From: Marsupella aquatica
Taxonomy: Eukaryota; Plantae; Marchantiophyta
NCBI GenBank assembly: GCA_973895155.1
Contig: OZ316891.1
Location: 19,803,048 to 19,867,047, forward strand
Direction: 5' to 3'
Length of the DNA stretch: 64,000 nucleotides
The notes under the pieces were generated by a model. It was not told the origin of the DNA. It was given only the letters and a program-made list of their open reading frames with translations, and ran no database searches. This document shows, one piece after another, positions 1 through 64,000 of the stretch. Every line of letters starts with the position of its first letter. The stretch's first letter is position 1. The translations under genes and the position numbers were made by a program.

Positions 1-624
1 GTTCTTCGACAGAGGTCATCTGACCGTCGTGGCCGTCAATGGATTTGGATGCTAGGCCGAATCTAATCGTTGATAGCTGTCAGTTTGTTGAAAAAATTAA
101 GTGACAGGTGATGCTGCATCTGTCTAGTACCTGCGAAGACATTTTTGATTGTCATCATAGGAAACCAACTGTCAATGTTAGATTGTCCACCTTCCCTTAA
201 AAGCTTCTTGATAATATGCTCGATGTGGAAGGTCGACCAGGACTTGCAATTTGCATATTTTATAAATGAATGAATAAACTTCACATTTGAGTGCTCTAAT
301 CAGAGCGATTGTGTAGCAATCAGAGTACTGAGGATTCGGTCATCTGTCCTCGTCTTCGGCGAATGCTTTTCGATATATGTTACATATGAGAAGCTGACGT
401 GAGTCTAGCCTCTTGTAGGTATTTTTCAATAATAGCTGTGGGCATTCTGAGGAACTTGAACGTTATCTGTTTCATGTTCACGTTACTTTCGGATGTCGAT
501 TCGAAGCTCGTCAAATGCTCTTACGAAAAGGGAGAAGGCTCTTGTCGAGAATGCGGTCGATGTAATAGTTAATCCGTCGTTTGAATTGACTGACATGAAG
601 TTTGTTCTTCCCATGGTCGTGCAG

Positions 625-1829
625 GTTTGAGGCGGTGCGGTAAGAGTTGCAGACTGAGGTGGATCAATTACCTGAGGCCTGACATAAAGCATGGCAGTTT
701 CACTGAAGAAGAGGAGAAACTCATCATTGAGTTGCATGGGAAGGTGGGTAGTCGGTGGTCTCTCATCGCTGCACAGCTCCAAGGGAGGACGGACAATGAC
801 ATTAAAAATTACTGGAACACACGGTTGAAGAAGAAACTTGCTGAGAAGGGCATGAACTCATCGTTGAGCCATCAGCAGCAGCAGCAGCAACAGCAGCATC
901 GCAACTATCATATGCGAAGTGCCGCAGTTCCGATGTTCACAGTTAGTCCGTCACAACCGGATGGAATCAGGCAGTCTCCAATGTTGAAAGATCAGTTGAT
1001 TCATCATCAAACGGCGCAGTTCTTGGAACAACAGCGCTACAATGCTACTCAAGTGGCAATTCAACAAAGCAGACCCGCCAATTTGTTTACACAAGGGCAG
1101 CATTTGGAGGCCCAGTGGCAGCAACAGCCTCAAATAGTACCCGTGAAGCACGAGTTGCCACCTGATGTGTCTGACCCTGAACGATTCAGGAAAATCCAGA
1201 GCGAATTGCTAGACATAATCTCTCCCGAGGTTAGTGAGGCCATGGCTTCGACCCAGAGTAGTGATATGCTGCACCAGCAGTCCCCCAACTCGCCTTGCAG
1301 CAATTGGAGTCCGGAAAGGTCCTATGGAGGACAGCTGGAGGACAGTCCTTACACCGATAACTTCAGCCGCATCTATGGAGATCCTCCTCCCTTGGTAGAT
1401 GTGCAATCTCATCCTCTTCTACCAATGACCACTGGAATGTTTGCACTGGCGCAGCAGCAGTTGCCAAGCGCTACAAGGTCGATCCAGAAGGAGGATTCCG
1501 CATCTGCCACTTCCAAACTTGGCGTCTTGTTTGGAGACTTCCAGTGTGCGTTCGCAGATCAACCATCGTATCTTTCCGATGCTGAAACTCCGTCGCTCGA
1601 TAGGATACTGGGGGTGAAAGAAGAAGTCTCCACTGACTTCTCGAGTACTGATTTGATCTCCTCGCCCACAACGAGGGGCTTTTTGTCCAATAGAACTTGG
1701 CCCACTCAACGATGTGGAGACGGACTGTCAGCGGCCTACCATGCGCAAATGCTACCTTCGCAGACACTAGATGCATTCTCTGAACAAGTTGGTTTATTTT
1801 TTCCAAACCGGAAGTACGTGTCCATCTGA
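625..1829 (+). CDS. R2R3-MYB transcription factor, terminal exon (end of R2, all of R3 and a Q-rich C-terminus); subgroup-14 (RAX/GCAM1)-like; exon 1 not identified in the window
   Basis: Acceptor gtgcAG at 623-624, then phase-1 G|GT giving [31 protein letters not shown]...[31 protein letters not shown]; open to TGA at 1827-1829. KHG-F, GSRWS-IAAQL and TRLKKKL are typical of subgroup 14. Confidence 0.93.
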
Positions 1830-2608
1830 AGGGAAGAGACCGAGATAGTAGTGAAGGTGCCAGCAAAGCAAAGCAAGCCAAGGGGCTCGCTAGTGATCAA
1901 ATACCAGTTTTGTTTGACAGGTTTGACCAATTTGTTACTACATTACTCTTTGGTAAGTCAGTTCCGGGTTTTTTTTGCCTTGAGAGTACATTGAGGGCTG
2001 TCGAATTCGAGGTGGAGCACCTCGTATCTCGCCGTCCTTGGTGCAGTATTTACCCTCGATCGACGGGCAAGCACTTGGTTGTGACAGAAGACAGTCAAGA
2101 CCACCGACTTTCTTGCCACCTGCTTGGCTTTGAGCCCCAGCTAAGTGATCTTCCGGGCCAACGACTCCGAGGACTCCTGTGTCAGTCGGTCGAACGGGAG
2201 CACACAAGCTGGGGGGGCCAAATGCGGCCTTTGCTTTGCAGATAAATTGCTGGACGTCGCCTTCAATTTAGTGAATCACTGTTGAAGTTCATGTGCGTCA
2301 AGAAACAGACTGAACGTGGCTATCTGAAAGATAGCAGTGACAAGGGTTCGCTAGCTAGAAAGGAATGATAAGTAGTAGACGCGTTTGACACATTTGTTAC
2401 TACATTCTTTGGGAAAGTGTCACCCTTTCTCACCACATTGAATCGCGACAGGCAGGAGAGGTAGCTCGAAACGAAACAGTCCGAGCGGTTCCTCGACCAA
2501 ACCACCAACCAAAACCATGTCAGACCGAAACTCGTCTGTATACAACTCATCACCCGTGTAAAAACTTGTCCAATAAATCGGAATGATGATCCGTCTATCA
2601 GCAAGCTT

Positions 2609-2726
2609 AATCTTAGGGAGGCTAGCAGGAGAGAGCTTTATTATTGTGGGAAGAGAGAATCTTAGGGAGGCCCAGCAGCAGAGAGCTTTAATTTATTGAG
2701 CAGCAGAGAGCTTTAAATTATTGAGG
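2609..2726. repeat. Short degenerate tandem repeats (AATCTTAGGGAGGC x2; CAGCAGAGAGCTTTA-like x3)
   Basis: Direct reading of the repeated units. Confidence 0.7.
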
Positions 2727-5549
2727 AGGAGGAGAAGAGTGTATAGGTGACTCGAGCTAAAGCAAGTCTCGAAGAATTACGATTAGACGGCTGAAGTTGT
2801 AGCTAGCAGGCCTCTTTTACGATCCTACCTGTACAAAGCTGAGAAGCAAATTTTGCAATCGAACGATTTGGAGGTTTGCCCTCGTTTTCCATATCAGCTC
2901 GAATCTGTGCTCATCTACCTGCTCTTTCGTTTCGTTGAACAATAGTTTTCGAGGTTTGCTCTTCCCTTTATACTGAAAATATTGGTGGTAGTGTATCAGT
3001 GCTGATTTGCATGGAGGTGACAACTCCCTTGCTCTGAGAAATGCTGTACTCACAGCTTATAATGCATTACTTGCGCTTGTTGTTTTCTATTACGTCTCAT
3101 TCAAGCTAGATGTGGGGAAACTTAGCAATGTTCCTGTTCTTGACAGTCCACCAAACATCCACTCAAGAGTTCGAATGGAAACCTTTCCAAGTATACTGCT
3201 GCAAGAGAAATTGTCTAGCATTGTACGGGATCTAGGCAGTCTATCGAAGTGTCGTCCTCATCGTTCAATCAGGTCGGGTCCCTCCTTAGTCTGGTAGGAG
3301 TCTTTCTTTCGGCTATTAGCTTTGACCACCGCAAGACCCCGAGGTCACCATCTCGCAGCGAAGTTTTCAATCCATTATTGTGTCTAATACATGTGGAGCT
3401 CTCGTTGTTGATGTCAGGTCAAGGTCTTTCGTTTTCTTCGGGGTCTTCTTTGGGTCTTCTGTTCGATGTGACTCGCGATAGTGACAGACTTTAATGATAC
3501 CTTCGTGAGCAAGTTCTTCGCATTAAGTTCTTCTTGCACCCAGTCTGATGTGATGACGACTAACGAGGATCGGTACTAACAAGAGACTAGAACCAGTACC
3601 CTACCGTAACTTCAGCTGTACAGCAGCAGTCAGTGTGGCTTCGGGAGCAAGTTCTGAAGTCTTGTTCATTCTGCTAATCTTCTGCCTCGGTTTGAATGAT
3701 TATGCGTACTTGGACGTACATTGTGTGACCCGGGGGAGAGGCTGACTGATTGCCTCTGCGAGTCGTCAGTTTCTGACCGGTACGATACTACAGTACATGG
3801 GCACCACTTTTGGGCCCTTTACGGATACCCGGCTGCAAGCAAATTTCCTAACGTCCATCACTCCATCGTCCCTTCAATGCACCATGTGCATTGCCCTCGC
3901 ACCCCACCCCCTCCTCGGCTCCTCCCCTCGATCCATGTTTCAGGAGGCCAATGAATGAGTGATTGATTGATCGCGGCGGGTGGTAAATGCTGTCACACGA
4001 CATCCTGTATGATGAGGGCGCCATTTATTGACTCACTCTCACGCTCATGGGTCATCCCCTTCCTCTGGGCCCCTCAAGCCTCAGCATTTGAGAACATGCA
4101 TTTCTCCTCATGCTGCCACTATGGCTCACGTCCTGCTCGTGCTCCTTCTACTTCTGGTGATTCTGCAGGGCCATGCTGGTCTCAAAACACAGTCAGTTTG
4201 CATAGCCCTTGGTGATGAACTCAGGTCCCTATATGCCTGCCCATGAGCACGCGTCGCGTTGCGTAGCGCAGCTGATCAATTTAGTGGCTCTGTAGCAATT
4301 CCTGTTTAGCAGAGTAACCGTGTGTCTTGAAAGCCTACACAAAATTACATGGAGTGTAACAGGATACAGGTTACGAGCAGAACGACCATTTGGATCCCGG
4401 GAGTGAGCTGGTGACTCCATATTCGGAGGTACCAGAGTGGCTATGGTTGAGTCAAGTTTTGTTTTAGAGATCTCTAGAAAACTCCAATGCGAAGACACGA
4501 GTAGAATCTGAGAGCATGGAGTGGCTAGACCCACAGAAACGCCGGGCTGGGATGCTTTTTGCAAGGAAACATTTCATTGTACGTCCATATTATTAGAAAC
4601 GGGGGAGGTACAATAATAGTGAAGTCCCCAAAGCGGACCGCCCGCCCACAAAGGAGAAGAGCAAGCCCCGCAAAAGGCAGGGGCTGCACGAGTTTCTACA
4701 GTCTTGCAGTGGGGCAATAGGTGACCACCCAAACACTCTGAATGGTCACTAGAGAAATTGCACTGGAGCGTGCGGGCCAATATGCCCTACACTCAGCCTC
4801 GCATTCTAACAGGTAAAAAAAAGCATTTTCTGTGGGCAGTGTTGGAATCTACTTTACATACAATAGCAAAGATGCTACAAATAACCTGCGAAAGTTCCCC
4901 TTCCTTTGTAAAATATGTATGGAACGCTCTTAGTTGCTTTTCCCGTCAATTTTCCTGTGTCCAGCCACAAGCTAGTTAATGAAGACTGTGACCATCAAGG
5001 AGATGAGCTTATGAGTAGCATTTTGTAGCACTCTTTAGCATATGTGTCTGGCGTGTGTGTTCAGTGCAGACCTTTGACCTTGGTACACAATATCACAATG
5101 ACGAGTAGGTCTAATTTCCTTCTGTTGAGCACTACATTTTTAGTGACTACTGTTCAGCATAAACCATATGGGCTGAGGAATTGCTCATGACTATTTTGAG
5201 CATCCCCACCAGTGCCTTCCATCAGGGCCTGGCCGGCTATTAACATTGTTTTCTCAAGCATGGATGTTTTCTTTGCTTGCACACTGTTATCTCTTATGTT
5301 TTTCCCAGGTAGATCGCGGGAGGAAATGCAGACTGGCAAATCGAGCATTTTTGGCGGGCTGGATTTGGCAGGCTGGAAAAAGTTTTCCCCAGGATTGGCA
5401 AACTGCATCCACACTTGTCGCCCTGCCACATGTGCAAATCAGGCACCAACTTTACTGTTCCTTGGTACTCTCCACAGTACATTGCCACTGTCCGGGAAAC
5501 CGTTTGAGGCGGCATGGAAAGGTCTTCCTCTAATGTTTTGAGGACCCAT

Positions 5550-8068
5550 CATGTCATTTTCTTTCCTTGCCTTTCCTTAGCTTTTCCACATATAAATCTA
5601 AGATAGTCTTAATTCATGTAGATTTTTCACTTTCCATCATTCTCCTCAATCATTCTAATTAGCATAGAAGTTTTATCTTTTAGCTCAAATCCTTAGGGTT
5701 CTTTACTTCCTTATTCTAATTTTTATACTAGTGTTCTTAGTTTGTAATCAACTTTAGTTTTTGTTTCTTATTTAACTCTAATCTACTTCTTCCTTTCAAA
5801 CTCTAACGCTAGCATTTCCTTTTTAATTTTAACTCGTCAACTTCCAAACTTAGTGTATTTTTAATTCAAACTATTTCACATGGTTTTCAACATCCAACTT
5901 TGTTTATTCTCAAAAGTTTTGGTTGACACTTTACATCAAGTAGTCTTGAAACGTTCTCTATTCCTAGGCTCGTATCTCCTCGGTTTTAGTCAAGTCTCCT
6001 GGTCAATGGTTCAGTCATGTCTTTCTAGCTCACGATTTAGTCATCTATTGTTTCCCCTTGACAACTGCTGCATAACTTCAGTCGATGGCATGCTTCCCTC
6101 TTCTCATCGCTTCTTCTCTTTTCTTCCCGAGCCTCCTTTTTCTGGATCTTCCTGCCTCCTCCTGTCTACTTCCCAATCCCATAACAGGAAAAACCTCCGG
6201 CTACCTCCACCTTCACCAGCCATACTAATCTCCAACAAGTGTTCTTTCAATCTCAAAAAGTAAATCTCCTCAAAACAACTATAATAATTCCAACCCTAAG
6301 TTACAAATTAAGAAGACACTTAGTGTATCTTATCAATCTTGATTGCTCTGTTTTTGGTCTCTTCAGGCTTAACTTCTTTACAACTTTGAAACGCCCTCTT
6401 CCTTCTTGGTTTGTCTACACTTTTAACATTCAGGTTTCCTTAGGGACCGCTTCTCATTGCAATTCACCTCTGTTCCACTCACACCGCTGTTTCATCTCAT
6501 TGCCTCTAGAAGCCAACATCATCCCTCTGCATTCAGCTCCCTTGAATTGTCTTCAACAAAATTTTCTTAACTCCCACACACATGTCGCAGTGTCGCGTAC
6601 CACTTCTTCCTCCATGAAACAAAACAATTTATTCCCACCACACACCGTCCACACCTCTCAGTACACGCTTTGTCTCTTCATGAGAGGTTCTTTCACTATA
6701 TCTTCAAATTCAGTCACCCTCAATCTCTGCCGTTCCAATTCTGCAGCATCACCGTGTCATCCTTTGGACCTCTTCACTTGCTTCTCTTTTCGCTAGCCAT
6801 TTTTCTCACTCAACTCCTGTGAGAGAAATTCTTCAAGTTCCTACCACCTTCCGCACAACCTCCTTTCTCCTTGTTAGCACATAATAAGGTCAACTCATTC
6901 CTAAGCAATGCAGCAGCGTTTACCCTTTCCTTCTATTCAACCAAAAATCTCATATTGCCTTTGCCTTCCGCTTTGCCCATCGTTCTCTCTCTTTCCTCAT
7001 CTCCACTCCCCAAATTCTCAATCATGACTTCAATCCTCATCGCTTCCGATTCCCCTTAGTTCAGAAAAGTCTCAGCATGAGATATTTGCTTCATGCGACC
7101 CCAATATGAAAATTTTCACTTGATAGGACCCCTGAGTGATCCAGAGTTATCTGGACCATTGACTGACCTTGAATCAACGCACCTAAAACTTCAAGGGTCC
7201 TATCAAGTAAAACTTTTCATTTTGGGGTCCCATCAAGCATATACCTCGTCTCTGCATCCTCCCCACTGTAGCTTGCATCTTGTTTCCCATTTCCTCCGTT
7301 TGCCTGCTGCTCTGTTTCAAAATTTCTCTTTTAAAATAAAAAAATAAAAAATGTTTCTCCATGAGACGACTTCTCTTTTTTGCGCAAGGCAACCCGCACT
7401 CCATTCATTTACACACACTCATTGTAAAACACTGCTTCATGCATCACTTCTCACAAACAGAGCTCTACTCTTTTCTCCATTTCAGCCGTAAATTAACATG
7501 TCACCTTCGACCTCTGCTGTTTTATCTCCGTCTCCACACTGCCGCTCATAAGCACTCGTTCTTCTTCACAAAGAATAATTTTCCGAGTGTTTAAGATTAA
7601 CCAAATTGTTCCCGCTCCTGGTATTGCTCTACTGTCCATGAATTCAGCTGAGTTTCATCCTGCCATCATCTCTTCCACTCTCCGATTGGTCCTCCTCACT
7701 TCCTTCTCAATGTAGTTTGCGAAGTTGCTTTCAAATTTCTCTGCCACTGTTCACATGCTGCTATGCATCCCTCTTTTCTCAGGAAAGAAATAGAATTCCT
7801 CTCTTACCAGCCACCATCATTTTTCATCCTTGCAAAAATCTCTTATCGGTTTCCTTCTGCCAAGCACTCAACTTCCTCACACCAAGTCCAAGGTCTTCAT
7901 AACGCCAACGCCCTCCGCTTCCCAGCAATTCAATCTACTTCCCCCCACAGATCTTCCAGAAAAAAACTCCCTATATCTCCCTCCTCGCACATCCATCGAT
8001 CGGCAGCCACTAGTCCCTTCCCCCCTGAACTCCAACAACATGCACATCTAACTCCAAAAACTGCCCCT
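5550..8068. mobile_element. Highly degenerate, probably TE-derived segment (pyrimidine-rich on +), family unresolved
   Basis: Strong strand asymmetry, no coherent ORF, and it adjoins the solo LTR insertion; no diagnostic domain recognised. Confidence 0.3.
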
Positions 8069-8412
8069 TGTTAGATATTGCTCTAGTCTTGTGACTCATG
8101 AGCTAACTATAGTTAGGCTAACTTGGGTTAGGACTTAGCTAATGTTAGCGGTAGTGCTGTTGTGCATATAGCCAGGGCTAATGCCAGACCCTGGTGGAAC
8201 TTAGGCTCATTGTTACGGAGCTAGTTGAGAGATAGGGAGAGCTTGTGCCGTGGATGCTTGGTATGACCGGTCGGCCTAGAGTGCAGTAAAGCTCTTGTGT
8301 GTTCCCGTGGACGTAGCCTCATGTGGAGGTGAACCACGTATCTCTCTGTGTCGACTCTTGTGCGTTGGATGGTTCATGGGCTTGTCGTTACGAATGTCGT
8401 CTATGCTCAACA
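8069..8412 (+). mobile_element. Solo LTR of a Ty1/Copia element (344 bp) with a 5-bp target-site duplication
   Basis: Termini TGTTAG...TCAACA; CCCCT on both flanks (8064-8068 and 8413-8417); internal GTGGACGTAG...GAACCACGTA motif typical of Tork/Tnt1-like Copia LTRs. Confidence 0.88.
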
Positions 8413-9503
8413 CCCCTTATGGTCAAGTTGCTCACACCTCGCCATGTGTTGTGACAGAAAATCCAAGAACTGAAAAACTGCTAAAGCTTAGCTAAATTTT
8501 CTCTTCTCCATTTTACCTTTGTCTTATCATCCAAGGACTCTATCTCAAACTAAACTAGAAATCAATCAACTCTACGCCGAAACTCCAAGGAAAAAAAACA
8601 AGTAGCCCATTATCTTCTCTCATCCTCTTTTACCCGATGACCCCGCAACCATTGTGTGCTTTGTGAGAGGAGCATGCCTAAATGGCAGCCACCGGTGCCA
8701 ACAATTTTTTGTTTGGGGATGGCTCAATGATCTCGGCCTGCGTTTGTGTCTCTTGAAAGTTTGTTTACCAGCCTGCAGCTGGTAAACCGGTGGGGATAGT
8801 AAACAGGTGGGGATGCTCTTACAGTGTATCTGGGGCATGGGAGTACATGCCAATGAAGGACGTGTAGAATCCGAGTGCCCATTGAGATTTGAGCTATGAG
8901 CTTTTGCATTATTGTTGATTGTATTATCATGTAACCGTAGGGGCCATAATTTCACAGAGATATGCAGAGTCCTCTCTGTCGCGAACATTTGTTGGTTTCT
9001 GTTGACTGTAGTGGAGAGGAGGAAAAGTGGAAGCCATTGCATCCTCTTGTTTTCTTGCCAGCCCTCCTTTTCTTCTAACTTGATACATTCTAGACCAGCT
9101 CTCTTGAGTAACCCATTAGAGTATCTCCTAGGTACATTCTATACATTAAATAACCTGTAGGCTTCCACTCTAACTTTAGTATGTTGGGTCTTCCACTCTA
9201 ACTTTAGTATCTTAGGAGTATGGGCTGAGTGATGTCAAAGTGCAATCCCTATGGGTAAGGCAAGTCTCAAGTGCTGGGCACCATTTCTACCGTAGAGCTT
9301 CCTTGTGCTTGACCACACACTGGGACACAGTTTACATGGCCTCCTTCCTGGTCAGAAGACTGATGCTCATCCACATCCACTCCAATCCAGTCACGTACCG
9401 TAGGAGATGCTCTTAGCAGTCCTAGCAGCAAGTGTAACCCAGTTGTAGCAGGCAGTGAGTGAGGTTCTTAAGTGACCAGCGTTTGCACAAACTGCCATCA
9501 CAT

Positions 9504-9606
9504 AGTGGGGTTCACCAAAGACCATTGCACACAAAATAAGTGGGGTTCACCAAAGACAATTGCACACAAAATAAGTGGGGTTCACCAAAGTCCTTTACAC
9601 AAAATA
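9504..9606. repeat. 35-bp minisatellite, ~3 copies (AGTGGGGTTCACCAAAGACCATTGCACACAAAATA)
   Basis: Units start at 9504, 9539 and 9574. Confidence 0.9.
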
Positions 9607-9705
9607 ATGAACACTTAAAAAAAATTGGACATCAGTCTCTTATCACCTAAATGGAAGAGGCAAGGGGCACAATCTTCGAGTGGGACCCAATGGGTTGTAA
9701 TAAGT

Positions 9706-9790
9706 GAGTTATCCACAAACCGTCCACGTGAATCATGAAACACGTAATAAATGAGTTTTCCACAAACCGTCCACATGAATCATGAAACAC
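9706..9790. repeat. 47-bp period tandem duplication (GAGTT(A/T)TCCACAAACCGTCCAC(G/A)TGAATCATGAAACAC)
   Basis: Two near-identical copies read directly. Confidence 0.85.
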
Positions 9791-11513
9791 CTTTCTCGAG
9801 CACCTTTTGGTGTTTGTGTGATCATGTCTTATCATTATTTTCTTGAAATGGAAAATGTCCATGAGCAAGCTCTAGACCATGGAGAGGAAGTAGCTCTAAA
9901 CCAACCCAGTGATAACGGTGTTCCCCTTTATTGGGTTATTGGCCTTTGAGATCGTGTCTCCTGGTTAGGCACTTTTGTTCCTTTGCAATTCTTGTTCTAG
10001 AGTAGTTTCAATGAGGAAGAGAGTGCATGGCTCAACTCACTCGATCTGTAGGTGGTCTATACACCTGGATGACAATCAGGTAGACACACCACTTAATTTG
10101 GGCTCTTGAGGATTAAACAGGTAGATAGACATTGGTGTCTGTCTACCTGTTGATGTGCAGGGAAAAAGTAACGGCTGTTGGTGGCGGCTGTATGGAGAAA
10201 CCAAGGGCAATTATCAGAACCCATCACACCATCACTTAGAGCTTGCTCTGCAATTTCCTTCTAATCACTGGTCTTGAGGCCAACTTAAAACGGTCCAAAC
10301 ACAAGTGCTTCACGTATCTCTACCACAAAGAATCTAAAGTGCACATTGCATCAATGAATCTTTCTGCTTCTCCTAGACAGTGTGATCGAATCAAAAATTA
10401 TTTTAGAAAAATTAATAGCCTCAATACAAAGTCTCCTACGTGGGTAGTTAGAACAATGGTGTTGAATGTATACAAATAAGACCTAGGACCCTAAACCCAA
10501 ATCCCAAGTGAGAGTTTTTGCTGTGAAGACTTGTTATGACCGACATGCCTAGAATATAAAAGAGTTCGTGTATATTCTCGTGGACCTACAGTAGTTTCCT
10601 TGAACGTAGCCTCTTCTCAATACTCACCCATATTTAGACTAGTTTCCCATTAATTGATAGCAAACATGTCACCATGAAAAGAAACCAAGAATTTAGGAAG
10701 TGCTCGCCAATATTTGTCCATGGAAAATCTTTATTCCCTCAAAATCTTGCAGTCGATGATGTTTTGATTGTTTTCTCTCAGTACGTGTTTCTTTACTACA
10801 TTCTCATATCCGTGTGATGAGATTTAAAGCACCTTTACTACCTTGTCAGTCAATGAGCATTTCAAGACAAAAAGAGATTTAGTCATTTAGAAGTACAGTA
10901 GGATCAAATTACTTTAAAAAAGGGCCAAACAACGTACACGGGAGGAAAAGCAAAAGAGTTCCAGAGAGTACAAACTCAAAAGGGCAAATGCAACCGCAAA
11001 AAAGAGATTTAGAGCTGTTCACTTGCTGACAGGAAGTATTCTGAATGCAAAGCAAAATGCGCAGCTTCGTGCCGATGAACGTTTGCTATTTCTGGAGAAA
11101 ATCTAATCCTGTCCTTGCAATCTCTGCTCAGAAGGACACCCCACAGCATAGCACAGTAGCTGGTGTTTTTCGCAGCAAGCAAGTGTTTCGCAGAATGATG
11201 ATACGGCTTGCTCTGCTCTCAAGGCAAGAGTTCCAGCCGCATGCATGAGGGAGCGAGTCGAGTGGATGTCTTCTGATGATTTTGTCCGTCGCGAGACTCT
11301 TTCAGCGGCCATGAACTAGTTTTTTAATGATGATGCTTTTCTAGAAACCTGGCTCACAATCAATCAGTCAGTTAGTTCTCTCTCGTAGAGATCCTCTTTT
11401 TTGATCCTCCATTCCATGATTCCTGGACTATTGCGATCGCTGCCAACAATCTTTTCTTCGAAGGATCGGCGCGGCGCTGTACCACTACTACTGCTGCTGC
11501 AGTCGAACAGCCC

Positions 11514-11543
11514 AGCACCGCACAGCACAGCACAGCACAGCAC
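11514..11543. repeat. (ACAGC)n microsatellite
   Basis: gcaccgcacagcacagcacagcacagcac. Confidence 0.85.
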
Positions 11544-12741
11544 ATCTTGCATGACGCAGCTCATCACCTCCTCCGCTAGCACCCCCCATTCCCCAAGACT
11601 CCAATAGCCGCGACTCTGCAGCCGACAGTAGGCCCCATCCATCCATTCGGCGTCGTCTACTGCTCCAAATGCGAAAAAACTGGGTGAATTTCAGCTCATC
11701 AGCAGTTGTGGGTCCGTCACTACAGTGGGGCCGACCTCATGCTCTCCCTTCGTTCCTCCTTCGTCCGTTGCACACATTCCGAGACACAGAAGGACCTAAG
11801 CGGAGAGGAATCAGAGGAGAGGCGAGAGAATTCGAGGAAAAAAGCAGGAGCTCATGAGTATCGAATCCCACATTCAACCAAGTCTTTCTTTCATTCCCAG
11901 TCTGTTTGCCTCGGGTACGGCGAACTGGATCATCATCATGAGCAGCAATCCTTCCCCGCCCCCTATTAGAACGACTTTTCTTCCGCCTTTGTCCATTTCT
12001 CCATGTGCTCCACCCGTAGCCGTACAGGAGGTGACGCTTTTGCCGGTTAACGTTTCTATTCTATAGCAATGCAGTCGAGGATTGCAGCTAGAAACTGATT
12101 GTTGCCCAGAGTAATCATTGCGTACAGAAAAGGGTGGCTTTGCGGATTGTGCGGAAGCCAAACTGAGCTGAAAAAGTATGATTGCTTTTTCCTTCTGCCA
12201 TGAATTTGTTTTACGAATCTGTTCACAATTCACGAAAACAGGGTATGATTATACACGATTGTTCCTTCAGAAAGGTTGGAGAACAGAATGATTCATGAAG
12301 GGAGTGATAAAGTTCATCGAGGCCGTGAAGTGGACTCAACGGATGGATGGTTTATAGCGATGCAAACTTCTTATTAATCAAATATATAATGCTCATGATG
12401 GTTTCTGTTCTTTTCAGCTCGATAGGAATTAAATGATGAAATCAACTCGCAAGAGTTAACTATTGCAATCTGGGCTATACAAATATTTACATTACTAAAT
12501 CCCAGCACTCAATTCAAAAGCTTCAGTGTGATTGGCAATGTCTCGAAGTCTAGGGTAAAAAGAAAATTAAAATTTTCAATATCTACTGAAAAACCCAGTA
12601 TCGAACTTTTGTGTTTGGAAACGGAAGCTCTTCCTTTTTTGATCCTTTGCAATCGTTCAGATTTCCAGAATCTCTTTAAGAACTTTTGAAGTTCTGGACA
12701 CCTTTCCTTCAATTGTACCCATCTTCTCAAAGATAGTGAGA

Positions 12742-12779
12742 TCGTCGCTTAATTAAGACTTCGTCGCTTAATTAAGACT
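12742..12779. repeat. Perfect 19-bp tandem duplication TCGTCGCTTAATTAAGACT
   Basis: Two adjacent identical copies. Confidence 0.9.
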
Positions 12780-14440
12780 TCAGGCATGTCAGCTCTCAAA
12801 GTCGTAGTGCAAATTCGTCAAGCTCCTTGACATTGCCGTGACACCTGCAAGAAATGCTCCATAACTAGTTGCGATGTCGATGGTCTTACACTCGAATTTC
12901 GTTTCCGTGCCTCCCAGACATTGCATGGCATTGTCCCGCCCGAGCATCAGCAGAAATTCTCCGGTCTGGATTGGGATGTTGCTACCCAAGGCCGGTGTTC
13001 TCGTTGTTGAGTATGATAATCACGCGGAGGAAGGCTGTCGTCGACAGACAGTCCCACAGTGTCGCGAAAGTGGTGATCGAGGGGTAGACTGATAAATGAT
13101 GAAGGATAGAAATATAGTACGATATAGCAGCACCCTACACGAGCGCGCGACCCAGACTTCTTTTCTCTGCCTCAAAACTGTGTAGCCCGCCTGCATTCCC
13201 TTAGGTATCTATCTATCTTCGTGTCTGTTATGTATGGCAGGACCGCCATTTCAGTGGGTCCGACCTCCCTCTGTCAGTGATTCATCACTATTCACACTTT
13301 CACATATACCGAGAGAGAAGGAGCGAAAGTGGAGACGAGAGCAGCACCACCACATGAGTAACGTACCGGCGGTACCACACATCTCACCCCTTTTTTTTTT
13401 TTAATTCTCTCAAAAGGAAAGAGGGAAAGCCCATTTTTTTCCCTTTCGCCGTGAACTTGTCTCATGAAATAATACTATAACGCATCCGACTCTTTCTCAC
13501 TTCCAGTCACTGCTCTCATGCTCCTTCCCTGGCTCCCTCCCTCGCCCACAATGAAAAGGTGATCACCATCAGTATTCCCCTCCCCTGATCCTCACCAAAA
13601 CGTTTCTTCCACTCTGTCCAATGCTGGATGGCCTGGCTAGGCTACTGCAGAGTGCAGACACCCTAGTCGGGTGCCGTCTGCGATTTCGCACTGGGGATCT
13701 AAGTGGCTTCCAAAGCAGCTGTCTTGTAGCTAACACTGTAGCTACATACACGAAAATGATCACATCCTACAAGTCTAAACTAGAGCAGCTCCCCGTACCT
13801 ACAAAAAACAAATCCCCTGTGTGTTTTGGAGCTGTCCAAGCTACAGTAATGAAATTTGTCCGATGATCATCAGCACTTCTGTAGCTACACGAGAACTTCA
13901 GTTCTGTCTACTAGCAGCCTAGATTTTCTGCTAGTAGCCTAGAATTTATACAGAATGGAGCTATCTCGTGTACAGTAGTAGACCACTTCTGTCTTGGTTC
14001 TAGTATTCTACATAGGTGTGCTTTGTCCTAGACGTCTGATCGTCCAAAACCTACTCTCTAGATTTGTTTGTGCTGGAGGACTGTACGGCGTATGTTCAGG
14101 CACCCAGATTTCTTTTGGCTAGTTTAGAACTTCCGTGTTCCGTGGCTCTCTTCACAAAAAACACTTTTACTGACAACTCACCTATGCGCCTTGTTTCATG
14201 CCGTGAACGAGGGGGAGGAGAGCCTTCTGATCTCTGAAGTCTGAAGGAACACAAGGGTGGCGAGTGTCTGAATCCCTTGCCGCTTGGCTGCTTCAACCTT
14301 GGAAAACGGGCTTGGGCACTGAGTGGTCTGAGCGTTGTTGACCTGGGGCTTGGTTGTTTTTCTCGTGACCCATGGAGGAGAACAAGAGCAACCTTAGCAA
14401 AGGTTGTTTCTAATTTTGTTTCGACTGTGTCCTTCAGATG

Positions 14441-14628
14441 CAAGGGCAAATTTCTTGATGCTGAAACAAAACATCAAAAGCAGTCACTCGTTGACGGTTA
14501 TTCGAGCATAACTCTGTAATGGCAAACATGATCTCAAGGGCATGTTTCTCAGTGCTGAAACAATACATCAAAAGTAGTCATTCGTTGAGGGTTATTCGAG
14601 CATAATTCTATAACGGCAAATATGACAT
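14441..14628. repeat. 94-bp tandem duplication (diverged)
   Basis: caagggca...gctgaaacaa...catcaaaag...ggttattcgagcataa... occurs twice, starting at 14441 and 14535. Confidence 0.85.
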
Positions 14629-17600
14629 TGATCGGGCAATTACTTATTTACTCCTCAAGTAACGTGAGTAAAACATAATTTTAGAGGATCTTGCTGTATT
14701 CTATTTTATTTCATGAATGGATGCATTTCAAGATCTCCACATTGAATTGCGCACAGTACAGAGGAATTTCAGGTGAAGTCGGTTCAACTCAGTCATAGAG
14801 CGCCCAAATGAGGAGCAAAAGTAATCATAAAACACAGTTTTGTGACAGATGAGTGCAGTACTGCGATTGAAGGGGAGCCGAGTCTCAGACACGTATGGAG
14901 ATCAGCCAGTGAGTTACTGGTCCTTCAATCTACTGAGCACCTCCATAGCTTCATAGCTACAGTACCTCATCAGTCATTCATATAAAGTTATAAACTACTC
15001 AACAGGTAGCTCCATAACTCCAGACAGAAGTACTCTACATCTCTCCAGACAGACAGTCACGTAGATTTGGACTGTAGATCTCGTGTAATTAAGATAGGTT
15101 TAGAAAGGCCCCAGTCTGGCTCAGAACCCAATGAAGATAGATTGAATGATCCACACTGTCCGTCCACAGGCACACACGCACTCCATTGCACAACATCAAA
15201 ATCACAACATCCACCGTTCTGAACATTCCGGACCAGGCGCATGTACAAAATATTGTGTGTACCGTGACCCAATAGACTGCAGTGCGCATTTTTAAGGAAC
15301 GTTCATGCTGATTATAAAAACGTCTGGAAGTGGGGTGAGACCCGGCTCAGGACCACCTCCTGTCCTCATCTCAGCTAATCTCGGGGGCAGTGCAGTGCTG
15401 CATTGTATGGCTTGCCTCCTTGAAACTGCGCCCAGGCATTCCATCTGAGTCTGGCCTTCCCAGTGATTGCGCATGGGCTGTGCTGGGCTGGGTCTAGGCT
15501 GAGCATTGGCCGCAGCTGTGCTGATGAGCAGCTGCTCACGAGGAGACGTGCTATGCTCCGTACTCTCTCATCTCTCTGTCAGTCACTGTGCTATACAGAC
15601 TGTAGTGCGTGGCTTGGCTTGCTTGCTTTGTTTATTGGAGCGGGGGACTAGATCAACAGCCATAACTATTATGATTGCTCTCTGTCGGAGCCTTTTGTTT
15701 GTCAGAACCCGAAACAAACGGCATTCTCGAGAGCAATCCATCATCCATGCCACATTGCCATACCCAATCGTCACTGTCTAAATTCGTGTTTGTTGCCAAC
15801 AGAATGATGATGATGATGCAGCAGCTTCGTAAATTCGAGTTCTTTCCAATGATTCGTCTCGGCTCTCTGCACGGAAAGTTCGCATCTCAATGAATGCTCG
15901 GAATGACTGTGCTTTCCTTTCATTTGCACGACTGTCTTAAAGACTTTGCAATTCTTTGTCTTACGACTTTGCAATTCTTTGATTTGAAGTACACAGCTGC
16001 AAAACCGTTAATGGATTAACGCTTTTTCTGGATACTGTCGGCAATCTCAAACGGCGTCTTCCACTTTCTTCAGATCGATTGTACCAACGACCGACTGTCG
16101 TGAGAGGTTCATTACATTCGTATAATTTCATTGCTTTTCGGACGCTCAATTTGGAAACCCAAGCTCCCAAACGCATGTTTTTGTTTTTTTTTGTGAAGTG
16201 CCACTGTCCATGACAAAACCAGGATGCTCTTTTTTCTTAAAGTGCCAGGATACCCAGGTTTCACCCTCGAGGACAAGAATGTGAAAATGAAGTCTTAGAC
16301 ACTTCTACTTTTATATGGCCAAGTGGTGGTTTAAATCACAATATATATGAGCTACGGGTTATCTTAGCTTAGCTCCCATTATACAGTGCAGGTTCAGTTT
16401 CACGAGGAATGGACTTGGATTCCACTTTTTATGCTGAGTACTAAATGGACTTGGGCTCCACTTTTTATGGTGAATCAAGGTTCAGCAGGGGCATGAAGTA
16501 GACGGGAGGGAATGGGGCCCTTTTCTGTAAGCAGGTGTGGAGAACTTGCTCTTGAGCAAAGATACTCGAACTGTCTCGCTTCAAAACTTTGTTTATTTTG
16601 TAGACTTTGAACTTTTTCTAGGATGCTTGGATGGAGAGTTGAAACCCCGGTTGAAACTCGGATGAACAATCTTAAACATGATTTCTTAATCGGATAAACC
16701 TTTTCTATTCAAAATCCTTCCGTCAAACATGGTGGGCCACCGTAGGATCAAATTTTCTTGAGGGAGGTAGTTTCTAAATAAAAAAATCCTAGAACAGAAC
16801 AAGGGATAGTCCACTATATACGGTGGAAAACAACCCCAAAATATATGTTTAAAGATACAACAACAAGCACACCCAAAACCAACCTATAAGACACAGTTCC
16901 TCATAAAGTGGGGCCAAAGACCTAAGGCCGTTTGACCAGGGACAGCTAAATCAATTTTTGTAATTGGAAACAAGAATCGGGTGAGATGCAAGTGTTCCAA
17001 GTATCAACTCATATACACCATTGTCTAAAGGTGCAGCAGGGTAACCTCCACATTGTAAAGGGCAGAAAATAAGCAGACTTACGCATCCTCAATGTTCAAA
17101 GTTCTTGGTATACTAGGGCATCTCAATACTTGTGCCAGGATAACATTTTTTCATAACTTAAGAGTTATGGGAACTCCCGTCAAAGTTATGGAAGCCAAAT
17201 CTTTTATTACTGTAAGGAAAGCCCACAGGCTAAATACTTAACTCATAACTTTAACAACTTTCCCGTAACTTTATGAGCAAATATGGAATTCCAGTAAATT
17301 GTAATTGAAGGCACATGGCATTGCACCTGAGGTGGTGGCTGATAGAGACTGAAAGAAAATTGTTATTTGCAATGTGACTGAGGTGAGGCAGTAACTCCTG
17401 CCTTGTGAGGGGGGTCCATGCTACCTCTGGTCATCTTTGAAATTTCTTAACTGGTCCCATAACCAGAGTGAGAGGGTGTACCACAACTCCATAACTTTCA
17501 GCCATGGCCAGCATTAAGACTTGTATAAAGAAAACACTGGCAAGACTTCAGGTCCCAAGCTCCACTGTACACGCGGATAATGGGGGCAGGGGATCTACTG

Positions 17601-18616
17601 TAACATACATGGACAAAATGGGTCTTGAGATCAGGAAATGAGAAGGATTAAGAAAAGCGCCTTTCCTGGGTTGGTTTCCGGGCTTGCATTCCCTTTGTTT
17701 ATTTGAACAAAACGCTTCTGTATATTCCCTTAGCCCTCCTTCCCCTTGATTTGTGGGCCTCGAAGTGGGCGCATTATTGTCACCTTCGTCCTACTTTCCC
17801 TCATCTAAAACTAATATCATTATTATTTACTTTATTGTCCGAAGACGAAAAATACTGAATTCTCGTACCAGTTTAGCGTTTTGGATAGCACTCTGGTAAA
17901 AGGTGCTGCTATCCAAAATATTTAGTTTTGAATGGAGAAAGTTTCAATGGTTGCACTTTAAAATGAGTATAATTTTTTTACTTCAGGTTTAAACAACAGC
18001 CAGTCATGCACCGGCTTTACTTGAAGTTTTCAAACTACAAAAGTATTTACAAGAAGTATGGGATCACCACAAGGGGCTCCTCATACTTACATTTATCACC
18101 TAGAAACAAAAGGCGCCCAACCTGTATCAAGTTTTTCACCAAGTTACTATGAACTATTTCAAAAAGAATTGACAGGAAATGCAAGGACGGATTCATTGGA
18201 CTCAATCACGGGAATATGATGGTCAAGTTCTTTTTGTCTTGATTGCCTACCCCCATGGGAAGTTCTTTCTAAAATCATTGGCGCCACTTGCAACCACATC
18301 ATCACATGATTGGTCACAAACATGAACAATGTTATCAACAAGAAGTAAACACAAATGCTTGTGCATGTTTGACGCAAGATAAGGAAATTAAAATAGATAC
18401 AGCCAGTAACTATAAACGGATAAAAATTGAAAAGGAAATTTTAAAATAACAAACAATGGCATAATTCAAAGAACCGGTTGGGATGTCTTGTCAATGATAT
18501 ATAAATGTTTACATAAAAAAAAATTGTGTTTTTTAATTTTTTGAAGTTTATAAGAGAAACCAACCAATAGAAGTATAATCTTTAGAACCTTTCAGTAAAA
18601 CAGAATAATATATTTC

Positions 18617-19090
18617 CTTAGTACTTCATGATCTTCAAAAATTCATGATCTTGTTAGTCTTGAAGAAATTTGTCAATGCTAGGTTCATTGAAAATATAGA
18701 GGAATTCAAAAACTTGTGATCTAGTTAGTACTTGACAAAATCGCTCAATATCACACTCATTGAAAAACTAAAGAAATTCAAAATACATGATCTCCTTAGT
18801 ACTTGATTAAATCCCGCAATATTACACTCTTTAGAAAGCTAGAGAGATTCACAAACTCATGATCTCCTTAGTACTTGGCAAAATCTGTCAATGGCAGGCT
18901 CATTGGAAAGCTAGAGAAATTTAATACCTTGTGATCGATCTCCTTATTACTTGAAAAAATCTAATAATGCCAAACTCATTAGAAATCTATGTAGAGAAAT
19001 TCAAAAACTCATGATCTTCTTAATACTTGACAAATTTGCCATGTCAATCATGCTCATTGGAAAAATATAGAAATTCAGAAACTTAGTATT
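18617..19090. repeat. Degenerate ~72-bp tandem array, ~6 copies
   Basis: Recurrent CTTAGTACTTG...CTCATTG(G/A)AAA...AGAGAAATTCAAAAACTCATGATCT. Confidence 0.85.
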
Positions 19091-20565
19091 TGCCTAGATC
19101 TAGTAATGTTAGGATTATTGAGAAGTTAGACATTGTTGGAGGGAAGCCCAGGGTTGGATGAATGGAGAGATTATTGGTCCAGACTTCAAGGCGATTGGCA
19201 TGCTACATACAAACATCCTGTGGAACCAGACATTTATACTTACTTTGACTATTCGTGGTGTGCCAGGTATTATGTGAGGTACTTTGGAGCATTTGGCTGC
19301 GTTTGTGACTTTGATATCTGAAGAAGACTCTTTAATCACCGTTGGTCATTTCAAAATTTCTAGAGCACGTAGCTGCTGCTACAGTAGCAAAGGTACCAGG
19401 GAACCATCACATGAGAGTACTACGGGCTAGAATCAGAAAGATCCCGATGGTGGGTTTTCTTTAGTTTGGTTAGGTTGAGTGCTCAAATGCCTGATTTCAG
19501 TTGAATAATGCTGAATAAGATGGAGTAGGTATCTGTTGTTCTTGGCTGAAAGTCTTGCTAGTAAGATAATCAGTCGGCACATTTGACAGACCATAAGGTG
19601 CTGATATGCAAGGTTAGGTGGACAGTGTATAAGGATAGGGAAGGTTAACATGTGCACAGCAGTTTATTTGCTAAGGGCAGGACTAATTTTCTCATTTAGT
19701 TTGGGGTTGATGGACTACTAGTGTCCCATGTTGGCCTCTCACCTTGACACTGGCCCTTGTCACCCCAACTTTCTTCGTTGATTTCTTTGGCCTTCTTGTG
19801 CTGACATGCATTCTGGGGCCTGTTGGTTCCTCCCATCTTTGGTGTTCATGCTGAATAGATGTTAATTAAAAGAAAAATAAAGAAAAATAAAGGCTTTGTA
19901 TGCATCTAGAGTTAAAGTAATAAAAGAAGTTGCATAATTTGTCTAGTAAATCTCTATTTGGAACAGCCACGTGAGTTGTCATTAATTCTAACTCATTCTT
20001 TAAATTCATTTTAGAGTTGCCTAAACTCTCCAATGATTGACACTGAAGCATATTTATTCATTTATCTATTACGGACCTCCTTGACAAGTACTTTGTAAAA
20101 TTCCCGGTGCGTCATGCCTCCATGTCAGTGGTTACGGAACCCCATTAGGGGTCTCTTGCAAATTTCCTGGCACGAGTACGTGTCAAATCAACATAGACAA
20201 AGACAAAGAGGACACAACTGTTTTGGGGGAAAAAAACAGTGCCCAAATCCTGTTTGTGGCAAATTTTGTGTAATAATTAGATTGCCATGCAGTAAGTACT
20301 AGAATTAAAAGTAAACCAAAGACAAAGAAAATGTCAAATTTTTAAACACTAACCGTTGTAGTTGTCTTTTTTTCATATTACAAAATAGGATAAATCTTCA
20401 ATATTGGCAACAATTAAAACGGTTGCCAAAAGTTGGCAACTGTAACCACCTCTGAAGTTTGAGATTCTCACCAGTTTGGGAGGCCCATTCACTGCTATTT
20501 GCCGAGAAAAAAGATGTGGAAGACAAATTGTCTTCCTAATTAAACAAATACAACAAGAAATTGAG

Positions 20566-20805
20566 CATATTGGGACAATGCAAATCTTCATTTCTGGCTT
20601 TCCACAATTGGGCTACACTGCAATCCTTTAATGGTGCATTGATAGTTTGTCATAAATTGCAAGATCGACAATTCTCAAGGGTGGATGGATCATATTGGGA
20701 CGACGCACATCTTCATTTATGGCTTTCCACAGTTGCACTGCACCTCAATCCTCTAATGGTGCATTCACAGTCTGTCATAGATTGCAAGTCAGAGCAACAA
20801 GTCTC
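20566..20805. repeat. ~125-bp tandem duplication (diverged)
   Basis: catattgggac...atcttcattt.tggctttccaca...aatggtgcatt...gtcata.attgcaag at 20566 and 20691. Confidence 0.8.
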
Positions 20806-21210
20806 AGAGGTCGACGAGAAAGCTGGACCTTTCCAATCGGGAAGCCATACCCACCGACCAAACGACACACGTTCCTCAGGTAGTGCTCATGTTCCCGAAT
20901 CTCACTTGCATTGTGCATTTGTTCATTCATATCAGAGTGTGATTGTTTTGAGCTCTTGGTTGAGTGGCGTTTTTGTGGTGCTCATGGAATTGGCGACTGT
21001 ATGTCCTTTGTTGCTTGCCAACATCAATCGCTCTGCTACTGTTGATGCTGATGCCAACATCAGCCAAAGAAAGTGTGAGGTAACCTATGGTTTCGATGAC
21101 GGCACCAGTCAGCTTGCTGCAATAGCCCTCGAGCTAGTCTTGAGCGTACCCATGTTCTCCGATTCTCGTGATAATACTCTATAACTGCACTCGACTGCAG
21201 CTAAAATGTC

Positions 21211-21495
21211 TCATGAAATCAGCTACGATAGTCAATGCCCCAATACACATCCACCATTGCAGCCCACTATTGGAATGTATAGTATTAGCTCCCTCTGCTA
21301 GTTTGATTCACAATGACTTGGCATCACCATTTGTTTTTCCTTCAGCTGCTTTGTGACATCCTTAGCTGAAGACCCAAACACTTCAATCCACATCTTTGAG
21401 AAAAGGGCACATGCTGTCAACATAAAAGTGAAGTAGAACAATGCATGCAAAGGATTGGCTTCAATGTCTTCCAAACTGGTATTAGGAGGAGTGAT
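21211..21495 (-). pseudogene. SEC61A: Sec61-alpha (SecY family translocon subunit) C-terminal fragment, disabled
   Basis: [56 protein letters not shown]...(frameshift)...MCIGALTIVADFM closely follows conserved Sec61-alpha ([42 protein letters not shown]); has a stop and a frameshift. Confidence 0.9.
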
Positions 21496-21619
21496 TATCA
21501 ACACACATTGATTCAGCGACAGAAGACCGAGACAAGTTCTTCCTTTGCGACATCCTTAGCTGAATACCCAGACAATTTTCAATGTATGCCTATGTTTTCT
21601 GAATCCTCATCCTCGCGTC

Positions 21620-21700
21620 ACCTATCTAGGGAAAAAACTTGCTGAAATCGTCATGAATACACCTATATAGGGAAAAAACTTGCTGAAATCGTCTTGAATA
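21620..21700. repeat. ~40-bp tandem duplication (CACCTAT.TAGGGAAAAAACTTGCTGAAATCGTC.TGAATA)
   Basis: Two adjacent near-identical copies. Confidence 0.85.
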
Positions 21701-22582
21701 CTACGACTATGGAAAGGATTTGACAAGATGCCCCAGAGATGCTAGCACTAAGTAACTGATTTCAATCATTCCAGACAAATGTCTGAACTCCGGTTAAAGA
21801 AAAAGAAGAATTTAACTTGAATTTGTTTTGGTTGCAGAACCACACTACCGAGCCTGGATACTCCTTGATTCATTGAACGGGCTTGGAGCACCTCACTGTC
21901 AGATTGTTCCGCATTGACTAGAAACTATGCAAAGAAACAAGGGGTGGTTAGAAATATCGTTATTAGAAATGGAAAGGATGAGATTTGGTTCCAACACAAC
22001 ACTTAGTGTGTTTCATAATAACCATGGTCCATCTCTGGTCAAAAAATGTGCTGAAGTGATAAGATAGTTCATTGCCCTTGTACATCAAAATTGATCCTTG
22101 ATACCCCACTAAAATCTCGTAAATAATGTAAAAAGATCGTACAAGGTCACACAATTGATCAGAAAGAAAAAAAGTGTCTAAAGAAGAGTTTTTAAATGCC
22201 ATCTTGACGTGTAGAAGTAATATATATGGAATCCCCGTCCTATAAGTGAACCGTGACAAATTGAGCTGAGTATGGTCGGGAAGTCAATTCACATTTCATT
22301 TCAAAATCACTTTCAAAATCACAATTTTCTCCAACAAGTATGGAGAAAAATAGCCGCGGTTGCACTCCATCCTACTGGATTTTGCACCTATCGATAAGTC
22401 ATGATAAAGTAGCATTCTAGAACTCAACATTGGTAGGGCCTAAAGTACTTTGGGTCAAAATTTCGTAGCTCCTGAACTCACACACCTGCCCATTTGTCCC
22501 TAGACCAGCAGCGTCCAAATACAGTACGCTTAATTAAAGTCACAGCACAGGCGAGCAATCCAGTCAGGCCTGACATCACACA

Positions 22583-22607
22583 AAACCCTAAACCCTAAAC
22601 CCTAAAC
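22583..22607. repeat. Interstitial telomeric repeat / telo-box (AAACCCT)3
   Basis: aaaccctaaaccctaaaccctaaac, ~400 bp downstream of the MTR4 stop. Confidence 0.85.
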
Positions 22608-23013
22608 AATCCTGGCAAAGAACCGCTATTCTCTGCTTGTGCCACAAGACTCTAATCCTTAAAGCCATGGAAAGTCAACTCTGACGGTCCTATACATTAA
22701 GGTCAGGAAACATCTTTCATTCCCTTCTTTGCAGCTTATTATCTCCCGGACTGCCAGATAAGGGACAACCTTGAAAGGTCTTCCTCCTGTTGAAAGGTGG
22801 GCGAGCAGCATGCACGGGAACCATCAATTACCTACCTATAGTACAGCCGTGCTTTAAGCTACACCTAACCATAGGATTACAGAACACCTTAGCCTCATAG
22901 TTGTACATACTGGCGAATTGATGCACTTGATTTAGCAACAAAAGTACCTGGCAGAGAAGGGCATCTGAAAAATCTGACAACGCCATGGCAAATGTTCACC
23001 TGGAATTCTAGGA

Positions 23014-26000
23014 TCATAAATAAAGGGATGCTGCAAAGACAATGTCCCTTTTGATCTTTACAATGGCCTCTTCAAACTTGATTTCTAGCTCTTGCGCACC
23101 AATAGCCTTGGATGCCACAAGAAGTTGCTGTAAAACTTCTTCCAGTCTCCTGAAGGCACGAACCAGACTTCCCTCAAAGACATTCGTCAATTTCAGAATC
23201 TCTGAGAACTTGGCCCCCTTAGCCCATGCATAGGCAACTTCCATGACTTCTGGGCGGAACGAAGTGACATACTGTTCAACGTCAATTTGCATCTACAAAG
23301 CAAGCACACTTGCGATTAGTATGGGCTTGCCATGAGATATGACAAATCGAGAATATAATCAAATTTGAAGCAACACAAGGACTTTGAGAGTCGCCATTAT
23401 GGAATCTAGCAGCAAGCCTGAGCTTCTAAAGCCCATCAAGTAAAAGCGATGGTTGTCCTCATGCAGACTTATAACAGCCGATTTATAATTGCCCGAACTA
23501 AAAAATTCACGTTTGGGACGAACAAATTGCAGGGGAATACCTTGCTGTCAAGTTGTACTTTCCCAACCCTCCTTGCAACATCCTGCAGTTGTGAAAATGG
23601 ACCTGCCAAATCTTCCTGTAATTTCAGCTTATCCTTCCCCTTTTCTTGCCATACAAAACATGACACTAGGGCCACAATTTGCTCCACCGACAGTTCCTTG
23701 AATGTCCCAGCAAAGATAAGCTCTGTGAGGATAAGCTCATCGGCACTACTGATTTCACAAGCAACCCTGCCCTTCATCTCAACGACTCCATCCACTGATG
23801 CGTATCTGCACAGACATACCAGGAAAATCACCCAACTAGTCGCGGAATCATCCTGATATCTGCAGCTCCTTGAGCTCCGTATTTCTCATGCTTAAGGTTT
23901 TGTTTTACTTGGACAATGTTTATCGGTTGATGGGAGTATATGCTAATCGAAAAGGAAAAGCCAGCAAAGATGTAACAATTCCTGACAGAAAAACTGTTTT
24001 ATTGAGGGAAAGCACAACAAGATTCAAAAGTATCACTGTTCTACAGTGCACGTACCCTAAGCGACGAAGAACACGTTTTCGGGACTTCAATTCATCTTTG
24101 AATACAAGCGTTGACGCTGTTCGGACCTCTCCACGGGCAGCACGAATGGCTGCATTCAATTTGACCTTCCTGTAAAATGTTTTGAGTTGCTGTCTAAGGG
24201 TTGGCGATTTTGCTATCACATGATCGGCAATCATGCTTTCGATAGCTTCGATCCGCCGAACAGCTTTCCTGTATGTTTTGCTTTCCACCTGTGCCACATG
24301 ACCAAGGTTTGATTTGCATGGATAAGTGTTAACAGGCGTAAGAATTACATGAAAATACACATTCCAAACCAAAAGGGAATTCTAAGTGCTCTCTGAACAT
24401 TCTACACAAAGATATACAACACTATGCATCAGGTTCAGAAACTCGATAAAGTTCGTGGAAGGACTATACAGCAGCAAGGTGGAACACGACACGATAGAGC
24501 CCTCTGGAGGAATTGCAATAACCTGACAAACTAACACGTGGGGTTTTAGCAAGGTTATCTATCAACAAGTTTGTCCTACACGATTGCACTATCCAACATA
24601 GTATTCACAATTGATTATGCACGAAACATGTTTTCCCAGCACCTGCATGTCATCTTCTGGATCCAACAGCTGAATCCCATCGGGGAAGCGACGTAAGACC
24701 TCCGAAACTGTTTTTCTGCAATGTTCTCGTGGTTCGATGGCGCGGAGGTCCTTCGGAATGTATGTACGGACAGCACTTAAACTATCCAGCTGTATTGACA
24801 AAACGTATCAATTTTAGGTGTCGAACACAAAATAGCACAATCTCGAGACATTGTTGAGGCCGCTGAAAACAAATAGGATAAGGATGACAAGAGAAGGATG
24901 ACAAGAGAAAGGTGACAAGAGAGATATACTGCACCTGAGACAGTGGTACCCCAGCCACAACTGGCTCCCCAGGCTCATCAATGGAGATGGGAACCACAGC
25001 CTTCAGTCGACTTTCCCCATCCTTCTTGGGTAGACTATTTACAAGTACATCCACAAGAACCTTTGGCTCCAATCTGGGACCCTCCGCTGCATTGAAACCC
25101 CGATTTAAACTTTTCAGTACTCATATCTCTTAGATTGTCCATTCAACACTTTTCAGTTCCTAATCTGGCAGAGTTCAAACTGCACAAATGTACTAAAACC
25201 ACCCTCCATGAGGATACTACTCACCTTCTTCAACATCCTTCCCAGCAGTCTGAATCTTTTCAAAGTTCACAACAACGCCCCAAAAACCCTTTTCCTCCTT
25301 TGTTAGCAAAGCTTCTTCATCAATGCCATCAGATGGTGCGGCAAGGATCCGAACAATTCTGCCAGGTTGAAGGAACGACATGCAATGCTTTGGTGCAAAT
25401 ACAATCTCACGTATGGTGCTCCTGAAGTCTCTCCACTGTTCTAGCAAGGAATAATACTCTTTTAGCTTTTCCTCGTCTTCAATGTATATAGAGTCTCTCT
25501 CGTCTTCCAGCTCTTTCAATTGTTTCTGATGCAACCCAAACCAAAAAACGATGTCATGACATAGTTCAATCAGCATCTCACCAATCCTGACGCTCAACAC
25601 AAAAGGAAAATATTACTTCGACTTAGATGCAGCCATTAAGACTCGGCTTGAAATCTCCTCACCTTTAGTTTTGGAAGAGAACGGTCGGACTGAAATTGAT
25701 AAAATGACTGTCTTAGTAACACTTCAGGATAACTCTCTTCCGAGCGCATTTGATAGAGGAGCATATTATAGCTCAAGTGAAACGCACTGGTCCACACAAC
25801 CATATTAACAATATCTCGGTTAGATCCAACAAAATAAATCTGTCAAAAACATCTCGGCAGGAACTGCAAGCTGATTTGTAAAGCACCACCAATCATCAGG
25901 AAATCTTAAGCTGGGTATTGAGATATTTAAGTCGACCGGGTCTGCTGTAGCTGGAATGTATGTCTGGAAGTACTCATGAAAACGTGGACAAGACTGAGGA

Positions 26001-29000
26001 CTTCAAGCCTGCTCGATCACAACACTTTCCTTGACTTCTGTTTCTAACACACACAACGCGCGAGAAGCGAGAAGACGTGATGCTACATAAAAGAGATTCG
26101 AAATTTTTCGCACTTCACCTGTTCAATGGATCCGCCGCACCCTTCAACATTGACTTTGCAACCGGTGGCTCCAGCTTTTCATCTAGCATGAGGATACAAA
26201 TACCTCGATCATCTAGACCACGACGCCCTGCACGACCACTCATCTGAATATACTCTCCACTTGAAAGCCATCGAAATTTATCCCCATCAAACTTGCGTAC
26301 ACTAGTGAAGATCACAGTTTTTGCTGGCATATTCAACCCAATGCTAAACGTCTCTGTTGCAAATAAACACTGGCCAGTACAATCCTATTGTTAGCCACAA
26401 TTTAGTTCTAAAGTTAAGTACAAAATTTGTAATCATTTAAATGATGCAATGAGACGCAGTCTTCCACGGCTGGCAATAGTTCTAGATACATATATTGCCC
26501 GTACTAGCTGGGCAATCTAGATAAGGTCACTCCTTGCTATTATTTACACAGGCTTGATCTCAGACCAGGAAAATCTGCCACCCAAATTGTCCAATGCAAT
26601 CAATCGAATTCCTTATCTCGTTGACGTCATGTCAACCTAGTAGATTCAACGGAAAGCCGACTCCCCAAGAAAGCTCAGAAATAGTCAAAGTAGAGAAGAG
26701 CCAGAAACAGTAAAGATACCTTGATAAGACCTTCTTGAAATAGGATCTCTATAACTTCCTTAAGAATTGGAAGTAACCCAGAGTGATGAACACCGATGCC
26801 TTGCTTTACCCAAGGTAAAAGCTTGGAAACCTTGAAGGAACAGCAAACAATAATCAACTCTCTGGTAACTACTAAGCCTGATCGGACTCCAATGAACCCC
26901 ACCAATCACAACATGTACGTTGGCATGGTGGAAATTCAGCTAACAAAATGACCTTTGTTTTAAACCCGCTTATGTATAGCTCATGAAAAAATTGATGCAA
27001 AGGCAGTGGCGTCTGACGTATAGACCTGGGGAAGCTTCAAGTCATCATCTGAGAGAGTGTCCACAGCACTCCGGAAGATCTGCTCCACTAATTTCTTCTC
27101 GTCATCATTGGTTAAATCCAGCCTCTCCATCTGGAACAACTACGGATTTAGAAGTTTCACAACTCGAACCATTGTGGTCTAGGCTATTTAACACTACCAG
27201 TATTACCAGTTGTTCAAGATTTGTATGTCAAGTACGCTGAAGAATTATGCGAAAAGGTTAGCAGATCTTGAAAGCAACAAATTTCGAAGCCGCTGCTGCC
27301 ACCGTCCAGAATATTCACAATATATTACCTGTACGGCTTGAGCTTCACAGTCCCTCTTGCTGAAACAAAATACAATAACTGGGTCATATTGCCGAAGCAT
27401 TATCATCTTCACTAATTTGAAGATGTCACTTGGCCCAACTTCTTCTTTCCTTTTCCCTGTAACCTTTTGTAACTTCCCATTTTCCTTCTTGGCAGTCCCA
27501 GAAGATGACACAGCATTCACAGCCTTCTGAAAGTTGTCCTCTCTGAAGGTAGTCTTCTCATCCACAACTAAATAAAGACCATCACCCCCCATGGGAAAAA
27601 TATAATGCTGTAAAGGGGTGGGTCGAAAGTCAGTGTACACAATGTGGCACGGCTGATTGTGAACCTGCATCGCAACGAAGTAAGGATTTCAGACTATTAC
27701 ACTGACAGCCGGCTCTGATTCGTTCACGAATTACAAGATACAATAGCAAACTCTCAAAGACAATCCTTCCAGTTGAGTAGTCACACCCTGAACTTCCTAC
27801 ACAAATGGGAAGGCTGACAAGTCACCTTAGCAATCCAGTCAGAGAACTCCTTGGCGTTGGGAACAGTTGCTGATAAGAACACGAAACGGGAATTTTTGGG
27901 CGCCATAGTTATACTCTCCTCCCATACCACCCCACGTTCCCGATCCCGCATATAGTGGACTTCGTCGAAAATGATCCACGCCACCTCCCTCATCACCTCT
28001 GACCCTCGATATTGCATGCTCCGTAAGATCTCCGTTGTCATAACCTGCACATAAACGTTCCAAAATTTCCCAACGTATGATATCAAAATGAGACTACAAG
28101 TCTGCAACTTCGTTTATTTTCCTCTTACTTTGGCGAAGAACGTTGCCAGCAAACCAATCCCTAAAGCATGCTCGCAAAGTTGGTCCCATACTGTAATTGC
28201 AAGTCTCCTGAAATGCAAGAAAATCTCACCAAGCATGAAGCATTTGGGGATATAGTGACATCTCCAGTCATCAATCCCACATCATGAAATTCTTCGGTCA
28301 ATTCACGAAACTTTTGATTGCTCAGGGCTTTAATCGGTGAAGTGTAAACAACTCGCTGCTTATCTCGAATCGCCATTGCTATTGCATACTCTGCAACCAC
28401 TGTTTTCCCGGCAGATGTATGAGCAGACACCTGCCGAAGAGGAATTCCAAAACAAAAACCGCCACCACTTCAGAAGATACGTGAAGAAGAAACTTCATTT
28501 TTGGAAACATCGTATCATTTATAAGTTCAAAATCTGCGGTTACTGCACGAGTCGAACTGTTGGCTAACCTTAAACCCTAAACCTGGCAACTGAAGCTATA
28601 GATGCAGAAGACCCTGACAATAAATCTACGAAATCTGTACGCTGGGGGCGTATGATTTCGAGCTGACCAAACTCAAGTCAGACATCCATTGCGATGTTTG
28701 GAAGTTCATAATCTTCGTTACTCGCCTAACCCTAATTTTGCAAACTGACTTACAGATGCCGAGGAACACCATAAAAGTAATTTGAAGGCAAACAGGCTAG
28801 GGGTACACCCACACGTACAATGTTTCATTGTAATGCTCGCGAACAAGAGCATTCAAGACTATACACACGAAATCTTACCAGCACACTCTCACCGTCCTCC
28901 AGGCATTGAATCGCTTCCCGTTGAAATGGATCCAGTGTAAAAGGATACTCCCTGGCAGGCTTCTTCGGCAGAAGGGGCTCACTGCTCTTCTTCTTTGGCG

Positions 29001-29247
29001 CTTGATACCCCTCTGGAAATGAGACATCGTGCAGACAGGAAATCGGCAGGTCTACATCGTCGCTAATTGCCATCGACAGTTCCGCTGGGGTCGAGAGTTT
29101 GGTCACAGCGTCTGATTCTTCTTCCGCTCCAACCCCATTGACGCCAACAGATGGCGCCGTACTTGCATTCCCACGACTGTGTTTGTGCGGTGAGCTTGGG
29201 GAAATTGCTTCCAGCACCCCGTTCGCTTTTCTCTTCCCTTTCTCCAT
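23014..29247 (-). CDS. MTR4: Exosome-associated DExH-box RNA helicase MTR4 (Ski2-like), 14 exons, ~1030 aa. Exons: 29247-28879, 28430-28230, 28044-27826, 27664-27329, 27130-27026, 26830-26720, 26369-26119, 25786-25663, 25525-25225, 25086-24935, 24789-24643, 24288-24056, 23805-23541, 23292-23014
   Basis: AHTSAGKT (motif I), [28 protein letters not shown] and C-terminal [14 protein letters not shown]. All introns are GT-AG with consistent phases and the exons total 3093 nt. [38 protein letters not shown] and [17 protein letters not shown] match plant MTR4 rather than HEN2. Confidence 0.96.
28572..28580. promoter_or_regulatory. Telo-box (AAACCCTAA) in MTR4 intron 1
   Basis: taaccttaaaccctaaacct. 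Telo-boxes are established elements of plant ribosome-biogenesis genes. A site-II-like TGGGCT (~29439) and GGCCCCAC (~29413) lie upstream of the ATG. Confidence 0.5.
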
Positions 29248-31539
29248 CCTTACTGTTTGTTTCTTCCTCCTCCTCCCATCTAAAACCTCACTTCCAATCG
29301 ATCTTTCGTTCAGTTAAGTCTTAGTTTCGTGTTGGAACAAATGAATAGCAGAACTGCGCGGAAAGAGCAATATCAATCACTGTAAACGGACTAGCTGCCC
29401 ACCTGGCGTCCTGGCCCCACCTTCATTCATTGGGGCGATGGGCTAATGATTAGGTTTGCCTCCTCATTTATTGGGGCCTTGGTTTCCAATGATTACCTTT
29501 AAACCACAATTCAATACCCGGAGTACTCACTCAAGAAACTCCACATTCAGGGGTGCGGACGAGCGACCATCGGTAGCCCTTTGATTGACCTTCACCATAA
29601 TCTGATCCACCTTTGAAACTCAATGATCTACAACTGATTTTGAAGATCTCGCTCAGATGTATGTCCCAGACAAATCTGTAGTAGAAAATGATGCAAAATG
29701 AAAAAGAAAATACTAAAAAAAATAAGGGCTTTTGATTGGTTAGGCAAGTAAATTTGAAATTCAAAAAAATTGGCAAACCGGGCAGGGGACGCCTGGCCTG
29801 ATAAAGTGTTGGGTGCCAAGGAGAAGGCAAGGTGCAGGCAGTGGTTAGAGGAGGGGAAGTGTCAGGAGAATAGAGAATGGATCACGGCTCCATTAGTTCA
29901 TATAGAGTTGAATGATCTCTTATTTCGAAGAAAATCAGGTCCCACTTGAGCGGTGGGAGGACCTTCGAGCTTTGCTTGGACCAGATACCACGCATTCTAT
30001 TGTGGTCACTTGGTTACTAGATCACTCGCGACCTGGGGTTGAGGAATTCCTTGCATGGCGGATAGCGAAGGCCACTTAATTGATGTAGGATGGTGCACCT
30101 CCAGTCGCACCGGAGCACGACAATAGCCAGCTGTCACGCCCATCACGAGAGTACAATTGTCTCTTTTATGGGTCTCATTCATATATGTGTCCATGTGTTA
30201 TTATTTTTTAGGGTTTAGCCAGCAGGTCTCTATCTTCAATTTCACCATAGTCACATATATGAAAACATGTCATTACTAATGAACACCTATAGTTTAGTAG
30301 CCAAACAAGCACATTAGATACACACTTTCATTGGAAACCACATGTGAAGTAAAATACTCCTCCAAAAAATAGAAAAATTATATACCATAAAATTAGGGCA
30401 CACTTTATAAACCTACAATTAGGGCACACATAACATACCTAATATAATACCAAACCATAATATTAGGGTCACAAAAATTAGAGAAATCATTATTAACACA
30501 ATGTCAATTAGGTTACATAATAATCTTTATCTAGAAGATTATAATTCACTTTTCTAGCACACTACCAAAGTAGTAAATTAACGTGCACATTTCTATTCTA
30601 AACTATATTTCTTACATACATATCCCAAATATTATTCTAAACTAAAATTTTATATTGGATCATGTTTAGAGTTTGAATTACCATAGAACAGTGTCATTAT
30701 ACTTCTCAAAATAAAATTTATTATTTTCAATGCTTCTTGTATCATGTATGATTCCAATAATATTATCCAAGACGGTATGAAATTACATGTCTTGGAGGAT
30801 ATTCTCTTAGAGGAAGACATTGTTGAGCAATATGTTTCAAATGCAAAAGATGAAGAATTTTATAGCGATGATGATCCAAATACTCTTGCGACTTTAGGAG
30901 CAAATATCACTGTGGATGAGGGTATAAAGAGATATATCCACCAAATATGAGTCCTCCTATTCCACCACTTTAGTATTCAAGTTATTTTTTTATAATTATA
31001 AATAAAAAGGAAAATATTTTATCACCAAGTTTGTGGGTTTCTTATACCAAGATCCGTCTCATTATCCTTGACTCTCAACCTACAGGATCGACTCCAATCG
31101 ATGACCCTTTGCCTTCTCTAATTCTTAACTCTCAGCCTACAAGACCTCCGAAAATCCAACCAACCTCGTAGATCAACACCTCATCTTCCAACTACAATTG
31201 CATTTTTATTGCAACATGATGACCCTTGAATACTATCTCGATATCATATACATGAATGTTTGAAGACTCCGAGAGTTGGGAGAGTGATTAAGTTACATCA
31301 AGTTTGATCAATTCACATTGGTTATGGGGAGGTTGGTCACAATTAAACTTTTATTATAGGCGAGAATGAGTTTGGGAGGTCTTTTCCTATGATTATCCCC
31401 AGTTGTATCATTCCACCCTTTGTGCAGGCCTCACCTATACCTCCTTGGTTGCTATTGTAGCACATATTGGTTTACGTTTTCCTACTGTAGCCCATTGGCA
31501 AAACTTTTTAAAGTGGTCGTGACCTACTTTGGGGTGTAT

Positions 31540-33100
31540 GGATAGCAGCTGTGAGACAACAATGGAATGAAAATAAAATTCATATATGACAGTAGCCGAA
31601 TGATGACATTGAGTAGAGTCGAGCGACTGACATTGGTAAGTAATTGACCATTATAGATCCTACTTCATTTTTTGGATACTCAAGGATCATGCTCTTCTTA
31701 CCAATTTTTTATATGATCTGCTTCTTATAGTTTGTATATGTTTTGTAATGACAGATCATCGATTAGTAGTATACTTAGATACTCGATGAAATTTTTCTCG
31801 GATCAGTTATCATGGTATCACATGTATCCTCAATGTTGAGGATAATAGGATAATTGAAATGGTTACAATTATCATAAGAGAAGAAAGACATGTTTGACAC
31901 ATGAATGACAAGGATACTCAAAGGACATTGGATAATTTGAGAGAAATAGAGATCTTTATTACTAAGGTTATCCATGACGACAAGACCACTATTGATAACA
32001 CTGTGAAGAACATGAGGATTAGAAACCAAAAAGATTTGTGACATAAGGCCAAAAACCTGATCAAAAAGTTTGTGGAGAAGATGATGAGCATCACTTACAT
32101 TGTGACCATTGACATTGATACAACCGCATTCTATTTTGAATTGGAAGTAATTATTACTAAAAAGTTGTAAGATTGGTTGAAGCTAAGGGTGTGAGAAGCT
32201 ACTCTCCCCTTAGGAAAGGAATACTAGTCCATAAAATTGGTGATATGCATTGGCTATACCTGGAGAACTTATACATATTTTGACACATGACCTCAAGTAC
32301 CAAAAGTTGTCTCAACATAACATTGTCACAAAGCTGAAGACATGATTTCGCGTATGTTGTCGTTAATGTAAAAAAAAGTATGTAACATGTTGGATAATGT
32401 ATAAATTTTGGGCTTTTAAATTTGTAGGCGTAATAATTGTGGGATAAGTTTAGATGTTATTTTACAAAACTAAGTAATTAGAATGTCCATTATATAATAA
32501 GAGAGATGATGCATTTTTGGCCTTTAAATTCGATAATTATGATGATTATTGGACTGACGATCACAAATTATATGAAAGACTATCTGATCGACCATGTCAA
32601 CATCTTGAGAAATCTAGAGAAATCTAGACCTTTACTATGATAATGAAAAATTTGTTTTGATTTATATAATTTTGCTGTGAATTATGATTTACCTAGATAA
32701 ACATGGTTGAATGTTATGCATGATTTAGTATTATTTTTTTGGTACATGTAGGTGACGAGACTCATAAAGTCATGCAAAAGTTCATGAAAATATATATTAT
32801 TTAAAAAGATGATATTTTATACCATGGCCCAGAAGAATTTTATGTTAAAGATTTATCATTTCATCATGGCAAGCATGTGACCAAACACGTTCATTTCTCA
32901 GTCAATCATGAAACCCGTTTATATTGTGTTGCTATGGATTGGAATGAGAATATCAAAAAACATGTCTGGAAAGTATATGATCGAACACTTGTAAACAGTG
33001 CTATACTCATGGTCCTCCTCGACCATGAGTATTGATAGATCGGACAACTAGTTGAAATTACACAACAAGTGAACGCATTTATAGAGTTACATATATAATT
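31540..33100 (+). pseudogene. Degenerate Mutator-like DDE transposase
   Basis: Read through stops from 31778: DTR*NFSRISYHGITCILNVEDNRIIEMV...RTLDNLREIEIFITKVIHDDKTTID...NQKDL*HKAKNLIKKF, later KHVHFSVNHETRLYCVAMDWNEN. This fits the D-R-DS...TD...D-WH-AK...FS...R...A-D-NEN pattern of Mutator-like transposases. Confidence 0.7.
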
Positions 33101-34303
33101 TGACACTCAGATAACACATTGATTAGAAAATATATTTGTCAAGATAAATAATGATAACATAATTATAGTGTATTCATGATAATTTTAAATAGACGTGATT
33201 TTATTGTAGAATAATTTAACGAAATCATTATCGACGTATTTTATCTATGTCAGCATAAATATGGAATGAGACCTGTTTATAAGACCTTAACTATCATATT
33301 TTATGTGAATAAAAATAATTAAGTTTAATTTTTATTGAAAATGTATATTTTGTAATGAGAAATAACATATTTATTTTATGTACCCCCAAGTTTATTTGTT
33401 TTTGTAACATTGTAGAGGTAACTATCCTAGAGGACGATCGAGACCTGACATCCATATTATTTCAGTAATTTTTGTGAGTGTTAACTAGACCTGACCTCCA
33501 TATTATTTTGGACTTTGTTTGTGAGGGTTAACATGTTCAGACTTGATCACTTACATTGTATCATCTTGACTCTTGTGTCAAGTTTTCACAATTTTATAAG
33601 TAAAATAATTTTTCATGTCAAATTTTTGCTTAACTTGTTCTTAAAATTTTATTTGGTTTGAGATTTGCTTTGAACGTTCATGAATAATTTTTTTGATACC
33701 TCGGAAAATAGTTTATGAGTATTATGTTCTATTTCTATCTTTTTGTGATATTCGAATATTTAAGTTTGCCCATTTTTGTGAAGTTTGAGTGTTTAATTTT
33801 GCCTTGCACCTCTTATTTCTTATTGGGGTGTCATATTCTTCATTGTGAATATTTAGGAAATTTTATTGACGAAATATTTATTGAGTAACATAATAATACT
33901 TCCAAATAGAATGGTTGTAGAATGGCTCGATATAGATTTATGTAAGAAACTTCTTATTTTTTTGTTTTTTGAACAAAGAATAATAAGAAAGACATTTTAG
34001 TATTAGCAAAGTATTTAAGGTTTGCAACCCTAAGTAACTAGAAAAGGCTAGTAGAAAATAATGAAAGAAATAAGATATGATATTCCAAAAAGTGTCAAAG
34101 CATAAGTAAGGTCTTTATGATAGGGTATCAAATATTCCGTCCTTAGTTAAAAGAGGCGATTAAATTAGATCGGAAAATGACCTGACACTTAAAGTCTTAG
34201 TTTTGGTTAAAGATTTTTCTCATATGTGCTAGGAGGTTCTTAGAGCACTCATATGAAGTATGATGTTAAGTGGGGTCTCAACCTAGGGTTTCCTTATGTT
34301 TCG

Positions 34304-35536
34304 GTGAAATTCTCGTATTTCTTTCGTTTGAACCATCCTCCTCCTCCTTCTGACTCAGCATTTTTGGCTTCGCAATCAGCTCTCATTCTAGCCAGTGTGA
34401 TCTCTTCTCGAAGCATGTTTTGTGGAGTATGAGGGTCTTCTATTCTCTCTTTGTGTCTTCTCGACTGTCGCAAAGCATCGGATGTGCATGGAATAGACGG
34501 TCTGTGAAAAGTTAAATTAGTCAATTTTTTTTGTTTCTTCGATGCCCCTATTACTATTTTGTTTGCTGCACTTGTGTTTGTAGACATTGTTTGATCCGTT
34601 GTCTTGATTCGTTCCCCAATTTTTGTTCTCTCTCTAGCTCTTACTCTTGAAGAGTGTCTTGCTCTTCTCCTTCCGATTCTTTGGCTCTCATCGTTAGTAT
34701 CTCTTGTACTCTTTCTTTTTTTCATTCCTCGAAACTTGAGCAACTCAACTCCATGATCTATTCTACATTCATGAAAATGGTCGAAAAAATGTTGGTTTTA
34801 TTTAGATCTTAGTAAACCAGGACATAGTCCTATGTCAAAAAGCATCGGGCAGTTTAAACACATTGACTGGTCACAAAACGTCGGAGGTGCCTAAAACTAG
34901 ACTTGTCTCTAAATCAAAAAATCTGGGGAATCCACGTTTCTTTAATGGACAGTGGTGGTCTAATCACAAAAGACCCTGTTAAAATAAGCACCCCTAAAAT
35001 TAGAAGTGAAATCCTTGTACTTCTTTTGTTTGAGCCCTTCTCCTCTTTTTGACTCAGTATTTTTTGGCTTCACAATTAGTTCTCGTTCTAACCAGTATGA
35101 TCTCTTATTGAAACATGTTTTGTGGGGTGTAAGGGTCTTATTCTTTTCTTGTGTCCTCTCGGCTGTTGCAAAACACAAGGCGTGTATGGAGTAGACGACA
35201 TCCGACAAATTGAATTAGTCAATTTGTTCCGTTTCTTCGATGCTCCTATTACTACTTTGTTTGTCATACTTATGTTTGTGGACATTGTTTAATCCATTGT
35301 CTCGATTTGTCCCTCAATTCTTGTTCTCTCTTTGACTCTTGCTTTTGAAAAGTGTCTTGCTCATCTCCTTCCGATTCTTGGGCTCTCATCATCAATATCT
35401 TTTGTATTTTTTCCTTTTTTCATTTCTCAAAATTTGAGCAGCTCAACTCCATGATCTATTCTATATTCAAAAAAATGGTCAAAAAATGTTGGTTTTGTTT
35501 AGATCTCAGTAAACCAATGCATAATCCTATGTCTAG
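34304..35536. repeat. Diverged direct repeat pair of ~530 bp (34304-34838 and 35006-35536)
   Basis: Collinear: gtgaaat...gactcag.attt..ggctt...catgttttgtgg...ctcaactccatgatctattcta...agatct.agtaaacca. Confidence 0.85.
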
Positions 35537-35599
35537 AAAATTTGTGAATCTATTCAGAAGTTCTTTTAGCCTTATGGGTTAATTATGGCGGGGGGTACA

Positions 35600-36700
35600 A
35601 TATGGTCCGGTGAATTATATTCTTTCCAAAATAACAAAAGTCAACTAAATATAAAAATGCTTCGACGAGGCTACCACAAGGCAGGAATGAGTCAAGCACA
35701 ATAGCGGTTGCAAGATGATTGAATAGACCAGACAATCACAAGGTGAAGAAGCTTGAGTGGGAATGAGTTAGAAGGACTTTGATGATTGAACGTTGGTTGT
35801 AGAGTGAATTTGGTAGTTCGTAAGACTTTGGTAGCTAGTAGGACTTTGGTAGTTAAGAACACCTTGGTCTTTGTAAGGCTAATTTGGCCCTTGGTCTTTG
35901 GTGGGCTATCTTGGACCATGGTCCTTTGATTTGGGGGAGGTGTAGTTGGACCCCAGGTTGAGTTTGGTCTGGTGTGGAAGGAGAATAGTATAAAAGGAGA
36001 AAGTTTTTCTTTGTTAGGGACCGGAAGTCTCATCTCTTAAGTGGAATCTCTACCTTGCCAAGTAAGGCTAAGCTTGAGAATTGAGAGGTGATCGATATTT
36101 AGTGTGGAGAATGTGTAATAAACTTTTGTTATAAATATTGAGTATGTAATGAAAAGAGTCTTCCCAATTTTCTTTGTGATCATTAAGTGTGAAAAAATTT
36201 AAAGTGTATGAGGACAAGAAAAGAGTTCATGTTTTGGTATAATTATGATCTAAACTTGAAGAACCAATGTCAAGGAGGCAAGGTTAAAGTGGAGCACTAC
36301 TTTGAGACTTAGAAAAGATTGTATCTTGAGGATGGAAAGTACCTTGCTTTGAGTGAAAACAAGAGAGAATAGTCCTTAGGGAGAAGAGGTGTCTCTAAGA
36401 GCTCGAAGGGGATATGTGGGTCCAAACCAAGATCGAGGGGGCCAAAATAAAAGGATAAATTATTTTGAGGATCTAAGGGGGACTTGATCTTGAAAGAAAA
36501 AGTACTTTGGGTTCTTGGGTGTTTTGCGAGGGCCTATTCTAAGGTGACAGCTTGGAGTGGATATCCCCTTTGTTAATCCTTAAAGTAGAGGAGAGAGAAA
36601 GGATATCAATGCAAAGTAGTCAAGGGGATTATCTCTCTAAAAGTGGAGAGCTGAAATTACTTATGTATGGTGTGATTAGACATTGCAAGCACATTTCAAA
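35600..36700 (+). mobile_element. Probable LTR-derived sequence
   Basis: TATAAAAGG at ~35989 followed by GA-rich and GT-rich non-coding sequence typical of plant LTRs; termini not determined. Confidence 0.3.
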
Positions 36701-37539
36701 AGTTTGTCAATCCTTTATGACCCTGATATGATATGGAACAGGTATTAGGTAATTTTTTTGGAAGATAAACTCCTTGACAAGTGTTTGACAATTTTAAGAC
36801 GTCTTAAATAGTGAAAATTAAAAATTTATGGTAGTAAATAAGTTTTTCTCTTGATCCAAAGTGGATAAATACTTAGTATTAATTTGATGAAGACTTATTC
36901 AATTATTTATGAATTTTGGGGTTTGAAAAATATTTTCCTAAAATAGTGACACCATTTTAGAAATAATGAACATGACTTATCCAATCATTTGCTTCAAGAA
37001 ATAATGAACATGACTTATCCAAATATTATTGGAGTATTATATATTTATAAAAATTGTAAAACTATAATCAAATATAAAATATATTTGACAAATTCATAAA
37101 ACATGATAAAGAATGAGTTAAATATATATTATCAAAATAAAATATTCGTAATAATCAAATTAAATTAAATTTGAGTTCACATCATTATTATTAAAAGTTT
37201 TAGAGACCATTGTCTAAAATGGTAGGTCACCATCCAAAGTTAATGATTTAAACTAAATAATGAGGTGAGTTATGCAATAGAAATATGTGAGATAATATAT
37301 GCCATGAAAAAATACGTGATATTTTTATTTGACTTCACCAGGTCTTCAAGGGGATATCGCTTTATGTATAAAATTGATCTCAACTCAATTATAATTATCC
37401 ATATTCAGATTTTAGTACCAAAATACTATAAATTTTAATGTTTGTCATTAAATTTATGAATATTCAAACCCTGATAAGATGAGGATAAAAAGCTAAGAAG
37501 AAATAAGGCTTTATCTTTTCAACGTCCATATTGAGATTA

Positions 37540-37941
37540 GACAAATTAACAACTAGGTTGTTGAATTCATCCAAGTGATCTTGAAACTTGTTCCTCTCTT
37601 TGAGCCTAAGACTCATCAAGAAAGATTTCTTGTACATGCATTCTCGATAGTATTTTCCTTAGGACTTTGAACAGAGATACACAATCCGCATAGTCATCTT
37701 ACTTCTTGATGATATGCGACTTCACATAAAGCATCATTGCATTCATTGCAATCACTTGTTCTTGCTTCCACCTTTTTAGTGGAATCTCCTCCTCATTATC
37801 GTACATCTCTCGAGTAGAGAGAAGATAATCTAGGTCCATAGCATGAATAACTTATTTCACTTGCTTCTCCCAGAGCAAGTAGTCCGTACACCCATCATAT
37901 TTTTCCACCTCAAACTTGACACCTCCGAATCTGGATGCCAT
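37540..37941 (-). pseudogene. Ty1/Copia gag N-terminal remnant (Tork/Tnt1-like)
   Basis: MASRFGGVKFEVEKYDGCTDYLLWEKQVK*VIHAMDL..., with stops; later a frameshifted segment reading QDHLDEFNNLV. Confidence 0.8.
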
Positions 37942-39129
37942 CTCTTTTCCTTTTATAACCCCTCTACTCGTTGCATCGGTGATCGTATTGCTGTCACGTG
38001 CGCTTTTTTCTGCTCCTCTCTTCACCTTAAATTGTCGTGGTGATCATCGTGCTTCAAGCTCCAACTCTTCAAAAATCTCATAAGAAAAAATGACATTTTT
38101 CTCAACTTCTCGTAAAATTTAGAACTTATCACCATCGCGTAGCCCACAGCCTAGCTCTCCAACGTTGAAAATCAAAATTAAAACCAAACTCCGACATAAA
38201 ACTTATTTATTTTTTAGTTGGGATGGATAAAACTTGCAATTCTCTCTCGTTTTGACCACCTCGGGGAATAACAAAATGTGAACTAGTACTCGATGTTGGA
38301 AATGTAATTTAATTTATGCACCGCGCTGCCAACTTTGATGGCTAGCAACTCGCCAAAGATGAACAAAAAAAGTTACTTTTTGGTAGACGAAATCTTTGAT
38401 GGATGAACAAAAAATAGCTCTTTGGTTTTGGAGAATATTCTACAACCCTTGTAAGACCCGATGAGGATTTTGGAAGAGCAATCGAGAGGCTGACACGTGT
38501 TCTCAAACCCCCAAAATCCCTTACCATCATTTATCATCAAAATTTGGTCGTACGCGTAGAAAATACACACGACAGAATATATCCCCCTACACCATCTGCA
38601 AGATATCTCACTTGGATGTTGACAAAATCAAGATCTGATTTCAGATTTGGAAACTAGACTTCGAGGCGGGAAAGATTGATATAAGAAACGCCCAAACCGA
38701 GGAAGTAATGAGGGAGAAAAAAATTGGACAAGATGACAAATTTCTCTCAATCGCCATAGTCAATTTTAAAATCAACTTTTCACTGAGGAAAATGATACCT
38801 TCGTGAATAGGAATGTTGAAGAGTTGCACACGTTGCCTTTAACATTTCCAGTAGGGAAAATTCACTATGTTTTCCTCTCATTGCGCCAAGTGTCAATCAT
38901 GAACTCAAAATGATCATCTCACCACGATGTCTTCATTGAACCATAACACTTTGCGATTGTTCACCCAAGCCGCATGTGACATCAATCAAAAAAATTTAGG
39001 TAACACCTCACGCATAGCTTGTCAAAAAACTCAAAACATCTCTTCTTTTTGTCCCGTCTCACTCGGTTCATAAGTATGAGCAAAGCTGGTACCAAAACAT
39101 TTTATTTGTTCTGATCCACAAGCTAAGCC

Positions 39130-42100
39130 TATATGAGTCCAAAATAATTGAGGATGTCCTAGAAGAACTTGAGACCCTTCAAAACACGGTGAAGGAGAAA
39201 GATGAAGAGATTAGTATGATTAGAAAGGATTATGCTGCCAAATATTTTTGAGCTCAGCGGAACCATCTTCAGACATGTTAGGAGTTGTGCCTAGTTATAA
39301 AGGAGATCGCAATTGCTAAGTTGAAGCATGGTTAGCCACCAAAATCCAATCGTCAATTCATGGTGTTTTGAAATGCGTCTTGAAGGCGACAATTAGAGGT
39401 GTTATCTTCAAGGGATCGTTATTGCAAAGCCTAAAAGGTTTTGGAAGTACTTGGGTGTGCTTGTTGATTGTAAAATTTCAAGCACTAGAGCACCAAAAGA
39501 AGAACTTGGTCTTTCTAACAGTGACAGTGAAGGATCGCCTTGATTGTGGATATAGCTCAGAGTTCTCTCTTCATGCTGAACAATATTGTTGTGCACATTG
39601 TCTAGAGCCAAATGATGCGACAATGAACATAACTTCCTTAGGATTTTTTCATCCATCTACTTATTGTTTCATGGATCCAGATAATGGTCTCGCTGCCAAG
39701 GATGTTGTTGTAGGGCTGGGAAGGATCAATTTTTTGCTCTTTGAAGATTATCAATCTCACATTTCTATGACTAGGCATGTTGTTTATGTCATGTCTCTAT
39801 CTTTATCGAAAGATGACTTGTGGCAGGAGATTGAGATCATTCCAAACATTGCTTTCTTAAAACCAATTGACAAGGAAATGATTAAACGTTGGGTTATAAC
39901 CCATCTTGTAGTAAAAGCTTTCAATTTGAAGGAGAAAAGGCACGGACGTCATGGAGGTGGCCCAAATCGCAAGGCAAGCAAAGTTGTCTAGGAATCTGGA
40001 TCGTCGTCGAGTTCAAATTCAGGATTGTTGAGTTCACAAGGTACATTGGATGAACCAAGCATTGTCCTCAGTGAATCTTTGAGTCCAAAGTTGGTTGGAA
40101 CACATGAGGTCTTAGAATATGAGGACCTCCAATGAAGAACTTGCGGAGGTGGGAGGTTTAGAAGCTGAAGGTGAAAAGGACTCTGAAGCTAAGATGGAGG
40201 TGCGTTTGCACAAGGAAAAGAAAATAAATTGAATTGAAGAAGACGGTCCTGCTTCACGGAAGAAATATTATCTTCAAAGATTGCTTTGAATAAAATTGTG
40301 GGTTCTAAGAAGGTTGAGAAAGTGAAAGCCCCTCAAACAAAAATCTACAAAAGCTCAACCGAGGTGAAAGGGCCACAGATTGCAAAGTCCAAACAACCAC
40401 AGTAGAAGATTCAAGCGACCAAATCTTTTGAACTACAAGATTAGAACAAGGCTATCAAGAAGAAGGTTCAAAAGAAGCAAAAAGTTGTTGAAGAGATACC
40501 AACGCCCATACCAAAGGGTGTTAGGAAGAAGGAATTATCTAGGAAGGCCTCCACGGTGAAGTCTTCCTCTATCGTGAAACACAAGGTCCATCTTCACAAA
40601 TGGTGAAAAATCAAGTGCAAGACGTATCCACAGACATTGGGGTTACAAGATTAGATAAGTCTAAACGTGGAAGAAGCCGCAAATGAGAGACTAAGGGCAA
40701 GGAAGAGGGTCAGGAAACCAATGTTCCAATGTCAAAGTTCTAAACAACGTAAGAAAGTGGAGATGATTGAGATGGATGACATGGTTGACATGAATGCTGA
40801 GATGAATGTTGACTCAAGTTCTAAAGTAGTCATTGATTGAGCTTGACTTGAGAGGGCAGAAAAGAGTTTGCAACAGAATAGATGCTGGTATTCTTTTGGG
40901 CTGTCAAAAGTCTTCCTCATTCCTCTGATGAATATCTATCCTCCACCGGCAAAAATTAATGAGCAGTTATTGAACGAGGACCATGTCAACCATCTTGTTC
41001 AATTGATGATTTCCAATGCCGGTCAGGAACCTTTGCCTGCAGATCTGGTGCCTTACAAGATGATTAATGAAGTTTATAGTCTTATTAATCTTTCAGTCAG
41101 AGATTTTGACTCAAAACAATTATCCGAGTATCAATTTTTTGCAATTAGTGGTCAACACTCGACTATGGCCGCTAGAAAAATTATTCAGAGTTGTCAAACG
41201 CAATCATCTCTGGTTGAGATTGCCAACCTCCTCAAATTTTGATGTGCCAAAATTCTCAAGTGGTCGACACCTGTTAAGGTATTGGTTGAGATTTCACATG
41301 CAAACAACTTGTAGGCTGAAGCACATTGTTTCTTGTCACCAAATGGTCATCGACCAAGTTAGGCATGCAAGAATGAAATGTTCGGAAATGAATCGACCAG
41401 TTTGGCCAGTGCCATTAGGGCAAAAATCTCAAGAATTCCAGGTCTGTTCTTGTCAACACCATAATTCCTTTTGTGGTCCACACGAGCCTTGTGTAGAATC
41501 AGAGACTTGTCTTTAAGATACCTTCTCGAAAAGTTTGGTTTAGTTAGTCGTTCTTACAATTTGTTGTTTGTTGGGTTTCAGGATTACGAAGGGTTGGCCA
41601 AAGTCACATTGAAAGTGAGTAGCATCAGCAAATATAATTGGGAATATAATTGGATTCTTTTTGCATTGGAGAGCCTCTACGAGTTATGGATGTACGTCTG
41701 CAATAGTTGGTTGTCAGGTAGTTTGTCTGACAACAATAGAGGGATGACTGGGAAGAAGAGGGAAGCAAAGCAGCTAACAGGGACAACCTTCAGGGTCTTT
41801 GAGGGGGTGCAAGAATCCAACATTACCTCCATCTTTAATAAAGTTCAATCCGGAGAAGTTCTCTTGATGAAGAGAAGACATGCAAGGACATATATACAAT
41901 TAATGTCCGATCTTGCAATGAAAGTCAAGTATATAAAAAATCTCAAAGGTGCAATCTTGCGGTACTACCATGAGACCTATGAAAATATTTTCAATGTTGG
42001 GGCCATTTGGTCAGACGTGATCTGCAAGTTTAATTTCACCAATAAAAAATTGGATCAATGTTGTTCAATGGTCAACAATGCTTATTTCAAGAGTTTAGTC

Positions 42101-42514
42101 AAAGTCTCTTAAACATTGACATGACAGAACCTTTGAAGAATAGGTTACAAAATATTTACCAGAAGAAATTTGGTGGAATTGTCCGCAAGAGAATGGATCC
42201 ATATCAAATATTTTACTCTGGTAATCTTCTTGCTTCTGCAGAGCCTCCTTTTGATTTGACAAGTTGTAGGGAGAGAGTTGCCAAACTCGACTATCTTAAC
42301 ACTTAGCTTTGATATTGCTGACTCTGACGTTGAGCTCACCTATGGTCCAAGCCCGGATAGGCCATCCGATGAGGACTTAGCATTACTTTGTAAACAAGAA
42401 CATCCAGGGCCTTTAAAAGAAATTGATTTCAATTCAAAGTCCTTAAACATAACATTCCTTAACTCAGTAGCACCACAAATCATAAAAACTTTCATACAAA
42501 ACCAAGCAAATTGA
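39130..42514 (+). pseudogene. Large spliced TE-borne gene(s): unknown N-terminal domain, K/E-rich linker, ParB/Sulfiredoxin-like domain (40868-41320) and a helical C-terminal region; many stops and frameshifts
   Basis: FLIPLMNIYPPP...LNEDHVNHLVQLM...YQFFAISGQHSTMAARKI...VLVEISHANN fits the ParB/Srx (DGQHR-like) pattern. A phase-0 GT-AG intron at 41442-41581 joins ORF 41067 to ORF 41471 in frame. Confidence 0.6.
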
Positions 42515-42899
42515 TAACTCAAATAAGGACTATATATTAGTAATTGATTTTGAGGGAGAGCCAACATCAAAGCTTCCTCCGCAACTGATAGAATGTTTTT
42601 TTCATAATCTTCTCATTGTTCAAAACATATCCCCATGTGCCCTCAGTGTAGATGCCTGCATCATGATATGATAATGTTGTATGCCTTATACTTCTTTGCC
42701 TCACCTTTACATCTTTACCCCCCTTGACATTTATGTGTGATGCGCAAGCATGACAACTCCAACGACAATCATGTACCACATAGACATTGGGCTAGTGGAA
42801 CAAATAGAACCACGTTACTAGAGTAGTTAGAAACATTTTTTGTAACATGCATTATCAGTAAAATGTGGTCCATCAAGTTGCAAACATTCATGGGCTCAA

Positions 42900-43427
42900 A
42901 CTGACTTTCCCAAGTCTAGTGTGCAGAGACCTTCTAATTGCTTCATCACCAGCAAGCTTTATTTTTTGATACACAGGATCTAAAAACATGTCCACAACAA
43001 TAAATGATAAATCGGAATCAACAAATCTCTTTGTTTGTCTTGCTCAAATTATCCTATTGATACCCCTCAAAATACACTAAATCAAAGTTGGTGTATATAA
43101 GCTACCATCTTTCTTCTTCACTGGCAAAGTGAATTCAGTCGATAATTCAGCAAGTTTTGTCTGATCATCCTTCTCAAAAAGATCACCAATGGAATTCTTA
43201 GTATCTATTTCTTTCCACTATCTTTACTCATTAAAAAGTTTTTGCGATCACTTCTCACCGTCTTCAAGTCTAGCTCTCCTACCACCCATTGTAATGTTCA
43301 AAGCTTCCACCGCATCAATGCCACCAAATTTAGAAGTTTCCCAATATTCTTTCTTCCCTAAATACAACCCCTGACAAATACCTCCAAAATCACTTTCAAC
43401 ATTGAGTTCTTTCAGAGTAGATTCCAT
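42900..43427 (-). pseudogene. Crypton-type tyrosine recombinase, N-terminal core-binding region (DUF3504/QRICH1/ZMYM-related), disabled; catalytic part not seen
   Basis: Single frame from ATG 43427: ...EK*SQKLFNE*R*WKEI...KLAELSTEFTLPVKKKDGSLYTPTLI*CILRGINRII*...MFLDPVYQKIKLAGDEAIRRSLHTRLGK. This matches the Crypton consensus KWA..F.EW..R...L..F...V(R/K)K.DG..Y.P.S.....GI.R...DP.F.......D........GLG. Confidence 0.7.
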
Positions 43428-44123
43428 CTTTATGTAAAATTAACAAAACAGAAAACCTTTATATTAAAAAAATATAAATCTAGACATGCAAATTTCAGAA
43501 GCCACAAATTGTTGAAAGCTATCTTATGAAACACTACTTGTCAACTAAGAAAGCGAAAGAAGAGCCTTCAAAGCTAGAAGACACAACTCTCCAATAAATT
43601 TCAATGACACCCCACAACTAACCACTCATACTACTATCTAAATACAAGTGAATAAAAAAAATTCAGATTCTTATATTCAAGTTTAGACAAATTAGTTCAA
43701 AGATTGTGCATTTAAAGTAGTATTTTATATATTTTTCATTCTTGTGTGGACAACACAACATAAAGACAACCTACTACACTCGCTCTATGGAAAATAAACT
43801 ACAATTAAAAAATTAAATCTTGAAGACTTGAAAAATAATGTCTCTCAACCCAGTTCTTTAACTTTCTTGCATGACCATTTAATTTGAATTTATTATTTTA
43901 GAGATTCACTTTTTCTTGTTTGTTACCAAAAATTACTCTAGTTTTGACGTATATTAATATCCTAGTTACGAGCCTTATGAGAATAATATCCTCAAAACTT
44001 GGGTTACCACCTTCCTTTTAGGGTATTATATTGTACAATGTCCATTAACTAGTATATTATCCTATTCAAACAAGTGGTCTAGTATGGATGCATGGGAAAA
44101 TGGAGTTTATTATGTAAGTGGTT

Positions 44124-44458
44124 TGTGTTTAAATACTATTGAATCTCATATATTGTCAACTGTGAATTGTGTTCAAATATTATTAAGTCTCATATATTGT
44201 CAATTAGTTGGTGTGTTCAAATACTATTGAGTCTCATATATATTGTCAATCAGCTTGTTTGGAATGGGAAGAGCCAGATTATCAAATAAATGAATAGTAT
44301 TTAAATACTATTAAGTCTCATATATTATCAATGTAAATCAATTGGTGTGACTGTTCAAATACTATTGAGTCTCATATATGTCAATCATTTAGTCTGGCAT
44401 GGGAAAAATAAAATTATCCAATAAATAAATAGTGTTCAAATACTATTGAGTCTCATAT
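44124..44458. repeat. Array of six ~30-bp repeats (AAATACTATTGAGTCTCATATATTGTCAA) with variable spacing
   Basis: Copies at ~44131, 44175, 44219, 44303, 44357 and 44438; ATGGGAA(A/G)A recurs at 44091, 44264 and 44399. Confidence 0.85.
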
Positions 44459-47400
44459 TAGCTTCTACAATACAAGATTGTGTCTTTTTTCCCATGGTCA
44501 TCATTCAAATTTTTAGGGCACAAAAAATAAGAAATCTGGTCAAAGGAATGAATAAAGACAAAATAAATTTAGTTTAGTGTGAATGAAAAAGAGTCACACC
44601 AATGTCCAAGTAGGAGGGAATCAAATGGGATAAGCAAACAAAAAATGAACACCACTAAGACAATACAAAAGGCTCAAGGATGATTCTCCTTCCATGATCC
44701 ATGATAGGGGGTACTGTACATACTCAATATATAAGGTGTACATACTCAATAGAGTGAGATAATGCATAGTTTGGGTATAATATTGGAATGAGTTAAATTT
44801 CAAATATTATTTCAATCAATAGGGGACTACATACATTAATAAAATAAAACATTATTCTCCCAATATTTAGGGTGATTTTTTTACATTCATTTTTTGGGTC
44901 ATTTTCACAATCAAAAAACCAAAAGTTATAAGGTCCAAAGACATAGTAAAGATCGATCATGGCACAGACGTTGATGGCAAGGTGTCGGGAAATGGGCATA
45001 TTTTTACTTAACATCTTTTTACTTCATAATATCTTTCACATAACGACCCATTTGGCACCACATCATCTTTGTACTCGATGACATCTTCTTTTGTTTTAGG
45101 TGTTTAGTGACGCAAGGCTTGCACACCAACCACCACCCTGGTTTACTTTTCTTTTGTCTCAGTTGTTTCTTCCCTTTGTTACCCCTATTGTTACTTTTCT
45201 CCCTAGTGTGACCTGGTGACATTCCCTCTGGTATCCCTTTGATGCAATATTGGTCGTTTAGGTGTATTAACATAGGCCCTCTTGCTTGTTACCTCTTTGT
45301 GTCCTTTGTTTGTTTGGGTCTTCTTACCAAGTGAAACATAACAATATTTTAATTGTTTTTTCAAAACTTTTAGAAGCCTCCAAGGGGGCATCAAGCCCGA
45401 GGTACCTGAGCAGGTGCGAGGTAAGAGGGCCGAGGGAATTTTTACAAGGCAGGGGGCCCAAGGTGGCTTGCAGCATTTAAGAGGGGTGGATAGCACCTCC
45501 CCAAGAAGGTAGTAGGTGCCCCCACTCCCGAGGAACCAGCCACGAGGGGAGGCAAGCTCAAGGCAAGCATTAAAGAGGGGGGCTTGACGCCCTATGAGGG
45601 ACTATTAAGGTGGGGAGGGGCGCTTACAAGGCACCTGGAGCAAGGAGCAAAGGAGGAAGGGGAGGGGGAGTTTGCAGCTCTCTCCTCTTGGGAGCATTTA
45701 ATCCCCCGAGCCTGAAGCAACATTTAAGGCAATGGGACAATGAGGAACCCCTCCCAAGGAGGGCGTACCATCCCCATCATGCAAGAATCCTCTCTTGAGG
45801 TGGGGGAATGGGCCCAAGGTGGTAGGAGGCCCTCCAAGGAGTCTTGCATGGCTAGCGGGTGAGTTTGGCTCGACTAAGTGATACCTTGCGATGGGGTTCC
45901 GTTTTGCAAGAGATTACTTGGAAGAATAAGAGAGGAGCGGATGCTCTCAATTTTTGAATTGTGTGGACTAGCAAAGGTGCTCAGTGGAGCTTGGTGATTT
46001 GTTTGTTTGTTCGTTGTTTGTTGGTGCCGATTGTTGGTGGATGGCTTGTTGATCATTGATGAAAGTCACTGGTTGGTGATGATTGACTGAGTGTGGAAGC
46101 ACTATTGAAATCCTATGAGAGTACTTTGATCAAGATTTGATTTTTGAAACTGTTTGGTTGGATGCAGAGTGATTAAATCTGATTGCATGGAGAGCTTATG
46201 GTAATGGGTACGCTCATTGTACATGCCGATGAATGGTTGTGTAGAAGCTATGTTTGTTGCTGGTTAGAGAAGGCTTGCTGCAAATTTTTTGTGATGAACA
46301 AAGGTTATGCAAAAGCTATGCTGAAATTTTGATAGAACCTATGTTGGATGGATAACAACTAGAAGCTTTATTGCAATTTTGGATGGAGTGCCCGATGTGG
46401 TTGCATTGGTGAAGTTTGAGTGAAAAATAACTTTAGAGGTGGACATTGTGCACTTCTAATGTTCACTCGAATCTTGGTTTGTTATTGACGGTTTTTGGAG
46501 GGGATTTGGTGATGGAATTTCAACTGAAATTGTGGTGCAATTGGTTATTTTGTGGACTTCCATTGTTCACATATTTTGTGTCTAGTTTGGAGGTAAATAG
46601 GGGACTACAAACAAAACATGCTTAGAGGCTAACCTAGCTTGTGAGACACATGGCATCCCAAAGTTATGTGGGTGGCTCACTTAGGGAACCAAATCTACTT
46701 TAGTGGGGTTTTAGGAGCAAGTTAAGAGGGGGAATGGGCCTTAGATCCTATTGGGGCATGGCACGTGGCCAACTTTTGCTTGTGTAGGGCTTCCCAAGGC
46801 TAGTAGCGTCTGATTGGCTGCTCCTTTTGCCGTATCCGGTCACGTCCTGGCACATTTTGCTGTATTTGAATGCTCTATACCATATTTTTTGCGGTATCTT
46901 CATATTTTGGCCATATCTTTGACATTTGGGCTGATTCCCTGCAATTGCCGTTGCGGGAAGCTTCCTCTATGATTGTCACAGTAGAAAACCCAAGAGCTCA
47001 TTTTTGCATTTTGTTCGACACCATTTTGACCCCCCTGTGGTTGAGTGGCCATATCTTGGTTGTCGGGACACAACTCGACACATCAATTAAATAGCTACAC
47101 GCGGTAGCTTGTTGGCTATTCAGATCAATTTTCCGCTTGAAAATTTGAGAATGTTGATTTTTGGTCATTTTTATGGTACCCTTATTGTGTTGATTGGTGA
47201 CACTTGTGCACAGGATCGGTTTGTAGCAAGGCCAAGTCTAGAACTTATAGGCGAGACACACTCGGGGGTTTCACTTCCACAAAAATGGCACATCACATGC
47301 GACGAAGGATAGAGTCATTTTATTGGTTTGAGGAAAAACTTAAATTTTTTTGCAGAAGAACAATAAGGTCTTTTAAATTCAATTTTGAGACATATAAGAA

Positions 47401-47499
47401 CATTAGGGTCTCTCTAACCAATTTTTTAGAATATTCCAAGAATATTCTAACTTTATAGGGGTTGAAAATAATACTTTTTTTCTTACATTTTAGGGGGTC

Positions 47500-50400
47500 C
47501 GAGGCCTAAAAACGTCGCGGGGGATGAGGAGGCATCCATATAATGAGACCCCCGAGAAGACACATTGGAGACTGGAGTAACCAGAGTGGTGTTAGGTTTT
47601 GCCTAGAGGAAGCAAAAGAAGAAAGTATACTAGCTAGGAGCGACACTAGCATGGACCCTATAGTGGAGGAGGCGACGCAGTTGCTATCCTGGTTGTCATA
47701 ACATTCCCGTATCAGTCCCTATAATTGGGACATGGAGCATTCAATGGATAGCCAGATTTGGAGATTTTTGGGAGATGTTGGCACCATGGAGTTGTCACAT
47801 TTCCTCATGGAGTTTGAGCGGTGATATGATCAACAGAAGTTGCACAACACGTCATTCTCCCCTTTCATGGCGTGGCGAGCGTTATTCCAACACTTGGAGG
47901 GGCCGCCAATGCATGACTATGAGGAGTTCTAGATGAGGTATGTTGAGCACATTGAGTCTTGGAGACGCAAGTGGTCTCCAAACTACGTCTCACTCACAGG
48001 TGAAGACATATCCTTGAAGGAGCTAGGAAAAGGGTGCTAGCAGCTCTAGCACACTATTGCCAATCCCCAAGTTCAACCCAGTGCTGGAGTTCTTCAAGGT
48101 GTTGAAGAAGAATTACCAGGGTATTTGAGTGGACAAGTTGTTGAGCCTCCAGACATTCAGCAAGATAGAGGGTGAGAGTTTGCGCAAGGCATATACTCGC
48201 ATGAGGCGATTGATTAGTACCACGGAGGGAATTATAGGTGCATGCTCTATCTATCCAAATTTGGTACCAGGCCCTGGATAAGGATTTGAGAAACCGAGTT
48301 TGGTTTTTGGCGTTGGCCATTGATGAGAAGTTGACACTAGAAAAGGTTTTCCTGCTTTCTCATATAAAAGGAGAAGGTTGTGACCCTTGGATTTTGCAAA
48401 GAGTCCCCTAGAGGAAGTGCTACTAGTATATTTGGTGGGCAACAGCAATAGCAATTAGGGAATGTGCCAAGGAGGACACAACCCAATGTTCCCGATGGTG
48501 CTATTGCTGGAGGCAAAAGAGCAATATCACCCCAATGCCCCTTTAAGCCTTCTTATGCCACGCAAGTTGAGTGTTGGAGCTTTAAGGGATCTCATAACCA
48601 GTGTGATTGCCTTGAGAGGAAGGGTCCACCATGTTCAAAGCAAGAAGAAGCTGTCACTAGATAGCCAGATCTTAGGCATTGTGACCATTGCCATCAAGAT
48701 GGGTATACTATTGAGAGGTATTTTGAGCTGCATCCTAAGATACTACCTAGTTACCACCACAACCAAAGATATACTCATCTTTTCACATAGAGATAATGTT
48801 GCACCCTAGATATATACCAGAATTCAGTATAAATAAAGTGGTGAGAGACACTCTCTCCCCACTCCCACATTTTGATAATTTTTGCATCAAAGCAATACTC
48901 TTTTTATCTCTCATATTTTTTCTACTCTTTGCCTTGTGTACATCGTAGTGAGACAGTTTTTGACCCGAATAGCAAAAGAATGAGTGTTAAAATTATAGAT
49001 GGAGTCTTTAGGGTAAAGTTTCTTTGGGAATGTAAGGTGAGACGTTATTTTGGTCTCAAATAGAAAAAAATATGTAACATCATGAATCCTAGAGAGTGTC
49101 ATTCCCAACCTTTCCCTTTGTAATATATTTTTTATTAGAGTTCATCTTTAATAAGTCTTTCGTGCGATAACACCTAATACACCACTTTGGTTTTAAGTTT
49201 ACTACCACTAATATGAGGTCTAATGAACCCTTAGTCTATCTAGTTGTGTCATACCGAGAGGAATGAGAGTGCATTATTTTTATTTTCTATTAAAGTATAT
49301 CATTTTTCTTCTTTATTAGAATCATCATGGATTTGAATAGAGCCCCCAATGATGTATCTGTTTTATTTTTCTTGGGGATATCCAAATATTTAGTTGTACA
49401 AAGCTCAGTTGTAAAGATATACTGATCGGTAGATATGGAGAAAGCGGCTTCAATAACATATTAGCATCGCCAGAATTGATTGTGATACCCACTATTCTAA
49501 TGACTAAAATTGTTATTTTAATCATAATCTAGGATTTAGTGTCATGCATGATTACCTTCATGAGAGCCAACATGCCCTTTCCACAAATCACGCTCACCGG
49601 AACAGTGAAGAGGTCAGTGGGCTTCTTTTTTGCAATAGCATTGCATTGCTGCTCCTAAGGTTTCACCATAGCAACCACAGGTGACGTTCTTTGCACGTTC
49701 TGCCAAGGTTACTATTGATAGTTGGGAGCCAACTATTGGCCCCAAGATCACTGGAGGTGAGGAATAATGTGTACAATAGTTTCTAGAAAGTTATGGAAGT
49801 TATTTTGCTTTCAACATGCAAGATTTGGGCATGTCAAGGGACCAAGCATCTGAATAGATTTGGTAGTGGATGCGCCCATCTTTCAAAGACCATATCGGTA
49901 ACTATCACATATGGAAAGGATATTGACTCAGGCAAGGTGCCATGATTTGTTGGTAGCGGGATTATGAAGAAGTCATTTGGTGAGTATGCTTCTACCACTG
50001 TGATGCCAACAAAGAAGGATATGCATGGCAATTGGATTGACAAGAAAATGTGTGGAGACTATCGTCCAATTAATCAGTAGAGTAAGTCTGACAGCATGTA
50101 TGTCATGCCCACCCTAGAGGAGATATTTGATGCCATTGGGCATGCAAGAGTGTTTAGCACATTGGATCTCAGGGCTAAATATCACCAGCTGCCTATCAAA
50201 ATTGGTGACAGACAGAAGATGGCGTTATGGGGGATTGATGCTCATGGGAATGATGTGTTGTATCAGTGGCTATTCTTACCGTTTGGATTGAAGAATGTGT
50301 CAACTGAGTTTCAGAGGGTCATGGATCAGATTTTGGCAGACTTGGATTTTGCCAAATGTTATATCAATGACATCATTGTCTACAGTGACACTATGGAGGA

Positions 50401-51770
50401 ACATGCTATACATTTGCAGCAGGTGTTTAGCGGCTGAGAGAGCATGGGCTAAAGCTACATTCTGGCAAATGTAAGTTCTTCCATGACCAAATTGCATAAT
50501 TAGGGCATACCATTTATCCAGGTGGATTGGGTGTGCAGCAGACAAAGGTGGAGGTAATTGCTCGCATCCCTCAACCTACCAATGTGAGTAGTGTCCGAGC
50601 ATTTTTAAGGCTTGAAAACTTCTACCGAAGGTATGTAAAAGATTCAGTGCATATTGCAAAACCTTTGACATTACTTATGAGATTGGACTATGAGTGGCAA
50701 TGGGGTATTGACCAGGATAGAACTTTCCATCAGTTGAAGGAGAAGCTCACATCGGTGTCCACCTTAAGGAGACCTATCAGGGGGCATCTATTCAGGTTGC
50801 ATACTGATTGGAGCAGTGCTCACTCAACAGGATGATGAGGAAAGGGAGTTTATGGTAATATATGCCAATCGATTGAATAACACTACAAAATCAAGGTATG
50901 GCTCCTATGAGGGAGAATGCTTGGTTGTAGTGTGGGCTCATTTTTTTATGTTACTTGTTTGGTAATCCCTTCACTCTTGTTATGGATCACCAACCACTCA
51001 ATGGTTGATGGAGTCAAACAAGCGTACTGGTAAGCTTGCTCGTTGGGCACTCATACTTAAGGAGTATAATTTTGAGGTCTTGTATAGACCTGGTTACTTT
51101 CATCTGGATGCTGATGGATTGGGTGGCAATCCCTGCCCAAGCCAAAGGGATTTGACAGAAGTACGTTGGCATGATAAGGCAGACAAGGAGATGGTGCCAG
51201 GTTGGCATGCTTCTACTTATTTGTGTTTATTACCGAGTGTGGATGATCTTGGTGTAGTGGCATCATTGGAGAGACCCAATGTAGACTTGTAGATCCAGAG
51301 ATTTCTAGTGAGGAGTCTGGTGGACATGATATTCATGATGGTGCAGATGTTGTTATGTATCTGTGCACGGTCAGCATGCCAGGCATGGTAACTGCCAAGG
51401 AGAGAGATTGGATCCTATATACAACGAGCTATGCGGTTTAGGTGGGAAGGATCTCACTTATTGAGAGTTTGGGATGATGGCAAGGTGCAATTGGTACCTC
51501 CTTTATCCCAACGTGCATAGTTGGTGCGACATGCTCATGAAGAGCTTGGATATTTAGGAGTGAAGCGGACATACAACTTACTCCAGACCCAGTATTGGTG
51601 GCGTGGAATGCATGTTGAGATGCAGCAGTTTGTGGCGCGGTGTACTATGTGTGACAACGTGAGAGCATCATTTAATGATCCTACCCCGTAGTTGCATCCC
51701 TTGCCGATCTTGGGCTTGGGATATTGTTGGAGTTTAGATTTTCCTTGACCCTTACCATTGACTAGACGTG
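47500..51770 (+). mobile_element. Degenerate Ty3/Gypsy retrotransposon: gag (47.7-48.8 kb), RT, RNase H and integrase N-terminus (49.8-51.8 kb)
   Basis: MPTLEEIFDAIGHARVFSTLDLR...LPFGLKN...CYINDIIVYS (YIDD mutated); VRAFLRLENFYRRYVK; FRLHTDWS; YEGECLVVVW; KLARWALILKEY; integrase zinc finger HAHEELGYLGVKRTY...YWWRGM...CTMCD. The order RT-RH-INT indicates Gypsy. Confidence 0.92.
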
Positions 51771-52629
51771 GGCAAAATCAAGCTAAAGTGGGGAATCTGG
51801 GCAATCTAATACCCCTTCTAATACCACCTTGGCCACTACGCTCAATACTAGTCATGCAATGATGAGAGGTGAGGGTCGTTGCAAGTACAATGACCATGAA
51901 GGGAGGAAGGGCCAAAATTTAAGTTTGAAATCATTTCAAAGTACCCTCAAATCATTTCAAACTTTGAAAGGTCAGCAAATCCTGACCGTGCCGTGGTAAA
52001 TCATGATCAGCGGTGGTCTTTGAGGGATTAGCATTGGATCTGGACCATGGAGAGGGTGGAAGGAAGATCCAGACCGTTGCATAGCGGGCAATCGGTATCC
52101 AAGTTGGGCGCCAAGTGCGCACTACCTTTCTCTCATATTTTCTTTACAGTAAGTTTGAATGTTGCGTAGAACGCCTGCTCCCAATTCACGGAGTAGAATT
52201 TTATGATCAAGAGTGGAGATCCCACTAGGAAGCAGGCGCAAATGCAACCAGAGGTCTAGGATTACGGTTTTTCCTTCTGTCGCATCCAATTGCTTTGGGC
52301 GGACAAGGGCCCTATAGACAGATGACACTTTGTGAGGGAGAGCCCTCACATCGCTAGAGAACCATTGGTGCAGAGCTAGATTGTGAAGTCTGCGCCCAAT
52401 ATTCCTTTGGAAAGTTTCCTGATTGTTTTTGCCTTGCCCTTTGTTGAATGACTGTCTTTTGTTGCATTTTCATTCTCACCTTAGGCCATATTTTGAAGGG
52501 CAAAGTAATCAAGTAAGTTGTGATGTGCATTTGACACAAATGTCATCAATCTGTCTGTAGGCTAGGCACAAGGGAGGAACTTTGCAGGTGCAAGGGAGAA
52601 ACCGTGGAGTAGCAACCAGGAGATCTCAA

Positions 52630-54365
52630 AATGGGAGAGATTTCCAAAGAGCGGCCTGCGACCATAGAAAAGAAGAGGTACATGTCTCCTAAAAGACCTT
52701 TTGGTCCTGGTACCACGCGGTCTGAGAAGTCCCCAAATCCTAAGTTACCACCCAGGTCTATCAAGCATCGATGACAATGGACAGTTGAGGAGTTCTTGAA
52801 GGACCATGATTAAATATTTCCATAATGTCATTGGCTTACCCAATGTGCGAAGGATTCCAAAGGAGCTTAGTAGTGATGATGTGTTGCCTGAGGTGTTAGA
52901 GGAGTGTTTTGGGGTGAAGTTGGGGAAGAACGGCTACAAGAAGGAAGGCGTTAAGGGGATTCCTCCCGAGGACATTCACATGCTTAGCTACGCGTTGGAC
53001 AGAATGGGGAAATTCTAGCCATTCACTTTGGAGGTCGCCAGAGGTCTCTACTACAAGCGCATCTTGAAGAAACCCATGAACTGGGCAGCTTGTGGCCGGC
53101 CTGGCATGGACAAGCATAGAGGGCAGCTGAAGCGAAGGATTGTGCAAAATACTGAAGTTGACTTCAACTTGCCGCCATGGAAGAGGGTTGAGACTCTATA
53201 TATCCATCCTCCATATTTAATCTTCAATGGAGTCTCTGCTGCAAGTGGATCACATTGTCCGTCATCTCAATCATCTCATGCAGATGCCAAAACTAGTAAA
53301 GTGTGGTCATTTGACAAGGGTGCAAGAGGTAATTGTAGTGAATTGGAGATGCCGCTATTGAAGATGTCGTCTGATCATGAGGGTACTCCTGTCGACAGTC
53401 AAAACTTGAACTCGTCATACCAAGATGCAGTATCAAGCATGGAGATTCAATCAGCTATCGATCTGAGCATTAGAGGCAGGAGGGGATAGTGAGCATGGTC
53501 AAGTTGAAGATAGTCTCTTTGTCAACTAGACAAGGTACAGGAAATATTGAGAGAAGTCAAAGATATGATAGTTTTCCGGGAGAGACCACTGTAATCACTA
53601 CTAGCACACCGATTCGAAACCAGAAGCATTTTCTTCTTGAATCAATGTTGGAGGTAGTTCGGAGTAGTCTTCAGGAGGTTGGCCCTCAAATGGAGAAGGC
53701 TCGTCAGGATGCCAGTGAATACAAAACAAAGATGCAAAACATTATTGCTCAGCTCAGTTATGTTGAAAAGGAGTTGGCCACTTTGAAAGTTTTTAAAGTA
53801 CAACATGCGCAAGCCATCGACACGTTAGAAAGTAATATTTGTGCTAAGCTTGCAGAAAAAGCTCAAATTTCTGATGATTTGGCCATGTTGGAAGAGCCCG
53901 ATGAAGAGGATGCGGAAGGACCTGAAGATGAGGTATAGACTTCTCTTTCAAATCATTAGTAACTAATCTTAGATTTTGTTGTTCGGTTTTGAACTCTGCT
54001 CAAGTAATTGTGCTGCCAGACAGACTTGCAAATTAAGGGTGCATGTAATGGAGGCTCCATGATACTCTGTTTTTACTAAGTCGGTTGTGTTGGCCCAAAA
54101 TTTTGCAGGAAATATGCAAAAAATTGCGAGCAAAATTTCTGGCAAGCTGCAATGAAGCAACTCTATTGCAATGGAGCTTGGACTGCTAGGAGCTGAGGCA
54201 CACTATTCTATACTACACAAGCACAAGCAAAGATGGTCGAGTTGTCTAAGTTAGACGATGAAGAGTTCTTTGGGAAAAGCAACTTGAAAAAGCTAGAAGG
54301 ATCAACCAACACACTGACAGATTCCTATGATGCGCTCAGTGAGGTGTGCTCAAGACTAAAGGAGT
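52630..54365 (+). pseudogene. TE-associated unknown protein with a C-terminal coiled coil, interrupted by stops
   Basis: ORFs 52806-53018, 53028-53489 and 53489-53938 are collinear (ECFGVKLGKNGY...VARGLYYKRILKKPMNWA; then a heptad-rich E/K/Q/L region). Confidence 0.45.
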
Positions 54366-54780
54366 AGTTGAGTAAAGATGCAGTTTATGTATGCCCTGAT
54401 AGTATCCTTTGTCCATAATAGTCAGAGGAAAGTTATTTTCCCATTAACACGATTTGGACTAATTGAGAAGTGTGACACACTTCTCGTTTAGCCCGAACCT
54501 GTTTTGTTTTCTAAGACAATGCAAAGTGCAATAAAATGGGCGCCAAATTGAGAAAACATGAGTTCCTGCCATTGTGTCATCGTGGGAATACAGGGAGCGA
54601 TACGTGCATCGGGCTTGACATTGGTAAGTTTTGAAAGTCACCCAAACTCCCAACCGTGAGTAACTTGGCCCCAACCACGTAATCGGGGGTCGACCATGCA
54701 CTAACTCAAGCCTAATTGTGGTTAGGAGGAAAATTTAACAATGGTTAGGGAGAAAAAGTAACCATGGTTGGAGCGTCCAC

Positions 54781-54788
54781 TATATAAA
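54781..54788 (+). promoter_or_regulatory. Putative TATA box (TATATAAA) upstream of the palindrome array and F-box-like ORF
   Basis: ccacTATATAAAgagg, followed ~170 bp later by a donor-like CG|GTAAGG at ~54949. Confidence 0.45.
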
Positions 54789-54904
54789 GAGGAGCGAGTT
54801 GGCCATAAAAGGTTTATTCTCTGCCTGAGTGAGCAACATCTGTCCTAGAAGAATACCAAACTTCCATTGCATCATACATTCATATCAGTCCTTCTCTTGA
54901 AACA

Positions 54905-55288
54905 CCGATAAATTTATCGGAACTTGCATTCCAGTTTGAGTATTCTCGGTAAGGGTCTCATCGCGAGCTCTTTAATCGCTGTCAATGCAAGGAGATTCTA
55001 GTGAACATGCGATAAATTTATTGCAGTTCACATTGCTCTGTTGGATTAAGAACCCGTAGAATATGCGATAAATTTATTGCAATCCGCATTCCTATCTTAG
55101 TTTTGGAGCGGGCGATAAATTTATCGCAGTTTGCATTCCTCTGTTAGGATCATGATCCTGGAGAATGTGCGATAAATTTATCGCATTTTATATTCCTCTG
55201 TTAGATTCTAGATCATATGTGACTCACATTGTTATGGTAAATTGACGACTAGTTGGAGATAAATGCAAAGTGCGATAAAGTTATCGCA
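54905..55288. repeat. Array of six 16-bp palindromes GCGATAAATTTATCGC in degenerate ~47-57-bp units
   Basis: Copies at 54905, 55009, 55065, 55112, 55169 and 55272; degenerate outliers at ~56524, ~57620 and ~57806. Confidence 0.9.
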
Positions 55289-55933
55289 CACTCGCACATT
55301 TTTGTTCCTAGGACTAATCCTAATTGTTGTACTTGTTATGCAGAGTTCTGTAAGAAGTAAGAAGACAGTTGCTTGGTGAATGAAAGGTACAATTACAAAT
55401 GGCCGTCGAAGTTCAAAATAGGGCAAAACATGGACGTCGTTTTACAAAAGTTCAACGTAAAGTTCTTCTGCTTGGTTTGGGAGCGTTGTGGATGGGTGGC
55501 TCTATTCCTGAAGTAGGTTGAATCCGCTACGGATTGAGTTTTGCAGAATGAATGAGGAAGGGATTCCAATTTGTTTGAGGCTGATGTTGGCAGTGTGTAT
55601 ACAATCTCTGGCGTTTTCTTGTAACTTTTGCTGTAGGCGTCTAAGCAACAAGTACCATAAATTGGCATACTTGTGTTGTCAGATTTGGAACAACGATCCT
55701 TGGGTGAACCTTGCACACTGAACATTGCGTTCTTGATGCGTTTTGTAAGGACACCTTTTTTGAACATGATTTCTTAAAGACAAGATTCTAACTCTACCCA
55801 TGTAAAATGAATGGACTACAATTGAGTCCTAATCTTCAGTCCGTGATTGTCTTGCAGGATTGCTAGTGTGGGTATCATCAACTACACTTGGTGACTTGCG
55901 GTACTTTTCTGGTGTCATTAGCACGACTGCTTA

Positions 55934-56506
55934 ATGGCTGTGTCAGAGAACCTACTGGTTTCAAAGTTAGCCTACCTATTGGAGAAGGAAAAGAAGAAAC
56001 ATATTGCTGGAAAAGTGTCTGGCATGGAATCCGGAAGTTTGTTGGATGGACTTCCTGATCAACTCGTTGAGTCTCGCATTTGGCCTATCCTCAAATTGTC
56101 GTGCACAGAAGACGAGTATATTGATGTCAAGATTTCAGTTGAAGAACGATTTGATCGGATAAGAACAATCATTTGTCTCGGATCAACGTCAAAGAAATGG
56201 AACCATCTTGTCATTGGTACACAAAATTGGTGCATACTGAAATTAGCAACTGAAGAGATTAACGGAATAAACAAATTGCTAAGAACAATTCTGAATGCTA
56301 CCGTTCTCTCTAATCTTCATATCGCAAGGGTTTTCCGAGAGGAAACTCATTGGATCCCTCCAATTGATCTGGTTGGATGCCTTTTGGATGAAAATGTGGT
56401 TTCGTGGAGTTTGGCACAATCTAGGAGAAAGTGGGAAGATGACACTTATGGGGATGTATGGAGACATTTAAGGAGGACCATATGGTTGTTTAGGATCACC
56501 GGATAA
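55934..56506 (+). CDS. 190-aa protein with an F-box-like motif; intact ORF within the decayed cassette
   Basis: SLLDGLPDQLVESRIWPIL...LGSTSKKWNHLV resembles the F-box pattern (L.GLPD.L...I...L...V.K.W..L) with an insertion. Confidence 0.5.
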   Translation: MAVSENLLVSKLAYLLEKEKKKHIAGKVSGMESGSLLDGLPDQLVESRIWPILKLSCTEDEYIDVKISVEERFDRIRTIICLGSTSKKWNHLVIGTQNWCILKLATEEINGINKLLRTILNATVLSNLHIARVFREETHWIPPIDLVGCLLDENVVSWSLAQSRRKWEDDTYGDVWRHLRRTIWLFRITG

Positions 56507-56799
56507 GGGATCCCAATGAAGTTGCGATAATTTTATGGCAGTTCACTTTTCATTGTTCCAATTGATGGTTTGCTCGAGAAGAGCTTTTTGTAAGGAACCT
56601 TTTAAATGTGAAGGGCCCTTGGCTGACTTTGTGCTCTGTACGTGGTCCAGTTTGTTGCGGATCAACTGCTGCCGATTGCCTCACACATGGATTGACTTTG
56701 CTGCTCATTTTATAAGGTATGATAGAGTTTGGAATGTTTATGCACTCACATCTCATAACCTTGTAAAAGCGGCCTACATAAATGTTTTCTAAAATTTGC

Positions 56800-57548
56800 T
56801 CATGAATTCCCTTCAATGACCAGGCCATGCTCGAGTGTCGCATTTATGTACCCTGGAGAAATCCTCCAGAATGGGGCAATGGTGCCGTATTTGATCAGTT
56901 GAGGAGGCTCGATCAATCACTTATTTTGAAGATTTTGAGGCTAATTGTCAAACCATTCGATCAAAATAAATATCACTTTTACCTTGACCACAAAGAGGGG
57001 ATAATTTATATCCGGTGGGATAGATATATTTCATGGTGTAAGAGCATTGTCCTGCTCTTCCTCAAACCGGTGTTGTCACACGCCTTATTCTGCACTATTG
57101 TCATGTTGTGAAGGGTAATCCTGATTATGAACCGGAATTCTATGCCAAGAACAAACGTAAAGCATTTGATGAGATCCAGGATGTGATTGACCAGCTAGAC
57201 AATCCTCTTGCCACCGAGTTTGTTATTGACACTGGTGGGAGACTATAGTCATACCGGACCTGTGAAATCCCCCCTCGGCCTCTTTGTGCATTATTTAGGT
57301 TAGTTTATGTATCTTGTTTAAGGACAAATGTCCTTGACAATGGTGAGATGTGTGAGTGTTGCACAAATGCCTGTTGTGACATTCCGTCACGCCGCTATTC
57401 AGTAGTTGTAGTTAATCCTGAGACCGGTGCCACAGATTTTCATTGGTTGTGGGCCTATGATCATAGGATCACTCATATACCCCAATGGCCCAAGAAGCTA
57501 ATCTCTCGCTACGCTGTAGCACGGTTTGATATTGGAAGGGATGATTGA
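56800..57548 (+). pseudogene. Unknown spliced gene remnant with a Cys cluster (CECCTNACC)
   Basis: ORFs 56827-57111 and 57348-57548 with intervening coding-like sequence, a donor-like GT at ~57037 and one in-frame stop. Confidence 0.35.
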
Positions 57549-57856
57549 TTAGGCACATTATCACATGTACACTCGGCCGTCAATTTAAAAAAGGCTTACT
57601 TTTTGTTTGGACTACTTTTGCGATAATTTTATTGGTGTTGGTATGATTATACTGAAACTTGAATGACCCCATCTTGAAGTTGAGCAATAAAATGATCGTT
57701 GTTTGCATTGCGGGTCTCTTGTCCTTATGTTTGTCATTCCAAGGTTCAATGAATGTGTTATGAGATGTCGTGTAACATTTCCACGTGTGCTATGAGATTG
57801 GCAACAATAATTTTATTGCTCTTTGCATTGGGATATGTTTATTTGCAAACTTTGCC

Positions 57857-58303
57857 ATGGCTGCTAGTGGAAAGAGTAGATCTGCCAAGGCTGAAAGTCT
57901 CATGACAAGCCTCACCAATGCAATTTAGACGAGTGAAGACATTTGTGAAGAGGTCAAGTGTATCAAGAAGCCATGGTACTTCCGTGACGCCAGATTATAG
58001 TCCATGGGTTTCCAAGATTGTGATACCCCAATCCTTTGGGTCCAGTTGCAAAAATCTGCAAAGGTTAATGTTTTGTATGGCCCTGTGATTGCTGTGGCCG
58101 TCTGTGAGTTCATGGTTGGCCACAGGGAGGGAAAAGTGTTGACAGAGGGCCTTAGTTTCTTGATAATGTGTGGATGCAAGGGTTTCACATCTCTCATTGT
58201 TAATCTCAACAACTTTGATGAGAAATCTGTTGACAGTTATCCAAAAGATCTCCTTGTCGCAGAAGTTTGGGCAGCAAGTGTCAGACCCTTGCTTCTGAGC
58301 TAA
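57857..58303 (+). pseudogene. Unknown gene remnant (MAASGKSRSAKAE...), two in-frame stops
   Basis: Reading frame continues through two TAG stops into ORF 58004-58303. Confidence 0.35.
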
Positions 58304-59339
58304 TAAGCCTTATTGTACCAAAAGCTTGCATTTGATAGCTAGCTTTATCACCAGGAACTACGGGAGGGACGCTCCATAAGAAGGAACTACCTCTATTTCC
58401 ATTAAGCCTTTGCTTCTCGTTGAGACTGTGCAAATGTATTTGGTTTCCATCACCAGAAATGGGTATTTTTTGGTTTCCACCGCTGGAAATGTCCCCTACC
58501 CGGCAAAACAACTAATCTAGGTCTCCCCTACCCAAAGAGAAGACTTCTGGACTAACAAAGATCATATAAGCAACATGCTAGACCACAAAGGCCTCAAGAT
58601 TTCAGATAAGTGCACATCACAATTTCTTTCCCAAAAATGCACTGAAATTTCATAAGAATTTCAAAGGAAGTACATGGGTAGGTTGTCACTACCTACTTGC
58701 TATACTTTAGCTTCTTCAACTCCTACTACTTAACACTATGGTCCTTTCAAGCCTCAAGGCATACACTTGAGTTCTAGTACCCCTAGAACATCTACCTTAG
58801 TTCCCCTAAGGTCTCTTAGTGCTACTCCTTGATTCTCCATACTTGGACGCACACAAAGTAACTCACACCAACTTAAGTACTCCTTGCTTGGCTCCAACTC
58901 ATCACAAAGTCCAAAACCACCCAAAAGCCAGCAAGTGACTCACCACTAAAAAAAGACCAGCCCACCTTTCAAGGGGTTCAAAGATCCTTACTTCTCCTCC
59001 TAACTATCTCACTAACTCACTTATTTGTCTTATCTAACTAATGAGCTAGTTGGTGACCTTTTGAAAGCCTAAATCAACTCCTTGATTTCAGCCCTTCATT
59101 CAGGTCCACCTCACCTCCTGACTTGGCTGTCCTATCCCTCCAAATCAGGAACTAAGTCAGCCTCCAATTAAAGTATAGTCATCCCTATCTACCAAATAGC
59201 TCTAAAAATAGTAGAGGGATCAACTTCCAATGACCCTCCAAGTTCCTCCAAAGTCTCCATGTAACTCAGGTCCTTAGGTACCCTTCATGTTGGCTTTAAG
59301 GACTCCACTCCTTAACCTCCTCATTCCTGGACTCCAGAA

Positions 59340-59700
59340 CCATCCTAGGTCCCCTTGTCATGAAAGAGCCCTTCTCTAGGCCTCACCCATCCAATTAGGG
59401 CCTTGCAAATGACCCAAGCATGGTACTTCCTTATTGTATGGGTTAGTGGCTTGGTAATCTGGTTGTCCTCTCTGAAATGCTTGAGGTACACCTTGGTGAA
59501 AGCCCTCAGATTTGAACTTCTGCCCTTCTTGTCCACCTTTGAGCAAGCTAGGTATTGGGCCAGCCAAATGTTGGGGTCAGCATGTGTTCTCCCATGCTTA
59601 CTCTACAAGGTGAACTTAGCCTTGTGGACCAAGGGAGGAAAATGCTGCTCAGGAAGCCCTCTTGGATCAGGAACTCTGGGATCAACCAAATATGCACTTT
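59340..59700 (-). mobile_element. Gypsy pol (RT-RNase H connection) remnant
   Basis: LRAFTKVYLKHFREDNQITKPLTHTIRKYHAWV resembles VRAFLGL..YYRRF...IAKPLT.L.RK...W.W. Confidence 0.55.
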
Positions 59701-59868
59701 GATTGTAGTCCCACTTGACCTCCTTTTAGAGCGTAAATACGATCAAAACCTCTCAAGTAGCCAACAAAATAAAACTATTATAGAACCTGATTTCCAGGAG
59801 AATCTTAATGAACTCCCTTAGAATCCTCCTAGCTCGTGCCAGCCTCTAGCCACCTTCAATAGCTTTCC

Positions 59869-60060
59869 TGTTGTGATATAGGATTCATACATAGTTGGAG
59901 AGGGAGAGAGATTGAATGAATGTATTAATGAATGTATGAATGAATGAATGAATCACTCGGTTGGGGATCAACCGAGTGTATATATAGTGTCTTGAGGTAA
60001 CCATGGTAAAGGTAACCTCCTAGTCTGGTCTAGGACTAGTTACCTCATAACACTCCCCCT
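59869..60060 (-). mobile_element. 3' LTR (59869-60052, 184 bp) plus polypurine tract of a Copia-type element
   Basis: On the minus strand, PPT AGGGGGAG (60060-60053) is immediately followed by TGTTATG...CACAACA; internal TATATATA and (TTCA)n. Confidence 0.75.
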
Positions 60061-60314
60061 TGGCTACATAATGGGAGTTATGGAGATAATCTAGACTAGT
60101 CCTAGAACTAGGTAAGAGAAATCTATGATATTTTTCCCCGTGACAGGAAACAATAGTAACAATCATAACAGGAAAAAGAGAGGAACAAAATAGGAGATTT
60201 GGTACTAGCATACACAAAAGATGACATAATTACCGACAAAAAAGGAGACCAATTTCAATAGGAACTCCAATATGTTTAGAGTTCTATCTAGCAATTATGG
60301 AAAGACAAGTTTTA

Positions 60315-61170
60315 CTAGCGCCGAGCACTAACCAAGAGTTTGTTGCCGTTCAAAACAACATTAACAAAATATCCGTTCAATGTATCGTCGAATGATCCAA
60401 ATTTGTATAAACCATTCAGATTCTCCCTTCCTACGATGACCTGGAGTTCTCCGACATTCAAAATTGGCTGGCTTGGTAAGACCGAATCCATCGGATCAAG
60501 CTTAAAGATTGTTTTGTCAGAGGGTTTTCCATCTGACAGGAACCAGATTCCAGTAAAAGGAAACAACCAATTTCAACAATAAAAAAGCAACTAATAGTAT
60601 TCGCAGCATATTTGGAGGACACTAGAAAAAAGAGAGTTGAAAGACACAATTTTACAGAGGCGGGTTTACATAATTGTGGAGGAGAATAGAACATATATTA
60701 GTAGCGCCAGGTGCTAGCGACACACGCTACTTGAAAAAGAAATTACATTGATATCCAAAAGGTAATAAAAGTCCATAACCTTCGAGAAAAAGAAATAACC
60801 CTAATAACATACTCAAAAAACCTAATGCGATAATGAAACCTGAAAAGCTCACACGTCCGGTGTCTGCTTGGATGTCTCTGAAAAAAGCTATCCTTTCCAC
60901 CCGATACACATTGGAAGGATCCGGGTCGTGAACAGAGAACCTCTCTCGGAAAGGAAGTGGAGGCGAAGGATCACACGACAGAAGGTGTCCAGTTCTTGTG
61001 GCTAATACCCTCATCTGGGGCCAGCCACAACCTGTTCCTCTCGGTCGACGTCTCTGGGCACTGAGTAAAAGATGGAGTCAAATCTAAACCCGGATCTCTA
61101 ATCGACCTCCAAACCATCACCTTTGGCGGATTGCGGCTCTCCAATTTTGCTATTTGCTTCCCCTTATCCA
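60315..61170 (-). pseudogene. Unknown gene remnant downstream of the methyltransferase-like gene (MDKGKQIAKLESRNPP...)
   Basis: Collinear ORFs 60971-61282, 60727-61014 and 60315-60566 with a frameshift and possible introns; no recognised domain. Confidence 0.35.
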
Positions 61171-63567
61171 TTGAGTTGATGGAAACAACAGATGCAAAAC
61201 TCAGGGAGAAGAGAAAAGGTGAGTCCGGGCAGACCAGAAACGAAATGAAGGGAAGAGGTGAGTCTGGGCAGTGCACAAACAAAACAAAGGGAAGAGGTGA
61301 GTCGGCGCCTCATAGAAATGAAAGGGAGAAATGCATTTAGGGTTGAACAAAAACGAAGTTGAACAAACCCAAAGTTGAACAAACACTACACTTTGAGAGA
61401 GTCCAAACGATAATATCAACCACAAACAAAAATACATACAGACTGAAGGTATAATTATTCACCGTACAACTGTACGAGTACATGCATTTCTGATATCTGC
61501 ACAAATATGCACTCAGGAAAGAGACTTCGGGTGCGTCTATCTCCTTTAAAGGCTTAGATCCGAACATCCAATTTAATAGCGTCGGGCGCTAGTACAAGGT
61601 TCCAAAGAAAACCTTAGAAATTCACACTCAACCTACTCCAAGTCAGAAGACTCGGACTCGCTACTGCCAGACCTATCGGTAGACTCGGCTTCATCATCTA
61701 TAAATTCGCTTCTAGGTCCATCGTTGAGTAAAGGCTGATGGATGAATTTCCTATCTGAACCTCTCCTTAACCTTAAGCCCTTACTCTCCCAAGTAAGTGT
61801 TCTCCTCTGTTCTTCTTTTCGTGCAGCATATTCTGCATACGAGGGCAACACAAAAGGCTTCTGAGGAGAAACGAGAACTTTTTTGGAGTATTTCCTCTGA
61901 AGATTAAAATGTTCTTGAAGATTCCACTCCGATCTGGAAGAGGAACGGAACCACATTAGAATTGAAAATGAAAATGGGACAGTTCCAGAATCGATAATGT
62001 AAAGTGAAGTAGCTTACGGGCATTACTTAGAAGAATCTGAATCTTCTGTTTCTTCCGTCATATGCCTCTCCTTCTCATTTTGTTCATTTTCCTCTTGTTG
62101 TCCTCCTGAAGCATCATCTCCAACAGTATCTCCCTCCTGTTCATCTTCAGAGTCAAAATTTAAGACAGAGCAAACTTTATCTTTTTGTTTTCTTCCCACA
62201 TCTTTAGCGGGAGATGAGCAACTGACATCTTTTGGAATCAATAACTCCATCCATGTCTTTTCCGCAATCTCAACAAACTCTTTTCGGCTTTCTATAACAA
62301 GAATAAAACGACCACAATAGTCACCAACAACAAATGTACTTCCCGAACCAACAGTCCAGTCCATGACAATGTCACCCGGCCGAGTGATTAACTCTAACAC
62401 AGATTGCATGAACCCAACGGACAAGCGTCCATTGCCAACAAACACTGCTAAAGGAGTTGGATCCTTCCTCACACTCGGGAGACCAATAAGGTTAGTGATA
62501 GAAGGATCTTCAGTTGCAGAGAGGGGTCAAAACTTGGGGTCCTTTGGAACCTTAACCTTTGACGAAACACGACTGAACAGATCCAATCTCAATGTGAAAA
62601 CCTATGAAATCCCAAGAAAGTCCTTTGTTAAGATGCCGACGATCCAACTAGAAAATCATTACAATCACGACATAACAATGAATTTTGGATAGCGCCAGGC
62701 GCTAACAAAGAATATCCCCTTAACCGAAGGGTATATGAAAACATTTTTAGCTAGCGCTCGGCTCTAACAAAGGACAGCACAAAGAGTGAGATAATTTACC
62801 TGACAATCACTTCGGGCCATGTACATTGGAACTCCCATAACCACGTTCAGGGTTTTCACACACTGAAACTTTTGAGACTCCTGGCTCCCGGCGATGACCT
62901 GCAAGATCTGATCATACTCGCCGGTATGCAAAATGGCCAATATACCATCATCTGCTAGAAAGGGGTCCAATGCGTGAAAGAATGAACCAACAATTCTGTG
63001 ATCTGGGGAATTCTATTTTGGACACTTCTTCTCTAAAAGGGATGGGCGCAGTCCAGTTGGGAGGTAAACGAATCCAGCATCAACTCCAAATGATCTTATC
63101 TTTCCTCCTCTTATGACTCCTTTCTCCCTTAGACCAAGCAAGACCAGGTCTTTCACCCACTTCTCCACATTTGACACCCAAGCCGGTTTCTGCTCTTTCG
63201 TGAACACACTCTCAAAGAAGTCCATTACGCTGGACTCAACAAAAACATGCCTAGAAGTCTTAGACTTGAACTATCCAACATCTCGTTGAACACCAGTAGA
63301 AGCGACCGAATCCCGAGAGGAAAATCCATGATCCGAATATTTTATTTTCTTCATGCAGGTGGCATCTGCTGGTCGCACCATCTTCTCCGTGTTGGAAGGA
63401 GTCTGTTTATCAGGGACATCTTGTTCCCCCATATCAGCTTCAGAGATGCTAGGAGTGATAGTTGTCTTTGCATCTTGTGTTTCTTCTCCATCCGATTTCC
63501 GTCCACCTAGAAAAAGATACAAAAGTTTCCAAGATTACGGTCCACATAACACCAGCGTCGGGCGCTA
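60316..63567. repeat. Six dispersed copies of the 15-bp palindrome TAGCGCCNGGCGCTA
   Basis: 60316-60330, 60702-60716, 61577-61591, 62690-62704 (perfect), 62752-62766 and 63553-63567. Confidence 0.85.
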
Positions 63568-64000
63568 ACCAAACTGCCCAAAAAATCAACCGATAAATAG
63601 ACAACTTGATCTGCAGCGCTCATCAAAAGTCACTGACATAATCAAGCTGGTGGAGAGAAAATACAGAATGCCAATGGAAAATAGAAGAATCTCACGTTTC
63701 TTCCCGGATCTCGTTGATGGGATGGTTTTGCTTTCGCCCGGGGTTTTCGACTCCTGTCTACATGCAAAACTTCTGTTTTGCAATGTTTCTACAGCTCGCT
63801 CGCCGAGGCATCTACATCTTCCGATAAACCTTGTTTCATTTCAGAGAGAACTTTCCGAGGCACTAAAGACTTTGATAATTTCAGAAATGCATCCTTTTCA
63901 ACTTCATCGAAAGGGGTGTCCCACTTATCTGTGTCAAGATACCATGGACAGTGGATTATCTCCCACAATGAAATATCATGTGGTGGAACGTCCCCTTCGG
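61633..64000 (-). pseudogene. Intron-containing beta-class N4-cytosine/N6-adenine DNA methyltransferase-like gene (N6_N4_Mtase-type fold), disabled, 5' end beyond the window. Exons approximately >64000-63696, 63506-62800, 62601-62027, 61933-61633
   Basis: The C-terminal SAM-binding block LELITRPGDIVMDWTVGSGSTFVVGDYCGRFILVIESRKEFVEIA parallels LI...T.PGD.VLDPF.GSGTT..A....GR.FIGIE...EY.EIA. The N-terminal block GVDAGFVYLPTGL..CPK*N..FFHALDPFLADDGILAILH parallels VDLI.TDPPY..W....L...G.I.I. In-frame stops at 63271, 63013 and 62527; GT-AG intron 62799-62602 is phase 0. Confidence 0.75.

Follow-up and report, generated by a model that had tools for sequence, protein, structure and literature searches.

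On balance, we lean towards reading the gene at the right end of the window, by which we mean the whole 64-kb stretch of Marsupella aquatica DNA that was analysed, as a dead copy of a multi-copy gene, likely an accessory gene of a DNA transposon in a seed-free plant. Its methylase fold appears to be disarmed, and the intact product would likely act without methylating DNA and may bind the element's palindromes.

A decayed, intron-bearing methylase-like gene

The gene lies on the minus strand, where four open reading frame pieces join into one frame from 63506 to 62027. As the first-pass annotation had proposed, the frame runs through three single in-frame stops (TAG 63273-63271, TAG 63015-63013 and TGA 62529-62527) and a phase-0 GT-AG intron. 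In the direction of the gene, its parts are:

63696..64000, minus strand: upstream coding piece with one stop and a probable frame change, continuing past the window edge
63507..63695, minus strand: putative intron 1 (about 63695-63507), GT-AG from the splice-site sequence, containing one palindrome
62800..63506, minus strand: exon encoding the catalytic half of the fold (strands 4-7) and a low-complexity linker, broken by two in-frame TAG stops
63055..63066, minus strand: position of motif IV, YLPT, with neither the catalytic D/N/S nor an aromatic residue
62602..62799, minus strand: phase-0 GT-AG intron of 198 nt (GTAAAT...TTTCATAG), containing two palindromes
62027..62601, minus strand: exon that encodes the variable region, the SAM-binding motifs (I-III) and an acidic tail, broken by one TGA stop
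62341..62361, minus strand: motif I, DWTVGSG, placed by the alignment of C-terminal halves
61934..62026, minus strand: putative intron 3, 93 nt, GT-AG from the splice-site sequence, with the joint 61881-61989 in one contig
61633..61933, minus strand: putative last exon, charged and serine-rich, from the ORF track and splice-site reading

The intron at 62602..62799 has counterparts elsewhere: many homologous gene calls stop at or just beyond the same position, and between the conserved exon edges that flank it other copies have a different 258-nt sequence. Introns 1 and 3 are likely, judging by their splice-site sequences and by intron divergence among copies; within intron 1, contigs of other copies diverge over 63584-63678. 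Because a TAA at 62025-62023 falls inside the likely 93-nt intron, reading stays in frame to 61633. Multi-copy contigs cover the upstream coding piece, which has no Pfam or PHROGs match, and Pfam assigns the last exon to no family. In the translation, the strand at the motif IV position is followed by LADDG, a variable region and then PGDIVMDWTVGSGST..CGR..LVIESRKEF.EIA. Elsewhere in the window are what we take, by eye, to be a MYB gene and an MTR4-like helicase.

Similarity to phage methylases

The first-pass annotation had seen a beta-class motif order and descent from the beta-class amino-methyltransferase fold, and both held up. The permuted order is present, with catalytic motif IV preceding SAM-binding motif I in the protein, and the C-terminal exon matches Pfam PF01555 (N6_N4_Mtase) at 31.5 bits against a cut-off of 26.7. 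The same exon matches phage methylase PHROGs. The N-terminal exon has no Pfam match, yet 32 proteins were found with it at E up to 0.001, and both halves occur in the same order in two Calypogeia gene models. By sequence, the closest solved relatives are M1.HpyAVI-type DpnA entries (5hek, E 4e-4), followed by CcrM and MboIIA; a search of PDB sequences with the profile of alignment A2 gave no matches. N6_N4_Mtase clusters made up 20 of the 30 matches in the Atlas search, at 0.93. Descent is further supported by a Foldseek match, given below, and by profile comparison with phage enzymes. Against 11 annotated methylases translated from a phage set of 12 loci, which were selected because tblastn showed a weak similarity to the family, for the most part in its C-terminal half, the family profile matched globally at 99.1% over 193 columns. 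The N-terminal half alone scored 36.7 (77.7%) against the phage profile, whereas none of 30 column shuffles exceeded 14.3.

The likeness to phage and bacterial beta-class enzymes (CcrM 6pbd, M1.HpyAVI 5hek and MboIIA 1g60) extends to the whole arrangement, motifs IV-V-VI-VII, a variable region and motifs I-II-III. DLPY-type genes of Synechococcus phage ACG-2014f and Pseudomonas phage MR14 additionally share N.WD after motif IV and a motif I of the form D-x-T/C-x-G-x-G, and we infer an origin in a DLPY-type phage methylase. The gene differs from these enzymes in having other residues at positions 1 and 4 of motif IV, RLS/RMS in place of the HPTQKP segment, introns and long low-complexity extensions.

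Structural comparison used the predicted model of a Calypogeia protein, P0015, which has a mean pLDDT of 60, is confident only at residues 121-290 and falls below 50 in its C-terminal (SAM-binding) half. MAFFT misplaced C-terminal-only fragments in alignments A2 and A4, and the P0015 model was probably degraded by it. With this model, Foldseek returned CcrM first (E 8e-4, 129 columns), and the best match in VIA-align was Trm14, a tRNA methylase (Z 8.6, 83 residues, rmsd 3.2). In VIA-align, CcrM scored Z 5.8, and the beta-class enzymes (CcrM, MboIIA and M1.HpyAVI) lay at Z 5.7-5.8, aligned over their N-terminal halves. Because Trm14 stands ahead of CcrM in VIA-align, the beta class cannot be picked out from structure alone. 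The predicted structure confirms half of a class I methyltransferase fold, and the beta-class assignment draws on motif order and profiles.

With phage methylases as the nearest characterised sequences, the locus might be what remains of an integrated DNA virus, or of a virus-like mobile element, with a phage-type methylase among its genes. We consider this highly improbable, since two single-protein queries of IMG/VR, whose reach is close relatives, gave no relative, the ORFs tested include no viral hallmark genes, and the gene contains several spliceosomal introns. Scans of metagenome contigs, again with a reach of close relatives, gave no confirmed relative.

Degenerate motif IV and conserved SAM-binding motifs

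A motif-IV-like block had been reported here before; its position stands, but its chemistry does not, as the block reads YLPTG without either catalytic residue. YLPTG of this copy aligns to DLPYG of two phage enzymes and is followed by the shared N.WD segment. A motif IV pattern is found in 6 of the 11 phage proteins, by pattern match only (two DLPY, three DPPY and one SPPY). We compared 31 family rows, made up of this copy, 29 of the 32 N-terminal-exon matches and one cluster mate; of the matches left out, P0029 is also degenerate, P0034 falls short of motif IV and P0039 is spurious. Position 1 is Y in nine rows, A in nine, F in six, S in three, C in three and R in one. Position 4 is T in 21, N in five and some other residue in five, with no aromatic residue, while L-P at positions 2-3 is kept in 28 of the 31. 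Nine rows read ALP[TN]. YLPT is common to the majority of close copies, and no variant there reaches a share of 35% or more in four runs. A motif IV combining D, N or S with an aromatic residue occurs in none of the 32 family rows covering the motif, leaving the earlier suggestion that the product may methylate DNA unsupported.

The SAM-binding motifs present a different picture. In all six aligned C-terminal halves, the D, T and both G of motif I and the E of motif II are invariant (DWT[VA]GxG); the F of D-x-F-x-G-x-G is replaced by T, as in DNTMGSG of phage MR14. The only invariant residues in the catalytic half are P and F, with no new invariant polar residue. In amino-methylases, these motif IV residues hold and activate the target base (accessible parts of PMC4738411 and PMC10406627), and mutation of SPPY to APPA abolished the activity of rotifer N4CMT (PMC8885841, in the part available). 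Because motif IV is degenerate and the SAM motifs are invariant, the family is predicted to bind SAM and not to methylate DNA bases. Going by this established motif IV chemistry, the family likely carries out no amino-methylation of DNA, and its product is likely a pseudo-enzyme that would qualify neither as an active beta-class methylase nor as a DN4MT1-type writer.

Invariant SAM motifs fit a pseudo-enzyme and, equally, a still-active enzyme on another substrate. Such an enzyme would use SAM to methylate a protein, an RNA or a small molecule to the benefit of the element. The invariance of motif I and of the motif II acid in six of six C-terminal halves would be explained, as would purifying selection on the frame (see below) and the retention of L-P in 28 of 31 rows. 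A change of substrate is nevertheless unlikely in our judgement, because position 1 of motif IV is free to be Y, A, F, S, C or R and the catalytic half has gained no new invariant polar residue.

It could also be argued that intact copies actively write 4mC or 6mA, using a non-canonical motif IV, and mark their own element, perhaps at the CCNGG core of the palindromes described below. The beta-class order and phage relatives are in keeping with this, S occupies position 1 in 3 of 31 rows, and the closest bacterial relatives of N4CMT recognise CCSGG (PMC8885841, as far as its accessible text goes), with a CCAGG core in two of the seven palindromes. We rate an active writer as quite improbable, however. 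None of the 32 rows has the base-stacking aromatic residue, or D or N at position 1, that the chemistry calls for (PMC4738411, part available), the N4CMT APPA mutant is inactive whereas nine rows here read ALP[TN], and YLPT prevails in close copies.

A dispersed repeat under selection and a dead copy

Parts of 60200-64000 are contained in six runs from three related organisms, at no more than 42% of words. In four runs, contigs matching 59500-64000 number 982, 686, 152 and 121, counts that are inflated by the LTR-type repeat at the left. A core of 561 nt is matched in four runs by 101, 56, 48 and 31 distinct contigs, with identities of 80-99+%; contig depth here gives no copy number. The repeat spans introns, intergenic DNA and a second gene, at least 3.8 kb in all, and because many divergent contigs run across exons, introns and second gene, we regard it as dispersed. 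The named relatives, among 20 proteins looked up, are five Calypogeia fissa paralogs, which lie on five scaffolds of different length, form one clade with support of 100/99 and are a parallel expansion. The contigs in four runs and these five paralogs bear out the earlier suggestion of a mobile family as regards its being multi-copy and dispersed.

At the first two stops, all covering contigs of other copies have sense codons; the third stop, 62529-62527, is at the edge of the covered stretch, where contig pieces begin. Within the exon part 62800-63075, we listed 27 differences with a share of at least 35% in some run, excluding 10 rows outside the exon. Twenty segregate among other copies, and seven are private to this copy, although some of the seven may be differences between species. 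Of the 20, 17 fall at third positions (p 3e-6), and 15 are silent and 5 replacement, whereas the private changes of this copy are 1 silent and 6 replacement (Fisher p 0.009). Mostly silent differences elsewhere, set against replacements here, indicate that the family is under selection and that this copy is dead. Near-fixed differences over 62515-63075 are C-to-T in this copy at 7 of 15 sites, six of the seven at CG or CHG, a pattern that a silenced insertion in decay should show. The copy analysed here is a pseudogene.

Private palindromes, a second gene and a likely element end

Three further features belong to the same repeat or border it:

60316..63567, no strand: seven 15-bp palindromes TAGCGC-N3-GCGCTA, at 60316, 60702, 60715, 61577, 62690, 62752 and 63553
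60318..61171, minus strand: another decayed gene within this repeat, likely with an intron at 60852-60533, and with multi-copy cover continuous with the methylase-like gene
60127..60145, no strand: likely element end, abutting an LTR-type repeat, placed from contig ends

The element's own palindromic repeats, noted earlier, are well supported. Allowing up to 2 mismatches, seven palindromes fall in 60316-63567 and none elsewhere in the window; 500 shuffles of 60201-64000 yielded 0.014 on average and never more than 1. None of the seven lies in an exon of the methylase-like gene. The palindrome at 62752 is imperfect here and perfect in other copies. A CCAGG core is present in two of the seven. 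The second decayed gene has no Pfam match. At the left, five contigs of one run leave at 60138 into unlike flanks (agreement 0.68), and LTR-repeat contigs leave at 60126. No transposase, TIR pair or target-site duplication was seen within the window, which ends inside the gene; we infer a cut-and-paste transposon whose far end lies beyond it. The observed/expected CpG ratio is 0.65 for the element without palindromes, 0.57 for its non-coding part and 0.56 for host intergenic DNA; in the neighbouring retroelement debris it is lower, at 0.10 and 0.31. Since the element matches host intergenic DNA, though it exceeds the retroelement debris, its CpG content argues only weakly for escape from methylation.

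These features also bear on whether the gene belongs to a transposon at all, or to an expanded host gene family or a tandem set of pseudogenes. Spliceosomal introns at a conserved position, purifying selection and a CpG content like that of host genes would all suit a host family, and no transposase was seen. A host family seems a poor candidate to us, given that the repeated unit is at least 3.8 kb long and includes a second gene as well as introns and intergenic DNA, has private palindromes, probably ends sharply against the LTR repeat with unlike flanks in other copies, and in Calypogeia is spread over five scaffolds.

A possible palindrome-binding accessory protein

In the mechanism that we propose, the gene would be cargo of a DNA transposon and encode a helper that does not methylate DNA, its base-binding catalytic residues lost and its SAM binding, as predicted, kept. 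Three further steps are the least secure. The intact protein would probably have a DNA-binding part upstream of the window edge, which is ParB-like in the algal analogues; as a dimer, it would occupy the palindromes of introns and intergenic gaps; and, since these sites contain CG and CHG, its presence there would protect or organise the element against silencing by host 5mC, much as VANC proteins do in VANDAL elements. Taken by itself, we find this anti-silencing step conceivable but doubtful. The tie between protein and palindromes is one of co-occurrence only, and a transposase or the product of the second gene could bind instead.

Longer or fused relatives were found neither at 337-2000 aa nor at 794-2265 aa, both weak searches, the latter omitting 454-793 aa. 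Because no long fusion was found, the upstream DNA-binding domain is hypothetical. Pfam detects no ParB-like domain in the 300 bases upstream inside the window. Two other candidates in the window were set aside. A decayed gene at 39.3-43.3 kb, considered as a ParB-methylase relative, gave profile probabilities <1% and no match in Pfam or the Atlas, and a family-profile match at about 32.9-33.1 kb (E 0.004, 48 residues) was treated as chance.

Comparison with known systems

The nearest cases in print are methylase accessory genes, which have been described in algal DNA transposons. Sola1-1_Ec32 of Ectocarpus encodes an accessory protein of 1104 aa with ParB-like and N4C/N6A methyltransferase parts (PMC12477816, available in part). 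It resembles the present case in placing a prokaryote-type N4/N6 methylase in a eukaryotic DNA transposon, and the accessible text proposes that it binds and modifies its own element. By description, it differs in belonging to a brown alga, in its ParB fusion and in its predicted activity, whereas here the host is a land plant and motif IV is lost family-wide. Plavaka elements of Bostrychia carry PAG2 (PF01555 and SET) and PAG3 (ParB-like and 2OG oxygenase, with adjacent inverted-repeat arrays), according to the part of bioRxiv 2025.02.11.637652 that is available. The likeness lies in a PF01555 domain as cargo and in inverted repeats of the element, proposed there as binding sites. Again compared by description, those hosts are red algae, whereas here no SET or oxygenase domain is seen and the palindromes occur singly, scattered and not in tandem arrays.

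Two eukaryotic 4mC writers are known. MpDN4MT1 carries TSPPY (bioRxiv 2021.02.12.428880) and rotifer N4CMT carries SPPY (PMC8885841), each as given in the accessible portion of its source; the accessible portions of PMC12344493 and PMC13054798 restate only these two writers. MpDN4MT1a/b and bdelloid N4CMT are, like the present gene, eukaryotic genes of beta-class origin, and N4CMT also bears introns. As far as these partial sources describe them, they are low-copy host genes with TSPPY or SPPY and shown 4mC activity, whereas the family here is multi-copy and without the motif. The first-pass annotation had called eukaryotic examples rare horizontal acquisitions, which overlooks the methylase accessory genes of algal DNA transposons. 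That the gene is a relative or source of a plant 4mC writer is not supported, and the TSPPY motif described for MpDN4MT1 sets the two apart.

A predicted dead amino-methylase fold kept by a mobile element has a parallel in the N6A-methylase domain of DIRS1 retrotransposons (PMC4738411, in part). That domain is described as PCIF1-derived and unpermuted, within a retrotransposon polyprotein, whereas the present one is permuted, phage-like and intron-bearing. VANC proteins of Arabidopsis VANDAL elements are a functional analogue only. VANC21 binds to its own element at motifs situated in introns and between genes (PMC5735166, accessible part), so that both systems pair an element-encoded protein with short motifs in introns and intergenic parts. 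From the same partial account, VANC is an unrelated protein whose motifs are non-palindromic and lie in tandem repeats, with binding and demethylation shown; a like role here would be by analogy. Transposons known to bind and alter chromatin at their own copies are few, and VANDAL is the only shown case named in the accessible part of bioRxiv 2025.02.11.637652.

Our literature searches, which covered main texts outside subscription papers (Walker et al. 2025 Cell and Iyer et al. 2011 among them, which may be relevant), found no account of this land-plant family. What is likely new is a methylase cargo in a land plant that has lost catalysis; methylase accessory genes in brown and red algal DNA transposons were already known. 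A wider view, which we advance tentatively and ourselves rather doubt, is that bryophyte DNA transposons keep a disarmed phage methylase as a palindrome-binding anti-silencing protein, which would be a second VANC-like system of independent prokaryotic origin across seed-free plants. A diverse land-plant family with a methylase fold, its catalysis lost, under selection and beside private palindromes offers a direct test of whether accessory genes bind or mark. Matches to PF01555 in bryophyte genomes should be checked at motif IV before they are counted as DN4MT1-type 4mC writers.

Decayed genes and arrays

The dispersed repeat that carries the methylase-like gene also contains a second gene, decayed and probably intron-containing, which is preceded by two sets of short tandem units. 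A Pfam search gave no family match for this gene.

60318-61171, minus strand: second gene of the repeat
61208-61359: tandem units of 39 nt, three to four copies
61342-61389: tandem units of 16 nt, three copies

A tandem array adjoins a long, decayed gene, one segment of which (SGQHS) presumably resembles ParB/Srx. Pfam returned no match to this gene, the ParB/Srx-like segment included.

39300-43300, plus strand: decayed gene with the ParB/Srx-like segment
44118-44468: tandem array, about six units of 44 nt with a palindromic core

The layout is similar to that of PAG3, a Bostrychia Plavaka accessory gene, and its inverted-repeat arrays (bioRxiv 2025.02.11.637652). Profile comparisons, Pfam and Atlas revealed no link between the 39300-43300 gene and the methylase family.

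The stretch at 31500-34000 is coding-like, AT-rich and heavily decayed. The profile built from the methylase-like family matched it once, weakly (E 0.004); we took this match as chance.

Retroelement-type DNA, host genes and other repeats

CpG is nearly absent (0.10 of expected) from the retro-like DNA at 58500-60130. The F-box-like ORF pieces had no match in Pfam. Labels marked "presumed" were assigned by eye.

594-1826, plus strand: host gene, presumed R2R3-MYB factor
23400-29400, minus strand: host gene with many introns, presumed MTR4-like DExH helicase
48400-52000, plus strand: decayed Ty3/Gypsy-like gag-pol pieces, with presumed reverse transcriptase and RNase H motifs
55922-57548, plus strand: F-box-like ORF pieces (LPDQLVESRIWP)
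59870-60061: short LTR-type repeat at very high depth, reading TG...CA along the minus strand, with a polypurine tract ahead of it
7079-7247: fold-back of 170 nt
18634-19083: tandem repeat array
34304-34836 and 35006-35533: direct duplication of 530 nt, 82% identity
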